Shown: positions 1 through 64,000 of the stretch, piece by piece
Position numbering within the stretch: the first letter of the stretch is position 1
Layout of the letters: every line of letters begins with the position of its first letter
Source of the DNA: Bacteroidales bacterium
GTDB lineage: Bacteria; Bacteroidota; Bacteroidia; Bacteroidales; WRLA01
Direction: 5' to 3'
DNA length: 64,000 nt
Assembly (NCBI GenBank): GCA_963676415.1
Contig: OY781097.1
Location: 1,160,240 to 1,224,239 of the forward strand
Program-made: the position numbers and the translations under genes
The notes under the pieces: model-generated
Database searches by the model: none
What the model saw: only the letters and a program-made list of their open reading frames with translations
What the model was told of the DNA's origin: nothing

Positions 1-410
1 AAATTTTAACAGCAAATCATTATAGACACTCAAAAGCCCTGCTACAGCCTACTTAAACAAAAAGATATATATGATTAATTGTCCCACAAATAAAATTAAA
101 TTACCATATAAAAGGCTTATTTTGTGAGGATTTCAATGCGAAAATCAAAAAAATCCAATTTTTTTTGGAAAAATATTCGACATTATTACAGGAATATTAT
201 TACTTTTGAAGGATACAATCCTTATTACAAACGTTCATTTTTGGAAAAATTTTAAGCAAAACATTAGAGGCATAAGCCTTATAAGCAATAACCAAAATCA
301 AAAATTGATATTATGAAAAAGAAATTTAATAATCGGTTAGACTTTGATCCATAAGCATCATTTAAAAAATGAGCATAACCCAATGGGGCTTTCCTCATCC
401 TGAAAATTTA

Positions 411-556
411 TCGGCCTCTCGACTCCGCTCGAGGACCTTAGATTGAGGTTGAACACTTAAAATTAAGGTCCCCCTGAGCGTAATTGAATGGCCGCTTTAT
501 AAGACAAAAAACAAAGGAAATGAACGATAACCCAAACTACAAACAAATGATAGAAA
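411..556 (+). repeat. Direct repeat copy a (~145 bp); partner at 6033-6176
   Basis: tcggcctctcgactccgctcgaggacctt...gccgctttataagacaaaaaacaaaggaaat.aacgataa.ccaaacta.a.acaaatgatagaaa recurs in the same orientation at 6033-6176, with scattered mismatches and small indels by eye. Confidence 0.85.
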
Positions 557-1032
557 TGCGCCACCATTGGGAGCTGGCAGGAATTGAGGAAACCCAATTG
601 GACAGCCTAAGGATCGATACCCTGGCCAATATTGCCGATACAGCACGTGGAATGGCCGGAGCCATGGCACGTGGCCTATTGGAGTACGCCTATGGCTATC
701 ATTTTGTAAACTGCACCGAATGTGGGAACCAAAACAAAGACAGCGAAATAAAAGGCTGGAACATGCCTGATAGTAGATCTGCAAAAGCCCAGCTTGAAGT
801 CAGTCCCAACCCAGCCAATACATGGGTCCGGTTTAAGTATGAACTCCCTGAAAACAGTACGGCTGTTATCCGGATTTCCAATACAAATGGCCAGACCATT
901 GCAGAACTGAACCTGCAATCCGGCATGAAAGAATATGTTTGGGATGTACGCAATATTCCATCCGGAACTTATTACTACCGTATGGATGCAAATAATCAAA
1001 TTGCTTCGGGCAGTTTTATTATTAATCATTAA
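484..1032 (+). CDS. Orphan T9SS C-terminal sorting domain protein, probably a 3' remnant of a larger cargo gene
   Basis: The last ~80 aa (LEVSPNPANTWVRFKYEL...SGTYYYRMDANNQIASGSFIINH) show the type-A Por/T9SS CTD pattern. There is no N-terminal signal peptide. The TTG start and first ~25 codons lie inside repeat copy a. Confidence 0.5.
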   Translation: MNGRFIRQKTKEMNDNPNYKQMIEMRHHWELAGIEETQLDSLRIDTLANIADTARGMAGAMARGLLEYAYGYHFVNCTECGNQNKDSEIKGWNMPDSRSAKAQLEVSPNPANTWVRFKYELPENSTAVIRISNTNGQTIAELNLQSGMKEYVWDVRNIPSGTYYYRMDANNQIASGSFIINH

Positions 1033-1049
1033 TTTTGAAAATCATCAAA

Positions 1050-1080
1050 AAGCACGGGGCATATTGCCCCGTGCTTATTT
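1050..1080 (+). terminator. Rho-independent terminator-like hairpin
   Basis: aagcacggggc-atat-tgccccgtgctt followed by attt, 18 nt after the stop at 1032. Confidence 0.6.
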
Positions 1081-1091
1081 AAATCTTCGTT

Positions 1092-2708
1092 ATGAAAACA
1101 TACAGGTGCTTTTTTATTGGAATTATTTTCTTTTTGCTTTTTACAAACACAAATGCCCAACTCCCCAATGCCCAACTCCCCATTGTAGAAACCAATTTCA
1201 ACTGGCAGAATTGTACAACTGGCTATTATAGTGGAGGGATAGCGAAGATTGACGACTCTTTTTACCTTTTATCGGCAAACAAAGGAAAGGATACCAGCGC
1301 CGTTGGCTACCACGATGATTGGGATCTTATGCTGATTAAAACAGACTCATTCGGAAACGTTATCTGGAAAAAATGCTATGGGGGAAGTAAAAGAGATACC
1401 CCATTTAGTTTGCAAAAAACCGAAGATGGCAATTTATATTTAATAGGTTTTACACGTTCAGATGATGGTGATGTGCAAAGCAGGCGGTGGCAGGCAACCC
1501 AAATATGGCTTGTTAAAGTTGACCCAACTGGAAATATAATCTGGGAACGTGCTTTTGGCATTGAAGAACCCAATGGTTTTGATATCAGAGGTTCACTAAT
1601 ATTGCCAGATGGCGGCATTATTATATCTGCAATGATACGGGGCAAAACCGGCGATGTGAGCACTCATTATGGGCTTCGCAACAGTTGGCTGGTGCGTTAT
1701 AGTGCCCAGGGGGATATGCTCTGGGAAAAAACCTACGGCAATGAAAGCCTGAACGAAACTTTAAGGGCTTTAAAACTTACAGAAGATGGCACAATCATAT
1801 GTGGGGCTGCTGTTTATAATGATGGAGGAATGGTAGAGTGTTCTTTACCAGACAATTTCGAATTTAGTGTCTGGCTTTTCGAAATTGATTTAGCAGGAAA
1901 TATTCTATGGCAGAACTGCTATGGGGGAGGATCGTACGATATCCCATATTGCATATTTGAAACTGGCAATAATTTTATTGTTGGTGCTAGTAGTGCTTCT
2001 CATGATGGGGACATTGTAAACCCTCATGGGGAATCTGATATTTGGTTGTTTGAAACAGACAATTCCGGCAACTTATCCTGGTCCAATTGCCTGGGAGGCT
2101 CATATCATGAAGCCCCAAGATATATTTTCCCTATATCAACTGGAGGTTATTTGATTGTAGGCTCAACCAGTTCAGATGATGGTGACATATCCGGTCATCA
2201 AGGGGGGTACCGAGCAAGAAATCTATGGTTTATAAAGGTTAATGATCAAGGCATTGGCCAATGGCAAAAATGCATTAGCAACAGGAATGGTTTTAAAAAT
2301 TTACCAAACCCACCAAGCATCCTCCAAAAAGACAACAACACCTACATTGTTGCCCAGGAAATTAAAAAAGGTGGAGGAAATGTATTATGCCCGGGGACCA
2401 CACCCTCAGATGACAACCCATATGTGTGGCTGTTTGAAGTAGAATTTACAGATCAATTTGTCTCTGTAAGCGAGCTGCACGGCCAGAGCCTTAATGTAAG
2501 CCCCAACCCTGCCAAAGACTTAATGATGTTTGAGCTGCCCGCTATTGGTGAGCTGTGCATTTATTCGGTTTCGGGGCGTTTGTTGCACAAAGCACACTGC
2601 CTGGCCGGGGATTATCATTACAACTGTGGCCATTTAAGCCCGGGGGTGTATTTCTACACTTTTATGATGGATGAGGCTTTGCTGCACGGGAAGGTGGTGG
2701 TGGAGTAG
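1092..2708 (+). CDS. Secreted repeat-rich (beta-propeller-like) T9SS cargo protein, paralogue 1
   Basis: Signal peptide MKTYRCFFIGIIFFLLFTNTNAQ. Reiterated ...W.K.YGGS..D....L....DG...G.T.S.DGD...W(L/V)VK(V/I)D..GN..W modules. C-terminal LNVSPNPAKDLMMFELP...GVYFYTFMMDEALLHGKVVVE is a T9SS CTD. Confidence 0.8.
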   Translation: MKTYRCFFIGIIFFLLFTNTNAQLPNAQLPIVETNFNWQNCTTGYYSGGIAKIDDSFYLLSANKGKDTSAVGYHDDWDLMLIKTDSFGNVIWKKCYGGSKRDTPFSLQKTEDGNLYLIGFTRSDDGDVQSRRWQATQIWLVKVDPTGNIIWERAFGIEEPNGFDIRGSLILPDGGIIISAMIRGKTGDVSTHYGLRNSWLVRYSAQGDMLWEKTYGNESLNETLRALKLTEDGTIICGAAVYNDGGMVECSLPDNFEFSVWLFEIDLAGNILWQNCYGGGSYDIPYCIFETGNNFIVGASSASHDGDIVNPHGESDIWLFETDNSGNLSWSNCLGGSYHEAPRYIFPISTGGYLIVGSTSSDDGDISGHQGGYRARNLWFIKVNDQGIGQWQKCISNRNGFKNLPNPPSILQKDNNTYIVAQEIKKGGGNVLCPGTTPSDDNPYVWLFEVEFTDQFVSVSELHGQSLNVSPNPAKDLMMFELPAIGELCIYSVSGRLLHKAHCLAGDYHYNCGHLSPGVYFYTFMMDEALLHGKVVVE

Positions 2709-3781
2709 CCTCGGCTCCGCTCTCCTGCCTTAAATTGATGATTTCTATTCAGTGAAAGCTGCTCAGCCTCCTTATTAATAAATTGAGTTAACCCAAACGA
2801 AATGAAAGAAAAGAAGCACAATACCAAAACATTAATCAGGGCAACATCCTTTCTGCTGCTTATCGGATTTATGATGGGATTTCAGTTCAGGGCTATTACC
2901 CAGCCCGCTATTGTAGAAACAAATTTCAACTGGCAAAAATGCTTTGAAATCCCATATTTCAAAGGAGGCCTTGTTTCAGCAAATAATGGTTATTATTTAA
3001 TATCGGGAACCGATGGTTCTGACACTATGGTTAACAATTTCCATGGCGGTTCAGATATACTATTGGTACATACAGATTCACTTGGAAATATTTTATGGAA
3101 AAAATGCTATGGCGGGTCTGAAATAGATTATGGCCGGACGCTTATATCTTCCATGGATGGACATATTTTTTTGATAGGCCGCACTTCATCCGATGATGGG
3201 GATGTTCAAAGCCGCCAATGGGACGGGAGCCTGGCCTGGGTTGTAAAAATTGATCACCAGGGAGACATCATCTGGGAAAAAACTTTTGGTGTAGAAAAAG
3301 GGACAGGTTTTACCATTCGAAGCTTTCTGGCTTTACCGGATGGGGGTATTGCTGTTTCTTCGGTAATCCAAGGTAAAAGCGGGGATGTCAGCCAGTATTT
3401 TGGAGGCATTGATGTTTGGACTGTAAGGCTGGCTGCCCAAGGGGAGATGCTTTGGGAAAAAACTTACGGAAACAAAGGGCAATTGGATAATCTATTAAGT
3501 ATGGCTTATACCCATGATAGCACTATAATATGCGCAGGAGCAGCCAGTGTTGGAGGGGGAATGGTTGAATGTTCTTTGCCTTCATATGAAGTATATAATG
3601 CCTGGCTGTATGAAATAGACCTGCAGGGCAATATCCTCTGGCAATATTGTTATGGGGGCGAGAACGGCGATCTTCCTCATAGTATCATCCAATCTGACCA
3701 TGGCTATATCGCTGCAGCAAGTAGTGATTCCTGGGGTGGGGATATTGTTAACCAACATGTGTAGCGTCCTGATTTTGGTTG

Positions 3782-3829
3782 ACTCTTTTTTCTTCTTTCC
3801 GGGGATCCCCGGAAAGAAGAAAAAAGAGT
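3782..3829. repeat. Perfect 48-bp palindrome inside the IS, between the orfB stop and the IS end
   Basis: actcttttttcttctttccgggga|tccccggaaagaagaaaaaagagt. The two 24-nt arms are exact reverse complements with no loop. Confidence 0.9.
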
Positions 3830-3845
3830 TTGTTCGACAAATATA

Positions 3846-4796
3846 TTAATTCAATTTTTCTAATGCCACTTCTGGACGCTTTCTGTAATAAGTTTTCCAG
3901 CACCTTTTAAGTTCTCCAGTTTTTTGATGAGCCTTCTCTGGGGTCATCATTTCGACACTTCTGTGTGGGCGCTTTGTATTATAGAAGTTTATAAATTGGG
4001 GAAGTTCTTTTTTGGCTTCGGCCAAACTACTGAATGATATGGTTTTGTCATTGGTAAATTCTTCTTTTATTGTTCGGTTAACACGTTCTGCAATAGGGTT
4101 TTCCAGTGGATCCCCATTTTCCGTCATGCTAATTGCCATACGGCATTTATTAAGGTGTTTGATGTATTTGTCGCAACAATATTGGACGCCCCGGTCTGAA
4201 TGATGGATACACCCATGTGCCTTTAGTCCTCGTGTGGCTTTCTTTAAAGCCCTCAATGCGCCAGTAGCTTCTAATGAGCCACTAACATCAAATCCAACTA
4301 TTTTACGAGAATACATATCTGTAACAAGGGATAGATAAGCAAAACTGTCATTGCCCTTGATCCAAACATAGGTTATATCTGAAACCAATACCTGAGAAGG
4401 GCCATTGGGAATTAAACCTCTTATCAAATTCGGATACTTGTGATAATGATGATAACTGTTTGTTGTATAAGCCCTGCGCTTTGATTTTCTTAACAACAGA
4501 CCATGCCTGCGCAACAAATCATAGAAACGGTCTCGCCCTATGCTGATATTGTGGGCTTTTAAGTCTTCTTGCAAGCTGCAAAGCAAGTTCCTGCCACTCC
4601 CTTTTTTCCATAACCTTCGTTTTGATTTTATCAGTTCAATAATTATGTCTTCCTGGTAAATAGATTCTTCATTATGGCGAATATTCTTGTAATATGCCTG
4701 TTTGCTATAGCCAAGCAGTCCGCAAAGGTCTTTGATTGTTGCCCTCGAACCTTTGTCTGCTTTTAGTTGTTGGACAGCTTGGCTCCATACTTTTTT
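3846..4796 (-). CDS. IS3 transposase orfB (DDE/rve integrase core), expressed as an OrfAB fusion
   Basis: ORF track 3846-4586 shows ...VSDITYVW...HHSDRGVQY...NPIAERVNRTIKEEF (DDE triad context). The same frame stays open upstream to 4803 (YQKKVWSQAVQQLKADKGSRATIKDLCGLLGYSKQAYYKNIRHNE...) and is -1 relative to orfA. Confidence 0.85.
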   Translation of the reverse strand, partial: KKVWSQAVQQLKADKGSRATIKDLCGLLGYSKQAYYKNIRHNEESIYQEDIIIELIKSKRRLWKKGSGRNLLCSLQEDLKAHNISIGRDRFYDLLRRHGLLLRKSKRRAYTTNSYHHYHKYPNLIRGLIPNGPSQVLVSDITYVWIKGNDSFAYLSLVTDMYSRKIVGFDVSGSLEATGALRALKKATRGLKAHGCIHHSDRGVQYCCDKYIKHLNKCRMAISMTENGDPLENPIAERVNRTIKEEFTNDKTISFSSLAEAKKELPQFINFYNTKRPHRSVEMMTPEKAHQKTGELKRCWKTYYRKRPEVALEKLN

Positions 4797-5140
4797 CTGA
4801 TATCAATTTTTAATTCTTCTTCTGCTACATCCACCATCTTTTGCCACAGGTCGGCCCTGAGCTGCTCCTTCTTTAACTGAGCTTGAAGGTCCCTGATCTC
4901 CTGATCCTTATCTATTTCTTGTTTCTTGTTTTCCATTAGCTCTGGATTTATTTGGGATATGCCCCCTTCTCTGTAATTCGATTGGCCACTAAACTGGCGA
5001 ATCCAGTACAAAATTGCACAATTACTCTGAATACCGTAAATACGCCGCGCCTCTTCTTTGCTGTACTTACCTGATAACACTTCTTTAACTACACGAAGCT
5101 TGAAATCTTCTGGGTAGTTCATCTTTGTTCTTCTCTTCAT
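4763..5140 (-). CDS. IS3 transposase orfA (HTH)
   Basis: MKRRTKMNYPEDFKLRVVKEVLSGKYSKEEARRIYGIQSNCAILYWIRQF is an IS3-type helix-turn-helix, followed by a leucine-zipper-like coiled coil. Confidence 0.85.
   Translation of the reverse strand: MKRRTKMNYPEDFKLRVVKEVLSGKYSKEEARRIYGIQSNCAILYWIRQFSGQSNYREGGISQINPELMENKKQEIDKDQEIRDLQAQLKKEQLRADLWQKMVDVAEEELKIDIRKKYGAKLSNN
4790..4796 (-). promoter_or_regulatory. Programmed -1 ribosomal frameshift heptamer A_AAA_AAG
   Basis: The minus strand reads gat atc aga aaa aag tat. The orfB frame opens directly after a TGA just upstream, and the orfA stop lies 27 nt downstream. Confidence 0.75.
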
Positions 5141-5922
5141 TTTAATCCTTGATTTAGTTGACTTCTAATTGTAATTCTGGTCAACCTATATCAGGACTAT
5201 ACAATGGCAGCAAAGACATTTGGCTTTTTGAAACAGATTTTAATGGCAATATACTTTGGAGCAATTGCCTCGGTGGATCTTATTATGATTATCCCAGTAA
5301 TATTTTCCCATTATCCGATGGTGGGTATATGGTGGTTGGATACAGCTCTTCTGTAGATGGGGACTTAGCCCCAACACAAACAAACTATAATAAAAAACTT
5401 TGGTTTATAAAAACTAACTACCAGGGCATTGGTCAATGGCAAAGGGTCATTTCATCACGAAAGGATCTGGACAATTGGTATTCCCCTTTTGTCTTGCAAA
5501 AAGACGACAATACTTATGTAGTAGCCCAGGAAATAAAGGCTGGCGGGCCGGATACCCGTTGCCCGGGAGCCACACCATCATCTGAAAACCCATATGTGTG
5601 GCTGTTTGAAGTAGAATTCACAGATCAATTTGTATCTGTAAACGAACTGCACGGCCAGGGCCTTAATGTAAGCCCCAACCCTGCCAAAGACTTAATGATG
5701 TTTGAGCTGCCTGCTATTGGGGAGCTGTGCGTTTATTCGGTTTCGGGGCATTTGCTGCACAAAGCGCACTGCCTGGCCGGAGATTATCATTACAATTGTG
5801 GCCATTTGAGCCCGGGGGTGTATTTCTACACTTTTATGACGGATGAGGCTTTGCTGCATGGGAAGGTGGTGGTGGAATAATTTCTGTCCATAATGCCCGA
5901 TCTCAGCGTTATTCTTGCCCTG

Positions 5923-5960
5923 AAAACATGGAGTCCCGTACGCACGGGACTCCATGTTTT
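5923..5960 (+). terminator. Rho-independent terminator after cargo paralogue 2
   Basis: aaaacatggagtcccgt-acgc-acgggactccatgtttt: a 15-bp stem followed by a T-run. Confidence 0.75.
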
Positions 5961-6032
5961 CAGTCCTGCGAATGCCTCGACCTCGAACATTCTGAACCAG
6001 AAATTTTAATTACAGACATGGATTTATTAATG

Positions 6033-6176
6033 TCGGCCTCTCGACTCCGCTCGAGGACCTTGGATTGAGGTTGAACACTTAAAATTAAGGTTCCTGAGCA
6101 TAATTGAAGAGCCGCTTTATAAGACAAAAAACAAAGGAAATTAACGATAATCCAAACTATAGACAAATGATAGAAA
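6033..6176 (+). repeat. Direct repeat copy b (partner of 411-556)
   Basis: See 411-556. The minus-strand ORF 5960-6166 in the track lies inside this repeat and is probably spurious. Confidence 0.85.
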
Positions 6177-6268
6177 AACCGGAACGCATCTTAAATTCAT
6201 CCCACATAGCGCTTTAAATAAAGGCACAGTTTTTGATACCAAAAGTTTTTGTATCTCAAATCATTTGC

Positions 6269-6628
6269 ATGAACCTTAAAAAGTATCATCGTTTTTTCAG
6301 CCCGAAGGCATTTTCAAAAAAGCTGCAGGGAATGAGCAAAAAAGGGCTGTATCAAATCCGTTACAATGCCATTCTCTTATTCGAAATTATGAAGTCACCG
6401 GATGTTCCGCTCAAAAGCAAAGCCATGATTGCCGGAGCATTGGGCTACCTGATCCTGCCTACCGACATTATCCCCGATTTTGTTGCCGGCATTGGCTTTA
6501 CCGACGATTTAAGCGTTTTGCTGATGCTGATGAACCAAATGCAATCGCTCATTACTGAAGAAATGCAGCAGTTGGCCGCGCAAAAAGCCGGATCCTCGCC
6601 GGAAGTAGCAGAGAATTTATCCATCTAA
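6269..6628 (+). CDS. DUF1232 (YkvA-like) membrane protein
   Basis: GALGYLILPTDIIPDFVAGIGFTDDLSVLLM is the DUF1232 signature. ATG at 6269 is preferred over the upstream TTG at 6233. Confidence 0.7.
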   Translation: MNLKKYHRFFSPKAFSKKLQGMSKKGLYQIRYNAILLFEIMKSPDVPLKSKAMIAGALGYLILPTDIIPDFVAGIGFTDDLSVLLMLMNQMQSLITEEMQQLAAQKAGSSPEVAENLSI

Positions 6629-6809
6629 AAAAGACGAAAACAATTCCGTAATTCGTTGGTTGTTTGCAAGTGTATATGAAGGCCGGTTTAAAGCTCTTTG
6701 TGCAATTGTAAAATCTTTATTTTGGTAATTGACTTCCAAAATAAAAAATCCTTAGGAATGCTCCCGATTTTGGAGAATATTTCATAAACTTGCACGGAAA
6801 TCCAGTTAA

Positions 6810-8009
6810 ATGGTTGATTCTATGAAGAAGATGGTGAGAATACAGAAAAAAAATATACTACAAGTCATAACCGCCGCAGTCCTGATCGGACTGTTTTTCT
6901 ATAATGCTGCTACACCGGTGCTTCTGGCTCAGGACCACCACAATCATCAAAACGCAATTCATACTGAAACAGAAGACATTGCAGATTTCGAACAGATTCA
7001 TGAAGAGGAGTATAATGCCGGTGAAATGATCATTGAGCATATTGTGGACGCCCATGAATGGCACATTGCTGATTTCGGACATACGCATATTACCGTCTAT
7101 CTTCCCATCATCCTGCTCCACGATGGCGAGCTGCACATTTTTTCATCCAAACATCTTGAGCACGGTCAATCTGCACACAATGGTTTTGCTTTGGCGCATG
7201 GCGGCCCGCACGAAGGCAAATTTGTAAAAATAATGGAATATGATTTCCTCGAAAGGGGCATCATCACCGAAGATACCGAAGCCAGCCTGCCCTATGATTT
7301 CTCCATCACCAAAAACGTACTTGCCATTTTCGTTAGTATGATCATCATCCTCTGGATTTTCATCGGCATTGCCCGTGCCTATACGCGCCGTCCGGGACAA
7401 GCACCCAAAGGCATGCAATCCCTCATGGAGCCGATCATCCTTTTTATCCGCGACGACATCGCGAAAGCCAGTATAGGCGAAAAAAAATACGCGAAATACA
7501 TGCCCTACCTGCTCACTTTGTTCTTTTTCATTTTCCTGAACAACCTGATGGGGCTGATCCCTATATTTCCTTTTGGAGCCAATGTAACGGGCAATATTGC
7601 CGTAACCATGGTTCTGGCTGTTTTCACTTTTGTGATTACAACCTTCAGCGGAAACAAAAATTACTGGATGCACATCATCAACGCGCCGGGGGTTCCCTGG
7701 TGGCTCAAATTTCCGGTTCCTTTGATGCCAATCGTTGAAATCATTGGTGTTTTTACAAAACCCTTTGTACTCATGGTCCGTCTCTTTGCCAACATCGCGG
7801 CAGGCCACATCATCGTGCTGGGTTTTATGAGCCTGATCTTCATTTTTGGAAGCATCAACGCATATCTGGGATTGGGCGTGAGCGTGGTAAGCCTTCTGTT
7901 CAGCGTATTTATGAGCGTGCTGGAACTTCTGGTGGCATTTATTCAGGCATACGTATTTACACTTCTTTCGGCACTATATTTTGGCATGGCCACCGAAGAA
8001 CATCATTAA
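6810..8009 (+). CDS. atpB: F0F1 ATP synthase subunit a
   Basis: Polytopic membrane protein with the conserved VRLFANIAAGH arginine motif. The His-rich N-terminal extension is usual in Bacteroidota. It is the first gene of the atp cluster. Confidence 0.92.
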   Translation: MVDSMKKMVRIQKKNILQVITAAVLIGLFFYNAATPVLLAQDHHNHQNAIHTETEDIADFEQIHEEEYNAGEMIIEHIVDAHEWHIADFGHTHITVYLPIILLHDGELHIFSSKHLEHGQSAHNGFALAHGGPHEGKFVKIMEYDFLERGIITEDTEASLPYDFSITKNVLAIFVSMIIILWIFIGIARAYTRRPGQAPKGMQSLMEPIILFIRDDIAKASIGEKKYAKYMPYLLTLFFFIFLNNLMGLIPIFPFGANVTGNIAVTMVLAVFTFVITTFSGNKNYWMHIINAPGVPWWLKFPVPLMPIVEIIGVFTKPFVLMVRLFANIAAGHIIVLGFMSLIFIFGSINAYLGLGVSVVSLLFSVFMSVLELLVAFIQAYVFTLLSALYFGMATEEHH

Positions 8010-8036
8010 ACGAACTCCATTTACTCACTTAAATAA

Positions 8037-8306
<270 letters not shown>

Positions 8307-8389
8307 AACAGGCTTTTGCTTTTTGTCCCGGCGATTGGCCGGGACAGAAGGCTTTCTTATGATTAAAAAACGAACAAACAAATAGAACT

Positions 8390-8884
8390 ATGGAACTTGT
8401 AAATCCGGGACTGGGATTGATTTTTTGGATGACCGTTTCTTTTCTCATCCTTTTGTTTTTACTGCGGAAGTTTGCATGGAAACCGATTTTATCGGCTTTA
8501 AAAGATCGCGAAGACAGCATTGAAGAAGCGCTGCATATGGCAGAAAAAGCCCGGGAGGAGATGGCCCAGCTCAAATCGAAGAATGAAGATTTATTGCGCG
8601 AAGCCCGTCAGGAGCGCGAGCAAATGCTCAAAGAAGCCCGTGCTGCACGCGATGCCATGATCGAAGAAGCCAAAGAAAAAGCTTCACTTGAAGGCCAGCG
8701 CATACTCGAGCAGGCCGCCGAAAACACCGCCCGCCAAATGGAAAGCGCAAAGCAGGAACTCAAAAATCAGCTTGCCGAGTTTTCGATTAAAATTGCCGAG
8801 CAGATCCTCAAGGAAAAACTTGCCGATGACAAGCAGCAGCAAGAACTGGTTGCCAAACTCGTAAAAGAAACCCATTTTAACTAA
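8390..8884 (+). CDS. atpF: F0F1 ATP synthase subunit b
   Basis: A single N-terminal TM helix followed by a long charged coiled coil, positioned between atpE and atpH. Confidence 0.88.
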   Translation: MELVNPGLGLIFWMTVSFLILLFLLRKFAWKPILSALKDREDSIEEALHMAEKAREEMAQLKSKNEDLLREARQEREQMLKEARAARDAMIEEAKEKASLEGQRILEQAAENTARQMESAKQELKNQLAEFSIKIAEQILKEKLADDKQQQELVAKLVKETHFN

Positions 8885-8888
8885 GCCT

Positions 8889-9428
8889 ATGAAATCAGCA
8901 CATATCGCCAGGCCATACGCAAAGGCATTGCTGGATTTCGCGCTGGAAAACAAGCAGGAAGACCAGGTTTTTGCCGATATGCAATTGGTTGAAAATACAT
9001 GCAGGAATTCCCGGGAACTGCTGGCCATGCTCAAAAGCCCCATCATCAGGGCAAAGCAAAAACTTAATGTGATCAATGCCCTTTTTCAAGACAAAATCAC
9101 AGATATTTCCACACGTTTCCTCAGCATTATCCTGCAAAAAGGCCGCGATGCCTGGATGCCGGAAATTGCCGCACAATACGTTGCCGAATACAAGAAATTC
9201 AAAGGCATTATGAGCTCTGAGCTTACTACAGCAACCGGCATCAGCAATGAAAGCCGCGAAGAGATTATCCGTATGCTAAAGGAGTTTTCGGGCAAAGAAA
9301 TTGAAATGAGCGAGAAAACCGACCCTGCACTTATTGGAGGTTTTGTTTTGCGTTTCGAAGACAAAAGATATGATACCAGCGTTCGCACACAGCTCAACGA
9401 ACTGAAAAGCGAACTCCTGACCAAATAA
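8889..9428 (+). CDS. atpH: F0F1 ATP synthase subunit delta (OSCP)
   Basis: 179 aa. ARPYAKALLDFA N-terminus and ...DPALIGGFVLRFEDKRYDTSVRTQL C-terminus are typical of delta/OSCP. Confidence 0.88.
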   Translation: MKSAHIARPYAKALLDFALENKQEDQVFADMQLVENTCRNSRELLAMLKSPIIRAKQKLNVINALFQDKITDISTRFLSIILQKGRDAWMPEIAAQYVAEYKKFKGIMSSELTTATGISNESREEIIRMLKEFSGKEIEMSEKTDPALIGGFVLRFEDKRYDTSVRTQLNELKSELLTK

Positions 9429-9466
9429 TTGATAAACAGAATACTAACAGTAGAAATTGATATATT

Positions 9467-11050
9467 ATGGCAGAAATAAAAGCCGCTGAAGTTTCCGCTA
9501 TACTGCGCCAGCAACTGGGCGCTTACAAAAGCGAAAGTGAATTGGAAGAAGTAGGTACCATTTTGCAGGTAGGTGATGGTATTGCACGTGTTTACGGGCT
9601 CAATAATTGCGAATCGGGCGAACTCCTTGATTTCGGTAGCGATCACGTTATGGGAATTGCGATGAACCTCGAAGAAGACAATGTGGGCGCCGTGCTCCTC
9701 GGTGAATCATCATTGCTCAAAGAGGGCGATACCGTAAAACGTACCGGCAAAATATCTTCTATTGATTTCTCTGAAGGAATGCTGGGCCGCGTTGTAAACA
9801 CCATCGGCATGCCCCTGGATGGCAAAGGCGAAATTGGTGGTGACATTTATACACTTCCTCTGGAACGCAAAGCGCCGGGTGTAATTTACCGACAGCCTGT
9901 GAGCCAGCCACTACAAACCGGTATCAAAGCCATTGATGCAATGATTCCGATTGGCCGCGGACAGCGTGAGCTGATCATCGGCGACCGCCAGACCGGCAAA
10001 TCTGCCATTGCAGTTGACACTATCCTCAACCAACGTGAGAATTTTGAAAAAGGCAAACCGGTTTACTGTGTTTATGTTGCTGTAGGTCAGAAAGGTTCTA
10101 CTGTTGCCAATATTGTTGACACGCTCGAAAAACATGGTGCAATGGATTATACGGTTGTGGTTTCGGCTACAGCTTCCGATCCTGCAGCACTTCAGTTTTA
10201 TGCTCCTTTTGCCGGAGCTGCCATTGGGGAATTTTTCCGCGATACAGGCCGCGACGCGCTGGTGATTTATGATGACCTTTCAAAACAGGCTGTTTCTTAC
10301 CGTGAAGTATCGCTGCTGCTGCGCCGCCCTCCGGGACGTGAAGCCTATCCGGGAGATGTGTTTTATCTCCACTCACGCCTGCTCGAACGCGCAGCGAAAA
10401 TCATCGAATCCGATGAAATCGCACGCCAGATGAACGATATGCCCGAGGCAATACGCCTATTGGCAAAAGGTGGTGGATCGCTTACCGCTCTGCCCATTAT
10501 CGAAACGCAGGCCGGTGACGTTTCTGCATATATCCCAACCAACGTAATTTCTATTACCGATGGCCAGATTTTCCTCGAAACAAACCTTTTCAATGCCGGT
10601 ATCCGCCCTGCCATCAACGTAGGTATTTCGGTGTCGCGCGTGGGTGGTAACGCACAGGTCAAGTCCATGAAAAAAGTCTCCGGAACCCTGAAACTCGATC
10701 AGGCTCAATTCCGTGAGCTGGAAGCATTTGCCAAATTTGGTTCCGACCTCGATGCTGCCACACAAGCCGTACTCGAAAAAGGAAAACGCAATGTGGAGAT
10801 CCTGAAGCAGCCGCAATACAGCCCGGTTCCTGTAGGCAAACAGGTAGCGATCATTTATGCCGGCACAAAAGGTCTGCTTAAAGATGTTCCGGTGGATAAG
10901 GTGAGCAATTTCGAAGAAGAATTCCTTGGCCTGATGGAACAAAAGCATGCCGAAACCATTGATCAGCTGGCCGAAGGAAAATGGACGCCCGAACTGGCTA
11001 AAGTGATTGAAGAAGCCGCTGCGGAGATTTCTTCAACTTATAAGAAATAA
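9467..11050 (+). CDS. atpA: F0F1 ATP synthase subunit alpha
   Basis: Walker [10 protein letters not shown], plus ...[29 protein letters not shown]... These are canonical alpha-subunit motifs. Confidence 0.97.
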
Positions 11051-11075
11051 GAATTTTTGAACTAATTTATTTAGG

Positions 11076-11957
11076 ATGGCTAACCTTAAGGAAGTACGTA
11101 CACGCATTGAATCCGTTCAATCGACCCGGCAAATCACCAGTGCCATGAAAATGGTTGCCGCATCCAAGCTGCGCAAGGCACAGAATGCGGTGATGACACT
11201 CCGGCCGTATTCCAACCGACTCAATAATATTTTGGATAATATCACGGCCAGCCTCGCCGATGACCAGCAAAGCCCTTTCAGCGAAAAGCGCGAAGCCGAA
11301 AAGGTGCTGATGGTGTTGATTTCGAGCAATAAAGGCCTTTGTGGCGCTTTTAATACCAATGTGATCAAAAGGGCAAAGCAACTGATTGCAAATAAGTATA
11401 AAGCACAGGCCGATGCCGGGAACCTACAGATGATCTGTGCCGGGAAAAAAGTCAGTGAAATTTTTGCCAAAAGCCCGGTCGAAGTTCTGTTGAGCAAAGA
11501 CGACCTGCTTGACAATCCTTCATTCGACGATGTAGCTGCACTGGCAGAAGAAGTGATGCAACTTTTCCTGGAGAAAAAAACCGATAAAGTCATTCTGATT
11601 TATAACCAGTTCAAGAATGCGGCTACGCAAATCATCCAAACAGAAGATTTCCTTCCAGTGATACCGGAACCGACGGAACATCAAGAGAAAGAAGAAACCG
11701 ATTATATTTTTGAACCAGGCAGGGAAACAATTGTTAAAGAATTAGTACCTAAAATTTTAAAAGTACAATTGTTCAAAGCTTTCCTGGATTCATTTGCGGC
11801 AGAACACGGAGCACGTATGACCGCCATGCACCAGGCCACCGACAATGCAACAACATTGCTGGGCGAACTGAAACTGGCTTATAACAAAGCACGCCAGGCC
11901 GCTATTACCAACGAAATCCTGGAAATTGTCAGCGGAGCTGAAGCTTTGAAAGGATAG
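11076..11957 (+). CDS. atpG: F0F1 ATP synthase subunit gamma
   Basis: MANLKEVRTRIESVQSTRQITSAMKMVAASKLRKAQ N-terminus and ...ARQAAITNEILEIVSGAEAL C-terminus. Confidence 0.95.
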   Translation: MANLKEVRTRIESVQSTRQITSAMKMVAASKLRKAQNAVMTLRPYSNRLNNILDNITASLADDQQSPFSEKREAEKVLMVLISSNKGLCGAFNTNVIKRAKQLIANKYKAQADAGNLQMICAGKKVSEIFAKSPVEVLLSKDDLLDNPSFDDVAALAEEVMQLFLEKKTDKVILIYNQFKNAATQIIQTEDFLPVIPEPTEHQEKEETDYIFEPGRETIVKELVPKILKVQLFKAFLDSFAAEHGARMTAMHQATDNATTLLGELKLAYNKARQAAITNEILEIVSGAEALKG

Positions 11958-11986
11958 AATAACAAACCAAAAAAACGCAATAAACA

Positions 11987-12499
11987 ATGATTACAGAAAA
12001 ATTAGAAAAAGCAATAAACGAGCAGATTAAAAAAGAAGAACATTCTTCACGTATTTATCTCGCTATGGCCAGCTGGTGCGAAACCAATGGTTTTCCCGGG
12101 GCTGCTGCCTTCCTCTATGAGCAAAGTGTGGAAGAGCGCGACCATATGATGAAATTTGTGCATTATCTGAACGATCGCGGCGGATATGCTGTTCCCGCTG
12201 CTTTAGAGCAACCACCCTATGAATTTAAGGATTTGCTGGATATTTTCGAGCAGGTTTTGAAGCACGAACAATACATCACTGCATCCATCAATGATCTTTA
12301 TGAACTTACACTGGGCGAAAGGGATTACACAACCGGTAATTTCCTGCAGTGGTTCATCAATGAACAGATCGAAGAAGAAAGCACCATGTCGGAAATCCTG
12401 GATAAAATCCGCCTGATTGGCGATGCCAAAGGTGGTTTCTTCCATATGGATAAGGAGTTGAGTTCGATGGCGGCAGCACGTCAGGATGGAGCGGAATAA
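11987..12499 (+). CDS. ftnA: Non-haem ferritin
   Basis: 170 aa. EQIKKEEHSSRIYLAMASW...EERDHMMKFVHYL...QWFINEQIEEE are ferroxidase-centre ligand positions of Ftn-type ferritins. Confidence 0.85.
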   Translation: MITEKLEKAINEQIKKEEHSSRIYLAMASWCETNGFPGAAAFLYEQSVEERDHMMKFVHYLNDRGGYAVPAALEQPPYEFKDLLDIFEQVLKHEQYITASINDLYELTLGERDYTTGNFLQWFINEQIEEESTMSEILDKIRLIGDAKGGFFHMDKELSSMAAARQDGAE

Positions 12500-12575
12500 T
12501 ATTTGCCAAAAACAAATTGAAAATTGTGTTAAGCACAAAACTTTCTGATTGCAAAAATTTTTAAACAAATAAAAC

Positions 12576-12612
12576 AAAGCTGCCCCGGATCTATTCTTTG
12601 GCAGCTTTTTTT
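12576..12612 (+). terminator. Rho-independent terminator after ferritin
   Basis: aaagctgcc-ccggatctattcttt-ggcagcttt followed by tttt. Confidence 0.7.
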
Positions 12613-12619
12613 GGGCTTT

Positions 12620-13009
12620 ATGAAGAAGATAATATATTTAGTAGCACTGCTTGGGCTGGCATTTGGTTTTCAAGCAGTACAGGCACAGGAAAGTGTTCAG
12701 GAAGAAATTGCTGTGGACAGCACACAGATGCAGAAAATCATCCTTTTTCATAATGAAGGATGCGGCCGTTGCAGTGTTGCCAAAGATTTTTTCGATGAAA
12801 ATCATATCCCCTACATCGGGAAACAAATCAGCGAAGGCGACAACCGCAGGGAGATGCAGCAATGGGTCAATAAAGCACGTGGAGGCAAATCCGGTGGTTT
12901 CAGCTATCCGGTAATCGTACTGAACCAAGACAGTGTTTACTACAGCATCCACAATATCAAAGCTTTCCTCACCGAATTAAAAAAGGAAATTGATGCGGGG
13001 CGGTTTTAG
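12620..13009 (+). CDS. Secreted glutaredoxin-like thioredoxin-fold protein
   Basis: Signal peptide MKKIIYLVALLGLAFGFQAVQA. CGRC redox motif in ILFHNEGCGRCSVAKDFF, and a ...YPVIVLN glutaredoxin-like cis-Pro region. Confidence 0.7.
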   Translation: MKKIIYLVALLGLAFGFQAVQAQESVQEEIAVDSTQMQKIILFHNEGCGRCSVAKDFFDENHIPYIGKQISEGDNRREMQQWVNKARGGKSGGFSYPVIVLNQDSVYYSIHNIKAFLTELKKEIDAGRF

Positions 13010-13106
13010 GTTTATTGTTATCCTTTCCATGCATCTTACTTCCATTTACGAAAAGATGTAAACGGAATTAATCAATATTGCCGCATTATATTTAGTTAGG
13101 GCTAAA

Positions 13107-13898
13107 CTAATACCACACAATACTCAACACTTTATCTTTGTATGGTATAACATGTTCAAAAATTTTTTGGTTTATACCAACATCGTTAATTCCATCAAAC
13201 CAATCAATGCACCATAATTCTTCTGTTCTTTTCCTACCTAAACCTGTATTAAAATATTTTCCTGCCAAGCTATCCTCCGGTACAACATTATTCCCATCAA
13301 TTATTTCCCAATATTTAAAATCTCTGCTACTCCATCTCCATATAATTCTATTATTCTCCATATAGACAATCGTTATCGGGTGGGTTCCTATATCAGAGAA
13401 ACGAATAGCACACGCAGTTAAACTAACCTTGTATTTCTTAGCCAAACTTTCAATCACTTGAAAATTAAATTTTCTGTATAACTCGCAATCAGGCCTAAAG
13501 CGACTCTCAGGCATTAAAAGGCAAGAAGCAAAAAAATCTGCTTCACGTTCAATTACCTGATGTTTGTTTTTATTATACCTTGATGGATGCGGTTTAATCA
13601 AACCAGCTTTTAAAGCAATTCTATGGCTGTCAATGAAGTAATGCCCAAGCTCATGGGCTAATGTAAAACGTCCTCTTTCTTTATTAGAAGTGTTTCCGAG
13701 AGCAGTATTTAGGTGTATGTAAAAGCCTTTATCATAAACTAAAGTTCCATCAAAAGCATTTCCATAATCATCATAAAACACAGGTAGCTCTTCAACCTCA
13801 GCAATTTTATTTAATGGAGTAATAGTTTCATCATGCTCAAGAGCTAGAAATTCTGCTAAATCTTTTATCTGGTTTCTTTTACGATTGTTTATCTTCAT
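13107..13898 (-). CDS. ImmA/IrrE-family (M78) zinc metallopeptidase with a ~110-aa C-terminal domain (CapP/IrrE-like architecture)
   Basis: FTLAHELGHYFIDSH (HEXXH) followed by EREADFFASCLLMP (E..A..FA..LLMP), the ImmA/IrrE signature. Its start overlaps the upstream ORF by 20 nt. Confidence 0.8.
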   Translation of the reverse strand: MKINNRKRNQIKDLAEFLALEHDETITPLNKIAEVEELPVFYDDYGNAFDGTLVYDKGFYIHLNTALGNTSNKERGRFTLAHELGHYFIDSHRIALKAGLIKPHPSRYNKNKHQVIEREADFFASCLLMPESRFRPDCELYRKFNFQVIESLAKKYKVSLTACAIRFSDIGTHPITIVYMENNRIIWRWSSRDFKYWEIIDGNNVVPEDSLAGKYFNTGLGRKRTEELWCIDWFDGINDVGINQKIFEHVIPYKDKVLSIVWY

Positions 13899-14220
13899 CT
13901 TTATGCTTGCTCTTCATTTTATCAAGAATTGATTGAGGTATTTCTTCACTACCTTTTCTTGCAGCCAACTTTATTTCACTAATATCTTGTTGTTCTTCTT
14001 CATCATGAAGCTTTATTACCTTACCTTTCATTTCAAAAGAACCACTAATGATTTCTTCAGGATTTATTCTTACATCTTTTAACTCAAAGTCGTAATCTTC
14101 ATACATTGATTCAAAAAGCTCTAACTCCTTATCTGTTCTTGGGTAAGTGTAGCCTGCAATTGCTAACAGTTCATCAAATCTATCAGCGTTAATGTCCATG
14201 TTTTTCTTTTTATTTGCCAT
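13879..14220 (-). CDS. Hypothetical highly charged/acidic 113-aa protein, middle gene of the triad
   Basis: ORF overlaps both neighbours (11 nt and 20 nt), implying translational coupling. I recognise no HTH or other motif. It has a Lys/Glu/Asp-rich C-terminus. Confidence 0.55.
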   Translation of the reverse strand: MANKKKNMDINADRFDELLAIAGYTYPRTDKELELFESMYEDYDFELKDVRINPEEIISGSFEMKGKVIKLHDEEEQQDISEIKLAARKGSEEIPQSILDKMKSKHKDEDKQS

Positions 14221-14875
14221 TGTACTGATTTAAAAAGTTATCGACTTGTTTATTGGCTTGTTCCTTATACTTCCTTATAGAACCGGGAACTAACCCTAAC
14301 TCATCTTGAAGTTTCTTACTTACAGGTCTAGGAATATTATTCCCCTCATGGGTGTATAACTTATACGTTAAATAAATGATTCTGTGCTTTTCTCCCAAAC
14401 CATTAAGGACTTCTTCTAAAACACTTAGTTGCTCTTTTAGTTCTTTTCTTTTGAAACTATCGACTGTTGAATTTTCAACGAAATCATCAAGAGTATAGAT
14501 AAGAGATAAATCAGTTTCCTTGTCAGGCTCGTGACATGTACCCTTATTTGTGTAATTTACAAGTTGTGTAAATGCAATTCTATTTAACCATCTTATAATC
14601 CCATTATCAATGTTTTTTGATTTAGATTTATCGTGGTCGTATTTAGGGTATTTCCAAACACGGGCAAATGTACAGTTTACAATATCCAACGCCACCGTAG
14701 ATGATAAATTCCAATTTCTACAATTAATCTCCGCAGTCTTTAATACTGCTTCGTCATAACGAAGGCAGAAAACACTAAAAGCAGCTTTTGCTTCTTCCAG
14801 ATATTCATCCCTCCAGCCAATATACTCAAGTAAATCAAGGCTATTAGCAGTTTTTATTTCTTCTGTAACTTCCAA
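14210..14875 (-). CDS. Sigma-70-family-like protein (region 2-like and region 4-like segments)
   Basis: ALDIVNCTFARVWKYP...IRWLNRIAFTQLVNY resembles sigma region 2. LNGLGEKHRIIYLTYKL...LQDELGLVPGSIRKYKEQANKQVDNFL resembles the region 4 HTH. The call is by eye only. Confidence 0.45.
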   Translation of the reverse strand: MEVTEEIKTANSLDLLEYIGWRDEYLEEAKAAFSVFCLRYDEAVLKTAEINCRNWNLSSTVALDIVNCTFARVWKYPKYDHDKSKSKNIDNGIIRWLNRIAFTQLVNYTNKGTCHEPDKETDLSLIYTLDDFVENSTVDSFKRKELKEQLSVLEEVLNGLGEKHRIIYLTYKLYTHEGNNIPRPVSKKLQDELGLVPGSIRKYKEQANKQVDNFLNQYNGK

Positions 14876-14898
14876 AATAGTCTTATTAATTAACTACC

Positions 14899-14919
14899 AA
14901 AAGCGTGAGTCACGCTTTT
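14899..14919. promoter_or_regulatory. Perfect 10-1-10 palindrome in the divergent control region (operator candidate)
   Basis: AAAAGCGTGA-G-TCACGCTTTT lies between the start at 14875 (minus) and the start at 14965 (plus). Because the genes are divergent, it cannot act as a terminator for either. Confidence 0.55.
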
Positions 14920-14964
14920 AGTATATAGGTAAAGAATCAAATTAAATAACAAAAATAAAAAATT

Positions 14965-15138
14965 ATGGCAACAAATCCACCGAAAGACGGAAGCAGAAAA
15001 GGAGCAGTTAGACAGCGTTCTCAGGTAAAAAATCCTAAAACAGGATTATGGACAAAGCGTGATAGTGAAACAGGTCGATTTCTTGATGTCAAGACATCGA
15101 GCGGTAAACCCTTTAAAGGAGTAAGAAAGGAAAAATAA
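14965..15138 (+). CDS. Unannotated 57-aa basic protein, first gene of the CBASS operon
   Basis: My translation: MATNPPKDGSRKGAVRQRSQVKNPKTGLWTKRDSETGRFLDVKTSSGKPFKGVRKEK*. It is below the 60-aa cutoff of the ORF track. Its stop lies 3 nt before the ATG at 15142. Confidence 0.5.
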   Translation: MATNPPKDGSRKGAVRQRSQVKNPKTGLWTKRDSETGRFLDVKTSSGKPFKGVRKEK

Positions 15139-15141
15139 TAT

Positions 15142-15756
15142 ATGAAGAACAATTTTTTTAATTATTTCAGGTCAAGTATCCTAGTCTCATTGATTGTGAT
15201 TTTTGGAATTGCATTGTATGTAGCCAAAACCCATTGGCAGTTATCAATTGCCATATCAGGTAGTGTTAGTATGTTGCTAGTACTTATATCTAATTATTTA
15301 TGGAAAATTAAGCCCTTTAAATGGTTGTTTTGGATTGATGATTTTTCAGGTAGGTATGAAGGTATTCTGAAATACAGCTATGTTGATGAGAATGGCAACC
15401 TGCAAACAGGCGAACGGAAGCATATAAAGATTATTAACCAAAATGGAAGTCGAATTTCCATTGCATCCTTCACATTAAAGAAAGATGGAGGTAGGTCTTC
15501 ACCATCGTATAGTCGAGGTTTGTTCGTAGAGCAAACTGAAGACGAACATCATTTTCGAATAATATATCATTATCTCAATGAAGGTAATCATCAACTTGGC
15601 TTTCATCCCCACTTTGGTACAGATGTATTAAAGCTAATAAAGCAAGGAAATGAAAAGGTTTTATCTGGTGGATACTACACAGATAGAAAACCACAAACAC
15701 GAGGGGAATATCATAATCTTAAATGGGTCAGCAATGACCTTAATCACGAATTTTAA
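15142..15756 (+). CDS. CBASS effector candidate: two N-terminal TM helices plus a beta-rich C-terminal domain (Cap15 / S-2TMbeta-like)
   Basis: TM1 ILVSLIVIFGIALYVA, TM2 LSIAISGSVSMLLVLISNYLW, then FSGRYEGILKYSYVDENG...RISIASFTL...HHFRIIYHYL alternating beta-strand pattern. It sits immediately upstream of a CD-NTase. Confidence 0.55.
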   Translation: MKNNFFNYFRSSILVSLIVIFGIALYVAKTHWQLSIAISGSVSMLLVLISNYLWKIKPFKWLFWIDDFSGRYEGILKYSYVDENGNLQTGERKHIKIINQNGSRISIASFTLKKDGGRSSPSYSRGLFVEQTEDEHHFRIIYHYLNEGNHQLGFHPHFGTDVLKLIKQGNEKVLSGGYYTDRKPQTRGEYHNLKWVSNDLNHEF

Positions 15757-15768
15757 TACAGAAATAAA

Positions 15769-16767
15769 ATGGCAGTCTTACATAAAGAATTTATAAAGTT
15801 TAACAAAGAAATAAAGCTTACTTCTTCAAGAAAAGAGAAGCTAAAAACAAGTCGTAAAGACATTAAGAAAAAAATTAGAAAATGGTTTAAAGACAATAAA
15901 CCGGATGAATTACAACCTAAATTTCATGGCCAGGGTTCTTTTGAAATGAACACAGGTGTAAATCCTATCCCTGAAAAAGATGGTGACACCACCTTATTGA
16001 AATTTGATTTGGATTTTGGAATCTACTTCATTGAAAAAGAAGACGAGGATAACAAGCAATCTATTGATACATGGCATAATTGGGTTTACAAAGCGGTTGA
16101 AGACCATACTAACAAGAAACCTGTTAGGAAAACAACATGTATTCGTGTCATATTTAGTGATGGGCATCATATTGATTTGCCAATTTACTACAAACTTGAA
16201 GATGTAATTGAACTTGCACATTGGTCAAAAAATTGGATTGAAAGTGACCCAAAAGAGTTTTATGAGTGGTTCAACAACTTAAAGAATGCTCAACTTGAAA
16301 GGATAGTTAGGTATCTTAAAGCATGGAAAAACTATCGGGAATTAAATAATACAAATTTGAAGCTCCCGAGTGGCTTTGAACTTACCATACTTGCTGCAAA
16401 CAATTATGTTGAAGATGATAATGACGATAAAGCCTTTAGAGAAATTGTTCGTAAAATAAACACGGAACTAAATAAAACTAATGGTTTCAAATGTTTGCGT
16501 CCAACAACACCAAAAGATGAGGATGTCTTTGCAGACTACTCTACAACAAGAAAAAACAACTTCCTTTCGACCTTAAAAAGCTTGCTAAACGATTTAGACA
16601 GAGCCAAAGATGAGAAAAACTTCAAAAAAGCTTCTGAGATTCTGCGTGACAATCAGTTTGGCGATAGATTCCCATTAGGTGCAGATAAGGACGAAGAAGA
16701 AAAAAGCAATAATCTTGGGAAAAGCCTTGGGGCAGCAGCAATTACACCAAAGCCTTATGGATATTAG
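15769..16767 (+). CDS. cGAS/DncV-like nucleotidyltransferase (CD-NTase, CBASS cyclase)
   Basis: N-terminal FIKFNKEIKLTSSRKEKLKTSRKDIKKKI helix. Active-site GQGSFEMNTGV ... KFDLDFGIYF (GS...DxD) and third acidic residue in GHHIDLPIYY. WIESDPKEFYEWF motif. Confidence 0.8.
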   Translation: MAVLHKEFIKFNKEIKLTSSRKEKLKTSRKDIKKKIRKWFKDNKPDELQPKFHGQGSFEMNTGVNPIPEKDGDTTLLKFDLDFGIYFIEKEDEDNKQSIDTWHNWVYKAVEDHTNKKPVRKTTCIRVIFSDGHHIDLPIYYKLEDVIELAHWSKNWIESDPKEFYEWFNNLKNAQLERIVRYLKAWKNYRELNNTNLKLPSGFELTILAANNYVEDDNDDKAFREIVRKINTELNKTNGFKCLRPTTPKDEDVFADYSTTRKNNFLSTLKSLLNDLDRAKDEKNFKKASEILRDNQFGDRFPLGADKDEEEKSNNLGKSLGAAAITPKPYGY

Positions 16768-17398
16768 AAAGCAAATTGAAGAAGTATTGAGACATTATTC
16801 GGGATTATCCTTTAACGAGAATAACAATTCGATTGATGGAGAACTGTTTATTTCAGAGGATGATTCCTATGATGTTTCAATACATCTTGAACCATATCCC
16901 AAACATTTTCCAAGAGTATTTGAAACAGGTGAACGTATCCCTCCAAAGGTTTCAAGACATATTTATTCGAATACTAAATCGTGTTGCCTTTCTACACTGG
17001 CAAAGGCTCAAATTCTGCTTAAAACTGAAATTAGTACTTTAAATCTATTCATAAAGGAAATAGTAGTGCCTTATTTTCAGAATAACTCATATTTTGAAAT
17101 TAATGGCAAATACAAGACTGATGAGTATGCACATGATAAGAGCGGAGTAATTGAAGGTTATAGGGATATACTTCAAACAAATAACGATTATTTAATAGCA
17201 AGTCTAATAAAAGAAAGAATAAAAGGAAAGAAGCTGCGCCTTCATGACTTGTGCTACTGCGGTAGTGCCCTATCAATGAAAAAGTGTTGTGATTACCAAC
17301 ATTACATATGTTATAAGAATTTCAGAAAAGTAGATATTAATGTTCTTATTAATGATATACCAATTTTTATTGATCATCTTAAAAAAACTCGTTCTTAA
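16757..17398 (+). CDS. E2-only ubiquitin-conjugating-like protein (Cap2-like, type II-short CBASS) with a C-terminal SEC-C-like zinc motif
   Basis: E2-like HIYSNTKSCCLS (compare HPN....G.ICL) preceded by YPKHFPRVFETGERIPP. C-terminal CYCGSALSMKKCC resembles the SEC-C motif. The ATG at 16757 overlaps the CD-NTase stop by 11 nt. The track start at 16679 would overlap by 89 nt. Confidence 0.6.
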   Translation: MDIRKQIEEVLRHYSGLSFNENNNSIDGELFISEDDSYDVSIHLEPYPKHFPRVFETGERIPPKVSRHIYSNTKSCCLSTLAKAQILLKTEISTLNLFIKEIVVPYFQNNSYFEINGKYKTDEYAHDKSGVIEGYRDILQTNNDYLIASLIKERIKGKKLRLHDLCYCGSALSMKKCCDYQHYICYKNFRKVDINVLINDIPIFIDHLKKTRS

Positions 17399-17501
17399 AT
17401 AATTTGAAAAATGCTATTACCTTATAAAAAACTCTCAAATATTTCTAATCATGTGAACAGGACTCAAAAGTATAACGATTACAATAAAAACACAACCAAA
17501 C

Positions 17502-17534
17502 AAAAAAGCCACCTGAAAATCAGATGGCTTTTTT
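17502..17534. terminator. Bidirectional rho-independent terminator between the convergent CBASS operon and kbl
   Basis: aaaaaagccacctg-aaaat-cagatggctttttt has an A-run 5' and a T-run 3', so either strand reads as a hairpin followed by U-tract. Confidence 0.75.
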
Positions 17535-17552
17535 AATATCATTTGGAAGGGA

Positions 17553-18743
17553 TTATTTAATCACGTTGAGTTCTTTCCCCACCTTAATAAAAGCATTGAT
17601 TGCTTTATCGAGATGAGCTACCTCATGTCCGGCAGAAAGCTGCACACGGATACGGGCCTGTCCTTTTGGCACCACAGGATAGTAGAAACCAATAACATAA
17701 ATGCCTTCATCGAGCAGTTTGGCGGCAAAATCCTGGCTCAGTTTGGCATCGTAGAGCATAATGGCACATATTGCTGATGCCGTGGGTTTGATATCGAAAC
17801 CGGCATCCTTCATTTTGCCCATGAAATAGTCGGTATTGCTGTGCAGTTTATCTTGCAGCTCGGTAGTTTCGTTCATCATATCAAACATACGGATACCGGC
17901 ATTTACCACTACAGGAGGAATGGAATTAGAGAAAAGATACGGGCGTGAGCGCTGGCGCAGCATTTCAATAATTTCTTTGCGGCCGGTAGTAAAACCGCCA
18001 ATAGCACCGCCAAAAGCTTTACCCAGCGTTCCGGTGATGATATCTACTTCGCCACGGATATCAAAAAGCTCGGTAACGCCACGGCCAGTTTTACCCACAA
18101 CTCCTGCTGAGTGGCACTCATCCACCATAATCATGGCATCGTATTTTTTGGCCAGCTCATTGATTTTGTCCATTGGGGCCACATTGCCGTCCATGGAGAA
18201 AACACCATCGGTAACGATCAGGCGGAAACGCTGTGCCTGTGCTTCTTTCAGCTTGGCTTCCAGATCTTCCATATTGGCATTTTCGTAGCGGTAACGCTGC
18301 GCTTTACAGAGGCGCACACCATCAATAATGGAAGCATGGTTGAGCGAATCGGAGATGATGGCATCTTCGGCGGTAAGGATGGGTTCAAAAACACCGCCAT
18401 TAGCATCAAAAGCCGCAGCATAAAGGATGGTGTCTTCAGTACCGAAGAATTCCGCAATTTTACGCTCCAGGGTTTTGTGCAGGTCTTGCGTACCGCAAAT
18501 AAAACGAACAGATGACATACCGTAGCCATGTGTATCAAGAGCATCTTTAGCCGCTTTGATCAGCTCGGGATGGTTGGAAAGGCCGAGATAGTTATTGGCA
18601 CAAAAGTTCAATACATCCTGACCGGTAGTAAGGGAAATATCCGCTTTTTGCGGAGAATTAATAATGCGTTCTTCTTTGTAGAGTCCTGCTTCACGAATGT
18701 CAGCAATCTCTTTCTGAAGGTGTTCTTTGATTTTACCGTACAT
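17553..18743 (-). CDS. kbl: 2-amino-3-ketobutyrate CoA ligase (glycine C-acetyltransferase)
   Basis: 396 aa. NYLGLSNHPELI, DGVFSMDG, and the PLP-lysine context ITGTLGKAFGG. Class-II aminotransferase of Kbl type. Confidence 0.9.
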   Translation of the reverse strand: MYGKIKEHLQKEIADIREAGLYKEERIINSPQKADISLTTGQDVLNFCANNYLGLSNHPELIKAAKDALDTHGYGMSSVRFICGTQDLHKTLERKIAEFFGTEDTILYAAAFDANGGVFEPILTAEDAIISDSLNHASIIDGVRLCKAQRYRYENANMEDLEAKLKEAQAQRFRLIVTDGVFSMDGNVAPMDKINELAKKYDAMIMVDECHSAGVVGKTGRGVTELFDIRGEVDIITGTLGKAFGGAIGGFTTGRKEIIEMLRQRSRPYLFSNSIPPVVVNAGIRMFDMMNETTELQDKLHSNTDYFMGKMKDAGFDIKPTASAICAIMLYDAKLSQDFAAKLLDEGIYVIGFYYPVVPKGQARIRVQLSAGHEVAHLDKAINAFIKVGKELNVIK

Positions 18744-18850
18744 AATTAATATTTTTTGGAAAGGAATACTTCGTTAAAATTCTTTGATGCAAATATAAAG
18801 GATTCGGGGGATTTGAGGATTGGAGAATCATGTTATTGTTTGGTCAAACA

Positions 18851-20880
18851 GACAAAGAATATGACCCCTTTGGGGTCAGCTCTTTAACTTATGTTTCTTG
18901 TTACAAATATTCAATCCCTCCGGGATTGTTTTGCTTTCGCAACCCGTTTTTCCCTGATGCGGTAATCCCATGCAATGAAGACATTAAAAGACCCCGAAGG
19001 GGTCATATAGCTATATTACGCATAGTCAACTTACTAAAACGACCCAAAAAGGGGTCGCATATCTAATATCAGCAGAAGCTTCGAGATTATTCTTCCGAAA
19101 GCTTTCGGAATTGAAACCTGTTACTTCGGCAAGCTCAGCACAGGCATTCCGTTCAGACGGGACTCCTTATTTTCAATACAAAAAATGCCTCGACTTTAGC
19201 TGAATTAACATTTTTGATGCACCTGCAAGCTCATGAACCTATGATTCTTGTTATAAACATTCAATCCCTCTGGGATTGTTTTGCTTTCGCAACCCGTTTA
19301 TTCCTGATGCGGTAATCTCATGCAATGCAGACATCAAAAGACCCTGAAGGGGTCATATAACTCTATATTAGGCATGGTCAACTTACCAAAAACGACCCCA
19401 AAAGGGGTCGCATATTAGTTTCTGAGCAAAATACAACTCAATCATCAAATAAGTATTCCCTCCTAAAATCAATATTATATTCCTCCAGAAAACGATGATA
19501 TTCTTCCTTGAAGCTTTTGTTCCGATGGTGTTCCTTTTGATTTTCTATATATTTATCAACCTTTGAAAGGTCTGAATGACTATACGAAAAAGCGCCAAAA
19601 CCCTCCTGCCATTCAAACTTAAACTTAGTAAAACCTTTTTCTTTGATAAATTTATTGGACGACTTCTTTACTTCACGAACGAGATCCGAAAGACAACAGC
19701 TTGGCTTCATACCTATTAGGATATGAATATGATCAGAAACACCATTAACCCTAATCAATTTTTGACCTTTGTTGGTGATTATACCTGTAATGTACTTATA
19801 CAATTCATTTTCCCAATGCGATTGTATTAATTTCTTTCTGCCTTTAACGGCAAAAACTATCTGAATATAAATTTGTGAGTAGGTGCTCATTTTTTTAGCT
19901 GAATTAACATTTCTGATGCACCTGCAAGGTAATAAATTAGAGCTAATTTCAAACATTTTTTTAGAATATGACCCCTTTGGGGTCAGCTCTTTAACTTATG
20001 TTTCTTGTTACAAATATTCAATCCCTCCGGGATTGTTTTGCTTTCGCAACCCGTTTTTCCCTGATGCGATAACCCCATGCAATGAAGACATTAAAAGACC
20101 CCGAAGGGGTCATATAACTATATTACGCATAGTCAACTTACTAGATACGACCCCAAAAGGGGTCGCATATCTAATGTCAGCCAAAACTTCGGGATTATTC
20201 TTCCGAAAGCTTTCGGAATTGAAGCCTGTTACTTTGGCAAGCTCAGCACAGGTATTCCGTTCAGACGGGACTCCTTATTTTCAATACAAAAAATGCCTCG
20301 ACTTTAGCTGAATTAACATTTTTGATGCACCTGCAAGCTCATGAACCTATATTTGTTGTTATAAATATTCAATCCCTCCGGGATTGTATTGCTTTCACAA
20401 ACCATTTTTCCTGATGCGGCAATCTCATGCAACGCAGATATCAAAAGACCCCGAAGGGGTCATATAACTATATTACGCATAGCCAACTTACCAAAAACGA
20501 CCCCAAAAGGGGTCGCATATCTAATATCAGCAGAAGCTTCGAGATTATTCTTCCGAAAGCTTTCGGAATTGAAACCTGTTACTTCGGCAAGCTCAGCACA
20601 GGCATTCCGTTCAGACGGGACTCCTTATTTTCAATACAAAAAATGCCTGGACTTTAGCTGAATTAACATTTTTGATGCACCTGCAAGCTCATGAACTTAT
20701 GTTTGTTGTTATAAATATTCAATCCCTCCGGGATTGTATTGCTTTCACAAACCATTTTTCCTGACGCGGCAATCTCATGCAACGCAGATATCAAAAGACC
20801 CCGAAGGGGTCATATAACTATATTAAGCATGGTCAACTTACCAAAAACGACCCCAAAAGGGGTCGCATATCTAATGTCAA
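18851..20880. repeat. Array of ~5 composite repeat units (~350-390 bp each, some partial) rich in GACCCC-N-GGGGTC and TTCCGAAAGCTTTCGGAA hairpins; REP/BIME-like
   Basis: Units start near 18851, 19241 (partial), 19967, 20346 and 20696. Each carries tgacccctttggggtca, gaccccgaaggggtc, cgacccc(a)aaaggggtcg and ttccgaaagctttcggaa (e.g. 18862-18878, 18990-19004, 19040-19057, 19093-19110). Confidence 0.85.
19438..19890 (-). CDS. IS200/IS605-like Y1 (HUH) transposase, REP-associated tyrosine transposase (RAYT)-like
   Basis: MSTYSQIYIQIVFAVKGR..., HUH motif SDHIHILIG, catalytic Tyr helix DKYIENQKEHH. It is embedded in the repeat array. ATG at 19890 is preferred because the track start at 19956 lies in repeat sequence. 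Confidence 0.8.
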   Translation of the reverse strand: MSTYSQIYIQIVFAVKGRKKLIQSHWENELYKYITGIITNKGQKLIRVNGVSDHIHILIGMKPSCCLSDLVREVKKSSNKFIKEKGFTKFKFEWQEGFGAFSYSHSDLSKVDKYIENQKEHHRNKSFKEEYHRFLEEYNIDFRREYLFDD

Positions 20881-20889
20881 TCACAAGCA

Positions 20890-23800
20890 CTACTTAATTT
20901 CCACCCTGTTCCCTTTCGAATGCGCTTCAAACTCAGGAGCATAGAGGCACTGGGCACTGGCTAAACCATTGCTAAAATTGCCTTTTTGAGCTGCAATCAG
21001 GGTATATTCAAACTGATGCATGCCTTTGCTCAAATAATAGACAAAGAAATTTGCTGTGGCATCTTTCATATCCAGATAATAGCCATTGCCACTGTTCCAG
21101 AAATAGCCTGAACGGCTGCTTTCCTGCTCCAGTCCGGCAGCATGATAATCGCGGATGTGCACATATTCCAGTTTACGGTCTGTTTCCACGCTCAAACGCA
21201 CAACAACACGGTCTCCGGGATTGATTGCCATTCCTTCCTCCAAAGGGGTCAGGTTGCCACTTGCTGATTCCAGGAAATAGTCTCTGTCAATACTCATCGG
21301 GCTTTCATGCGCTTCGGCTTTATCCAGTCCTACCATAAAACTCAGGTAGGCAGCGCCCCAGGAAGGGACTTTACCGCTGTTTGTGGCTTTAATCGCTTCA
21401 ATTTGCGGATGATCCACTTTTTGATGGCTCCATTGCTTCTTAAAATATCCTGTTCCGGCTTCTTTCTGAACCTTCAGTTCATGATAGGTTCCGTTCTCCT
21501 TCAGACTGACTTTTAGGTTATCCTCATCTTCGAGAAGTTTTGTGCCCTTCATCAAAAGCGCATAACAGGCATCAGCAGTATTGCTGTTGGACCTCCAGCT
21601 TCCGGTCTGCTTTTGTTTCAACAGCCAAACCTTCATTTGTTCCACTTCTTCGGGGAAAAGGCCATTTTTGGTGAAAAGCTCGATCACTTTCACCTGTTGG
21701 CCTACACCATCGGAATACCAGAACCAGCCTTGCGCATGGCGCCAGTACATGCCCATTTCATCGCTGTGAAGTGCGCGCTCGCGTATGCTGCGTACCAATT
21801 CGTTGGCGGTTTTGCTTTCGCCGATCATAAAGGCCCAGTTGGCAATTTTTGCCTGCATGTAAATACTGTACTCAAAACATTTTTCAAGCGTTCTGGCTTT
21901 AAAAAACTCATAAACCTCATCAAAACCATCTATATTTTTCCTTGGTGCATAGCCCAGTTTTTCGGCAGTTTGCTTCATCTCAAGCCATGCAATCACATTT
22001 GGCGAAGGCTGGTATTTTTCCGGATCAAAACTTTTGCGCTCCTTCATTTTCTGATAGTATCCGATCATTTCCCGGTCCAGATATGTCATGGCCGAACGGA
22101 TGATGTTGTTTGAGCGGACCGGCAGTTCCACATCCATTTCGCGCAGGCGCAAGAGTTTATCCATCACATTTATGGTATTCCATGCGGAGGATTCCATACC
22201 ATCAAACCAGCTGAAACCTCCATCACCATTCTGGCGATCGGCCAGTTTATTGAACCATGAATCCATTTTATACGAAACTGTATTCAAGTCAAATAAAGTA
22301 GCCAGACGCAGTTTACGTTCATGATCGTTTTCTGCTTCAAGAACCCAGGGTGTTTCCTTAAGAAGTACTGATTTAAGTTCTTCATTCTTCTGGAGCTGGC
22401 TTAAAAGAGCATCGGGCTGTAGGTTTTTCCATGTCTCAATTACCTGCTGTATGCGTGGTGATGAATGTGCGATATGCGAAGAAACCGCAGTGGCATAATA
22501 TGCATTGGCCAAACTAAAAACACTTTCATACGAAGGCTGGGCCAAAGCGGGCAATGCCTGAACAGCATACCAGGCAGGGTTTCCGGTAAACTCGAGGGTA
22601 AGCCTGAAATCTTCAACTTCCTGTTTCTTCAAAGAATTATACCATTTTTCCAGCTCAATTTCCTTTTCCTGGCCGGGATTTACATATATCGGCATACTTT
22701 CGGTCATGGCCACACGATTGGTCAAAACCGGGACAATTTTCTGTTCCCCGTCCTGATGCTTTTCGGTTTCGGCGAAAACGGCAATCTGCAAAGGCATTTC
22801 TGCCTCCGGAACTTTTAATTTCCATGCAGCAGCAGCCGAAGCATGGGCTTCCATATTCAGCTCCAAGGTTTTATTGCTTTCAAGAACCTCATTGGTGATG
22901 TCCTTCCCATTGACAGGGTTTACAATCTGTATCCATGCCTTTGCGACACAAGCCTCATCAGTTTTATTGCGGATTAATGCCGGGAGTTCCATTTCATCTC
23001 CTTCGCGGAGGAAACGTGGCAGGTTAGGAAAGACCATCAGTTCTTTTGTGGTGATGGCTTCTTTGCTTGTCATCGCTGTTTCGAGATCCTTTGTATAAGC
23101 CATCATCCTGAATTTCCATGCCGTTAATGCTTCGGGCGCGGTAAATTCGATGAGCACATCTCCTTTCTCATTGGTTCGGAGATCGGGATAGAAAAAGACT
23201 GTTTCGTTGAGGTTTGTGCGTGGTGCAGGCGGGGTTTTTTCTTTTGGCTGTTTCGGCTCAGGTGGCAAAGCTCCTCCTTTGTCATTCTCTTCATCAGCAG
23301 CCACATAAATTTCATCACCGGCCATTGAAGGTTGCACTCCTTCAAGCGCCATCGGCATCTCTTTCTCCAAAGATTTTGAACGGTAATAAACCCTCCTTCC
23401 TCCAAAATACAGATCCACAAAATTCAGTTTATCATAGCGCTGTTGCAAATAGGATTGATATCTATAATCTGATCCGTAAAGAACCACAGAAGAAGCCGTA
23501 CCAAAATCACTGAAAAAATCCCGGTTCAACCTATAGAATGGATATTGCACAAAATTCCAGCTATCGGTTGCAAACACATCCAGCGAACGGTCGTACATGC
23601 CCGCCAAAACCGAAGAAGCAAGCTTTTGGCCATCGGGACCGGAAATATGGAAACTCCAGCTTTCTTTGGCTCCGGGCTTCATCTTATCCCTGAACGTTAT
23701 CGTTTTGATATCCAGCTTTTTATTGCTCCACGGAATTTTTATCAGTTTATCATAAGTATAAATGCGGTTTTCACAGATAAACCAGGCGTGCAGGCTCACA

Positions 23801-26800
23801 TTCCCGCGCCACGATTCCTCAACTGTAAATTCCAGTTTTTTAACATCTGCATGAAGCTTCAGCTCATCTTTCTTGATGATTTTATCGTCTTGCCTGATTT
23901 CATATGCCATCAGCACATCCTTTTTCGAGCTTCCGGCAAAGAAAGTAAACACATCGCCCGGCTGGAGTTCCTTATCAGGATACACATAAAACCACGACCA
24001 ATCGGTATAGGGCATTTTGCGGCTTTTGGGGTTGATCAGCAGCACATCTGCCGAATCGCTTATGGTTTTTCCATCCACTTCTGATGAAACAATTATGCGG
24101 TACATGCCCGCTTTTTGTTTATCCAGTCCGGCATAGGTTTGCAGATCATCAGCCTTCCCGGTTTTTAATTCAGCTTCAAAAAGCTGCTTCTCTTTTATGA
24201 AATCCGGCTTTTCACCGCTCCTGTAAGCAATATCACTTTGATAACCCCCTTTTGCATCCCTGTAATTTGTTCTCCAGGAAGAAAACAATGACGGCCTTGC
24301 CAGCCCGTTTTCAGAAGCCAGGCTGTACAGCTCAATTTTAGCAGAAACCACCACAGATTCTTCATTCAAATTGATCGCACGAACATTTACTTTGCTCAGT
24401 TCATTGGTCAGCATGCTTTGAGGAGCATTTAGTTTCAGGAAGAATGGCTGATCTCCAATACTGATATTGATCTCATCGGAGCGGGTTTCTCCGGCGGGCG
24501 TTACAACATCTACAAAAACCCTGAACTGGTAATTGCGCCATGATGCTGTTTTAAATTCCGATTTTCGGGCGATAAAAGGAATTTCAAAATTCCCATCAGC
24601 GTCGGTCTGGCTTTCGCCGGATGCTATTTCTTCTGGCATATTTTGTTTCACATAAAACCAATAAAACGGTGACCATTCCACACGCTCCACCCTATACCGG
24701 ACCGTCGAGTTTTCTATCGGAAGCTGATTGAAGGTTTTTGCTTCTCCTTTCACCACAACTTCTTCTCCCAGTTTTAAAGTTGTTTTGGGTTGTTGCAGCG
24801 AAACTTCAAATGTTGGCCGTTTATATTCCTCAACCCGGATACTATGATAACCATATTCATTGCTCAGGCTCATGCTTCCGTTTAACAATCCTTCCGGGAT
24901 ATGGAAACTTCCGTCAACTGCACCATACTCATTGGTCACCAGCTCCTTTTCTCCTATCACTTTGTGATTTACATCATAAAAAATAATCTTCGTTTTGTGA
25001 TCGGTCAAAAGTTTAAAAGCATCATCTTCCTTCTGTGTGATGATTGCCTTAAAAAAGACCTGCTGGCCCGGTCGATAGATAGCACGATCAGTAAAAAACC
25101 AGCTTCTTGGTTTATCCACAGACTCATAGGAACGGGTTTTATACAGGTCCCTCTGTGATAGGAATGCATCATCACCTTTGTTCAGGAACACCTTACAGGA
25201 CGAACGGGAGCTCAGTTCCGCTTTCGCTTTTCCGGATGCATCCGAAAGACGCTTTACTGATTTTCTGGAACTGCCATAAACAGGTAAAAGCTCAATATCC
25301 ACATTTGGCAAAACCGCTCCACTTTTTCTGTTTCGGGTGATAATGGTATAATCATTTTCGTATTTCTCAGCAACAAAAGCCAGTTCCGTTACCCAGAAAT
25401 CAGTCCAGCTTGTGATTGCGTTCTTTGTAGGTGTCGGATTTTCCTCAGCGGAGGCAATCAAAACATAAAGTCCCTTTTGCAATTCGGGCAGGAAGGTTTT
25501 TAAAGTGACTTCCGCATAATCCTCAATCCCCTCTTTGCGGATATGCCACTTTTTTAAAGGTTCATCTTGAGATATTCTTTCAATATCCTTTCGGTCAAAA
25601 GAATAATTTCTGGTTTTGAGCAGGTTTTCAGGATCAACTTTATAAACAGTCAACCATAAAGTATCCAAATTGCGGCAATAAACCAATGCAGGCATTTCTT
25701 CCCCGGGCAGGCTGGCATACTCTGTTTCAAGGCCGAGGCTTTTTTCAAGCAGTTTTCCTTTCAAAACAGTGGCGTTATGAGCAGCGCGGCTCCCGGTATA
25801 ATCGCTTATCAATTCATTGCAAATTTTCATTGCGCGGATATTGTTTTGGTCAATGCCATCAAGGGATGTAACAGAAATTTCTGAAAGGGCACGGGCCAAT
25901 TGAAATTTCACCTCCGCAACATATTTATCTGCCCGCCACTCCTCAACCATAGTTTCTATAGCACTTAAGTAAAGGCTTCCTTGAACGGAACTGAATTTTT
26001 CCTGCACAAAATCTAAACGATGCAGGTCGGCATCCAGCAAAGCCGGAATGTTTTTTGATTGTTTATGGAACTCCAAAATATCTTGATAAATAGCTAATTG
26101 GGCCTGAACCGTATTTTGTTGGTTAAAATCAATTGCCAGAAATTCTTTAAGCGGTGCCATCAATTTTTCCGTATCCTTTACACCTGTCGGGCCGGGCACA
26201 CCAAAAGATGCGGAGAAATCCAGCAGGTCTATAACCTGAAACGCAACAATATCGTAAAGTGTCGGACGAAAAACATCCGAACTGTCTTCTTCCGTAAGCA
26301 AGTTGCGGTATTCGTCTGCCTGGCATTTCTGAAGCTCAGTAGCATTATCAAGTGCCTGAAGGCTTAACTTTTTCACCTGATCTGCAAATTGAGCGGCATT
26401 CCAGTACCGTAAATCCTCCGGGATTTCACCGCTCAGCCTCTGCTTCATCAGCTTATATGAATTGCTTTCTGCATAGGATTTGTACAAGCCGGCCAACATA
26501 ATATCATAGAGGCTCTTTGCTATTGGTCTTGCCTCTTTTACAGCATCTTTAACAAACTCAATCCCTTTGATAACCGGCTCTTCTTCATACATATCCCAAA
26601 GCTGGCATTTATAGGAGGCTGCCTTTATTTCCTGAGCGACCAGTTGCTGTTGTCGTGCCTGCGCATAGATACGGTCCACGATATCCATAGCAGATTGCGG
26701 CCTGCGCTTTTGCATCAGCTCGTCCACTTCTTTCCATTCTTTTGCAAAGGGTTTATCGCCTTCGGGGACATCCGTTGATGTAAGTCCAAAAAGCAGGATA

Positions 26801-26889
26801 CAGGAAACAAAAATCAGGGGCAGGGAAAATTTCTTCTTACTCATAATATGCTGTTTTTTTGATGATCGAAAATTACTCATTTTTTCCAT
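20890..26889 (-). CDS. Alpha-2-macroglobulin-family large protein (no thioester motif seen)
   Basis: ~2000 aa. Repeated MG-domain-like beta modules (e.g. YRPGQQVFFKAI..., GSFHIPEGLLNGSMSL) and a C-terminal alpha/alpha region NGDGGFSWFDG...TADACYALLMKG. The likely true start is MSKKKFSLPLIFVSC (26844), a lipoprotein-like signal. Confidence 0.75.
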   Translation of the reverse strand: MEKMSNFRSSKKQHIMSKKKFSLPLIFVSCILLFGLTSTDVPEGDKPFAKEWKEVDELMQKRRPQSAMDIVDRIYAQARQQQLVAQEIKAASYKCQLWDMYEEEPVIKGIEFVKDAVKEARPIAKSLYDIMLAGLYKSYAESNSYKLMKQRLSGEIPEDLRYWNAAQFADQVKKLSLQALDNATELQKCQADEYRNLLTEEDSSDVFRPTLYDIVAFQVIDLLDFSASFGVPGPTGVKDTEKLMAPLKEFLAIDFNQQNTVQAQLAIYQDILEFHKQSKNIPALLDADLHRLDFVQEKFSSVQGSLYLSAIETMVEEWRADKYVAEVKFQLARALSEISVTSLDGIDQNNIRAMKICNELISDYTGSRAAHNATVLKGKLLEKSLGLETEYASLPGEEMPALVYCRNLDTLWLTVYKVDPENLLKTRNYSFDRKDIERISQDEPLKKWHIRKEGIEDYAEVTLKTFLPELQKGLYVLIASAEENPTPTKNAITSWTDFWVTELAFVAEKYENDYTIITRNRKSGAVLPNVDIELLPVYGSSRKSVKRLSDASGKAKAELSSRSSCKVFLNKGDDAFLSQRDLYKTRSYESVDKPRSWFFTDRAIYRPGQQVFFKAIITQKEDDAFKLLTDHKTKIIFYDVNHKVIGEKELVTNEYGAVDGSFHIPEGLLNGSMSLSNEYGYHSIRVEEYKRPTFEVSLQQPKTTLKLGEEVVVKGEAKTFNQLPIENSTVRYRVERVEWSPFYWFYVKQNMPEEIASGESQTDADGNFEIPFIARKSEFKTASWRNYQFRVFVDVVTPAGETRSDEINISIGDQPFFLKLNAPQSMLTNELSKVNVRAINLNEESVVVSAKIELYSLASENGLARPSLFSSWRTNYRDAKGGYQSDIAYRSGEKPDFIKEKQLFEAELKTGKADDLQTYAGLDKQKAGMYRIIVSSEVDGKTISDSADVLLINPKSRKMPYTDWSWFYVYPDKELQPGDVFTFFAGSSKKDVLMAYEIRQDDKIIKKDELKLHADVKKLEFTVEESWRGNVSLHAWFICENRIYTYDKLIKIPWSNKKLDIKTITFRDKMKPGAKESWSFHISGPDGQKLASSVLAGMYDRSLDVFATDSWNFVQYPFYRLNRDFFSDFGTASSVVLYGSDYRYQSYLQQRYDKLNFVDLYFGGRRVYYRSKSLEKEMPMALEGVQPSMAGDEIYVAADEENDKGGALPPEPKQPKEKTPPAPRTNLNETVFFYPDLRTNEKGDVLIEFTAPEALTAWKFRMMAYTKDLETAMTSKEAITTKELMVFPNLPRFLREGDEMELPALIRNKTDEACVAKAWIQIVNPVNGKDITNEVLESNKTLELNMEAHASAAAAWKLKVPEAEMPLQIAVFAETEKHQDGEQKIVPVLTNRVAMTESMPIYVNPGQEKEIELEKWYNSLKKQEVEDFRLTLEFTGNPAWYAVQALPALAQPSYESVFSLANAYYATAVSSHIAHSSPRIQQVIETWKNLQPDALLSQLQKNEELKSVLLKETPWVLEAENDHERKLRLATLFDLNTVSYKMDSWFNKLADRQNGDGGFSWFDGMESSAWNTINVMDKLLRLREMDVELPVRSNNIIRSAMTYLDREMIGYYQKMKERKSFDPEKYQPSPNVIAWLEMKQTAEKLGYAPRKNIDGFDEVYEFFKARTLEKCFEYSIYMQAKIANWAFMIGESKTANELVRSIRERALHSDEMGMYWRHAQGWFWYSDGVGQQVKVIELFTKNGLFPEEVEQMKVWLLKQKQTGSWRSNSNTADACYALLMKGTKLLEDEDNLKVSLKENGTYHELKVQKEAGTGYFKKQWSHQKVDHPQIEAIKATNSGKVPSWGAAYLSFMVGLDKAEAHESPMSIDRDYFLESASGNLTPLEEGMAINPGDRVVVRLSVETDRKLEYVHIRDYHAAGLEQESSRSGYFWNSGNGYYLDMKDATANFFVYYLSKGMHQFEYTLIAAQKGNFSNGLASAQCLYAPEFEAHSKGNRVEIK

Positions 26890-27108
26890 TCGTCAGGGTG
26901 AAACACAAAAATCGTTCCGTTTTTGGGAATACCAGTGGCATAAATCATTGAGGCTTCGTTTTATGAGTATTGTATAATTCATCAACATAACCGAAATTTC
27001 CCTAACCTGCTCTATTCATAAAATGCAAACAAAATATTATAATCAGCCAAAAATTAGGTTTTTACTAATTTTATATCCTAAAATTGAATTTGTTTGCATT
27101 TTACCAGT

Positions 27109-27223
27109 GCATTAACTTCAGACCATCTGCTTCGTTGCTAAAGCTTTGAAATAGGCTACTATATCTTCAGCTTTAGACGCCTCACATCTGACCTGAATTT
27201 AAAGCATGAATAAAGCAGGCTAA
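27109..27223 (+). repeat. ~115-bp conserved intergenic element, copy 1 (copy 2 at 44888-45000)
   Basis: gcattaa...catctgc.tcgttgctaaagctttgaaa.aggc...tatcttcag.tttagacgcctcacatctgacctgaattta.agcatgaata.agcaggctaa occurs in both copies, same orientation, with an internal hairpin ctaaagc/gctttag. Confidence 0.7.
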
Positions 27224-28102
27224 GAAACATTTCTGGCTGTAATCTAAATATTGGTTGATTCACAGCGCAATTTCCATGGATTAGATAATCAAAGAATATC
27301 GAATTACGACCCGTTTCATATAGAAACCACCTATTTACATAAATTTATAAGGAAGTTTAGATTTCTCCCGGCAACACTCCGCTTTGCTTTGTGTTTTGGT
27401 CGAAATGACCGTTTTTTATTGTCAGGAAGCAGGGGGAGGTTTATGCCTGAAAAGCATTGCCGACTGAGAAATCTATAAGTTTTTTTGAATAAAACTTATA
27501 TTCTTAACAATCATCCGTTATTTAGAATACAGCCACATTTCTTAATACAAAGTAGCTGTGAGATCCGAAACAAATTGCTATTTTTACTGCCATATTTGAT
27601 ATTATGTTCAGACATACAATTTTATATAAGTTTTTACATATACATTGATCCCCTGCATTTGAACCAGATTGGATTCTGTAATTATTAGTCAAATATATTA
27701 TATTTTGAAAAACTATTTTCTATTATATGGCAATAGTTTAAAACTTTCTGGTTCTACTCGTATTTTTTGGGTAATAAGAATTGAGATAGAATTGGAGGTT
27801 ATACTTTTCCAAAGTTTCATTGATTAGTTCTCTAAATATTAATTAGGTATTCAAAACTGTATTCTAACCTTTGAATACTTTAAATGTTTCCATGGAAGGC
27901 AGAGTAGAACCAACTTTTTCTAAAAAGCTAATAATTAACTAACCACAATAACTGGAAAGATGTTTCGTTTATTTAAAGCATATATTATAGCGAAAATAGA
28001 GCATAATGTGCAAAATGACAATAAAAATATTCAAAGTGATAAATATAAAATTCTGATTGAGTGGTAATATTGCACCTATAATTAATCAAATAATTGAATA
28101 TT

Positions 28103-29113
28103 ATGAAACAGGCAACAAAAATTGACGTGCATCATCACATTTTTCCTAAAAACTATGTTGATGCACTAAAATCACAAGGCGTAAAAGACACTTTGGGTGT
28201 GGATTTTCCTGAATGGACACCTGAAACCTCGTTGAAAATTATGGACAAGAACGGGATTAAAATGGCAATACTTTCCATAACTGCCCCGGGTGTTTATTTC
28301 CCCGATATTGAGTTCACAACAGGATTTTCTGAAAATCTTGCTCGAATGACAAACGAAACCATAGCCGAAACAAAAAAGAAATATCCAAATCGTTTTGGTG
28401 GTTTTGCAACCATTCCCTTATTAAATCCCGATGTTGCAATTGAAGAATTACATTACGCTTTAGACACCTTGCATCTGGACGGTGTTTGCTTAATGACTAA
28501 CTATAATGGTAAATATCTCGGCAACGAATTATTTGAACCGTTTTTCAACGAATTGAACAAAAAGAAAGCCGTTGTTTATATCCATCCAACCAATCCCGGA
28601 GAACAATTTGACCCTGAATTAGATTTTCCGAGTGCACTTATTGAAGCTCCATTTGACACAACCCGTACTGTTGCCGACCTTATGTATTCGGGGACGTTGG
28701 ACAAATATCATGATATTAAATTTATTCTCTCGCACGGGGGTGGCACACTTCCATTCTTGGCTTGGAGAGTGGCTATGATAGAATATGCACAAAAAGGCAA
28801 AAAACCACCTGTGTTAAGAAGTATGTACGACTTTTTGCTTAAAGGAAAACCGGAAAAAGGCTTAAAGCTTTTGAAAAAAATGTATTTCGATACTGCCTTG
28901 GTATCAGGCGAATATGCATTGAAACCGTTACAATTATTTGCTGATCCTGAACACATTGTTTATGGTTCTGATTTTTGTGTGGCTAAAATGGCTCCGATAA
29001 TTACCAAAAACCTCACAAAAAACGGCAATTTCACAGGAAAAAATCTCGACAATATGGAATACAAAAATTGCTTACAGTTGTTTCCGGCATTGGAAAAATA
29101 TTACTCAAAATGA
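28103..29113 (+). CDS. Amidohydrolase-2 family protein (ACMSD-like metal-dependent hydrolase/decarboxylase)
   Basis: IDVHHHIFPKNY N-terminal metal-binding HxH, ...VVYIHP..., ...ILSHGGG..., ...IVYGSDF. Confidence 0.7.
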   Translation: MKQATKIDVHHHIFPKNYVDALKSQGVKDTLGVDFPEWTPETSLKIMDKNGIKMAILSITAPGVYFPDIEFTTGFSENLARMTNETIAETKKKYPNRFGGFATIPLLNPDVAIEELHYALDTLHLDGVCLMTNYNGKYLGNELFEPFFNELNKKKAVVYIHPTNPGEQFDPELDFPSALIEAPFDTTRTVADLMYSGTLDKYHDIKFILSHGGGTLPFLAWRVAMIEYAQKGKKPPVLRSMYDFLLKGKPEKGLKLLKKMYFDTALVSGEYALKPLQLFADPEHIVYGSDFCVAKMAPIITKNLTKNGNFTGKNLDNMEYKNCLQLFPALEKYYSK

Positions 29114-29116
29114 TAT

Positions 29117-29819
29117 TTATGTAGTTCTGAAGATTTTTGCACCTCTTATAAGCATCCATAAGATAAGCAACAGTTCCCCAAGAAATTCGGAAAGGGTTAC
29201 AATGTTTTGTACGATTGGTGCAAGCTTATCATAATTTGGCAAAAGGATATTTGCATAACTTTCAAAAAGATAGGCAATGCCCGAAAGCACTACTATCCAG
29301 CTGATTAGTTTAAGAATAATTTTCGATTTTATAGCCAAATATCCTAAAACACATAAATGGAAACCAAAGAAGATAAAGCCGATAAGCCAAGTTGTATCGA
29401 ATGCTTTTAAACAAAAGACGGATAATGAATTTAGGTCATTATGTTCGACAAAGCCATTAATTTGAGGCAACACCATAAAGAGGAATAAAAGGACAATGGC
29501 ATAAATAACGGTGTAAATTATCCTGAACCAAGCAGCCAATAATGAAAAACTTTTATTTACGGGTTAAAAAAACACATACAGCATCAGAGCCAACAAAATA
29601 TCAAAAGACAAGACAAACAGAAAATCGCTAAAAATACTTACACGAAAAAGTGCTCCGTTATTCACTATGTTTTCAATTGACAATGCGAGATTATCGGCAA
29701 TAATTAGTTTTTCGCGGACAATGAATTATTAAAATTGCTGCTACAAACATTATAAAATACGCAATGCTGCCGATTATTGCAGCATTGCGTATGGTTAAAT
29801 TATTTTCGTGCTTTGTCAT
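29117..29819 (-). pseudogene. DUF4386-like membrane protein gene with one frameshift and one in-frame TAA
   Basis: My translation: MTKHENNLTIRNAAIIGSIAYFIMFVAAILIIH / frameshift / FIVREKLIIADNLALSIENIVNNGALFRVSIFSDFLFVLSFDILLALMLYVFF * (TAA at 29564-29566) PVNKSFSLLAAWFRIIY... continues into track ORF 29117-29539. The span is 703 nt, not a multiple of 3. Confidence 0.6.
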
Positions 29820-29833
29820 CATTAATGGATTTT

Positions 29834-30379
29834 TCAAGGGTTCAGTTGTTTTTCCCATTCTTGTTTAAGAATCGACATAACTATTTTATCGTGGTATTTT
29901 TTGTCCCTGAAACAAGCCTGACGTAATCTGCCTTCTTCTTTGAATCCTGCATTTTGATAAGCTTTAATCCCCCCAACATTAAATTCCGAAACTGTCAGCA
30001 TTATTCTGTTTAATTTCAATTTGGTAAAGCCAATTTCAATTAACTTTTTTGTTGATTCGGTTGCAATTCCTTTTCCCCAGAAGTCTTTTTCGCCAATAAA
30101 AATGAAATATTCTCCCGAATGATTGGTATTTGATAGGTTACAAATTCCGGCATATCCAATAAGTTGCTGATTGGTTTTGAGATATATGCCAAGTTGAAAA
30201 ACATTGGTTTCGTTGAATAATCCGAAGTACCACTCCTTTATCTCTTGCCGTGTATTCAATTTATTAAATTTCGACAAAGAATATTTTATGACTTCCTCGT
30301 CATTAAGCCATTTGCAAAATGGCTTAAATCCATCAGGGGCCAACGGTTTTAAATACATTATTTGTGTGTTGCTTCTCAT
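29834..30379 (-). CDS. GNAT-family N-acetyltransferase (RimJ/RimL-like)
   Basis: ...LIGYAGICNLSNTNHSGEYFIFIGEKDFWGKGIATESTKKLIEIGF...NVGGIKAYQNAGFKEEG is the acetyl-CoA binding motif A region. Confidence 0.75.
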   Translation of the reverse strand: MRSNTQIMYLKPLAPDGFKPFCKWLNDEEVIKYSLSKFNKLNTRQEIKEWYFGLFNETNVFQLGIYLKTNQQLIGYAGICNLSNTNHSGEYFIFIGEKDFWGKGIATESTKKLIEIGFTKLKLNRIMLTVSEFNVGGIKAYQNAGFKEEGRLRQACFRDKKYHDKIVMSILKQEWEKQLNP

Positions 30380-30455
30380 TCTAAAAAATCATTTTCTCTT
30401 CATTAGTGAGAGTGTCACTTAAGTGACGCCCTCACTTGGCGACAATCATTTTATC

Positions 30456-31271
30456 CTAACTTAAAATCCCGAACATCTTTTTCACAGCTTGGCTGAAAGT
30501 TTCGAAAGGAAGTGATTGCTTTTGTTTATGTGACACAAAAACACCTTCTCCGGCGAGATAGCGAAGCTTATTTGTTCCGTCGGTGGCAGCATTGAACACT
30601 TCTTTTGCCACAACCAAAGGACTTTCTCCTGTGCCAAGATATTCTTTCATTCTAGGGAGAACGGTGTTGTTAATTATCTCGTATTCTTTTAATTCTGGAT
30701 TCTCAAAAAATTGAGTCGAAGAAAGAAAATTGCTGTTTACCGCAGCCAATTCGATAATCTTCATTTTAACGTTAATGGTGTCAAGTTCGTACATCAACGA
30801 TTCACTAAGCCCTTCAACTGCAAATTTCGTGGCATTATAAAAACTATTTAACGGCACTCCCATAAACCCGGCTTGCGAGCTGATGTTAATGACTGTTCCC
30901 TCCATTTTCTTGCGAAACAGAGGTAAAACTGCCCACATTACGTTCATTATACCAAATACATTTACATCAAACTGACGTTTGGCATCTTCCAACGTTGCTG
31001 CTTCAAAAAGCCCTTTGGTTCCAATTCCCGCATTATTTACCAATACATCAATAGTTCCGAAATGTGCGGTTGCATCTTGTGCCGCTTTGTCGATAGAAAC
31101 CTTGTCGGTAACATCCAATGCTAAACATTTTACATTTTCCAACTGTGTTAATTCCGTCTCTTTTTCGGGAAAACGCATTGTTGCTGCCACATTCCATCCG
31201 TTTTGTTGGAATATTTTTGCTGTTTCTTTTCCAATTCCGGTTGAACAACCGGTAATAAATACTGTTTTCAT
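30456..31271 (-). CDS. Short-chain dehydrogenase/reductase (SDR)
   Basis: TGCSTGIGKETA (TGxxxGIG), NNAG, and the S...YNATK catalytic triad context. Confidence 0.85.
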   Translation of the reverse strand: MKTVFITGCSTGIGKETAKIFQQNGWNVAATMRFPEKETELTQLENVKCLALDVTDKVSIDKAAQDATAHFGTIDVLVNNAGIGTKGLFEAATLEDAKRQFDVNVFGIMNVMWAVLPLFRKKMEGTVINISSQAGFMGVPLNSFYNATKFAVEGLSESLMYELDTINVKMKIIELAAVNSNFLSSTQFFENPELKEYEIINNTVLPRMKEYLGTGESPLVVAKEVFNAATDGTNKLRYLAGEGVFVSHKQKQSLPFETFSQAVKKMFGILS

Positions 31272-31317
31272 TTTTTTCCTTGCTTATGTTAATACTATTT
31301 GTTTGAATAAGCCGTTA

Positions 31318-32685
31318 TCAGCTTATTTTCTTTAATAAATTTACTTTCTGTTTATATGGCGGATAAATCAACGACGGGTCAATACACGTTGGTTTTTTGT
31401 AGATGCTTTTGGAATAAGAAAAAGTATCAAAACCTGATTTTCCGTGATACCTTCCCATTCCGCTATTCCCAATTCCGCTGAACGGCAGTTCGATATTTCC
31501 ATTGTGCAATACGGTTGCATTAATGCAGCCACCACCAAAATGAATGGATTCAATGATGCAGTTTTGTAAGATTTTATTTTTCGAGAAGAAATAAAGGGCT
31601 AACGGACGTTCCATTTCTTTAATTTTTGTTATGGCATCATCAATGTTGCCATATTCAATAATTGGCAGAAGAGGTCCGAAAATTTCTTCCTGCATAATTT
31701 TATCGTCCCAATCAGATTTATAAAGAATAGTCGGTTCAATATATCGGGAGCTGCTATTAGTTTTTCCACCGAAAAAAAGTTTGTCTTTTTCAAGATATGA
31801 AACCAACCTATCGAAATGCTTATTGGTAACAATGCGGCAATAATCGGGACTGTCTTTTGCATTTTTACCATACGATTCTTCTATCCTTACGGTTAATTCT
31901 TGAGCTAATTGATGTGCAATCGATTTATGAGCAAGTACAAAGTCGGGAGCGGTACAGGTTTGTCCGGCATTCATAAATTTTCCCCAAGCAATGCGATGGG
32001 CTGCCACTTTTATATCTGCATCGGAATGAACAATGCACGGACTTTTTCCACCCAATTCCAAAAGCGTAGGTGTTAGATGTTGGGCGGCTGCTTCTGCCAC
32101 AATATGCCCAACTTTCGGACTTCCGGTAAAAGCTATAAAATCCCATTTTTGAGCCAGTAACAATTGGGTTTCTTCTACTCCTCCTTCAACTACTGCACAA
32201 TATTCAACAGGATATATCTCGCCGATTATTTTGGCTATTAATTTTGAAGATTGAGGAGCAAACTCAGAAGGTTTTATTACGGCACAGTTTCCTGCCGCAA
32301 GTATTGACACAAGCGGAACCAGACACGTCTGGAAAGGATAATTCCACGGAGCAATGTTTAATACCACACCAAAAGGTTGGGCATAAACCCTGCTTTTCCC
32401 CGGTTGCAATTCAAAAGATGTTTTGACTTTTTGTGGTTTTGCCCATCGTTTCAATCGGTTGACTGTGTATTTCAACTCGCCTTTTAATTGCATTATTTCG
32501 GAAGAATAGGCTTCAAACGATGGCTTGTTCAAATCGGCTTTTAACGCAGCGAATATTTCTGCTTCATACGAATTTATTGCTTTACCTAGTTTTTTTAGTT
32601 GTTCTATTCTGAATTTTATATCAAGTGTGTTGCCTTGATTAAAATAATTTCGTTGTTTATTAACGATTTCTTTGATGTTATTCAT
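31318..32685 (-). CDS. Aldehyde dehydrogenase (ALDH3-like class)
   Basis: 455 aa. ...FTGSPKVGHIV..., LELGGKSPCIV, catalytic GQTCTAPD, and EEIFGPLLPI. Confidence 0.88.
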   Translation of the reverse strand: MNNIKEIVNKQRNYFNQGNTLDIKFRIEQLKKLGKAINSYEAEIFAALKADLNKPSFEAYSSEIMQLKGELKYTVNRLKRWAKPQKVKTSFELQPGKSRVYAQPFGVVLNIAPWNYPFQTCLVPLVSILAAGNCAVIKPSEFAPQSSKLIAKIIGEIYPVEYCAVVEGGVEETQLLLAQKWDFIAFTGSPKVGHIVAEAAAQHLTPTLLELGGKSPCIVHSDADIKVAAHRIAWGKFMNAGQTCTAPDFVLAHKSIAHQLAQELTVRIEESYGKNAKDSPDYCRIVTNKHFDRLVSYLEKDKLFFGGKTNSSSRYIEPTILYKSDWDDKIMQEEIFGPLLPIIEYGNIDDAITKIKEMERPLALYFFSKNKILQNCIIESIHFGGGCINATVLHNGNIELPFSGIGNSGMGRYHGKSGFDTFSYSKSIYKKPTCIDPSLIYPPYKQKVNLLKKIS

Positions 32686-32721
32686 ATTGATATTTTTTTA
32701 TATTTTAAAACCATTGTTCTT

Positions 32722-32742
32722 AAATGGAACGGTAGTCCATTT
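32722..32742. promoter_or_regulatory. Operator-like palindrome upstream of the ALDH gene
   Basis: AAATGGAACGGTAGTCCATTT lies between the TetR stop (32756) and the ALDH start (32685). Its core TGGAACGgtAgTCCA resembles the site at 33403-33421. Confidence 0.45.
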
Positions 32743-32755
32743 GTAAGCAAAAAAA

Positions 32756-33382
32756 TTATACTCTAAGTCCTTTGTCGTAAATTTTAGCGTGATTCATCAT
32801 TGTGGCTTCAAGAATCTTTAAGTCAGCATCTTTGTTTTCTGAAATAAACGAATTAATAATACCCAACAAAGACGCAAAATAGGTATCAATAATTTGGTCA
32901 ACATTAACAGGAGAAAGGATTTTGTTATTAATTCCTTTGTTTAGTAATGAACGCACCGGAATCATTGCCCTTTCTTTTTCGGCATATTTAATTTTTAAAA
33001 TTTTCTCAGGAATAAGCTCACATCCCATATGGTTTGAATCGAAAAAGAACAAAGCTTTATAGTAAGGTGTGTATTCCTTATGAAACTCGAATATTTGCCT
33101 GGTTACTATGCCAAACGCATCAGAAGCATCAGCCGTTTCAACCTCAATTTGATTGGTTAAATCGGCAAGTATCTTTACAGCTTCGAGATACACATAACCA
33201 TAAATCTCTTCTTTACTCTCAAAAAGGCTATATACTGCGCTTTTACCGTATTCAATGGCATCGCAAATGTCTTGAATGGTCACTTTAGAAAAGCCTTTTA
33301 AGAAAAAAAGTTCTTTGCTTTTCTCAATTATCAACCTTTTGCGGTCTTCTAGTTCTTTTTGTTTTCTTTCTTTTGCTCCCAT
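32756..33382 (-). CDS. TetR/AcrR-family transcriptional regulator
   Basis: N-terminal HTH ...KSKELFFLKGFSKVTIQDICDAIEYGKSAVYSLFESKEEIY. Confidence 0.85.
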   Translation of the reverse strand: MGAKERKQKELEDRKRLIIEKSKELFFLKGFSKVTIQDICDAIEYGKSAVYSLFESKEEIYGYVYLEAVKILADLTNQIEVETADASDAFGIVTRQIFEFHKEYTPYYKALFFFDSNHMGCELIPEKILKIKYAEKERAMIPVRSLLNKGINNKILSPVNVDQIIDTYFASLLGIINSFISENKDADLKILEATMMNHAKIYDKGLRV

Positions 33383-33402
33383 AAATTAAAATGCTGTTCC
33401 TA

Positions 33403-33421
33403 TTTGGAATGACGTTCCAAA
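33403..33421. promoter_or_regulatory. Operator-like palindrome upstream of the TetR gene
   Basis: TTTGGAATGACGTTCCAAA lies 21-39 nt upstream of the TetR start. Its reverse complement core is TGGAACGtcAtTCCA. Confidence 0.45.
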
Positions 33422-33454
33422 ACGTAATACATTTTTTAATTCAACAAACCTTTT

Positions 33455-34330
33455 TCACAAAATTATTTTATCATAATACAATTTGCCACTCACCCCATTA
33501 AATATAGAATCTCTATATACATCCATAAGCAAGTTGGCATAACGAGAGATAATGTCAATTGATTTTTCGCTTAAATTCCCTGTTAAAATGCCGCATCCCA
33601 ACACTCCCGGATTAAAATTTACCGAATTGTCTTGAATCTCATTTAAAATAAGTTCGTCGCAAGTAATCGTATTCGTTTTGGTTTGATTAATTCCTGAAAC
33701 TATAAAATTATTGATTTTTCTTTTCTCTTTAAGGGTATTGAATCCATACCACAAAAAGCATCTTATACCCTTTTTTACTGCTTCAAAAAATCCGTCAAGA
33801 TAGCTGTAACCATCTTTATTTTTCTGATAAGGCACATAAGGGTCAATATGTACAAAAGATTGATTATTCAGCATCGGAATTAGGTTGATTAATCCGGTGG
33901 CCGAATCCTTTTGAACGGTCTCAACTTTATGGGACAAACCAAATCCGACAACTGATTTTTCAATAGAGCTAAGAGCTTCTTTGTCCAAATCAAAGAAGAT
34001 ATACTTATCCGGCTGGTCTTTAAGTAAATGAATTACTTGTCCGCAAGATCCTAAGTATTTATTACTATCAAAAAATGGTTTTATCAACTTGTAATACTCT
34101 GAATCGGACAATTCCTGATACCTTTTTGCCTTCTCAATAAATAAACCAATTCCGTAGTTTTGCTCTAACGAATGCTCCAGTTCATAATCAAAATATGCAG
34201 AATTTGTTTCAACGTAAGTTTGGATTTTTTCAGTTGATACAACCTCACACAAAGGCAAATGTTTCCAAATATCACCTATCCTTCCAAAATGCCTATATCC
34301 CTTGTCTTTTATGAAATTAATACGATTCAT
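33455..34330 (-). CDS. RlmJ-like (DUF519) putative methyltransferase-fold protein, divergent
   Basis: Colinear by eye with E. coli RlmJ landmarks: YRHFGRIGDIWKH (YRHSFHAGNHADVLKH), TNSAYFDYEL (THAGAGRYQL), YLGSCGQVIHLL (YPGSPLIARLLL), FVHIDPYVPY (ILIDPPYE), CFLWYGF (YALWYPV). Confidence 0.45.
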   Translation of the reverse strand: MNRINFIKDKGYRHFGRIGDIWKHLPLCEVVSTEKIQTYVETNSAYFDYELEHSLEQNYGIGLFIEKAKRYQELSDSEYYKLIKPFFDSNKYLGSCGQVIHLLKDQPDKYIFFDLDKEALSSIEKSVVGFGLSHKVETVQKDSATGLINLIPMLNNQSFVHIDPYVPYQKNKDGYSYLDGFFEAVKKGIRCFLWYGFNTLKEKRKINNFIVSGINQTKTNTITCDELILNEIQDNSVNFNPGVLGCGILTGNLSEKSIDIISRYANLLMDVYRDSIFNGVSGKLYYDKIIL

Positions 34331-34367
34331 CTACGTTTTTTTAAATTCAATAATTTAGCCTGATTAA

Positions 34368-34548
34368 TTCATGAAATTTCGTTATGGGCACATTCGACAA
34401 GCTCAGTGACCAAGCTCAAACCGCAATAAGAGAAAGAGAGTGCAGATTTTTGGCGCACAGGAATAACCGCAGTTATTTTGAGCACCAAAAAGATAGCATT
34501 CCTTTCTATTGCAGCGTTTTGGGTGAGTAATAGAATATTTTGTGAATT
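34368..34548 (+). repeat. ~180-bp dispersed repeat; inverted partner at 38269-38450
   Basis: ttcatgaaattt...cacattcgacaagctcagtgacca...aaaccgcaataa.agaaag...tttttggcgcacaggaata.ccg.ag.t.ttttgag.accaaaaagatagcatt..tttctattgcagcg.tttggg...aatattttgtgaat is matched by the reverse complement of 38269-38450. Confidence 0.8.
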
Positions 34549-35382
34549 ATTCAGGTTAGGCTTCATTCTTCGTATAATCAATGATATGACAGGAAGAAAG
34601 CTGTCATATTAAAACGAATATTATTTACTGGGGTTCATCTAGGAATTATTTGAAAAGCCCCATCAATATTAATGGACTCACTTCATTATACTTGTTTTCA
34701 TGTTTCGTTTATTTGAAATAAATACAAATATAGTAATAATATTAACAGGAGATAGTATCAGCAGACAGGTCAGACGTATCTTAATCAAGTCATCTTAATA
34801 GACCATAACAAAGCAAAACGTCACAGCCTTACGAGCTGAATTTTGTTGTGATTGGAACAACCTGATGCGCTGCATCAGGCTTTCATCCTGAAAATTAAAA
34901 AATGGCATAAACAAACGGACTCTTCAATAGGCTGAAAACTAAATCATTAGAAATAAAGGGAGCAAAACTCCGTTTTCAAGTGATCAAACAATATTAAGTT
35001 TGAAGGACTGACACATAATATATCAGTATATTCAATCCAAAGAAAGATAAAATAATTTTTCACTAATAACGCTAAATATCTTTTAACTAATGATTATGAA
35101 ACATATAGGAGTAGGTTTTGCAGTGAGTAGCACAGCATTTATGATACGTATTCCCTACGTAAACGGATCAGGTTCTTCCTTTTTGTTCAGATTTTCGTAA
35201 TTTGCACCTGATCATAATTTCTGACTATAATATATCAGCACAATTTATCGCCAGATTACATTCGTTCCCCGTTTTAAGCATCAATAAAAGGCCTTTATAG
35301 CGAAAAAAGGTTTTCTTGCAAGAGAAACGAGGATGATATGCAAGGTAAAAGAGTGTACGCATAAGTAACAGCTAAACAAAAA

Positions 35383-36168
35383 TTGATAATGAGTAATTAC
35401 ATCAAAAAAGACTGGTTCAAAATTGAAAAAATTGATGACAAAACATCTGTAATAAGTGAATACAATCATTGGGAAGAAACACATTGCTATGTTCTCAATG
35501 GGACCGAAAGGTGCCTTCTGATTGACACAGGCCTTGGTGTAGAAAATATTTCCGAGCAAGTACAAAAACTGACAAACAAGCCGGTTACAGTAGTTACAAC
35601 ACATGTGCACTACGACCATTTTGGCGGGCATAAATATTTCCCTGACTTTTATGTACACGAAGCAGAAACAGAGTGGATAAACGGGGGATTCCCTTTAACA
35701 ATAAAACAGGTTAGAAACTTTTTAATAGAAGAACCATGTGATTTTCCAAAAAATTTTGATATCAATAATTATTACTTGTTCGAAGGTGTTCCGTCAAGAG
35801 TGCTAAAAGATAAGGATACAATTGAATTAGGAGGGCGAACAGTACAGGTCCTGCATACGCCAGGGCATTCTCCCGGACATATGTGTTTTTTCGAAGAAGA
35901 TAAAGGATATTTATACACCGGAGATTTAATTTACCTTGGTGAATTATTTGCATACTATCCATCAACAGACCCGATTGCCTATATGAACTCCATAAAAAAA
36001 TTGCTGCCCCTGCCTGTAAGAAAAATACTGCCAGCACATCACGATTTAAATGTCCCAATATCAATAATAAAGGATATAGACAAAGCATTTTCTAAATTAT
36101 ATGAAAAGGGGAAATTAAAACATGGTAGTGGTACATTTACATATGAAGATTTCGGAATACGCTTATAA
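35383..36168 (+). CDS. MBL-fold metallo-hydrolase
   Basis: VVTTHVHYDHFGG (HxHxDH) and ...LHTPGHSPGH... Confidence 0.85.
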   Translation: MIMSNYIKKDWFKIEKIDDKTSVISEYNHWEETHCYVLNGTERCLLIDTGLGVENISEQVQKLTNKPVTVVTTHVHYDHFGGHKYFPDFYVHEAETEWINGGFPLTIKQVRNFLIEEPCDFPKNFDINNYYLFEGVPSRVLKDKDTIELGGRTVQVLHTPGHSPGHMCFFEEDKGYLYTGDLIYLGELFAYYPSTDPIAYMNSIKKLLPLPVRKILPAHHDLNVPISIIKDIDKAFSKLYEKGKLKHGSGTFTYEDFGIRL

Positions 36169-36535
36169 AAACATGGATAATTGAATTAACCTACCAAATT
36201 GGTATTAGAGTACTGATATAGATTATTCCTATCGCTATAAACGCGATATCTTATTGCTGTTCAGGGAATTGAACATTAGGTTGCTGCCAATGCTCTCATT
36301 ATATGTCCAGCTCCATCCATCAGCTTGCCCAAGATTGCCATAACGGCTCGGGTTCTTACCTTTTCGCTCAGGTTGTCGCAATAGGCATTTGATTATAATT
36401 CCTGGCAATATTGCATTAACAAATTTTATCGACATATTGCAGATATTTGCTACTTTTGGCGATAATTCAAGGTAGTTAAGGAGTAGAGATACCTTATAAA
36501 CGAACTACCATTAACACACACAAAACCGAACTCAG

Positions 36536-37048
36536 ATGAAACAAACATTAGTAATTCTAATCTTTCTCATTGCTCTTGGCAGTTGTAAAAATGATAATAG
36601 GTTTCAATTATCATCAGACATCTATATCCTTGATAAAGAAAAGCCTGTTAAATCACTAGCCGAATTGAAGAACAAACTTGAAGGAAAACCTTTTTTTATC
36701 GACAGATGGGCTACATGGTGTTCCCCTTGCGTTGAAGAGTTTAAACATAGTGGAGAATTATATGAATTTCTGAAAAAAAATGGAATTGAAATGGTTTATC
36801 TAAACTCAGATAGTGAACTTGAAAAAAACTCATGGTTTGATTTCATAAAAAAATACAAACTCAAAGGGAACCATCTCCGTTTAGACAGTGCTTTAAAAGC
36901 AGACCTGATTGAGAAACAAATATTTATCCCAATGATTCCTCAATATTTGCTTTTTAACGAACAAGGAGAATTAGTTACCAATAAAGCCCTCAAACCCAGC
37001 AGCAAAGAATCGTTATACAATCAAATCAGACTAGGAATTAGCAAATAA
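36536..37048 (+). CDS. TlpA-like thioredoxin-fold lipoprotein (thiol:disulfide oxidoreductase)
   Basis: Lipoprotein signal MKQTLVILIFLIALGSC and the WATWCSPC redox motif. Confidence 0.75.
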   Translation: MKQTLVILIFLIALGSCKNDNRFQLSSDIYILDKEKPVKSLAELKNKLEGKPFFIDRWATWCSPCVEEFKHSGELYEFLKKNGIEMVYLNSDSELEKNSWFDFIKKYKLKGNHLRLDSALKADLIEKQIFIPMIPQYLLFNEQGELVTNKALKPSSKESLYNQIRLGISK

Positions 37049-37153
37049 AAACCGAACAGACTACTGAGGTTTAAAACCAAAAGCATGCAGTTCGCCCGTC
37101 TATTCGCAGAACACAAACGAAGCAGGAAAAAGTACTAATAATATTGAAAATCA

Positions 37154-37597
37154 ATGAGAATTGAAAAAATCAGCACGAACAAAAAGCAATATCTTGATTT
37201 ATTGCTCCTGGCAGATGAGCAGGAGGATATGATAGACCGCTATCTGGAAAAGGGCGATATGTTTGCTCTTTTTGATGAAGATTTAAAAACGGTTTGCGTT
37301 GTGGCAGCCATTGACAAAGAAAGCTGCGAGCTGAAAAATATTGCTACCTATAAAAAACATCAGGGCAAGGGATATGGCCGGGCAATGGTTAAATATATTT
37401 CAAATTACTATAAAAATTCCTTTAAAAGTATGCGGGTAGGGACCGGCGATGTTCCTTCAATTCTATCTTTCTATGAAGGTTGTGGCTTTGCAATATCTCA
37501 TACAATCCGGAATTTTTTCACGGACAACTATGAACAACCCATGTTTGAGGACGGGATACAGCTTATTGATATGGTATATTTGAAAAAAGATTTATAG
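37154..37597 (+). CDS. GNAT-family N-acetyltransferase
   Basis: ...[24 protein letters not shown]... (Q/RxxGxG/A motif A), ...FYEGCGF. Confidence 0.75.
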
Positions 37598-37867
37598 CTC
37601 TGTTTGCGGAGAATTTGATGGGGAAACTCGAAACGAATGCCGTTCTGCCCGCCGGGCAGGCGGGCTTTTATCAAAGAAATAAGTTACTCGGTGGAGGTTG
37701 AGAATATTTATAAAGTCCGCTAACATAGTTACGCTTGCCCGAAAAATGCTTATTTCGGCGATGCTCAGCACTGGCATTTACTCCAGTAAACTCTGCTTTT
37801 TCGGGCTGCGCAAGCCTCGTTATCGAACTTTCTAGCTCAGAAACACGACTTTTTATGGACAAGCACA

Positions 37868-38119
37868 ATATAGTCTTTGCAAGAAAACGCCAAATTACTC
37901 ATGCGGCTGTTTATTTTTAAAAGGTATTCATGAATCGCTGCGCTTATTTCTGCGTTAATCTTGTCTTAAAAACAGTCATCCCGAAATTTTGGGACTCCTT
38001 GATTTTCAATTCCGAAAGCTTTCGGAACGAAAGCACTTCGACAGGCTCAGCATAACACCTTGTCTTTGACGTTTTCTTATCAAAGACTCAAAAAGGAGTT
38101 TTCTGGCTGGCACTATATA
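37868..38119 (+). repeat. ~250-bp dispersed repeat; partner at 61044-61285
   Basis: atatagtctttgcaagaaaacgccaaattactcatgcggctgtttatttttaaaagg.attcatgaatcgctgcgcttatttctgcgtta...gaaagcacttcgaca.gctcagcata.caccttgtctttgacg...tcttatcaaagactcaaaaa...ttttctggc.ggcactatata is present in both. This copy carries an extra ttccgaaagctttcggaa hairpin. Confidence 0.8.
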
Positions 38120-38217
38120 TGTAAAGATGTCAGAAAAACTAAATTTGTATGGTATCCGGATATGCGTTTTGGTTCTATAAGGACAAAACTGATTATTTCG
38201 GACAATTGGTGTTGATT

Positions 38218-38252
38218 AAAAAATACCGGACCTTCATTTTGAAGATCCGGTA
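38218..38252 (-). terminator. Rho-independent terminator (minus strand) downstream of the 1901-aa gene
   Basis: The minus strand reads taccggatcttc-aaaat-gaaggtccggta followed by tttttt. Confidence 0.6.
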
Positions 38253-38268
38253 TAGACTTTAACCTGCC

Positions 38269-38450
38269 TTATTCACAAAATATTTTATTACGCGCCCAAA
38301 CCGCTGCAATAGAAATAAATGCTATCTTTTTGGTACTCAAAACAGCTACGGCTATTCCTGTGCGCCAAAAATATGCGCCTCCTTTCTTTTATTGCGGTTT
38401 GTGTGTGGTCACTGAGCTTGTCGAATGTGCTCATGATAAAATTTCATGAA
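38269..38450 (-). repeat. Inverted partner of the 34368-34548 repeat
   Basis: See 34368-34548. It lies between the stop of the 1901-aa gene and its terminator. Confidence 0.8.
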
Positions 38451-38467
38451 TAAAGGTTAAAACAGCT

Positions 38468-41400
38468 TTAATTGCTTAAGATCAATTTCATTATATGAAA
38501 TTCATTATTATAGCAGCATTTCAGAAAATAAATTCCATTTGCTAATTCTGAGCCACTCTCTGCGCATGTATTCCAGTATAAACTATGTTTACCCGCTGAT
38601 TGTTCTCCGTTGAACAAAGTGGCAATACGCACTGCCTGAGCATTATAGATTTCAACACCAAGTTTTCCTTCTTTTGGCATATATAGATCAATGTTCAGTA
38701 ACTGACTTACAGGATTTGGTGATGCCTCAATACTGAAACCTGAACAAAAGGCAAACTCCTCACTCCCGCTTATTGCTTTTGATGCGCATGATTTTGATGC
38801 CTGATATGTATTGCCAAATGCACCCATATTAATCCGATCCCCATTATCTTCAGGCTCATTCTCATAGAAGCTATATTCATTTCCGGCCGCGAACGGAATA
38901 CCTGCATTGATGCATGGGCTGCATGTATCATCAGGATATGAAACAAAGCCCTGTATCGCCAGATCCCAACGTCCACCATTGGAATTGGTGCTTTTTAAGT
39001 GAAGGTCATGGTTAAACGGATCAAAAAACAAAGGATCCTCATTTATATTTCCGATTCCACTTGCAACCCCATTTCGAAGCCTGACATCCGAATAATCTAT
39101 ATTTGAGCCCGACAGACTCCCTTCATAAATATGATCATAGTTTTCTCCCCAAATAATACAGTTCAAAATATCAGGACAAGCATAGCGGTTACTTATAGTA
39201 TTCCCCAAACCCGCCTCATTATTGAAGAAGGAACAATTGATTGTTTGGGGATAAAGGATATAATTTGTCCCGCCAGAGGAATATCCATGATAGCTAATTG
39301 CCCCGCCGATTTCAGTGGCCTCATTGGCAGAAAAAACAGAATTACGTATCTCAACTTCTTCTTCCACACAGGATTCCCAATTAAAGACATAAACAGCTCC
39401 TCCAGAACCGGCACTGTTGCTCACAAATCCTGACCGGTTTACTCCTGCTTCGGATTGAATGACACATAAGGCCCCTCCGCTTGCCCCACTTTGGTTTGAT
39501 TCAAAACTACAATCCGACACAACAACTTTTGAACTCCACATACACAGCAATGCCCCTCCATGGTCAATCGCACTATTGTTAAGAAACTCACACTCTGAAA
39601 AATACTTTTCCCCAAGACAAGAGGTATTATGAATCCCAGAATAAACAGCAGCTCCTCCCCCACGGCCAGAAGACAAATTGTTTTCAAAAAGCGTGTTTAT
39701 AATGCTCGGACTATCGGCAAATTCCAAATACAAACCACCCCCATAAGCATATGCTCCTGAAGGGTCTGTGCACTCATTGCTTAAAAACTGACTATATAGA
39801 ATATCCGGTGAGGAAAAAAAAGCAGCCAGCCCACCACCTTTGTACTTGGCTGAATTCCCATTAAATATGCAATGAGACAGGGCGGGCGAAGATGCCCCAC
39901 AGTAGAGCCCTCCTCCTGCGCCATCTGCAAAGTTGTTATCAAAAACACAGTTTATCAGTGTGGGATTACCATACTCTAAAAACATTCCACCCCCGTTTTT
40001 CTCATTTGCACCTGAGTTCCCATTTGCAAACCCTCTAGTGACAGTGAACCCATCCAATAGCGTTGAATGATCCAGGTTGGAAATTTCAGTATTAAAGATT
40101 ACATGATAGGAATTATCAGAAAAATCATTGACCACCCCAATGTCGCCACTCAGTATGGCCGGGTTTGCTTCCCAGTCGCGTTCTTCAAACCGTTCAATTC
40201 CATTCTGATAATCAAAACCTCCATAAAGCTTTACACCCTTCTTTAGAACAAAGCTGGCTGTGCGATCACCGGTAACCACCTTTAAAGCAGTATCCCAGTC
40301 CGGCTTATAGGCCCCCTTGGAAACCCATATTTCATAATTATCATCTGCAATGGCTTCAGCCAAAGCGTCAGTCAGATATTTATATGCCTGTTCCCAGCTA
40401 TCCCCATTGCCAAAATAATTTGGCGGGTTAATGCAGCTTGTATTGGCATCAACATATATAATCCGGGAGTTTGATTTCGAAGCCCAGCGTGTATTGCCAT
40501 AAGCCCCCAAATTTGCCCTATGCCCATTGTTTTCTGGTTCATTGAGCCAATCACTTTCAATATCTGCCGCATCAATACAGGGACTGTGATCGCTGAGTGA
40601 AGCTTGCCATCCGCTTCCGTTCCAGTACGCTTCTTTGCTGAGCAAAAAATAATTATTCCCCGCAGGATTTACGAAATCCGGATTCTCATTAAAATTTCCC
40701 TCCCCACTATTCCAACCTGTTTGAATATCAGAATAATTAACTGTTGTGCTACTCGTACCATCACTATTGATTTGCCCGCCGCTGTTTGCCCAAAATATTG
40801 AATTTTTAACCTCTGGGAAACTGTTGGATTCACTGCGCATACCGCCGCCGGCAGAGGCAGTATTATCAGCTACTGTACAAAACTCAAGAAAAGGAGAAGA
40901 ATTTAAGTTGTTTCCAATTGCAGCCCCATATATTGCTGAATTTGAATAAAAAACACAATGGCTTATAATAGGGGAAGAATTTTTTGTATTAAATACTGCT
41001 CCTCCTGCCAACGCAGAGTTATTGCGAAAAGTACAATTCGTAAGTGTAGGTGATGCCGTTGCATTAAATATCGCTGCTCCCACTCTTTCTTCCTGCAAAT
41101 TAGCATCATTTGCATACCCATGTTCAAGAATAAAGCCATCCAGCAGAGCCGTTGTATCTATTTCCATGCTTTTGGTATGGTAAAAAATATGATAAGAATT
41201 ATCATACCTTAAGTCGCCACTTAAAATCGTTGGGTGAGCCAACCAGTCCCGCTCATCAACGACAGACTCTATACCTTCAAAACCACCATAAATCTTAAGT
41301 TGGTTCATCATAGAAAAGCTTAGGCTACGGTCTCCATTACCAAATGGCCTCAACGCATTTTCATCAGGATAATAGGCCCCTTCTGCGACCCAGATTTCAT

Positions 41401-44173
41401 TGCCCGGCTCAGCAACAGCAAGCGCATCCTGCAGGAAATTAAAGGCTGACTCCCAGGAAGCACCATCACCATAAAATCCTATTGTGTCCGCATTTGCATC
41501 TGCATCTACATAAATTATGGTTGTTGGCTGGTAGTACTCATAAACACCCATATCAACACTTATTCCATGAATCCTCGGATTTCCATCCAAGTCATATTCA
41601 GGCAAATATGGCGCAGTATTTGATCCCGCATCAACACATGCTGAGTTTGGGTCAAGGTGCAGGTCTTCGCAGGGATCAATAAATTTTGGCTCATCTGAAA
41701 TATTGCCTGTACCTGGATAGCCTTTAAAAACATCGGAATAGCAGACATCTATACTTCCTCCATCCGTGAAAATTTCAAGCCCTCCGTATTCGTCCCACAA
41801 AATACTATTGGTGACATGGATATAATAGGCTCCCGAACTGTTTTCACAAACAATAGCCTTGCCTTTCTCCGCGAAATTGCCACAAAACGTACAGTTTGTA
41901 ATATAAGTAGATTGCCCTGTAGCCGGAACCGATGTATTATAAATTGCCCCACCCTTCAATTCCGAAACATTTGCCTTGAATATTGAATTTGTTATGATCG
42001 ATAAAGAATTATCAAAAATGGCCCCGCCATTCACTTCTGCCTGATTATTTATAAACCGGCAATTATGAAAAACCGGTGATTGCACACAAGCACCATTATA
42101 AACTGCTGCGCCGTAAATTGCTGAATTATCATAAAACATGCAGTTTATAATCATGGGGGCTGAGTTTATATTAAGAACCCCTCCTCCTTTGTCGTTATCT
42201 GCAATCGGGGCAGCAAAACACAGTGTTCTGTTTTCGCCGGCAAGCTTTTTATTTGCCCTGCTGCCGCTTTTCCCTTGCCATTCATAAGCCCCCATATCAA
42301 CATAAACGGTTAATCCAATACCGGTATTTGCCACATTTGGATTGTCAACGCGGGCATTCCCCAGAATATCTGTTGGTGGTGCTGCATCACCATCAGCAGC
42401 ATCAATACATGGAGAATTTGCCTGCAGGCTTAAATCAGAAAACGGATTATTGAATAATGGGTCCATATCAATGCTCCCACCACCATTTTGTCCCTGAATA
42501 TCACTTTTGCTCACAGCACAGAGCCCGACTGAGCCCGTGCTCACTATTTCACTAATAATTGAATCATTCCAGAGGATACAATTTGTCAGTAATACAGTGT
42601 CGCCGGCAGGGCTGAAAACATTATATATGGCCCGCGCTCCCTTATTGGCTGAAAAAGAACAGTTAACCATATTGACATCATTATATTTGCAAGTTACAAT
42701 GCTGCTATAAACACTTGTATCGGGATTAGTAAAATTGTTTAAAAAAACGCAATTTGAAAGCTGGACCAGTTCACCATCGTATAAATAAGCAGAAGACCCG
42801 CTCCCGGCTGAATTAGTATTAAAAGTGGAATTATTAATCACTCCGGAACTTTCCTGAAAAAAAACGGCGCCCCCATTATTGGCTGAGTTATCCGAAAATT
42901 CAGCCCTGTTGACCCTTACTACAGAACCGGCATAGGCATAAAGGGCTCCCCCACCTCCAGAATGGTTTCCGGAAAAGGCACAATCATCCATTTCAATGCC
43001 AACAGAAAGGGAATCGCCAACAACTGCAATTGCACCACCACCTGACACAGCCAGATTGCTTGTAAACCTGCAATTCATGTACTTTTCAATTCCCGCAACA
43101 GAAAATACACCTCCACCCCTATTGGACTGGTTGTCGAAAAAATGACAGTTTTGAATGGTGCAGCCACAAAACTGAACATGTGCCCCTCCTCCTAAACCAA
43201 AGTTAAGATTATATGCACCGCACACATGAAAGCCATCAACTACCGAGTTTAAACCGATTGAATACAGGTTCAAAACAATCCTTGAATTATCTGTCAATAG
43301 GCTCGTATCACCAATTTCACCACTTAAAACTACAGGATTATCAATCCAGTTTCTCAAAGAACGGCCATATGTACTGGCAGGTTCGACGCCTTCAAATCCT
43401 CCATAGACACCAATGCTATCTATGCTGTTCAACTCAAAAAAAGCCTGGCGGTCTCCGCTACCATTTGGGTTTGCAGCATTTTTATCTGGATAATATGTTC
43501 CGGTAGCAACCCATATTTCATCACCGTTCCCTGCTATTTCAAAAGCATCATATAAAAAATTGAAAGCAGTTTCCCAAGAGGTCCCATCTCCATAATATCC
43601 TATCGAATCTGCATTTGCTGCAGAATCCACATAAATTATATTGCCTAAAGGAGGAGAGGGTTGTATTCCATCGGCATAACCCCCTTTTATGGTAAACCCA
43701 TCCAAAACTGCCGTTGCATCCACATCCTCGCCATATACCACATGATAAGAATTATCATCAACAGAGCTGCTATTGATCTCACCGCTTAAAATGGTTTCAT
43801 GTAACTTTGGTTCGCGCTCATCCAATGAAGACTCCACGCCAGAAAAACCACCATATATTTCCAGTCCACTCAACAAGCAAAAAGAAGATTCCCTGTTTCC
43901 GCTTCCGGTGGGATGGGACGAGTCTGCATCGGGCTTATAAACACCTTCCGCAACCCATATCTGGTCCCCACTTTCGGCTACAGATAATGCATCCTGCAGG
44001 AATTGGAAAGAAGCATTCCAGCTCTGTCCGTTTCCCGGTGTAGAATTATTGATGTTTACGAAGAAAACACTTTGAGACTTTACCAATACGTTGGGAAAAA
44101 ACATCAAAGCAATCAATAAAAAAAATCCGAAAAATGAATTTGTTTTCATAATGACTTTTGTTAAAATTTGCAA
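38468..44173 (-). CDS. Giant secreted right-handed beta-helix (PbH1 / Pmp-like GGA[IV]-FxxN repeats) T9SS cargo protein
   Basis: Signal peptide. Four modules open with a (I)YVD-type motif plus GDG(S/T/A)SWE.A(F/Y)..L.DA....G.EIWVA.G.Y.PD (the first is diverged, FFVNINNSTPGNGQSWNASF...), followed by many GGA(I/V/L)....S...I.NC.F..N repeats. C-terminal ASPNPVSQLLNIDLYMP...GIYFLKCCYNNEFHIMKLILSN is a CTD. Confidence 0.8.
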   Translation of the reverse strand: MQILTKVIMKTNSFFGFFLLIALMFFPNVLVKSQSVFFVNINNSTPGNGQSWNASFQFLQDALSVAESGDQIWVAEGVYKPDADSSHPTGSGNRESSFCLLSGLEIYGGFSGVESSLDEREPKLHETILSGEINSSSVDDNSYHVVYGEDVDATAVLDGFTIKGGYADGIQPSPPLGNIIYVDSAANADSIGYYGDGTSWETAFNFLYDAFEIAGNGDEIWVATGTYYPDKNAANPNGSGDRQAFFELNSIDSIGVYGGFEGVEPASTYGRSLRNWIDNPVVLSGEIGDTSLLTDNSRIVLNLYSIGLNSVVDGFHVCGAYNLNFGLGGGAHVQFCGCTIQNCHFFDNQSNRGGGVFSVAGIEKYMNCRFTSNLAVSGGGAIAVVGDSLSVGIEMDDCAFSGNHSGGGGALYAYAGSVVRVNRAEFSDNSANNGGAVFFQESSGVINNSTFNTNSAGSGSSAYLYDGELVQLSNCVFLNNFTNPDTSVYSSIVTCKYNDVNMVNCSFSANKGARAIYNVFSPAGDTVLLTNCILWNDSIISEIVSTGSVGLCAVSKSDIQGQNGGGSIDMDPLFNNPFSDLSLQANSPCIDAADGDAAPPTDILGNARVDNPNVANTGIGLTVYVDMGAYEWQGKSGSRANKKLAGENRTLCFAAPIADNDKGGGVLNINSAPMIINCMFYDNSAIYGAAVYNGACVQSPVFHNCRFINNQAEVNGGAIFDNSLSIITNSIFKANVSELKGGAIYNTSVPATGQSTYITNCTFCGNFAEKGKAIVCENSSGAYYIHVTNSILWDEYGGLEIFTDGGSIDVCYSDVFKGYPGTGNISDEPKFIDPCEDLHLDPNSACVDAGSNTAPYLPEYDLDGNPRIHGISVDMGVYEYYQPTTIIYVDADANADTIGFYGDGASWESAFNFLQDALAVAEPGNEIWVAEGAYYPDENALRPFGNGDRSLSFSMMNQLKIYGGFEGIESVVDERDWLAHPTILSGDLRYDNSYHIFYHTKSMEIDTTALLDGFILEHGYANDANLQEERVGAAIFNATASPTLTNCTFRNNSALAGGAVFNTKNSSPIISHCVFYSNSAIYGAAIGNNLNSSPFLEFCTVADNTASAGGGMRSESNSFPEVKNSIFWANSGGQINSDGTSSTTVNYSDIQTGWNSGEGNFNENPDFVNPAGNNYFLLSKEAYWNGSGWQASLSDHSPCIDAADIESDWLNEPENNGHRANLGAYGNTRWASKSNSRIIYVDANTSCINPPNYFGNGDSWEQAYKYLTDALAEAIADDNYEIWVSKGAYKPDWDTALKVVTGDRTASFVLKKGVKLYGGFDYQNGIERFEERDWEANPAILSGDIGVVNDFSDNSYHVIFNTEISNLDHSTLLDGFTVTRGFANGNSGANEKNGGGMFLEYGNPTLINCVFDNNFADGAGGGLYCGASSPALSHCIFNGNSAKYKGGGLAAFFSSPDILYSQFLSNECTDPSGAYAYGGGLYLEFADSPSIINTLFENNLSSGRGGGAAVYSGIHNTSCLGEKYFSECEFLNNSAIDHGGALLCMWSSKVVVSDCSFESNQSGASGGALCVIQSEAGVNRSGFVSNSAGSGGAVYVFNWESCVEEEVEIRNSVFSANEATEIGGAISYHGYSSGGTNYILYPQTINCSFFNNEAGLGNTISNRYACPDILNCIIWGENYDHIYEGSLSGSNIDYSDVRLRNGVASGIGNINEDPLFFDPFNHDLHLKSTNSNGGRWDLAIQGFVSYPDDTCSPCINAGIPFAAGNEYSFYENEPEDNGDRINMGAFGNTYQASKSCASKAISGSEEFAFCSGFSIEASPNPVSQLLNIDLYMPKEGKLGVEIYNAQAVRIATLFNGEQSAGKHSLYWNTCAESGSELANGIYFLKCCYNNEFHIMKLILSN

Positions 44174-44887
44174 TCTAAAACAGAATATATACTAATTGAA
44201 TATCAAAGAGATATAAAATACACAATATGTCTATACAATCTTTCCTTGTCGGATAATAACCTGATTTCAAAATAATCTCAACCGAACAGCTTCACTCAAA
44301 AAAATTATTAGAGATTATTCAAATAATCACCAAAACTAATAAAATATTGATAAAACAAAAAGAAAACTGAATAAAAATGCAAAAAGAACAGGATATGCTT
44401 AACATAATAAATAGTGAAAATGAAAAATCTGGCCGCAAATAAAACAACAACAAAATATCGCCGTTTTGCACAGCAATTCGGTGCAAAAGCATTTTTTCGG
44501 AAGGCTGCCAATAACAAAACCTCCCTATTGGCATGAAGACGACAGAGCAAACAAAGGATCAAATAGAAACAGAAGAAAATTTAAAGCAGGGGCTGTTCAA
44601 AAAAGTATGTAATGTTTGGGAATTACAACCGAATTAATACATTTGACACATGACAAGAAAGAAAAACAAAAAATCCCTGCGTATGGAAGAGCTGATACCA
44701 AATGCGCATTTACGGGAAAGGGTACTAAGCCGCTTATGCTGTGGAGAACCCCTACCTTAGCTCTATGGTAGCTCTAAGATAGCTCTAAGCTAAAATTATC
44801 AATTACACCGCAAAAACCAATAGTATTTAACCTACCTTATACATAGAAACCCTTCATTAGGTGCACATTTCTCACATAACCCCATAG

Positions 44888-45000
44888 GCATTAAATCAGG
44901 TCATCTGCATCGTTGCTAAAGCTTTGAAACAGGCGATATATCTTCAGTTTTAGACGCCTCACATCTGACCTGAATTTATAGCATGAATAGAGCAGGCTAA
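44888..45000 (+). repeat. ~115-bp conserved intergenic element, copy 2
   Basis: See 27109-27223. In the hairpin right arm gctttag becomes gttttag, which keeps G-U pairing. Confidence 0.7.
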
Positions 45001-45335
45001 ACCGGACTGATTGGTTTAATTCACTTAACCTGACCTTTCGGGCCACCAATGTATATTGATGGCCATCTGAACCGGGGCGTTGCCACTGACTTACAGCCTC
45101 AATGATATCTTATAAAATATTTTGTTTTCACTGATCAGAAAAACAATAGAGCATTTAAGTTTCACAGAAAACCATCGTCATGAAAGGGCAGCTTAACATC
45201 CAGACGGGACAATATCGCCGGATTGACGGGTCAATATGACCGGAATCTGCATGAATGAAAAAAGTTAAAAAACGCAAGCCCAATTTAAAGAACAACATAG
45301 TTTACCAAAATACAACACAAGAAAAGTACTCCAAA

Positions 45336-45366
45336 TAAAAAAGGCTGTTCCGGAGAGAAACAGCCT
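45336..45366 (-). terminator. Rho-independent terminator (minus strand) after 187-aa gene copy A
   Basis: The minus strand reads aggctgtt-tctctccgg-aacagcct followed by tttttatt. Confidence 0.65.
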
Positions 45367-45387
45367 CAAAACAACATTGTTTTGATT

Positions 45388-45951
45388 TTAGATCAGCTTG
45401 TCCTGTTCGGACATGTTACCAGGGACATCAAATACGCGGATGATGATCTTGTCGCCTTCGAGGGATTCGTTGGCGGCTGTTGCGGTGTATCGCCACCAGA
45501 TAGAGCCTTCCTGAAAGACTGCTGCGCCGCTTTCTACTTCTGTTCCATCGGCGTTTTGGATGCTTACTGTAACTTCTTTTACTTCAAAATCATCCATTGC
45601 ACGAAGCTGAATGTAACTGCCGGGCTGTCCATTATAGTTGCTCACATCTATTTCGTTTATTGACGGGGCATTCAGGAAGTCGGCCACAGCCACATTGTAT
45701 GCTGTTTGCCCTTCCTTAGCAGCAGCCTGGTATGATGCTTTAAGCTCGGGATCGGCCGTAGCCCCTTTGGCATATAATACAGCTTCCTGAAAACGGTTAC
45801 GGTGCTGTAGCTGCGCTTCCGTCCAGTGCTGCGATTTGTTTTTAGGGGCTGTTGCTACAATGGTGCGGCCTCCCCTGTTCCTGAAAACTATTAATCCACC
45901 AAGTTTCCCACTAAGGCCTGTAGTAATAATGTTGTCGCCTACTTTTGCCAT
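45388..45951 (-). CDS. Hypothetical 187-aa protein, copy A (duplicated, no signal peptide)
   Basis: ORF track. Near-identical to 57250-57813 except V4A, S14G, M118V and the last ~14 aa. Basic N-terminal region MAKVGDNIITTGLSGKLGGLIVFRNRGGRTIVATAPK and a beta-rich C-terminal half. Confidence 0.65.
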   Translation of the reverse strand: MAKVGDNIITTGLSGKLGGLIVFRNRGGRTIVATAPKNKSQHWTEAQLQHRNRFQEAVLYAKGATADPELKASYQAAAKEGQTAYNVAVADFLNAPSINEIDVSNYNGQPGSYIQLRAMDDFEVKEVTVSIQNADGTEVESGAAVFQEGSIWWRYTATAANESLEGDKIIIRVFDVPGNMSEQDKLI

Positions 45952-46319
45952 AATTTATTAATTTGAATAATTTTTATAATACAAACTTCCATCTTCTTTT
46001 GCAGGGGTGAAACAAGCTGCCCGTTTAAACCGGGCAGCTCTAAAAAAAATTTAATTAATTTAAACCAAAACCCAACTCTTTATGAGAAATTGAATTTTAT
46101 TTTACAATTATCTTTTTACAAGAAACCGTTTTCTCAGCCCTTACAAAGCGCAATAAATACACGCCCGGCTGAACATCAGTAACATTCATGATCAGGCTGG
46201 ATTTGCCTTCTGCATTATATTTCCTGATGGTTTTGCCTTGTGCATCCAAAAGTTCCAGCACATCAACATTCCCCTTCATATTGATATAAAGGTTGCCGGA
46301 GACCGGATTTGGGTAAGCA
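45441..46319. repeat. ~880-bp duplicated cassette A (most of the 187-aa gene, spacer with hairpin, CTD-coding 3' end of the 2012-aa gene)
   Basis: Aligns by eye with 57303-58174 with few mismatches and small indels. Includes hairpin agctgcccg-tttaaac-cgggcagct at 46015-46039 (57877-57901 in copy B). Confidence 0.85.
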
Positions 46320-49300
46320 GTAATAAATGAACTTCCCAATTCCTCCACCTCTGTGAGAATATCCATGCTTACAGGGATTTCGAGCACAGGCATTTCAGGA
46401 TCGTTGCTCTCAATACGGATATTAGCTACATAAGCGCCATATTCGAGGCCGGTGGCATCAAAATTCACGGTCAGTTCCTGTGTCTGATTTGCCTCAACTG
46501 TTCCAGAAGCAGGGCTTAGGCTCAGCCAGTTATAGCTACTTCCGCCAACAAGGTTGGCCCTGATGTTCCAGTTATAATCCAATCCATATGATGCTGCATG
46601 TTCCCAGGAGCTGCCATCCGGCGAAATCCAGTCGCCATTGGTATTGGCAGGGCCTGCATCTGCCCCGGCAGGGTTTACACCGTCATTATGCGTTACCTGG
46701 TACCCTACCCAGATGTCGGCACCTGTAATCTCAAGGGGTCCATCCAGGATAACTGTAATCCAGCCTGTACCGCTGAAGGGTTGCTGGGCCAGCAGGGTTC
46801 CGGGAGCTGTGGTTGTGCCGGCATCCCAAATGTTCAAGGTGAGAGATGTTGCAGCGGCGTCGATAAAGACATCCACACTTTCCAATTCATAGCCGGCATA
46901 AGGGGCTGTCATGGAGGAGGGAAAGCGGGCTGCTGCATAGAAAGCACCACCACCATCCAGGCCAATCGCATTGGCAATATCGCCGTCGTAGTTCAGCACC
47001 ACGGTTTCACCCTCTTTGGCCAGGTCCCTTCCTGACAAAGCTTTTGCAGTTGATAAAGCAAGGTTGCCCTGTTGCGGGGCTGGGCCTTCGGGCACACTGA
47101 TTATCCCTGAGGGAGATAAATACTCAATATTAGCACTCCAGGTCAAATCAGAACCCCCAGTATTGCCAATGAGTATTTCCTGGCTGGCCTGGCTATCAGG
47201 TTCAATATTCTGCATTAATTCTCCGGGATTGACAGAAATTGTAGCCGCCGGTGAAGCCGTAAAGTTGATGGTTGCCATCTCGGACATACCTGACCCATAC
47301 ACTGCCCTTACTCCGGCTGTATAATTGTTGCCGTTTTCCAATCCGGTAAATGTATATTCTGTAGTTTGTACATTTGTGGCAACCTCTGTTCCATCCAGGT
47401 ATATGTTGTAACCCAATGAAATAGATTCTCCTGCCCCATCAAATCCATCCATACCACAGTAAATATCATCAAGCATCAGCATGAAGGAATAACCATCTGA
47501 CACACAGTTGATGGCGATATACACTTCATTGCCTGCATATTCGCTGAGATCGAAAGAGTATTCCGTCCATTCGCCGGGAACTTCAATATAGTCTCCGGGT
47601 TGGATGAAAGTAAAATCACCCTGATTGGTACCCGTTTCGGAGATGCCGATTTTTATCCTGTCCAAAGTATAATAATAATCCAGAATGGACTTAGCCTTAA
47701 ATTTGAAGACCATACCGTCAAAAATCTCCGTTTGGGGAAGTATAAGCCAATTATTGTTTTCACAATCCTTGGATGCCATACATGCTAAAAACTTATTCCC
47801 GCTATGAGGTTCTGCAATACCCCGATAAAAGTTAATATCTGTCATCGGAGGAGTTGTTTGATAGGGGTTAAAAACCATATAAGAACCAATATAATTCTCA
47901 TTGGGATAATCAACTTCCTTGATGCCTGCAGTCACAATGCCATCACCGTCAATCAGGTTGTAATCACCAATATTATTGATGATGAAATTATCATGGTTTT
48001 CGATATTGTCGAAGAAAACATCATGTTTCCATGAGAATACTGCCTCGGAAGGGTCTCCGGTTTTATTAATATCCAATGCGAAAGGGGTGACCCTGATCTC
48101 GACCAGTTGGGCATCATGCGAACCGGCGGCATCGATTTGGACATCCTGGACATAGGGTTCATAGCCTGCCAGCGTTACCGAGAGCTTATAGCTTCCATTA
48201 AATACGGAAGGGAATACCACGGTATTATTGTTTGCTGTAGCGCTGTACACGTAATGAACAGCCGCGGTATTCTGGTTGACCAGCTTAACCACTGCCCCGA
48301 TTGCCGGGTTTGCAGAACCGGTGACCAAATTGACCGTGTATTCAAATTCCATTCCCTTAGGCAAAGTGTTTGAAAGCTTAGGCTCAGAGGAAGTAAGGCT
48401 ATAGTTGGCTGCCACGGCGTACTGATAAATGCCGGGTTCGAGTGTATTCCAATCGTTATCAGTTGCCGTAAGTGCCGTAACATTGCCGGCCACCAAAGCC
48501 CATTCGTTTTGCGGCTGCCCTTCAATTAAACGGTAAACAGTATAATCGACCTGGGTTTTTGGACTGTTGTTAAGCGTTCTATAAAGCGGGGCACCAGCGT
48601 CAAAGGATATTTCGTTCTTCGTCAGCACCGGGATTTCCCCTGTTATTTCAGGTGTAGCCTGTTGCTCAAAGCGATTGGGATAGCTGTTATAATCTATCTC
48701 CCCCAGGTCTTCTCCGACAGCGCGGATCATGAGATGCTTATTGTAATATCCAGACAAATCAACAAAATTTTTATACGGATCCAGATAATCGTCAACAAAA
48801 TAATGCATACCCGGTTCCAAAGGGTGTTGATCGTCCGGGTCAGTAGTTCCCAAAGCCATGAATCCTGAATAGCTAATACCAACCATAAATCCGTTGGGCG
48901 TTTCTACCGGGTTAGGCAGCTCAAAGGTATTCCATTCCATATCGGTATTGGGCACATCTGCAACAGCATATAATATATTTGTTGTGGGGTTGCCTTGCTC
49001 GTCCAGATCAAAGAGAAAAAGGTTGACCGTAAGATGAGGCCCCTGTTCTGATGTAAGGAACCAGGAAATCTCGTTGATTATGGCATTATGCCGGTGAACG
49101 GAACCCATTACACTTGTAGCATAACCATTTTCCCAACCTAATTCGCCCGCATTTATGCCATTGTCGTACCTGAACTCAGGCAGCGGCTCTTCCCAACTGA
49201 TGGCTGGATACTCACCAACTACTGCTGCACTGACCGCGTGAACGGGATAGGGGATTTCGGTAAGTGCAAAATCCAGCCCGTTTACATCAGCATCAACGGT

Positions 49301-52135
49301 GACCGTCCCGGTTTGCGATTTATAATAGGGCACTGAAACGGCCACATCATACTCAAAACCACTGCCGCCATATACATCCGAAATAATAAAGCTGCCATTC
49401 GCATTGGTTAATGTTTTGTAATTGTCGTATCCCATCAACCGGACCATAGCCCCTTCGATGCCTGCGCTGCTTTCAACAGCGGAAACGGTCCCTTGTACAG
49501 TATATTTAGGAAGCTTGTCCAGCATTACATCTGCGGTCTGCACTGCATTGGCCGCTACCACAACGTCAGTCACTGTTTTGGTAAAGTACCCGTGCCCGGA
49601 TACTTCGATGGAATAAGTGCCCGGTACCAGAGAGGGGAAACTGTATGCCCCGTTGATATCCGTTATTGCATAAAGCTGGGTGCCTAGCACACTCACTATA
49701 GCACCTTCGACTACTCCTGTATTGTCAGAAACAACACCGTTTAGCTCTCCTTTTTCAGTGTTCGTTAGAGTGAATGTTGTGACTGGGATCCAATTTTTTA
49801 TTTGGCCCGATCCTGGATTTATAGGAGTAATGGTTCCAACTTCATCAGATGTTAAAGACAGTGATCGTGACTGCTTTTCGTTACCAAAAAAGGATTTATA
49901 TATTAGAAAATCTGTATTCAATCTCACAGCATAAACCACTAAGTTTCCTCCCTGATAAGCATAAGGTGTGCTTAAAGGTATTGTAACATCAGAAATGCCC
50001 CCGGGGATAGTCATAGTGTTGTGAAAGGCCAGTGTCAGGCTGGATGGATCGACCCATTGCCCATCGGTGAAATCGCTCTTGTCGGTTTCCCCAATCCAAA
50101 ATGTAAGCATCCCCGTATTAAATTCCGAATCAGTATTAGCCTGATACCGCAATGATGTAATAACCCCTCCATTAGTACCCAATTCATTTGCATAATATAA
50201 AGTTTGAGAAGCACTTTCTTTATATCCAAATGAAACAGGAAGGTTTATTAAAGTGTCGGATAAAGTTCCGACAGTAATAGTAATGACATCGACAGGCTGC
50301 ACTGCCACATCCAGGTTATTCGTTTGGTTGTTGTCCTCGTTTTCATCACCTGTTAGGACGACCTCACCATATAAAGATGTAGCGCCTTCAAGGGTTGGGG
50401 TCCATGTTAAATCAAATGTTTGTGTTTCGTTCTCAGCAATAGAGGTCCCGGGCACTGATGCTATTTCAATATCACCTTCCTGCATCAGTTTTACCGTGTA
50501 AGCGGTTTGCGTTGCAGAACCATTGTTTTTGACCGAAACGGTATAGGCGTTTTCCGAGTAGATATCAGGAATGGTATTTCCCTGTATGGCAACGGCAGCC
50601 AAATCATTGGTAGCTTTTGTTCCGGCTGATACATTGTCGATGAAAATTGACCCACCCCATAGGGAAGAAAACCCGAGAAAATCTGCACAAAAGCGGATCT
50701 GGCAGGTGTCGTTGGCGTAAGCGCCCAGATCGATATTGATCTCTGCGTAATCGGGAGACATTATATGTGGTTGATCCCCATTTGGGCCAATATTATAAAC
50801 TTCTGTAAAAGTTTGACCAAAATCGTTAGACACTAAAATATGCAATGAAACATCACTGGGATCTGACGGGGCACCATCATAAAACACAGAATATTCTTCT
50901 GCTTTATAATGAAAATTTAGCACAGGAGCCGTTCCCAATTTTACGTAATGGGTGGTCAAATGGTTGGGCTGCAACATTGTCCATAGATTATAACACCGAC
51001 TTTCATTAATTCCTTCTATTGAAATAAGATTAAAATTTTCCGATGTCCAACCCTCAGGGGTTCCCTGTTCTAGATCTTCGAAAAAATAATCTGTTACCCT
51101 TGCGGCTTCAATTGTTGCCATAACCCCCACTTCAAAAAAAGGGGTATATACATCATTGCTTTGCAAAACAAAATTACCTGAATATTGGCCTACTGTATTT
51201 GCGTCCAAAGTAACTAAAATATCAGCAGTTTGACCTGGTGCAAGGGTTACGGGCAGGCCTTCAAGCGCTATTTCGGGGCTCATTGAGGATGTGGAAACCG
51301 TTAAGTCCCCTGATATCCCTTTGTTAGTAATGGTATAAGTTTTTTGTTGCGGTGGATCAAAGTTCAAAAAGGAACCGAAATCAAGAGTGGAATTGCCATG
51401 GATCAATGGCCCGGTACGAGATACCTGAATGGCATCGACTAAAGTTCCATTACCGAGGGCAGGGGAAATGCTGTGCAAGCCAATATGGTATAGACCTGCT
51501 GTAGTTGGTGTGAAAGAATATTGGACTTCAGTCCATTCGTCAAGATCAGTGTTATTTTCATATATTAACGTAGTCATACCGGCAACGCTAGCCGATGCTC
51601 CAAGCTTTACCTCAAGATGTTCTGTTACGCCTTCGAAGCCGATCATATATACCCAAAAACGTATGATATACTCTGTATTTGCTTCAAGCTGAATGCCCGG
51701 TGTAAATGCCCAGGAATCGTGAGCCTGGTCTTCATAGCGTATGATGTATGCGTATTTACTGCCCGAAGCACCCGGAAAAGGGGAACCGTTAAATTGTAAA
51801 GCACCAGCACTCCATATATCCTGATCATTAGATCCGGGAGTGGCAATAGTGGTCCAACCATCTGGAAGCGAACCCGCAACATTCTCGAAATCTTCGAGGT
51901 AAGCAATGCCTGCACTTTTTGCAAAATCTGTATTTGACGTAGTCTTGGCTTTATTAGTTACGTTAGGTATCCGGGCATGGATGTCTTTGTTTAAACTGCG
52001 AGACAATGATCGTTCTACATTTTGCACTCCAGGAACATCTTCTCCGAGGGGATAAAATACCTGGGCATTGATATGGCCAAAAGCCATTGTCAAGATGCCC
52101 GTAAGCAGTAAAGTGAGAAAATTTTTCATAAACAT
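46097..52135 (-). CDS. Giant T9SS cargo protein (2012 aa) with choice-of-anchor-J/MAM-like and carboxypeptidase-regulatory-like domains
   Basis: Signal peptide MFMKNFLTLLLTGILTMAFGHINAQ. LEDFENVAGSLPDGWTT... modules. GVVSDNTGVVEGAIVSVLGTQLYAITDINGAYSFPSLVPGTYSIEVSGHGY (CarboxypepD_reg-like). C-terminal AYPNPVSGNLYINMKGN...GVYLLRFVRAEKTVSCKKIIVK is a CTD. Confidence 0.8.
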   Translation of the reverse strand: MFMKNFLTLLLTGILTMAFGHINAQVFYPLGEDVPGVQNVERSLSRSLNKDIHARIPNVTNKAKTTSNTDFAKSAGIAYLEDFENVAGSLPDGWTTIATPGSNDQDIWSAGALQFNGSPFPGASGSKYAYIIRYEDQAHDSWAFTPGIQLEANTEYIIRFWVYMIGFEGVTEHLEVKLGASASVAGMTTLIYENNTDLDEWTEVQYSFTPTTAGLYHIGLHSISPALGNGTLVDAIQVSRTGPLIHGNSTLDFGSFLNFDPPQQKTYTITNKGISGDLTVSTSSMSPEIALEGLPVTLAPGQTADILVTLDANTVGQYSGNFVLQSNDVYTPFFEVGVMATIEAARVTDYFFEDLEQGTPEGWTSENFNLISIEGINESRCYNLWTMLQPNHLTTHYVKLGTAPVLNFHYKAEEYSVFYDGAPSDPSDVSLHILVSNDFGQTFTEVYNIGPNGDQPHIMSPDYAEINIDLGAYANDTCQIRFCADFLGFSSLWGGSIFIDNVSAGTKATNDLAAVAIQGNTIPDIYSENAYTVSVKNNGSATQTAYTVKLMQEGDIEIASVPGTSIAENETQTFDLTWTPTLEGATSLYGEVVLTGDENEDNNQTNNLDVAVQPVDVITITVGTLSDTLINLPVSFGYKESASQTLYYANELGTNGGVITSLRYQANTDSEFNTGMLTFWIGETDKSDFTDGQWVDPSSLTLAFHNTMTIPGGISDVTIPLSTPYAYQGGNLVVYAVRLNTDFLIYKSFFGNEKQSRSLSLTSDEVGTITPINPGSGQIKNWIPVTTFTLTNTEKGELNGVVSDNTGVVEGAIVSVLGTQLYAITDINGAYSFPSLVPGTYSIEVSGHGYFTKTVTDVVVAANAVQTADVMLDKLPKYTVQGTVSAVESSAGIEGAMVRLMGYDNYKTLTNANGSFIISDVYGGSGFEYDVAVSVPYYKSQTGTVTVDADVNGLDFALTEIPYPVHAVSAAVVGEYPAISWEEPLPEFRYDNGINAGELGWENGYATSVMGSVHRHNAIINEISWFLTSEQGPHLTVNLFLFDLDEQGNPTTNILYAVADVPNTDMEWNTFELPNPVETPNGFMVGISYSGFMALGTTDPDDQHPLEPGMHYFVDDYLDPYKNFVDLSGYYNKHLMIRAVGEDLGEIDYNSYPNRFEQQATPEITGEIPVLTKNEISFDAGAPLYRTLNNSPKTQVDYTVYRLIEGQPQNEWALVAGNVTALTATDNDWNTLEPGIYQYAVAANYSLTSSEPKLSNTLPKGMEFEYTVNLVTGSANPAIGAVVKLVNQNTAAVHYVYSATANNNTVVFPSVFNGSYKLSVTLAGYEPYVQDVQIDAAGSHDAQLVEIRVTPFALDINKTGDPSEAVFSWKHDVFFDNIENHDNFIINNIGDYNLIDGDGIVTAGIKEVDYPNENYIGSYMVFNPYQTTPPMTDINFYRGIAEPHSGNKFLACMASKDCENNNWLILPQTEIFDGMVFKFKAKSILDYYYTLDRIKIGISETGTNQGDFTFIQPGDYIEVPGEWTEYSFDLSEYAGNEVYIAINCVSDGYSFMLMLDDIYCGMDGFDGAGESISLGYNIYLDGTEVATNVQTTEYTFTGLENGNNYTAGVRAVYGSGMSEMATINFTASPAATISVNPGELMQNIEPDSQASQEILIGNTGGSDLTWSANIEYLSPSGIISVPEGPAPQQGNLALSTAKALSGRDLAKEGETVVLNYDGDIANAIGLDGGGAFYAAARFPSSMTAPYAGYELESVDVFIDAAATSLTLNIWDAGTTTAPGTLLAQQPFSGTGWITVILDGPLEITGADIWVGYQVTHNDGVNPAGADAGPANTNGDWISPDGSSWEHAASYGLDYNWNIRANLVGGSSYNWLSLSPASGTVEANQTQELTVNFDATGLEYGAYVANIRIESNDPEMPVLEIPVSMDILTEVEELGSSFITAYPNPVSGNLYINMKGNVDVLELLDAQGKTIRKYNAEGKSSLIMNVTDVQPGVYLLRFVRAEKTVSCKKIIVK

Positions 52136-52752
52136 AAAATTAGCTTTTTATAAATATTAGTTTGTTTTTAATGATTGCTTGGTATCAAAACCATAATCCG
52201 TATTCTTGAGCCCACAACAAAATTACGGGGGCCTGCTCCCATGGATTAAATACAATTTTTCCAGTTTGGTCATCGCGTTTTAATTATTGTTCATTAGGGC
52301 CTAAAACTGTTTTGCAATGATATTTCAGAAAATTAATATCCGGGCTTGTTTTCCGTTTACAAATGTGCTTATTCTGGAATTAGCACAAAGTATATTAACG
52401 CATTACAGGATTTAGCCCGTGAACGGCATCAGATGCGAAAGAAAAACTAAATTGCGTTGACCGGTAGATCATTTATTATTAATTTTACGAAGTGATATTG
52501 CCCGCTTGTTTAGTGTTTGTCCAAAGAGCCATGAGTTAGCTCTTATAAAGTTAAAATTCAAGGAGCCATGCTGCACTGTGCCGGGACTGTCCAAGTAAGC
52601 ACAGCCGAAGTACGTGTGAAAAATCAAAACTACAGTCCCGTAAGTACGGGATGAGGATTTGGGTTTTGATCACGAAAATTCGGACGTTTTATTAGACGAA
52701 CTCCACCCAGAAACTAATGCAGGGAATTATAATATAAATAAAGGAAGAGAAT

Positions 52753-54432
52753 ATGCGTATTTTGCTCATTGTACTACTAATATGGCCCTGTTTTGCAAAT
52801 AGCGAAAACGGGCAAAGGGAAAGCAATTATAATTCTATTTACAGATCATTAAGAAATTACCCATCGGAATTATTGGATGAAAAAGGGCGTGATTTCTTTA
52901 AGCGAAACCGAACTGACAGTGCTCTGGTTTGCTATACCATTATTTCGGGCCGCTACACAGAAGACATGAGCACTGCTGAAAAAAACCAATGTGCCGATGC
53001 CTATAATATCTGCGGACAGATATATTTTCTATACTCCAACTATACGAAAGCCTATATGAATTTCCATAAAGCAGAAGAGATATGCGATGAATCTGTTAAA
53101 TATATGGCATACAATAATATAGCCAGTATATTTTTTTACTATGGCGATTATGAGAAATCGGGCGAATATTTGGAAAAATCGTATGAACTGAGCCTAAAAT
53201 ATAAAGACTGGCAACAGCTTATAGTAACATTTGACAACCTGGTTAACCAATACTATCTCATTGACAGCTTACAGAGCATTGAGAATAGACTTATAGAATT
53301 TAAACAACTTGATTTACCTAAAAGCAACCATTACAAGTATATGATGGCAACCTGTAACGGTATGCTGAGTGTGATTCATAAAAATTATCCGGAGGCTATC
53401 CGTAATTTCGAAAAATCGATTGATTTTACGGACAGCTTGTGGATGCCGGAGAGACGTGCAATTTCGTCATATTTCAACATTGCCAAGGCATACGATGCGA
53501 TGGAAAATTATGATTCGGCCATTGTTTATATGAAAAAGGGAGAGAAAATAGCGGTGAAATATAATTACAGAGAAATTGTTGTTGGAGCTTATGAAATCTT
53601 GTCTGATTATTATGAGAAAGCAGGCAATGAAAAAAAGTCTATGGATTATAAGTATAAGTATTTAAACATGAATGATTCCATCCTTAACGCCAAAACCCTT
53701 GGTAAGATAAAAGACATACAATCATCTATTGAAATTGAGAAAATAGAAACCAAAGTACTTAAACTAACCACAGAACAGAAACAAAAAAATCGCCTTTTAG
53801 CAATAATATCGACAGCCCTTTTATTGATTACGTTCTCGTTGCTTTGGGTTTATCGCCAGAACCGGAGGCTAGAAGAAAAGAATAAAAGGCTTTTTCAGAA
53901 GAACCTGGAGATCATGGCTTCGGAAGAGGCCGAGAAACAAATACGGAACAAATACGAAACCCAAGCAAAAGATCATGAAACCCTAATAAGTAAAAACTCA
54001 CCAGAAAATACGGGGATAATCCATGATGATCCTAAAAACAGCAGCGATTTATTAAGCGAAGAGGATAAGAACTCCCTACTTAATGAAATAAGATTTGTGA
54101 TGGATGACCCCGGTGTATTTTGCCTGCAAGAGTTTACCGTTGAGAAACTGGCGTCTTCAGTAAGATCAAATTCCAAATACGTATCCCTTGTTATCAATGA
54201 AAAATTAAACAAGAACTTTAATACATTTTTAAACGAGTACCGTATCAGTGAGGCCAGGAAGCGCTTGCTGGACACCAAACAATATGGGAACCTGACCATA
54301 GAAGCCATTGCTGCAGAACTGGGGTTTAAATCGAGAAGTAATTTTAATTTTACTTTCAAAAAATTTACCGGTTTAACACCAACCCAATACCTGAAAATGG
54401 CAAAATCATCGTTGAACGATTTTCAAAAATAA
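52753..54432 (+). CDS. TPR-repeat, single-TM, AraC-type HTH transcriptional regulator
   Basis: N-terminal signal, TPR-like repeats (AYNNIASIFFYYGDYEKSGEYLEKS...), TM LLAIISTALLLITFSLLWVY, coiled coil, and C-terminal AraC HTH ...IEAIAAELGFKSRSNFNFTFKKFTGLTPTQY. Confidence 0.8.
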   Translation: MRILLIVLLIWPCFANSENGQRESNYNSIYRSLRNYPSELLDEKGRDFFKRNRTDSALVCYTIISGRYTEDMSTAEKNQCADAYNICGQIYFLYSNYTKAYMNFHKAEEICDESVKYMAYNNIASIFFYYGDYEKSGEYLEKSYELSLKYKDWQQLIVTFDNLVNQYYLIDSLQSIENRLIEFKQLDLPKSNHYKYMMATCNGMLSVIHKNYPEAIRNFEKSIDFTDSLWMPERRAISSYFNIAKAYDAMENYDSAIVYMKKGEKIAVKYNYREIVVGAYEILSDYYEKAGNEKKSMDYKYKYLNMNDSILNAKTLGKIKDIQSSIEIEKIETKVLKLTTEQKQKNRLLAIISTALLLITFSLLWVYRQNRRLEEKNKRLFQKNLEIMASEEAEKQIRNKYETQAKDHETLISKNSPENTGIIHDDPKNSSDLLSEEDKNSLLNEIRFVMDDPGVFCLQEFTVEKLASSVRSNSKYVSLVINEKLNKNFNTFLNEYRISEARKRLLDTKQYGNLTIEAIAAELGFKSRSNFNFTFKKFTGLTPTQYLKMAKSSLNDFQK

Positions 54433-55109
54433 TGCAGGAAGGCGGTAGTGACAGTGGCAGTGATGAGTTATCGGAATCGTCAGGTTATCAAGGGTTGATA
54501 GTGTTAACAGCCAAAGACCAAAAACACAAATCCCACGCCTAAACGCCGACAGGTTTTGTTCCCCTGAACCCCACCTGTAAACCCTGATGAGAAAGAGTTT
54601 AGAGGAAGCTTGCCTTAGACCCAGAATCAAGTTACAGGGGTCAGTATGTAAGTGCATATTAGTTTTGGCCAATCATAAAAACGATAATGATTTGTTATTG
54701 AGCAACATAGATTTCGATGCCAAAGCTTCGGCATCGAAATGGCCTTTTGTTGTGTCCAAGTGTCAAAGGCGGCTTACGGTCACTGAGCGGAGAGCGCCGC
54801 CTTTGCCCAAATAGTTAATAAACAGTCCTTTCTACGATATTGAAGCTTCGGTAGAGGAGAAATCTATTTATTCACGAGCATAAATCATTCTATGTATTTA
54901 TCTACTGACCTCTATCAAATTAAATATATCACCACAGGCTTTGATTTTTTATTAAAGAAGCTATCTTCTTTCCAATATTTTCTACTTTTGCAGCATGACA
55001 AGGGACATAAAAAACACAAACTGTTGTTGCTGCCGGAAAACATGCGGTGAAGGGGCTTTTTGTATTCCTTGATCTATGGTTATCATATGGTTTTAGAATT
55101 GTTTAGCCC

Positions 55110-55141
55110 GCCCTTTCGTGATCACGGATGGGCTTTTTATT
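55110..55141 (+). terminator. Intrinsic terminator-like hairpin in the cysE leader (attenuator candidate)
   Basis: GCCC-t-TTCGT-gatc-ACGGA-t-GGGC followed by TTTTTATT, ending 10 nt before the cysE ATG at 55151. Confidence 0.55.
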
Positions 55142-55150
55142 AATATTTTT

Positions 55151-55951
55151 ATGAAACACGTCAGTCAGGTCCCAAACAGAGGCCAATACCTTATGAATAG
55201 TAAGGGGAAAGTACCCCAGGCAAAACAAGTCAATCATTTTCTTGATGATTTGACCGGTTATTTGTTCCCTGTCCTATCAATTGGCCAGGAAAAAGAAGCG
55301 GATGAAATCATTTCGAGCATGAAAATAATCTTAAAATCATTTCATACTGATTTGTCAGATATTGACTTAACCGCAAAATTGTTCGAAAGATCTTTGCCCC
55401 AGTTATATAAATCATTAACAAAAGATGCTTTAGCAATTTACGAGGGAGATCCTGCAGCAACATCTGTTGAAGAGGTTATTATTTGCTATCCGGGATTTTA
55501 CGCAATATTAGTGTACCGTATTGCAAACAAACTCCATAAGCTCTCAATACCAATTATTCCCAGGATGCTCACCGAGTATTCGCATAGTAAAACAGGCATT
55601 GATATTCATCCAAAAGCCATGATAGGCGAATCATTTTGCATTGATCACGGAACAGGGATAGTTATTGGTGAGACCACTGAAGTAGGGAATCATGTTAAAA
55701 TTTATCAAGGCGTTACACTTGGCGCCCATAGTGTTTCGAAAGAATCTGCCGGAGTAAAAAGACACCCTACCATACAGGACTATACCGTGATTTATGCGGG
55801 TTCTACAATTTTAGGAGGAGATACAATAATCGGACATCACTCTACAATAGGCGGAAACGTATGGTTAACGCATTCTGTTGATCCTTTTTCAGTAGTATTA
55901 AATGAAGCAACAGTATCCCTGAAAAACAATCAGCCAAACAAAAAGAAATAA
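55151..55951 (+). CDS. cysE: Serine O-acetyltransferase
   Basis: ...DPAATSVEEVIICYPGFYAILVYRIANKL... followed by left-handed beta-helix hexapeptide repeats IHPKAMIGESFCIDHGTGIVIGETTEVGNHVKIYQGVTLG. ATG at 55151 is preferred, because the track GTG start at 55118 lies inside the leader hairpin. Confidence 0.88.
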   Translation: MKHVSQVPNRGQYLMNSKGKVPQAKQVNHFLDDLTGYLFPVLSIGQEKEADEIISSMKIILKSFHTDLSDIDLTAKLFERSLPQLYKSLTKDALAIYEGDPAATSVEEVIICYPGFYAILVYRIANKLHKLSIPIIPRMLTEYSHSKTGIDIHPKAMIGESFCIDHGTGIVIGETTEVGNHVKIYQGVTLGAHSVSKESAGVKRHPTIQDYTVIYAGSTILGGDTIIGHHSTIGGNVWLTHSVDPFSVVLNEATVSLKNNQPNKKK

Positions 55952-55970
55952 CGGATTTTTCAATTAATAA

Positions 55971-56884
55971 TTGAGATACATGAAAAAACAAAGTATTTTG
56001 GAACTCATCGGGGACACACCCATTATAAGAGTTAACAAGCTTTTTAATGAAAATAATGAAATATGGCTTAAACTGGAAAACCAAAATCCGGGAGGCAGTA
56101 TAAAAGACCGGATTGCTTTGGCAATGATTGAGGAAGCAGAAAACAGCGGGCTACTTACAAGAAAAAATATAATTGTAGAGCCAACATCAGGTAATACCGG
56201 AATAGGTTTGTCGTTGGTAGCTGCTGTAAAAGGTTATAAGCTGATCCTTGTTATGCCGGAATCGATGTCGCATGAAAGGACCAGACAAATGAAGGCCTTT
56301 GGCGCTGAGGTTGTACTAACCCCCAAAGAAAAGGGAATGAATGGGGCTATTGACAAGGCAAAAGAAATCAGTGGTTCTGTTAATGGATGGATGCCGTTGC
56401 AATTTAAAAATCAGGCAAACCCGGATATTCACAGCCAAACTACAGCAAAGGAAATATTAGCTGATTTTCCCGAAGGTATTGACTTCCTGGTTTCAGGAGT
56501 TGGAACCGGGGGCCACATTAGCGGCACAGGAAGAGAATTGAAAAAACACTGGCCTTTGTTAAAAATTTATGCCGTTGAGCCTTTAGAATCTCCTGTGATA
56601 AGTGGTGGTATAGCCGGTCCACATGCTATCCAGGGAATTGGGGCAGGATTTATTCCTGATAATTTAGATACCAAATTATTAGATGGTGTTATTAAAATAC
56701 CAGGGGCCGAAGCGTTTTCTTATGCAAAAAAGGCCGCAAAACAAGAAGGCATATTTGTTGGGATATCAACCGGAGCTTCTCTTGCTGCTATTGCACAAAA
56801 ACAAAATGAATGGGGCGGAAAAAAATACTATGCTTTGCTTATGATACCGGCGAACGGTACTTATCTGTAGAGGGGCTGTTTTGA
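55971..56884 (+). CDS. cysK: Cysteine synthase A (O-acetylserine sulfhydrylase) with an apparent frameshift at an A7 run near the 3' end
   Basis: ...[11 protein letters not shown] (PLP lysine), [17 protein letters not shown]. After gga aaa aaa (A7 at 56819-56825) the track frame gives [14 protein letters not shown]. The -1 frame gives [19 protein letters not shown] (stop 56882-56884), the canonical CysK C-terminus. Confidence 0.88.
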
Positions 56885-57249
56885 TATATTATGGCACTCC
56901 ATAGGGCCAAACTTCTGCATTGCCGCCTTAAATTTAAATCCTCGAATATCCATAGTATATTGTGGTTTAGATTATTCGCATGCACTTCGACAGGCTTGCT
57001 TTGACAAGCTTAATTGACAGGCTCAGTACAGGGCAATGCAGCGCATCGCAACACTTTGCAATATAACACCTCGAACTTTCTGAGTCAAGCACAGTATTTT
57101 ATGGACGGACTACAAATAGAGTTTTCTGGCAGTGTATATCAATAGCAAGGTCATGGGGCTGTGTTCACCGTAATTTCTGTAAGCTTGATCTACATACAAA
57201 ACAGGCTTCCCAAAAAGGGAAAGCCCGTTAGTTGTCGTTAAGTTTAGAA

Positions 57250-57813
57250 TCAGATTTCTCCTGCCTGTTCGGTGAGGTTTCCGGGGGTATCGGATACCCT
57301 AATGATGATCTTGTCGCCTTCGAGGGATTCGTTGGCGGCTGTTGCGGTGTATCGCCACCAGATTGAGCCTTCCTGAAAGACTGCTGCGCCGCTTTCTACT
57401 TCTGTTCCATCGGCGTTTTGGATGCTTACTGTAACTTCTTTTACTTCAAAGTCATCTACTGCACGAAGCTGAATGTAACTGCCGGGCTGTCCATTATAGT
57501 TACTCACATCTATTTCGTTTATTGACGGGGCATTCAGGAAGTCGGCCACAGCCACATTGTATGCTGTTTGCCCTTCCTTAGCAGCAGCCTGGTATGATGC
57601 TTTAAGCTCGGGATCGGCCGTAGCCCCTTTGGCATATAATACAGCTTCCTGAAAACGGTTACGGTGCTGTAGCTGCGCTTCCGTCCAGTGCTGCGATTTG
57701 TTTTTAGGGGCTGTTGCTACAATGGTGCGGCCTCCCCTGTTCCTGAAAACTATTAATCCACCAAGTTTCCCACCAAGGCCTGTAGTAATAATGTTGTCGC
57801 CTGCTTTTGCCAT
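57250..57813 (-). CDS. Hypothetical 187-aa protein, copy B
   Basis: See 45388-45951. Same position relative to an upstream T9SS cargo gene (888 aa). Confidence 0.65.
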   Translation of the reverse strand: MAKAGDNIITTGLGGKLGGLIVFRNRGGRTIVATAPKNKSQHWTEAQLQHRNRFQEAVLYAKGATADPELKASYQAAAKEGQTAYNVAVADFLNAPSINEIDVSNYNGQPGSYIQLRAVDDFEVKEVTVSIQNADGTEVESGAAVFQEGSIWWRYTATAANESLEGDKIIIRVSDTPGNLTEQAGEI

Positions 57814-58174
57814 AATTTATTAATTTGAATAATTTTTATTATACAAACTTCCATCTGCTTTTGCAGGGGTGAAACAAGCTGCCCGTTAAAACCGGGCAGC
57901 TTTAAAAAAATAATTTATTTAAACCAAAATTCTACCATTATGAAACAGGATTTCATTTTATAATTATCGTTTTACAAGAAACCGTTTTCTTAGCGCATTC
58001 AAAACGCAATAAATACACGCCTGGCTGAACATCAGTAACATTCACGATCAGGCTGGATTTGCCTTCTGCATTATATTTCCTTATGGTTTTGCCTTGTGCA
58101 TCCAAAAGTTCCAGCACATCAACATTCTCCTTCATATCGACATATAGTGTTCCAGAGACCGGATTTGGGTAAGC
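57303..58174. repeat. ~870-bp duplicated cassette B (partner of 45441-46319)
   Basis: See cassette A. Confidence 0.85.
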
Positions 58175-60619
58175 AAAAACATCACCAATCCTATTGGCCT
58201 GAACAGCTATTTGAGCAGTAGGTGCTTTAATCGACAATACCTTTGACTGCCCATTGTTGCAAAATACACCTAAATCATTCATATTTTGATCATATGTAGC
58301 TTCAGCCACATAGACAGCTCCTTGACTTGCATCATATATCTTCCAACTAAACTGTTCCTCAAAACTAAACCCTTCCTTATTAGGTGTTGCAAGATTGTCG
58401 CCATATGCCACTATCAAACTGCCATTATAATCATTGGCCAATTTTACAGACCCGCCGCACACTTCACTATTATTATCAAGATAAAACAAACCAAGCCAAT
58501 CCCCATTATCCAGCGGTTCGTCATTGATTGAAAGCTGTGCCGAAACAGGAATTGTGATAAAATGGGACATTGCTGTAACTTCAAAATCCCAAGGATTTGA
58601 CATACAATAAATCGAAATTCCTGATTCATCAGAAGAACCAATAACCATTTCATCAGCCACTTTATTATACGCAATACAACTACACATATTTGAGCTTAGC
58701 CCGCTATTATAAACAGATATATTTTCCCATTGGTCACCAATAATAGATGTTATCCCATCCATTGTCGCTATCCAAAGTTTTTCATCCTTATCCCAAGCAA
58801 AACCAACGACCCTATCGTCTGACAACTCTGAATTAGAAGTATTAAAAATCTCTAAACTACTGCCATCAAATTTTCCTAAACCAAAGAAAACAGATCCAAT
58901 CCAAAGAGTGTTATCATTATCAGTAGTCAAGTCAGACACCTTAATATTCCCTATTTCTTCAATATAATCTATAATGCCTCCTGGCGAAACCTTAGCCACA
59001 CCAGCATCCGTACCTATCCACACCGTTTCGTTATTGACCCACAAACACTTAATAATTGAACTCGGCAAATCGGAGTTTTGAGAATTAAAAACAGACCAGT
59101 TATTATCCTCATCAATGCTGACAAGTCCTGCCGCTGTCCCAATCCAAATGGATCTGTCTTGATCCTTCGTAATACATGTTACAATAGATGGCAATACCGA
59201 ATTACCATAATCATAATAGGTATATGTACCCTCACTAACAACTGTAATTCCACCTTCATGTCCAATCCATAAACTATCATTATCTTCATACAAAGCCGTA
59301 ACTGTCTGGTTTAAATCAGAAAATACTTCTGAAGGAAAAATATAAGAAGATTCATCATCAAACTTATATAACCCGTCAGCCGTACCGACAAGTGTGTATC
59401 CGTTTGCGCACTGAACAGTATTAATAACATTATTTGGCATTTTGCTGGGATTTGAAAAAATGCTGTGCCATACAGTTTTATCCCACCTTATTAAACAAGT
59501 ATCGTCATTAGTTTTTATTTGCTGACCAATCCAAAAATCACTCTCATTATCTTGAAAGATACTCAGAATAGGGCCAATTATCCTGGAGTTGGTTTCATCA
59601 TAGCGTTTCCAAGTACCTTCTGCTGTTAGGCAATTCAATGCTGTAGATGAAACAGGATTTGAAAAGCTTTTAAGGCAAGATATCCATTTATTATTATCGT
59701 TATCAACATAGAGGGCAAGAACCTGAGATGAAGAAGGCCCGGATTGAGAACCTATATTATCATAAATAACCCAGTTGCTGCCGTCAAAACTGGCAAGCCC
59801 TTTTGCTGCTCCAGGCATCAAATCCTCCTGATTAACTGTAAGCCAAAGAACATCATCAGAGTCAAGAATCAAATCATTCACAGTATTATGAGGTATATCA
59901 GAATTTTCTGTAGTATAAATACTCCAAAGATCTTCGTCCTCATCAAACTTAGCTAAACCACTCTGAACTGTTGAAAACCATTTCGAATTGTCTGCTCCTA
60001 TGGCAATTGCGTTTACAGTTGTTGTTGGGGCATTTAAATAGTCCTGTATTGGAACCACACCCCACTCTTCTTCTTCAGCATCAAGCACAAAAACAACATT
60101 TCCTGCTGTCTCCTTTGTTGTTGTACAAACCCAAACATTATTGTTTTGATCAATAGCCACATCATTAATTATTTCAAAATTGATTATACTATTTGTATGA
60201 TCATAAACCGTCCATATATCATTGTCAATTTTCACTAAGGCGCAATTACCATCATTTTCATCAACCCCGACTATTTTTCTTGAACATGCAACCCAAACTG
60301 AGCCATCAAAATCAACTTCTATGTCAGAGATCCCATTATAAGGAAGCACAGAATTAGTTCTGGAAAAAACCTGAACCAAACCCGTACCTAAACTCATTTT
60401 AACCAAACCGGCCTCGTTGGCCATCCATAGAAAATCTCCAGATTGCCTGATACAAGTAAGCCTGTTTGTACAGGATATGTTTTCCCACCCACTCAACTGA
60501 GCGAATGCCATTGGTGAAATAATGGCTTTTAAAATAAAACCAGTGATAATCCATAATAAGACCTTAGTTTTTTTCATGACAGAATGTGTTTTACGGTTAA
60601 ATACTTTTTTGTTCAGCAA
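57953..60619 (-). CDS. T9SS cargo protein with two-component-regulator-propeller (Reg_prop)-type repeats
   Basis: Reiterated ...(I/L)W(I/V)GT..GL..(F/Y/V)D...W..(Y/F)...NS.L.... modules. The likely start is MKKTKVLLWIITGF (60577). C-terminal AYPNPVSGTLYVDMKEN...GVYLLRFECAKKTVSCKTIIIK is a CTD. Confidence 0.8.
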   Translation of the reverse strand: MLNKKVFNRKTHSVMKKTKVLLWIITGFILKAIISPMAFAQLSGWENISCTNRLTCIRQSGDFLWMANEAGLVKMSLGTGLVQVFSRTNSVLPYNGISDIEVDFDGSVWVACSRKIVGVDENDGNCALVKIDNDIWTVYDHTNSIINFEIINDVAIDQNNNVWVCTTTKETAGNVVFVLDAEEEEWGVVPIQDYLNAPTTTVNAIAIGADNSKWFSTVQSGLAKFDEDEDLWSIYTTENSDIPHNTVNDLILDSDDVLWLTVNQEDLMPGAAKGLASFDGSNWVIYDNIGSQSGPSSSQVLALYVDNDNNKWISCLKSFSNPVSSTALNCLTAEGTWKRYDETNSRIIGPILSIFQDNESDFWIGQQIKTNDDTCLIRWDKTVWHSIFSNPSKMPNNVINTVQCANGYTLVGTADGLYKFDDESSYIFPSEVFSDLNQTVTALYEDNDSLWIGHEGGITVVSEGTYTYYDYGNSVLPSIVTCITKDQDRSIWIGTAAGLVSIDEDNNWSVFNSQNSDLPSSIIKCLWVNNETVWIGTDAGVAKVSPGGIIDYIEEIGNIKVSDLTTDNDNTLWIGSVFFGLGKFDGSSLEIFNTSNSELSDDRVVGFAWDKDEKLWIATMDGITSIIGDQWENISVYNSGLSSNMCSCIAYNKVADEMVIGSSDESGISIYCMSNPWDFEVTAMSHFITIPVSAQLSINDEPLDNGDWLGLFYLDNNSEVCGGSVKLANDYNGSLIVAYGDNLATPNKEGFSFEEQFSWKIYDASQGAVYVAEATYDQNMNDLGVFCNNGQSKVLSIKAPTAQIAVQANRIGDVFAYPNPVSGTLYVDMKENVDVLELLDAQGKTIRKYNAEGKSSLIVNVTDVQPGVYLLRFECAKKTVSCKTIIIK

Positions 60620-61043
60620 ACATAGTCCCTACTGGAACAATCACAAAAAAAACCATCTATATTTCATCTATACAGAATAATAAACCGCTGTATTTAAATT
60701 ATTTAAAAGCGAAACGAAGCACACATTATAATATTCCTGAAGGATATATCAAAGCAACAAGCCTATTTACTGACTGCCATTTTATATTAAGACCAGAGAA
60801 CTTCAACTAAATAATCCAAGTAATTTCGGATTATTTTAACACAATGTGTTTTTTAAAACCAACATACTATTTACGGCATCATAAAACATCCCTTTCATCA
60901 TCCCCACGAATACAAGATCAATTTCTTTTATGGTTCTACACGGGATTTCGTGGAAAGAAATTTGGATGCTATTTTAAATAGATTCCTCGTTCCGACCTAT
61001 CGGAATTCCTCATGCTAGATCTCGACTCCGCTTGACCACCGCT

Positions 61044-61285
61044 ATATAGTCTTTGCAAGAAAACGCCAAATTACTCATGCGGCTGTTTATTTTTAAAAGG
61101 CATTCATGAATCGCTGCGCTTATTTCTGCGTTACCCTTGCCTTGAAAAAAGTCATCCCGTATGTACGGGACTCTTTGTTTTTCAAGGCTGCGAAAGCACT
61201 TCGACAAGCTCAGCATAGCACCTTGTCTTTGACGTATTCTTATCAAAGACTCAAAAAAAGGTGTTTTCTGGCAGGCACTATATAA
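61044..61285 (+). repeat. ~250-bp dispersed repeat (partner of 37868-38119)
   Basis: See 37868-38119. Contains hairpin tcccgtatgtacggga. Confidence 0.8.
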
Positions 61286-61645
61286 GGTCTTCGAGCGGGG
61301 TCGAGAAGCCGCATTTGCATTAAAACACCTAAAAACTGTTCATTCCGCCTTCCGATAGCTATCGGGAGGGAGGAGTCTGTTGGTGTTCATTCTATTTTAT
61401 TAAGTATCTTATTTCCAGATATCTGCTTGGTATTTAATTTCAAACATTATTATTACCCACGAAATTCCTGGTAGAACCTAAAATATAGATTTTCAAGATT
61501 ATTATGATTTTTGTCATGTAGTAGGGGCCTCACCTCTGATCTACATTTAACACATGAAAAAGAAGGTTAAGCATAATATCAAAAAAAGCTGGCCTGGTAA
61601 GGCCAGCTTTTGACGCTAATAGCATTAACCAAAAATCTATGAAAA

Positions 61646-64000
61646 CTATTTCTTAATAATTTTAATTGATTTAATATTTCGATCTGTAGCTATCTTCACA
61701 ATATAACTGCCAGAAGACAAGTTTGATAAGTCAATTTGTGCAATTTTATTATATATTTCGCGCTTACAAACCTCATTTCCAAATAAATCATAAATCATAA
61801 TTTGATTTATGACTTCGTTATTTTTTATATTAAGATTGTCCTTTACAGGACTTGGATATACCAATAAATCAGGCCCATAAAATTCTGACACATTGCTAAT
61901 GTTTTTCACAATAACATTAAAGGCACATTCATCTAAAATTTCATTGCCATCAAAAACTAAATTATACTTTACGGTTGTTGTTCCTTCAGGGAATTCGGAA
62001 CCGGAATATAAGCCATCAGTTAAAATTAAATGTGTGTGATCGCTACCATTACAAACATATCCAAGTTTAAAAACACCATCCACACTGCCAATTGGATTCC
62101 AAGTTTGCCCCCCATCGATTGAAGAATAAGTCAAATCTGTTGAAACTTTGGTAGAAACCTCCCAGAAAACAGATGGTTCAACGACATGAATAGCAAGCCA
62201 GTATTTTCCAGCAGTAAGTTCAATCGGATTTGGCAGATTCATTACAACTTCATATACGGGATAGTTGCCTGCAGCAAGTGTCCCTATTTCAGTTTGAGAT
62301 GAATAAGAAAGATTCTCAAAAGAAGCAATAACCGAACCTGGATTTCCATTATTGTCATTATAGAAATAGATATTTGCTCTGGAAGATTGATTAGCAAGAT
62401 TAGGAATAACGCTGGTTATATACATAGTGTCCCCAGCAGGAACAGTAAAATCATTTGCTGTAATGTATTCATTGGAAACAGAATAAGCATTTTCAAGATT
62501 TCCTTCAAAATCCAACTTACATATTGCTTCATGATCTTCACATTCAAAAGCGACGTCGTACTCTACTGCTGCCGAACCAGAAACGGTTTCAACAGTAATA
62601 TCATTTGGACAATCAGAAAAATTACACACAGGCGTGTTTATTATATCAACATCAAATGTACATACATCTAAAATATTGTCATGATATATTAAATTATGAG
62701 TAACAGTAGTTTTTCCTACCGGGAATTCAGAACCGGATTCCAAACCTTCAACCAGGACTATTTCAGTTTCTCCACTTGGGTCTATAGCACATTCATAGGC
62801 TACTTTGAAAACACCGTCATGCCCATCATTTGCTTCCCAGGAAGTGCCGGAATTAAATGTTGAATAGGCTACTTCTGTTGTAATGTCAGAAGTGGTTTCC
62901 CAGTAGATCAGCGGACCGCCTATATTTAAGCCTAACCAATATTTTCCTCCTTCAAGTTCCACCGATTCAGGAAGGTCCAGCACACATTCATAAACCGGAT
63001 ATTCTGAAATGGAACCCACTTCTGTTTGTGAGGTATAGGCCACGTTTTCGAATGAAGTAACCAGCTCCCCGGGAGTGCCGTTATTATCGGCATAAAAATA
63101 AATGTTGGCCCCGCTTGTAATCATGGCACGGACTATATTGGCCGTAACCTGTGTAACTGTGGAGGTGCTTCCTATGGGCAGATCAAAATCATTGGCCACA
63201 ACCGGGTTTGCTACAGGTAAAAAATTCTCGCTGTTGCCTGTGTATTCAAGCTCACAGATACCACTCATATTTTCGCAATTAAACGCCACATCGTATTCTA
63301 CAACTGCCGAGATGGTGTTTACTTCCAAACTAATATCATCTGGGCACTCAGTAAAAATACAATCTGGCAAAATTTCTGTTACAGTAACATCAAATACACA
63401 AGCATCCAAGACAACTCCATTATACTCCAGATTGTGCTTTACCCTGGTTGTCCCTACCGGAAATTCAGAACCGGATTCCAAGCCTTCAACCAGGACTATT
63501 TCAGTTTCTCCGCTTGGGTCAACAGCACATTCATAGACTACTTTGAAGACACCGTCATGCCCGTCATTTGCATCCCAGGAAGTGCCGGAATTAAATGTTG
63601 AATAGGCTACTTCTGTTGTAATGTCAGAGGTGGTTTCCCAGTAGATCAGCGGACCGCCAATATTTAAGCCTAACCAATACTTTCCTCCTTCAAGTTCCAC
63701 CGATTCAGGAAGGTCCAGCACACATTCATAAACCGGATATTCTGAAATGGAACCCACTTCTGTTTGTGAGGTATAGGCCACGTTTTCGAATGAAGTAACC
63801 AGCTCCCCGGGAGTGCCGTTATTATCGGCATAAAAATAAATGTTGGCCCCGCTTGTAAACATGGCACGGACTATATTGGCCGTAACCTGTGTAACTGTGG
63901 AGGTGCTTCCTTCGGGCAGATCAAAATCATTGGCCACAACCGGGTTTGCTACAGGTAAAAAATTCTCGTTGTTGCCCGTGTATTCAAGCTCACAAATACC
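61646..64000 (-). CDS. T9SS cargo protein with tandem ~246-aa modules (HYR-like subdomains); 5' end lies beyond the window
   Basis: The frame stays open to base 64000, and the track M at 63937 is internal. Modules read ANDFDLP.GSTSTVTQVTANIVRAM.TSGANIYFYADNNGTPGELV...GSEFPVG.T.V.HN. C-terminal LLVYPSPVKDNLNIKNNE...GSYIVKIATDRNIKSIKIIKK is a CTD. Confidence 0.8.
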   Translation of the reverse strand, partial: GICELEYTGNNENFLPVANPVVANDFDLPEGSTSTVTQVTANIVRAMFTSGANIYFYADNNGTPGELVTSFENVAYTSQTEVGSISEYPVYECVLDLPESVELEGGKYWLGLNIGGPLIYWETTSDITTEVAYSTFNSGTSWDANDGHDGVFKVVYECAVDPSGETEIVLVEGLESGSEFPVGTTRVKHNLEYNGVVLDACVFDVTVTEILPDCIFTECPDDISLEVNTISAVVEYDVAFNCENMSGICELEYTGNSENFLPVANPVVANDFDLPIGSTSTVTQVTANIVRAMITSGANIYFYADNNGTPGELVTSFENVAYTSQTEVGSISEYPVYECVLDLPESVELEGGKYWLGLNIGGPLIYWETTSDITTEVAYSTFNSGTSWEANDGHDGVFKVAYECAIDPSGETEIVLVEGLESGSEFPVGKTTVTHNLIYHDNILDVCTFDVDIINTPVCNFSDCPNDITVETVSGSAAVEYDVAFECEDHEAICKLDFEGNLENAYSVSNEYITANDFTVPAGDTMYITSVIPNLANQSSRANIYFYNDNNGNPGSVIASFENLSYSSQTEIGTLAAGNYPVYEVVMNLPNPIELTAGKYWLAIHVVEPSVFWEVSTKVSTDLTYSSIDGGQTWNPIGSVDGVFKLGYVCNGSDHTHLILTDGLYSGSEFPEGTTTVKYNLVFDGNEILDECAFNVIVKNISNVSEFYGPDLLVYPSPVKDNLNIKNNEVINQIMIYDLFGNEVCKREIYNKIAQIDLSNLSSGSYIVKIATDRNIKSIKIIKK
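62453..64000. repeat. Intragenic tandem repeat, period 738 bp (2 full copies plus the start of a third at the window edge)
   Basis: attggccacaaccgggtttgctacaggtaaaaaattctcg occurs at 63191 and 63929. About 470 bp of each unit are near-identical (63929->~63455 vs 63191->~62717). 63941-64000 repeats 63203-63262. Confidence 0.85.

Follow-up and report, generated by a model that had tools for sequence, protein, structure and literature searches.

Immune systems that kill their own host cell need to be silent and yet inducible, and the CapP/CapH and WYL switches are known solutions to this problem. In bacterial transcription, the genes of ECF sigma factors are commonly co-transcribed with those of their antagonists, and the sigmaE–RseA pair exemplifies an ECF sigma/anti-sigma complex released by regulated proteolysis. 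Among the immune regulators, canonical CapH, described in Escherichia coli MS115-1, is an HTH fused to a cleavable dimerization domain (Lau et al., 2022), and CapP cleaves it between F82 and R83 upon binding ssDNA (Lau et al., 2022; 2026 CapP preprint). A combination of capH, capP, and a sigma factor was noted in 24 CBASS systems (Lau et al., 2022). This sigma-containing variant of the CapP regulator is mentioned in the literature, where it is uncharacterized.

The immune genes that such switches control also have informative precedents. In the Serratia marcescens SmCdnG–SmE2 system, the E2 carries out cleavage and ligation at the C-terminal Gly of the cyclase independently of an E1 (PMC12948482). 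The published E2-CBASS cyclases are predominantly of clade G (74%), and those studied are clade-G enzymes about 400 residues long that bear a special E2-binding C-terminal motif (PMC12948482). BfCdnB (CdnB04) of Bacteroides fragilis makes 3'3'-cGAMP as its main product (7LJO).

Here, we describe a locus from a Bacteroidales bacterium, analyzed within a window comprising the entire 64,000-nt stretch of DNA, that is very probably a horizontally mobile, seven-gene anti-phage module, in which two divergent operons join a type II-short CBASS to a transcriptional switch (Table 1). The seven genes make up a single 4.3-kb low-GC module (33–36% GC, against 43–50% in the flanks), with ATP synthase, ferritin, aminotransferase, Y1 transposase, and alpha-2-macroglobulin genes as neighbors. 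Positions 13104–17386 share 91% DNA identity with Zobellia uliginosa, and the match ends exactly at the module limits; such identity to a module in another Bacteroidota class points to recent transfer of an intact unit. The terminator-like hairpin, which would serve either direction, marks the end of the plus-strand operon, and an Rfam scan of 12900–17700 returned no RNA family.

Table 1. Genes and sequence elements of the module (window coordinates)
Feature	Position	Strand	Description
CapP gene	13107..13898	-	ImmA/IrrE-type zinc metallopeptidase with C-terminal extension
CapH-like gene	13879..14220	-	113 aa; PADLOC capH match; gene overlaps of 20 nt with capP and 11 nt with the sigma gene
Divergent ECF-type sigma-70-family gene	14210..14875	-	221 aa, TTG start; family-profile matches
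Palindrome, 10+1+10	14899..14919	unstranded	within the 89-nt divergent intergenic region
S38 gene	14965..15138	+	57 aa; PADLOC PDC-S38 / PHROG 12550
Cap15-type effector gene	15142..15756	+	204 aa; Pfam Cap15_CD_rec and PADLOC 2TM effector matches
CD-NTase gene	15769..16767	+	332 aa; Pfam, PADLOC, and NCBIfam matches
E2-like gene	16757..17398	+	213 aa from in-frame ATG 16757; ORF opens at 16679
GC-rich hairpin with A/T-run flanks	17501..17535	unstranded	after the E2 stop codon, before the convergent aminotransferase gene

A preliminary description of this DNA had proposed a four-gene type II-short CBASS operon with a Cap15/S_2TMBeta effector placed upstream of the cyclase and an E2 as the only accessory protein. 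The ORF listing confirms the four plus-strand genes and their spacing (gaps of 3 nt and then 12 nt, followed by an overlap of 11 nt), and HMM matches well outside the range of chance bear out the class, effector type, and gene order for the three core proteins. The identity of these proteins and the conservation of their catalytic residues are established by homology, and the CBASS core is in itself routine, being one further example that combines a clade-B cyclase, an E2, and Cap15. The effector-first order had been thought atypical; however, the order Cap15, CD-NTase, E2 recurs in all 26 related Bacteroidota loci. In 21 of these 26, the cyclase and E2 genes overlap by the same 11 nt when ATG 16757 is used, a recurrence that argues for 16757 as the true E2 start.

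The cyclase assignment had initially been read from a motif layout (GQGS, DLDFG, IDLPIY, WIESDP) that is present in full: GQGS contributes G56-S57, FDLDFG D80 and D82, and HIDLPIY D136, followed by WIESDP, and the five numbered residues are invariant across 27 CD-NTase sequences. The ORF at 15769–16767 also significantly matches the PADLOC cyclase model (E 2.2e-119), the Pfam families DncV-like_NTFase (1.1e-20) and SMODS (3.7e-13), and the NCBIfam "CBASS cGAMP synthase" model NF041078 (229.7 bits, cut-off 150). Its best PDB match is BfCdnB (7LJO; E 5.6e-47 over residues 1–314), with the next structure at 2e-20 and the clade A enzyme DncV at 1e-7. The enzyme appears clade-B-like and nearest to B. 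fragilis CdnB (CdnB04), a placement that denotes the best solved match and not a phylogeny. The match covers 314 residues, the catalytic motifs of the two align, and an acidic residue is kept at or beside the "lid 3" Asp238 position, the equivalent being D250 or E251 depending on where a one-residue gap is placed. By analogy with BfCdnB, the CD-NTase would respond to a phage cue by making a cyclic dinucleotide, most likely 3'3'-cGAMP-like.

The predicted receiver of this signal has two hydrophobic peaks at approximately residues 9–30 and 32–54 (19-residue window) and no hydrophobic stretch beyond residue 60. It matches Pfam Cap15_CD_rec (PF18153; 5e-9, 37 bits, gathering cut-off 31.2) and the PADLOC 2TM effector model (E 1.3e-102), and a PDB sequence search with it gave nothing significant. 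Hydropathy and the Cap15_CD_rec match agree with the earlier reading of two N-terminal TM helices and a beta-rich C-terminal domain, and place the protein with Cap15 and not with an unrelated membrane-protein family. We regard it as a Cap15-type effector in which two N-terminal TM helices precede a predicted C-terminal cyclic-dinucleotide-receptor beta-barrel, the same plan as in known Cap15 (S_2TMBeta) membrane effectors, although its Pfam score is only 37 bits. The mechanism of Cap15 (S_2TMBeta) proteins as membrane effectors was reportedly worked out by Duncan-Lowey and colleagues in 2021. In the present system, the cyclase product would bind the beta-barrel, and the two TM helices would then, by analogy, disrupt the inner membrane, with the death of the infected cell as the outcome.

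The last protein of the operon contains the E2-like active-site loop quoted in the preliminary description (RHIYSNTKSCCLS) and matches the PADLOC E2 model with an E of 3e-68. In alignments of related loci, H68 and C77 are invariant, as are C166, C177, and H182 of a C-terminal Cys/His (SEC-C-like) motif, which is echoed by weak matches to NCBIfam SEC-C-type models. A Pfam search with this protein gave no match, including to PF26395 (E2-CBASS), and a PDB sequence search gave nothing significant. Its His…Cys pair aligns with those of PF26395-type CBASS E2s (hhalign, E 2e-4, probability 46%), and the active-site stretch RHIYSNTKSCCLSTL aligns with residues 62–96 of UBE2W (weak phmmer match, E 0.37), which we take to contain the UBE2W active-site loop HPHVYSNGHICLSIL. 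As the preliminary description had held, E1 and JAB partners are lacking: the window contains no ThiF/E1 gene and no JAB gene from 9.4 to 26.9 kb, and the locus classifies, from its gene content, as a type II-short (E2-only) CBASS.

SmCdnG–SmE2 shares much of this arrangement, namely, a CD-NTase, an effector, and a stand-alone E2 with no E1 or JAB, a conserved His…Cys E2 active site, overlapping cyclase and E2 genes, and a conserved cyclase tail that ends in Gly and one or more extra residues. Across the 27 CD-NTase sequences, the tail reads PKPY(G/A) plus one variable residue, here PKPYG followed by Y, whereas that of SmCdnG has a G397/G398 context. The conserved tail fits E1-independent cleavage and ligation of the SmCdnG–SmE2 kind (PMC12948482): by analogy, Cys77 of the E2 would attack the tail after its Gly and remove the final Tyr, and the resulting covalent E2–cyclase adduct would tune cyclase activity without an E1. 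However, the E2 here has 213 residues, against ~18 kDa for SmE2, carries the SEC-C-like motif, and lacks a PF26395 match, and its mechanism may differ from that of the published E2-CBASS because its partner cyclase is clade-B-like and only 332 residues long. The same E2 family also follows Pycsar-type cyclases with a similar KP[YFW] tail, which hints that E2 control extends beyond CD-NTases.

The adjacent protease/sigma-like unit, too, had been called atypical; it instead consists of a CapP/CapH-type regulator with a sigma-70-family gene, the variant noted by Lau et al. (2022). CapP has its HEXXH motif at H82-E83-L84-G85-H86 and matches Pfam Peptidase_M78 (PF06114; 3.6e-16), the PADLOC capP model at full length (1e-63; 8–263), and the solved "CapP" structure 7t5t (3.8e-12), the last in an alignment that passes beyond the peptidase domain to residue 213. 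It is thus an M78/ImmA-type peptidase with a predicted C-terminal sensor (GAF-like) domain, encoded divergently from the immune operon and predicted to be activated by ssDNA. The divergent upstream position, the CapP homology, and a small partner gene overlapping capP are all common to this locus and that of E. coli MS115-1, which differs in that its partner has an HTH and that it has no ECF-type sigma gene.

The partner itself is acidic (pI 4.8) and matches the PADLOC capH model (1.1e-11). Pfam and NCBIfam gave it no match, with no HTH family appearing in either down to the permissive limit of E≤1, and neither its sequence nor its family profile matched a solved CapH or any HTH in the PDB, where the profile matches were EF-hand-like and dismissed as noise. 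The AlphaFold2 (AF2) model, with helices only and no HTH-like globule, is too uncertain to use (mean pLDDT 49.6). We file the protein as CapH-like rather than CapH because it has no detectable HTH. The family alignment reveals a near-invariant Arg88 in an (A/F)-R motif, located 25 residues from the C-terminus and in a predicted helix of that low-confidence model; the cleavage-site Arg of E. coli CapH (R83 of 107) lies 24 residues from its end.

For the sigma-like protein, a single-sequence PDB search gave nothing significant, and the single-sequence NCBIfam matches TIGR02937 (1.2e-4) and TIGR02985 (9e-5) were both under cut-off. The assignment therefore rests on the family profile: built from 33 members, it matches many ECF sigma structures, best RpoE (2q1z; 1.7e-7), over profile positions 16–199 that span sigma2 and sigma4. 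By this homology, the protein is a divergent ECF (group 4) member of the sigma-70 family with both domains.

Between the two operons lies the perfect palindrome AAAAGCGTGA-G-TCACGCTTTT, followed by AGTATA (14920–14925). It occurs once in the window, where no copy is expected, and is kept in orthologous cassettes before CBASS genes (L002, L003), Pycsar-like genes (L027–L031), and another cargo (L075), a distribution in which its conservation tracks the cassette and not the cargo. It is a candidate operator or bidirectional promoter element. Perfect palindromes are more typical of dimeric-repressor operators than of sigma-dependent promoters. Other cassette subgroups have inverted-repeat arms 9–20 nt apart, or direct repeats instead. 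A sigma-70 consensus scan, uninformative for Bacteroidota or ECF promoters, found no site in the divergent intergenic region and fewer than in shuffled sequences. A common −35/−10 pair drawn from 40 intergenic regions was dropped given its inconsistent spacing across subgroups.

The remaining gene, S38, was the extra small ORF of the preliminary description. It encodes a basic protein (pI 11.1), is the promoter-proximal first gene of its operon, and matches the PADLOC candidate family PDC-S38 (4.6e-32, positions 1–57 of 57) and PHROG 12550 (1.9e-26), both of which are catalogue entries only. The family is large (1826 clusters at 90% identity, 629 at 50%), with identities of 55–96% across the phyla sampled and carriers that include chromosomes, ICEs, 5-kb plasmids, and phages. 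Its substitutions are third-codon-biased, and the idea that the region is a riboswitch or leader RNA was rejected, as it belongs to no Rfam family and evolves as a coding sequence. An AF2 model of moderate confidence (pLDDT 69) has one beta-hairpin and no Foldseek match in the PDB at E≤0.001. A match between the S38 core and an 896-aa ricin-B-like repeat protein is treated as a lead only, since Pfam gives S38 no lectin match. The literature searched makes no mention of PDC-S38, PHROG 12550, or the S38 motif, and we found no earlier description of the position that the family holds next to regulators of the CapP, CapH, and WYL types.

Several explanations of S38 compete. Its position, ending 3 nt before the co-oriented effector gene, might suggest an integral fourth CBASS component, such as an antidote to the membrane effector or its chaperone, but we give this very little credence: S38 is absent from 19 of 25 sister loci in which the three core genes are likewise present (L009, cut upstream, was left out), and it precedes many unrelated cargos, among them Pycsar-like, NUDIX-, SAVED-, and STING-type CBASS, PD-(D/E)XK, DUF1883, and KTSC genes. 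Judged by its genomic contexts, S38 is not a CBASS component, and its distribution follows that of the regulator and promoter, not that of the CBASS genes. A considerably stronger contender, although we would stop short of calling it probable, is that S38 is an autonomous small gene, whether for stand-alone defense, anti-defense, or mobile elements, that has no functional tie to regulators or CBASS and tends to land promoter-proximally, as its single-gene label PDC-S38 implies. It is found without a CapP, WYL, or sigma neighbor in Firmicutes-type prophage early regions (L119–L128), Staphylococcus and Streptococcus phages, and a C. perfringens phage-plasmid; of the 55 loci with sufficient sequence on the upstream side, 18 have neither a sigma nor an M78 gene there, and one locus (L013) has the sigma triad without S38. 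Yet sigma and/or M78 genes do stand directly upstream in the other 37, HTH plus M78 or WYL regulators occupy that place elsewhere, 62 of 74 loci have a divergent gene upstream, and in 62 of 81 the next gene is co-oriented and lies within 200 nt. Among the 26 sister CBASS loci, moreover, S38 occurs in six of nine with CapP and in none of 17 without it (hypergeometric p ~4e-4, locus relatedness not corrected for), and it keeps 74–95% identity while regulators (<31%) or cargos change. From these contexts, S38 emerges as a widespread promoter-proximal companion of damage-responsive defense regulators, usually the first gene after one of the CapP or WYL type; our best guess for its role is a nucleic-acid- or RNA-polymerase-binding accessory. 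On a more speculative reading, S38 would be induced together with the genes that follow it, as the leading gene behind CapP/CapH, CapP/sigma, and WYL (CapW/BrxR-type) switches; through a conserved target in the host, be it ssDNA, RNA polymerase, or the ribosome, it would shape induction or license the downstream suicide systems. The decay of S38 in sister loci (L004 has an apparent frameshift, and the copy in L001 is divergent) and the low GC of the island could also indicate that the whole locus is a remnant, either decaying or without a defensive role, for instance the addiction module of a mobile island. This we find scarcely credible, considering that all seven ORFs are intact, the catalytic residues invariant, and the tight or overlapping junctions kept in relatives, and that the identity to a module in another Bacteroidota class implies recent intact transfer.

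The regulatory half of the module also admits more than one scheme. In the one that we propose, ssDNA from DNA damage or phage replication would, as in described CapP systems, activate CapP, which would cut the CapH-like protein before Arg88 and so free the sigma factor, an anti-sigma role of the CapH-like protein being purely what we infer; the freed sigma would then drive the palindrome-containing divergent promoter and raise the expression of S38 and CBASS. The logic resembles that of sigmaE–RseA-type pairs, where proteolysis of a partner frees the sigma and where the sigma gene is likewise co-transcribed with a small partner and, here, with a protease; it differs in that the present partner has no TM segment or recognizable anti-sigma domain and that the protease is a cytoplasmic M78 enzyme predicted to sense ssDNA. 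Alternatively, the sigma-like protein could be a DNA-binding repressor whose sigma4-type HTH, dimerized via the CapH-like protein, sits on the palindrome until CapP cleavage of the partner breaks the complex, such that damage would still induce the operon by another mechanism. The perfect, cassette-conserved 10+10 palindrome, like the dimer operator of canonical CapH systems, would suit this arrangement, as would a splitting of the HTH and dimerization functions of canonical CapH over two proteins and the sub-threshold scores of the single sequence against sigma models. We nonetheless deem it unlikely: the family profile aligns over sigma2 and sigma4 of ECF sigmas and not over an HTH alone, the widely spaced arms and direct repeats of other cassettes fit a pair of divergent promoter elements better than a single fixed operator, and co-transcription with an antagonist is common among ECF sigmas. 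The joint reading, which takes S38 as an unrecognized cross-phylum accessory of DNA-damage-gated immune operons and the sigma/CapH-like/CapP triad as a new proteolysis-released sigma switch, is offered as a tentative proposal, possible but doubtful as a whole.

In this locus, the unexplored variant of the CapP regulator with a sigma gene is available in compact and intact form, together with a conserved palindrome and a candidate cleavage-site Arg. If S38 indeed acts in induction or licensing, its role would apply to many defense islands.

The right-hand operon of the divergent pair (see table) is a type II-short (E2-only) CBASS, because profile searches identify its cyclase, Cap15-type effector and E2 and because no E1 or JAB gene lies among its flanks (ATP synthase subunits, ferritin, aminotransferase, IS200-like transposase, alpha-2-macroglobulin). 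The finding is real, and the preliminary description interpreted the locus correctly in its core: the reading frames, the spacings (3 nt, 12 nt and, when E2 starts at its in-frame ATG, an 11-nt overlap) and the motifs that it quoted (G56-S57, D80-x-D82, D136 and WIESDP in the cyclase, RHIYSNTKSCCLS in the last protein) are all present. The HMM searches that it called for return SMODS (3.7e-13) for the cyclase, Cap15_CD_rec (PF18153; 37 bits, above the Pfam gathering score of 31.2) for the effector and PADLOC E2 (3e-68, the best of eight matching E2 models) for the last protein, to which no Pfam family was matched. The effector is likewise a 2TM beta-rich protein as described, matched end to end by the PADLOC '2TM' model (1.3e-102); its two hydrophobic segments both fall in residues ~9-54, and the rest of the chain has no further one. 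The 11-nt overlap recurs in 21 of 26 related loci, which makes that ATG the likely E2 start. These 26 loci, obtained by scanning one genome per species, encode cyclases of 46-95% identity and all come from Bacteroidota; every one runs from a Cap15-type effector through the cyclase to E2, so that the effector-first arrangement, earlier taken to be atypical, is the rule in this lineage.

Features of the two operons and their surroundings, in window coordinates
Feature	Coordinates	Strand	Remarks
CapP	13107-13898	-	263 aa
CapH-like protein	13879-14220	-	113 aa
Sigma-like protein	14210-14875	-	221 aa
Palindrome	14899-14919		
S38	14965-15138	+	57 aa, ORF listing
Cap15-type effector	15142-15756	+	204 aa, ORF listing
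Cyclase	15769-16767	+	332 aa, ORF listing
E2-like protein	ORF 16679-17398, in-frame ATG 16757	+	213 aa from ATG
IS200-like Y1 transposase gene	19438-19956	-	amid direct repeats
Bacterial alpha-2-macroglobulin-like protein	20890-26889	-	1999 aa; A2M, MG2, bMG10 domains

The cyclase also matches Pfam DncV-like_NTFase (1.1e-20) and the PADLOC cyclase model (2.2e-119), and it scores 229.7 bits on the NCBIfam equivalog 'CBASS cGAMP synthase' (cut-off 150); its nearest solved relative (PDB 7LJO, 5.6e-47, residues 1-314) is Bacteroides fragilis CdnB of clade B04, whose main product is 3'3'-cGAMP. Across relatives, the cyclase ends in PKPY(G/A) and then a single residue that varies (Y, H, S, C, A, E, D). 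In the Serratia E2-CBASS, E2 cuts after the C-terminal glycine of the cyclase and links covalently to the cyclase, with no E1 (PMC12948482), a chemistry that the conserved tail of the window cyclase fits. Unlike the published E2-CBASS cyclases, of which 74% are clade G and which are longer (PMC12948482), that of the window is clade-B-like with 332 aa, and the window E2 differs from the studied Serratia E2 by an additional Cys/His tail.

His68 and Cys77 of E2 are invariant, as are C166, C177 and H182 of its C-terminal SEC-C-like motif (17-27 homologues). The active-site stretch aligns weakly (E 0.37) with UBE2W residues 62-96, which we take to hold the HPN...Cys active-site loop of that enzyme, and profile-profile comparison aligns the H...C with shorter PF26395-type CBASS E2s (probability 46%, E 2e-4). 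SEC-C-tailed E2s of the window type are also found after Pycsar-like cyclases that end in KP[YFW] plus a few residues, a tail resembling PKPYG-Y of the window cyclase (related loci L027-L032 and L040, e.g. L027:6001-8203; also L057, L061, L063, L114); E2 control may reach past CD-NTases.

The seven genes form a mobile module of exchangeable halves with its junction just upstream of S38, the first reading frame of the right operon: 91% DNA identity to Zobellia uliginosa spans exactly 13104-17386, bounded by the stop codons of capP and E2, whereas the DNA shared with a Bacteroidales MAG (L001) is limited to 14946-17385, the triad of sigma-like, CapH-like and CapP genes being different. GC content is 33-36% over 13-18 kb versus 43-50% in the flanks, and a terminator-like hairpin closes the CBASS operon.

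The left-operon genes overlap by 11 nt and 20 nt. CapP matches Peptidase_M78 (3.6e-16), PADLOC capP (1e-63) and PDB 7t5t 'CapP' (3.8e-12). The acidic CapH-like protein matches PADLOC capH (1.1e-11); Pfam, NCBIfam, sequence and family-profile searches gave neither an HTH signature nor a match to solved CapH, and its AF2 model is helical at low confidence (pLDDT 49.6). Among 28 family members, a single position apart from Met1 is near-invariant: Arg88, which sits in an (A/F)-R motif 25 residues before the C-terminus; in E. coli, CapP cuts CapH (107 aa) between F82 and R83, and R83A prevents cleavage (Lau et al., 2022). As a single sequence the sigma-like protein is sub-threshold against ECF sigma models, and a profile of 33 relatives matches ECF sigma structures over sigma2 and sigma4 (RpoE 2q1z, 1.7e-7). 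The adjacent protease/sigma-like unit thus holds up as a CapP protease and, by profile, an ECF-type sigma; it is hardly atypical, as Lau et al. (2022) mention, without more study, capH and capP 'alongside a predicted sigma70-family sigma factor' in 24 CBASS systems.

We propose that the CapH-like protein would hold the sigma factor, that CapP, activated by ssDNA, would cleave the CapH-like protein before Arg88, and that the released sigma would drive the divergent promoter; past homology, every mechanistic step is one that we infer. The 89-nt divergent intergenic region contains a perfect palindrome, AAAAGCGTGA-G-TCACGCTTTT, which is single in the window (0 expected by chance) and which orthologous cassettes, comprising the triad and S38, keep whatever their cargo, that is, the genes behind S38. 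It could represent either two promoter elements set back to back or an operator bound by a repressor; the second option would favour the sigma-like protein acting as a repressor rather than as a sigma factor, a reading that we consider unlikely.

S38 goes with this regulated promoter and not with CBASS, because it tracks CapP and stays similar across swapped cargos. It is present in six of the nine sister CBASS loci with CapP, is absent from all 17 without, and fronts unrelated cargos, which removes it from the four-gene CBASS of the preliminary description. The regulators have diverged (<31%) in L001, L007 and L021, yet S38 is 74-91% identical; the cargo is wholly different in L027 and L033, yet S38 is 82-89% identical. 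Across 93 non-redundant loci, the upstream gene is divergent in 62 of 74, and the next gene lies on the same strand no more than 200 nt away in 62 of 81. CBASS operons behind S38 bear Cap15, Sa_NUDIX, STING, SAVED or patatin effectors, and other cargos are Pycsar-like operons, type I restriction genes, PD-(D/E)XK nucleases, DUF1883 and KTSC proteins. That S38 is an autonomous gene with no functional tie to regulators or CBASS stays a serious rival, to which we give somewhat less than an even chance, because prophage early regions carry S38 without such regulators; against it, sigma and/or M78 families lie directly upstream in 37 of the 55 loci with enough upstream DNA (full triad in 27), while other S38 loci have HTH+M78 or WYL regulators there. 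Apparent degeneration of S38 beside intact downstream CBASS genes suggests that it is dispensable for the cargo: it appears frameshifted at L004:4210-4367 (two tblastn pieces in different frames) and is unusually divergent at L001:4197-4370 (75% protein versus 80% DNA identity, GTG start, PFKG motif gone).

The cassette also occurs within a CTnDOT-type conjugative element (L027-L032, L040), where it drives a Pycsar-like operon of PycTM effector, PycC-like cyclase and then E2. A second conserved small ORF (51-52 aa; motif SLCYKDSCIHAKGSNA and a C-terminal hydrophobic helix) follows S38 by ~70 nt at L033:6245-6400, L045, L055, L057-L060, L064, L065 and L075, and is not in the window. Minimal contexts (L129, L134, L137, L132) include the 5.4-kb ColE1-type Klebsiella pneumoniae plasmid NZ_CP110173.1 (L129), with a WYL-domain regulator divergent from S38, DUF1883 and a 220-aa protein; in Serratia and Alteromonas, WYL is divergent from S38 and a PD-(D/E)XK nuclease, and in Deinococcus, ImmA/IrrE + HTH from S38 and a KTSC protein.

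S38 matches PADLOC candidate PDC-S38 (4.6e-32) and PHROG 12550 (1.9e-26) over its full length; Pfam and NCBIfam give no family, and the literature searched does not mention it. Its family comprises 1826 clusters at 90% identity (629 at 50%), the best 120 of the 1826 all being at least 79% identical, and its conservation extends across phyla: homologues of 55-77% identity occur on plasmids of Klebsiella, Yersinia, Serratia, Vibrio, Deinococcus, Clostridium and Clavibacter and in Staphylococcus, Streptococcus and Microcystis phages. The consensus is MAtNppkD..RkGaV..RsQ..nPkt..w.KRd..TGrFmDvK....pFKGvrkEk. S38 evolves as coding sequence, because third-position changes dominate (1382, versus 689 first and 619 second) and DNA identity is below protein identity. 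The modest AF2 model is one beta-hairpin (pLDDT 69), with no structural neighbours (Foldseek against PDB, E<=0.001). Residues 21-54 are matched five times (E 1.9e-10) by P0250, an 896-aa ricin-B-like repeat protein (TIQQKSTGRFLDAYTSSG...); this may reflect a likeness of the S38 core to a single beta-trefoil sub-repeat, or it may be driven by composition, and Pfam gives no lectin match. In Staphylococcus phage phi575, a homologue (L131:4001-4165; KY389063.1 5643-5807; 77% identical) lies in the early region, antisense to the annotated hypothetical gene Gp10 and on the strand of the cI repressor; as S38 is conserved, the deposited annotation probably misses a real gene.

Elsewhere in the window, a direct-repeat array (~350 nt, 4-5 copies, 71-100% identical, 18856-20886) surrounds the transposase gene, resembling an arrangement of REP/RAYT type; the numerous short ORFs in that stretch were rejected as repeat artefacts. 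More low-GC stretches (27000-37000, 44000-45000, 52000-56000 and 58000-63000; 30-38% versus 42-48% elsewhere) may be further acquired islands.

The type II-short CBASS that combines a Cap15-type effector with a CapP-family regulator is known already, and this locus adds one further member. Its modest extra interest comes foremost from S38, a ubiquitous leader gene, and also from the sigma-containing regulator variant, uncharacterised in the literature, and the pairing of a clade-B-like cyclase with a SEC-C-tailed E2.

Follow-up and report, generated by a model that had tools for sequence, protein, structure and literature searches.

Enzymes of the IS200/IS608 group act on single-stranded hairpin DNA. 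REPINs are short doublets that occur in tens to hundreds of dispersed copies, and REPIN–RAYT systems of Pseudomonas and Enterobacteria are reportedly covered by Bertels and Rainey in 2011 and by Bertels and colleagues in 2017. In the only systematic survey of TnpA-Y1 proteins that we found, all members of class 2 (RAYT/TnpA-REP) share the Y-motif Y---NP (Quentin et al., 2018, BMC Genomics 19:475; PMC6006769). Subclass 1.2 is related to IS200, has a low intragenomic copy number, and is hosted by Bacteroidetes or Cyanobacteria (PMC6006769); its signature comprises DH[IV]H, WQ, Y---Q--HH, a length of about 148 aa and a conserved C-terminal domain (PMC6006769, Table 1). Quentin et al. split this subclass from IS200 proper because it lacks the properties of insertion sequences, and it was also described without REPs, so that it stands apart in the survey as having neither IS ends nor REPs; the automatic REP search used there required a 5′ GT[AG]G tag (PMC6006769). 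In the E. coli REPtron, hairpin repeats in varying number flank a single Y1 gene and are thought to amplify locally; strains may carry the gene with its repeats, the repeats without the gene, or unrelated genes in place of the whole locus (Ton-Hoang et al., 2012; PMC3333891).

The locus described here lies in the window, by which we mean the whole 64-kb stretch of DNA that was analysed. On balance, it is probably a REPtron-like locus, in which the low-copy gene of a subclass-1.2 Y1 enzyme sits inside an array of family-typical hairpins that has been amplified locally and not dispersed. The gene, tnpA (19438..19893, minus strand), encodes a 150-aa HUH/Y1 enzyme that matches Pfam Y1_Tnp (PF01797; E = 6e-26) and contains both SDHIHIL and DKYIENQ, with Y114 as catalytic tyrosine. 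Its motifs (DHIH, EWQEG, YIENQKEHH and a conserved C-terminal F..EY..FL...YLF) are those of subclass 1.2, which it also resembles in length (~148–150 aa), in a conserved C-terminal block of ~30 aa, in its low copy number and in its Bacteroidota hosts. Across 15 homologues there is no variation at D53-H54-I55-H56, W94-Q95, Y114, Q118, K119, H121 or H122, or in the C-terminal block. The HUH motif and single catalytic tyrosine occur in RAYTs and IS200 TnpA alike, and so do not tell the two apart. Judged by these sequence features, TnpA is a member of TnpA-Y1 subclass 1.2, and neither a class-2 RAYT nor an ordinary IS200 transposase. Nearly all related loci belong to Bacteroidota assemblies, with hardly any assembly contributing more than one, and the best named relatives of the neighbouring Kbl are Bacteroidales or Bacteroidetes MAGs. 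A phage vehicle was rejected, as relatives of TnpA in IMG/VR are only 22–34% identical.

The gene is embedded in a tandem repeat of 350-nt period at 18856–20879, with three full and two partial units (over 19985–20879, TRF gives a period of 350, 2.6 copies and 92% matches). A full unit joins an A module of ~190 nt to a B segment of 158 nt. By BLAST, the reference unit U4 (20338..20687; A 20338–20529, B 20530–20687) matches two other full units, U1 (18880..19229; A 18880–19071, B 19072–19229; 93%) and U3 (19987..20337; A 19987–20179, B 20180–20337; 91%), along with two copies that consist of the A module only: U2 (19230..19415, 90% over the first 186 nt) and U5 (20688..20879, 96% over the first 192 nt). 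All five units are annotated on the plus strand. Read along the tnpA-sense (minus) strand, the order is an A2M-like gene (20890–26889, minus, 1999 aa), A-B-A-B-A-hp1, a 32-nt spacer, 37 nt shared with B, tnpA, a 22-nt spacer, A-B-A-hp1 and then kbl, with the two sub-arrays as wholes in direct orientation. The end of U5 and the stop codon of the A2M-like gene are 10 nt apart. On the other side of the gene, the homology of U2 to the units ends 22 nt short of the tnpA stop codon, leaving a unique spacer (19416..19437, minus) between stop codon and A module; the alignment diverges after GCATAT. The 37-nt leader abutting the ATG (19894..19930, plus; TTTAGCTGAATTAACATTTcTGATGCACCTGCAAG) equals the plus-strand 3′ end of every full unit, and the terminal 35 nt of the reference unit recur by BLAST at 19894–19928 (97%), immediately before the ATG. 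The unique 32-nt spacer beyond it (19931..19962, plus; GTAATAAATTAGAGCTAATTTCAAACATTTTT) is absent from the relatives L081–L083 and contains a short AT-rich palindrome, AAATTAG/CTAATTT. Units U1 and U3, and likewise U4 and U5, form mosaic pairs, a pattern that suggests gene conversion. Open reading frames within the repeats (e.g., 19883–20311, 142 aa) were taken as spurious, since they follow the repeat period and since the whole repeat region, reading frames included, is missing from the relative L083.

Each unit carries two GACCCC hairpins, hp2 and hp3, and one CAATCCC/GGGATTG hairpin. In U1 the CAATCCC hairpin lies at 18912–18928, hp2 at 18990–19004 and hp3 at 19041–19056; in U2 the corresponding positions are 19262–19278, 19340–19354 and 19394–19409, and two of the GACCCC hairpins (hp3 of U1 and hp2 of U2) have one mismatch each. 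A third GACCCC hairpin, hp1, is an inverted copy of the internal hp2 and occurs once per sub-array, at its head. Its first copy (18856..18879, plus; AGAATATGACCCCTTTGGGGTCAG, stem-loop 18863–18877) forms the kbl-proximal end of the array, and the same hairpin closes the array in L081 and L082. The second copy (19963..19986, plus; stem-loop 19970–19984) precedes the gene: on the tnpA-sense strand it reads GGGGTCATAT, its stem-loop ends 79 nt 5′ of the ATG, and it is inverted relative to ATATGC-hp3 and ATAT-hp2, which follow downstream from +28. The 18-nt palindrome TTCCGAAAGCTTTCGGAA is found in the B segments of the three full units (19093–19110, 20201–20218 and 20551–20568) and once elsewhere in the window, at 38010. 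The preliminary description had reported about five units of 350–390 bp, each with three GACCCC hairpins and this palindrome, around a 150-aa HUH/Y1 gene whose ATG abuts a unit end. The array, the gene between its units and the abutting ATG are confirmed, and so is the remark that such composite tandem units are unusual beside REP doublets; the unit length, the count of complete units, the hairpin content and the spread of the palindrome had to be revised as given here.

These structures exceed chance expectation. GACCCC-N(2–8)-GGGGTC occurs 10 times in the 64-kb window against 0.02 expected, the interval 18500–21200 holds 24 terminator-like hairpins against 2.2 expected, and the single-stranded fold of the reference unit 20338–20687 has z = −4.0. 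A search of 18500–21200 against Rfam at E up to 1 returned no family. The A module can be described as one "type I" hairpin (ATATGC-GACCCC...GGGGTC-G) and two "type II" hairpins, each of the latter adjoining a relative of the motif ATGTTTATAGAAA. On the sense strand, the B segment begins with the 37 nt of the tnpA leader, while its interior resembles other small repeats of the source genome; it has no match in any of 80 foreign loci and was for this reason rejected as part of a conserved system. By sequence comparison, the A module is the part conserved across Bacteroidota, and the B segment is species-specific.

The comparison set for this distinction comprises 80 loci from 79 GTDB assemblies, with proteins 65–75% identical to the window TnpA. 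The A-module sequence profile matches 76 of the 80, and in those 76 loci the same CGACCCC-type modules flank tnpA, often as tandem arrays; many loci have periods of ~140–390 nt (e.g., L012, with nine copies, L001, L048 and L058). The association depends on distance: the density of perfect GAC-type hairpins is 4.1 per kb in the first 200 nt downstream of the gene and 2.6 per kb in the first 200 nt upstream; across the 80 loci these hairpins are concentrated within ~1 kb of the gene, and their density falls to 0–0.04 per kb at 2.5–3 kb. Of the occurrences of the motif ATGTTTATAGAAA, with up to two substitutions allowed, 316 likewise lie no more than 1.5 kb from the gene and 37 lie farther away. 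In a sequence-based alignment of 248 distinct hairpin copies, pairing at the seven stem positions is 88–99%; one stem position switches from C-G to T-A in 35 copies, and stem variants partly follow TnpA clades, as with GATGCC/GACTCC in the cluster formed by L034, L037 and L069. Modules also occupy neighbouring intergenic regions in L003, L006, L008, L075 and L089. Genomes differ in the orientation and order of their modules relative to tnpA; the iterated nhmmer profile does not settle module orientation, because palindromic hairpins match on both strands. Taken as comparative sequence evidence, these patterns indicate that the hairpin repeats are specifically tied to this TnpA gene family. Unlike subclass 1.2 as published (PMC6006769), the window gene and 76 of 80 related loci are flanked by hairpin modules, and this contradicts the survey's description of the subclass as lacking REPs, not the membership of the protein in it.

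The locus also differs between close relatives. We compared the interval between A2M and kbl in three contigs whose Kbl is 99% identical. L082 has one A module and hp1 in 338 nt, and this minimal element is bounded on both sides by inverted hairpins; L081 has A-B-A and hp1 in 689 nt; L083 has unrelated DNA. The interval lacks tnpA in all three, and no tnpA lies within 10 kb on either side of kbl in L081 or L082. Contigs of a sister species (L085–L088, Kbl 90% identical) could not serve as an empty-site comparison, since their synteny at kbl differs. Strain variation at the A2M–kbl locus thus resembles that of the E. coli REPtron, where the gene may be lost with its repeats kept, or the whole locus replaced (PMC3333891). 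In both systems, too, a single Y1 gene stands between hairpin repeats whose number varies. They differ in several respects: the REPtron protein belongs to class 2.2 (Y---NP) and the window TnpA to class 1.2 (Y---Q); the window hairpins have short, perfect stems that lack both GTAG and a bulge; the window units are long direct-tandem composites (a 190-nt module within a 350-nt unit) and not alternating REP doublets; and no dispersed population is seen within the 64-kb window.

How TnpA would act on the array hairpins can be proposed by analogy with these better-known enzymes. TnpA may bind the hairpins on transiently single-stranded DNA, as IS608 TnpA and E. coli TnpA-REP do, and would then cut and rejoin beside them. 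Because the same sites recur in every unit, the local gain or loss of whole units would follow from strand transfer acting alongside ordinary direct-repeat recombination; the outcome would be arrays that grow, shrink and may lose tnpA itself, with no genome-wide REP population. The array probably also acts on transcription, as a terminator or insulator, given the terminator-like type I hairpins described below. The type I flanks (ATAT(G)C-GACCCC...GGGGTC-G(C/A)ATAT) are nearly mirror images (G-N-A-T...), so that no guide or cleavage tetranucleotide could be called when an asymmetric tag was sought beside this hairpin. No 5′ GT[AG]G tag occurs at the hairpin foot, nor GTAG or GTGG in the flanks, and IS608-style pairing of guide and cleavage sequences, sought by eye on the minimal L082 element, gave nothing convincing.

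We also propose, more tentatively, that the locus belongs to a phylum-wide two-part system of Bacteroidota, so far unrecognised, in which subclass-1.2 Y1 enzymes and CGACCCC-type modules form a third partnership between Y1 proteins and hairpins, next to those of IS200/IS605 elements and of RAYT-REP systems. In such a partnership, local tandem arrays would be amplified beside a stable, low-copy gene.

A different reading, and an unlikely one, is that tnpA is an ordinary IS200-type insertion sequence of ~701 bp (19230–19930), in tandem with 350-bp non-autonomous, MITE-like derivatives that share both of its ends (CTCATGAAC...CACCTGCAAG), the array having been built by an element inserting next to its own end. 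The tnpA unit is indeed of IS200 size and carries hairpins near one end; its first 186 nt and its last 37 nt are also found in the 350-nt units. Its HUH/Y1 enzyme has the YxxxQ motif, exceeds the cut-off of the NCBIfam IS200/IS605 TnpA model NF033573 (67.1 bits against 55), and finds its closest structures in IS608 (E = 6e-7) and ISDra2 TnpA; head-to-tail duplicates of tnpA are seen in L072 (period 723) and L058 (period 1011). The behaviour of the family, however, is not that of an element in spread. TnpA is alone in its 90% protein cluster, with the next homologue at 77% identity. Since the 80 loci come from 79 assemblies, no genome appears to hold many tnpA copies, and multi-copy, near-identical dispersal of the IS200/IS608 kind is not seen. 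One identical homologue, listed in 375 blocks, keeps the same upstream context through hsdM in all 24 contigs that were read except one, whose left flank differs. The 37-nt tnpA-proximal end of the 701-bp unit is free of hairpins, the ends of this unit are not conserved between genomes, and the family shows no LE/RE pair conserved from one genome to another. The variable order and orientation of the modules and the persistence of tandem repeats at the same site without tnpA in close relatives also fit poorly with an ordinary insertion sequence, as does the placement of subclass 1.2 outside IS200 proper (PMC6006769). The preliminary description had set clustering with ordinary multi-copy IS200 elements against its own interpretation; TnpA does fall on the IS200 side of the family, but within a low-copy subclass, and, as far as these sequences indicate, the family is not spreading in the manner of a proliferating insertion sequence.

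It is similarly improbable that the array is a passive tandem terminator repeat, resized only by slippage and unequal crossing-over, with the Y1 gene an inactive passenger or a gene of unrelated function. Five type I copies fit a terminator-like scan (a stem of at least five pairs and a T-rich tail) on the sense strand of the co-oriented A2M, tnpA and kbl genes, and in three of the five a T-run follows directly after the stem. Homologous recombination between direct repeats would suffice, without Y1 activity, to account for all strain differences seen: the A and A-B-A states and the longer array of the window are each reachable in this way, and the mosaic pairs suggest gene conversion among units. 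But a purely passive origin leaves unexplained why a conserved hairpin and motif accompany one gene family at 76 of 80 loci in several Bacteroidota classes, why the hairpins are nearly absent 3 kb away, and why stem variants partly track TnpA clades. The invariant catalytic residues, and a family that is ~70% identical across the phylum, argue for an active, constrained enzyme.

The preliminary description took the gene for a RAYT with REP hairpins and for the likely driver of palindromic elements littering the intergenic regions of the window. A Y1/HUH enzyme with hairpins tied to its family is retained from this account; the RAYT assignment is not, as the protein has YIENQKEHH in place of Y---NP and the hairpins lack the GT[AG]G tag. 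The scatter of elements is not borne out either. All ten GACCCC hairpins lie inside the array, and in this 64-kb window of a 4.86-Mb source contig (4,864,810 bp) every match to the hairpins and to the A-module profile falls within 18859–20877, with none in the other 62 kb; the window's remaining intergenic repeats are of other families. With all copies of the array hairpins in one intergenic region, tnpA is not shown to drive the window's other palindromes. Nor did the A-module profile match in 74 kb of loci L083–L088, and A modules are absent from 21 kb read elsewhere in the L058 genome. The unit end GCTGAATTAACATTTNTGATGCACCTGCAAG had no matches in a scan of genome contigs, and TTCAATCCCTCNGGGATTGTNTTGCTTTC none in a scan of metagenome contigs. 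It is possible that the source genome holds a multi-copy 701-bp tnpA unit or a dispersed hairpin population.

The low-copy gene beside its own repeats and the REPIN-like minimal element of L082 do recall REPIN–RAYT systems; here, in contrast, the copies are clustered in one intergenic region, the doublet spacer is ~170 nt and contains two further hairpins, and TnpA falls outside RAYT groups 1–5. A true RAYT/REPIN system, in which a domesticated single-copy transposase mobilises genome-wide GACCCC doublets in trans from a REPtron, is the least probable of the readings considered: the low-copy family, the inverted hairpins around the gene (hp1 before the ATG, hp3 and hp2 after it), the modules left without tnpA in relatives and those in nearby intergenic regions of five other loci are in its favour, yet it is opposed by the YIENQ motif and missing tag, by the lack of any TnpA-REP chain among eight PDB matches at E up to 1, by the empty remainder of the window and of the L058 region, and by a hairpin density of about zero at 2.5–3 kb from the gene.

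The REPtron-like reading has a modest consequence for the window itself, which gains one variable intergenic region and a probable terminator stack between the A2M-like gene, tnpA and kbl. A separate lead concerns genomic setting: the gene lies in a type I restriction-modification operon in 15 of the 80 loci and, for one widespread Flavobacterium allele, in all of the contigs read. The pair of gene and modules is strongly enriched in such operons, and under the two-part reading this would point to a role at the level of the host and not to selfish spread; if true, this role might be, for example, control of operon transcription that depends on array size, or single-strand DNA processing linked to defence.

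For the family, the broader meaning lies in the DNA partner. A conserved partner would give a subclass of unassigned function a set of testable substrates, namely the near-invariant CGACCCC hairpin, the second hairpin with its ATGTTTATAGAAA-type motif, and arrays that vary in size between strains and may lose the gene. The idea of the REPtron would thereby extend to an IS200-side clade and to Bacteroidota, and the locus would offer a case in which Y1-associated repeats stay local and do not colonise the genome, which bears on how REP populations originate.

The hairpin-repeat array occupies positions 18856-20879, between the stop codon of an A2M-like gene (20890-26889, minus strand, 1999 aa) and the start of the glycine C-acetyltransferase gene kbl (17553-18743, minus strand). 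It is built of a 350-nt unit; over 19985-20879, TRF detects a period of 350 with 92% matches and a copy number of 2.6. With 20338-20687 as the reference unit, BLAST recovers full copies at 18880-19229 (93%) and 19987-20337 (91%), and partial copies comprising the first 192 nt (20688-20879, 96%), the first 186 nt (19230-19415, 90%) and the last 35 nt of the unit (19894-19928, 97%). We refer to the first ~192 nt of the unit as A and to the remaining 158 nt as B. Of the three hairpins in A, one is CAATCCC-NNN-GGGATTG and the other two are GACCCC hairpins: hp2 has a 3-nt loop and ATAT after it, and hp3 (CGACCCCAAAAGGGGTCG) has CATAT after it. In B there is a hairpin, TTCCGT/ACGGGA, besides the palindrome TTCCGAAAGCTTTCGGAA. 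An inverted copy of hp2, termed hp1 (ATATGACCCCTTTGGGGTCA), occurs once per sub-array, at its head (18863-18877 and 19970-19984). The tnpA ORF (19438-19893, minus strand, 150 aa) lies between the A of the second unit and a 37-nt unit end, which its ATG abuts. In gene sense the order is A2M, (A-B-A-B-A-hp1), 32 nt, 37 nt of B, tnpA, 22 nt, (A-B-A-hp1), kbl. Ten GACCCC hairpins were observed against 0.02 expected by chance, and 24 terminator-like sites against 2.2; the folding z-score of the unit as ssDNA is -4.0. The core of the preliminary description, a tandem hairpin array around a Y1 gene, stands, with the period, the number of full units, the hairpin content of each unit and the number of units with the palindrome corrected.

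That description also had the hairpins spread over the intergenic regions of the window, with the Y1 gene as the likely driver of its palindromic elements, and neither claim is borne out. Every GACCCC hairpin in the 64-kb window is confined to 18863-20864, and a sensitive A-module profile, made by iteration over related loci, has no window match outside 18859-20877. The other intergenic repeats belong to different families, which only the interior of B resembles. These include a second repeat family (37858-38094 and 61034-61257, 89-96% identical over about 235 nt) and a perfect 20-bp hairpin, CTGAAAACATGGAGTCCCGT/ACGGGACTCCATGTTTTCAG, at 5920-5963, with a further stretch at 37750-37778; the motifs TTCCGAAAGCTTTCGGAA, GCTCAGCA and GGGACTCC are common to these and the B interior. 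Related pieces also occur in two close relatives' contigs (L081, 11208-11428; L082, 18341-18422). Such repeats are probably the "other palindromic elements" originally described. B has no counterpart in any foreign related locus. B looks like a secondary passenger: its first 37 nt equal those of the tnpA leader, and small repeats elsewhere in the genome resemble its interior. The 350-nt unit may therefore consist of an A module and a tnpA cassette in which the gene was replaced. The window additionally holds long direct repeats, 87-94% identical (2388-2687 and 5560-5859; 45402-45701 and 57264-57563; 46086-46319 and 57942-58175; 62641-62940 and 63379-63678), and a 195-nt inverted repeat (34364-34558/38260-38454, 86%); some of the long repeats overlap 187-aa ORFs (45388-45951 and 57250-57813) beside two giant genes of about 1900-2000 aa.

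TnpA matches Pfam Y1_Tnp (E 6e-26), scores above the cut-off of the NCBIfam IS200/IS605 equivalog model (67 bits vs 55) and, among solved structures, matches IS608 TnpA (E 6e-7) and ISDra2 TnpA (E 3e-5); no TnpA-REP chain is among its eight structure matches at E up to 1. Homologues are very numerous and strikingly well conserved, with 72-77% identity in Flavobacterium, Pedobacter, Labilibaculum, Saprospiraceae, Chitinophagales and others. In an alignment of 15 homologues, D53-H54-I55-H56, W94-Q95, Y114, Q118, K119, H121 and H122 are invariant and a C-terminal block is conserved. Subclass 1.2 of the TnpA-Y1 family is defined by DH[IV]H, WQ, YIKNQKEHH, a length of about 148 aa and a conserved C-terminal domain; it is of low copy number, is hosted by Cyanobacteria and Bacteroidetes, and its entry reads "REP: no" (Quentin et al., 2018; PMC6006769). 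On these sequence signatures the window protein is an IS200-side member of subclass 1.2. The RAYT label initially given to it is ruled out under the definition of Quentin et al., since class 2 enzymes (RAYT/TnpA-REP) instead have in common Y---NP, which is missing here (PMC6006769). Several homologues carry the JGI label "REP element-mobilizing transposase RayT", which was given no weight as evidence. In one tnpA homologue (L041, 2994-3453) codon 10 is an in-frame stop (SGTFSQIYI*VV), so that it is possibly a pseudogene; five GACCCC hairpins still flank it.

The association of hairpins with this gene was assessed across 80 related loci in 79 GTDB assemblies, whose encoded proteins are 65-75% identical. 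Within 200 nt of the gene, the density of perfect GAC-NNN-type hairpins is 4.1 per kb on the downstream side and 2.6 per kb on the upstream side; at a distance of 2.5-3 kb it is down to 0-0.04 per kb. The A-module profile matches in 76 of the 80 loci, and has no match in 74 kb of contigs from the window's species and a sister species (L083-L088). Many loci carry regular arrays (L012, 228-nt period, 9 copies; L048, 387-nt period; L001, L010, L011, L013, L058). Two hairpin types recur: type I, ATATnC-GACCCC...GGGGTC-GnATAT, and type II, in which the stem is (T)GACCYN, GATCCC or AATCCC and a conserved motif near AYATGTTTATAGAAA comes after it. With up to two substitutions allowed, the type II motif has 316 occurrences within 1.5 kb of the gene vs 37 farther away, and is often paired, inverted, around a type I hairpin; in the window, hp3 is of type I, and hp2, hp1 and the CAATCCC hairpin are of type II. 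Among 248 distinct type I copies in a sequence-guided alignment, all seven stem pairs are 88-99% paired, and one position changes from C-G to T-A in 35 copies. Stem variants partly track TnpA clades (e.g. GATGCC/GACTCC in L034, L037 and L069), with host phylogeny as a confounder. The automatic REP search of Quentin et al. demanded a 5' GT[AG]G tag (PMC6006769), which the hairpins of the window and related loci do not have; this may explain why they went unreported. As far as the literature was searched, we found no other description of the association.

It could be argued that the tnpA unit is an insertion sequence. The 701-bp tnpA-bearing unit (19230-19930) and the 350-nt units have both ends in common, as would an IS and its MITE, and tnpA is duplicated head-to-tail, with hairpin modules between the copies, in L072 (2843-4031, period 723 nt) and in L058 (1983-3456, period 1011 nt), the latter from a sister species (Kbl 90% identical). 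However, the 90% cluster of the window TnpA has a single member, its next relative being 77% identical; among the 80 loci, no assembly turns up with many copies; one Flavobacterium homologue, identical in the 375 blocks that list it, has an unchanged gene context upstream as far as hsdM in all 24 contigs read, except that one differs in its left flank; IMG/VR relatives are only 22-34% identical; and module order relative to the gene varies between genomes. At the level of the family, tnpA thus behaves like a gene of stable position and low copy number, in agreement with the account of subclass 1.2 by Quentin et al. (PMC6006769).

The A2M-kbl site itself varies between strains. Homologues of Kbl at 99% identity occur on four contigs, three of which include the A2M-kbl region. 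The spacer there is 338 nt in L082 (one A module plus hp1), 689 nt in L081 (A-B-A plus hp1) and 929 nt of unrelated, hairpin-free sequence in L083; tnpA is absent from all three spacers, and from the 10 kb either side of kbl in L081 and L082. The minimal element of L082, about 220 nt with inverted hairpins at both ends (ATATGC-GACCC...GGGTCG, an imperfect stem, vs TGACCCC...GGGGTCA-TATTCT), has a REPIN-like shape. The array is polymorphic in unit number, and tnpA is dispensable at this site. Recombination between direct A repeats could have produced all three states from a window-like ancestor, and the change may have run in either direction. They parallel the three states of the E. coli REPtron—variable numbers of flanking BIMEs, precise loss of tnpA-REP with BIMEs kept, and replacement of the locus by other genes—for which transposition or recombination followed by local amplification was proposed (Ton-Hoang et al., 2012; PMC3333891). 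Unit number also differs in a Flavobacterium restriction-modification operon, with about 2.3 vs about 4 units between hsdM and hsdS (L089 vs L090).

On the opposite side of kbl from the array, the window carries a CBASS island (13107-17398) with capP (13107-13898, minus strand), a 2TM effector (15142-15756), a cyclase (15769-16767) and an E2-like protein (16679-17398). L081 and L082 are without it: a 129/136-aa gene, ferritin and the ATP synthase operon come straight after kbl there. Both sides of kbl thus vary between strains, and among the strains compared only the window's has CBASS and tnpA together. An IS66-family element (TnpB_IS66 and DDE_Tnp_IS66) adjoining the A2M-like gene in L081 alone (947-3074) is further evidence of a variable neighbourhood. 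In the sister species, a 147-nt indel directly follows the kbl stop codon (L085/L087, 11194-11345, vs L086, 11194); the extra piece is MITE-like, its termini showing inverted similarity (GAGTTCGTCTATAAAG...CTTTATAGAGCAAACTC), and has no relation to the hairpin modules.

Type I restriction-modification operons are a strongly enriched setting for the subclass 1.2 gene: 15 of the 80 loci have HsdR-, HsdM- or RhuM/Bro-like neighbours (L001-L003, L028, L033, L036, L039, L047, L048, L053, L055, L057, L061, L075, L078), and L089-L096 show the same setting. The identical Flavobacterium allele has the order hsdR, Bro-N, RhuM, Y1_Tnp, hsdM in the 24 contigs read (one with a different left flank), with hsdS next where the contig reaches. 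In several loci the tnpA ATG overlaps the stop codon of the upstream gene (TAATG), and hairpin arrays also fill the hsdM-hsdS spacer. In L047 the 142 nt before the tnpA start (2852-2994), the 3' end of the upstream hsdR-like gene, recur about 245 nt downstream of the gene (3698-3838, 89% identical), as though the gene-plus-hairpin cassette had been inserted along with, or carried, a copy of the target gene's end.

The anatomy and the subclass are established, as are the association, which is specific and depends on distance, the conservation of the stems (with some compensatory changes) and the gain or loss, at strain level, of units and of the gene. By analogy with IS608 TnpA and E. coli TnpA-REP, TnpA would bind the hairpins on single-stranded DNA and would cut and rejoin next to them; with the same sites present in every unit, these reactions, together with homologous recombination, would locally add or remove whole units. 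No cleavage or guide sequences for TnpA could be identified. A further role of the array in ending transcription between A2M, tnpA and kbl is probable, since five type I copies match a terminator-like scan on the sense strand of these three co-oriented genes; three of the five have a T-run directly after the stem (e.g. GCGACCCCTTTTGGGGTCGTTTTTGG).

The interpretation originally offered, a RAYT with a REPIN/BIME-like system, holds in part: judged from sequence, the locus combines a Y1 enzyme with surrounding hairpin repeats that look cognate to it, and behaves like a REPtron. Unlike a RAYT-REP system, as read from the window and related loci, its enzyme is of the IS200-side subclass 1.2 and its repeats are arrayed locally in tandem, not dispersed as a population. 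It exemplifies a phylum-wide association not reported by the one systematic survey found of the TnpA-Y1 family.
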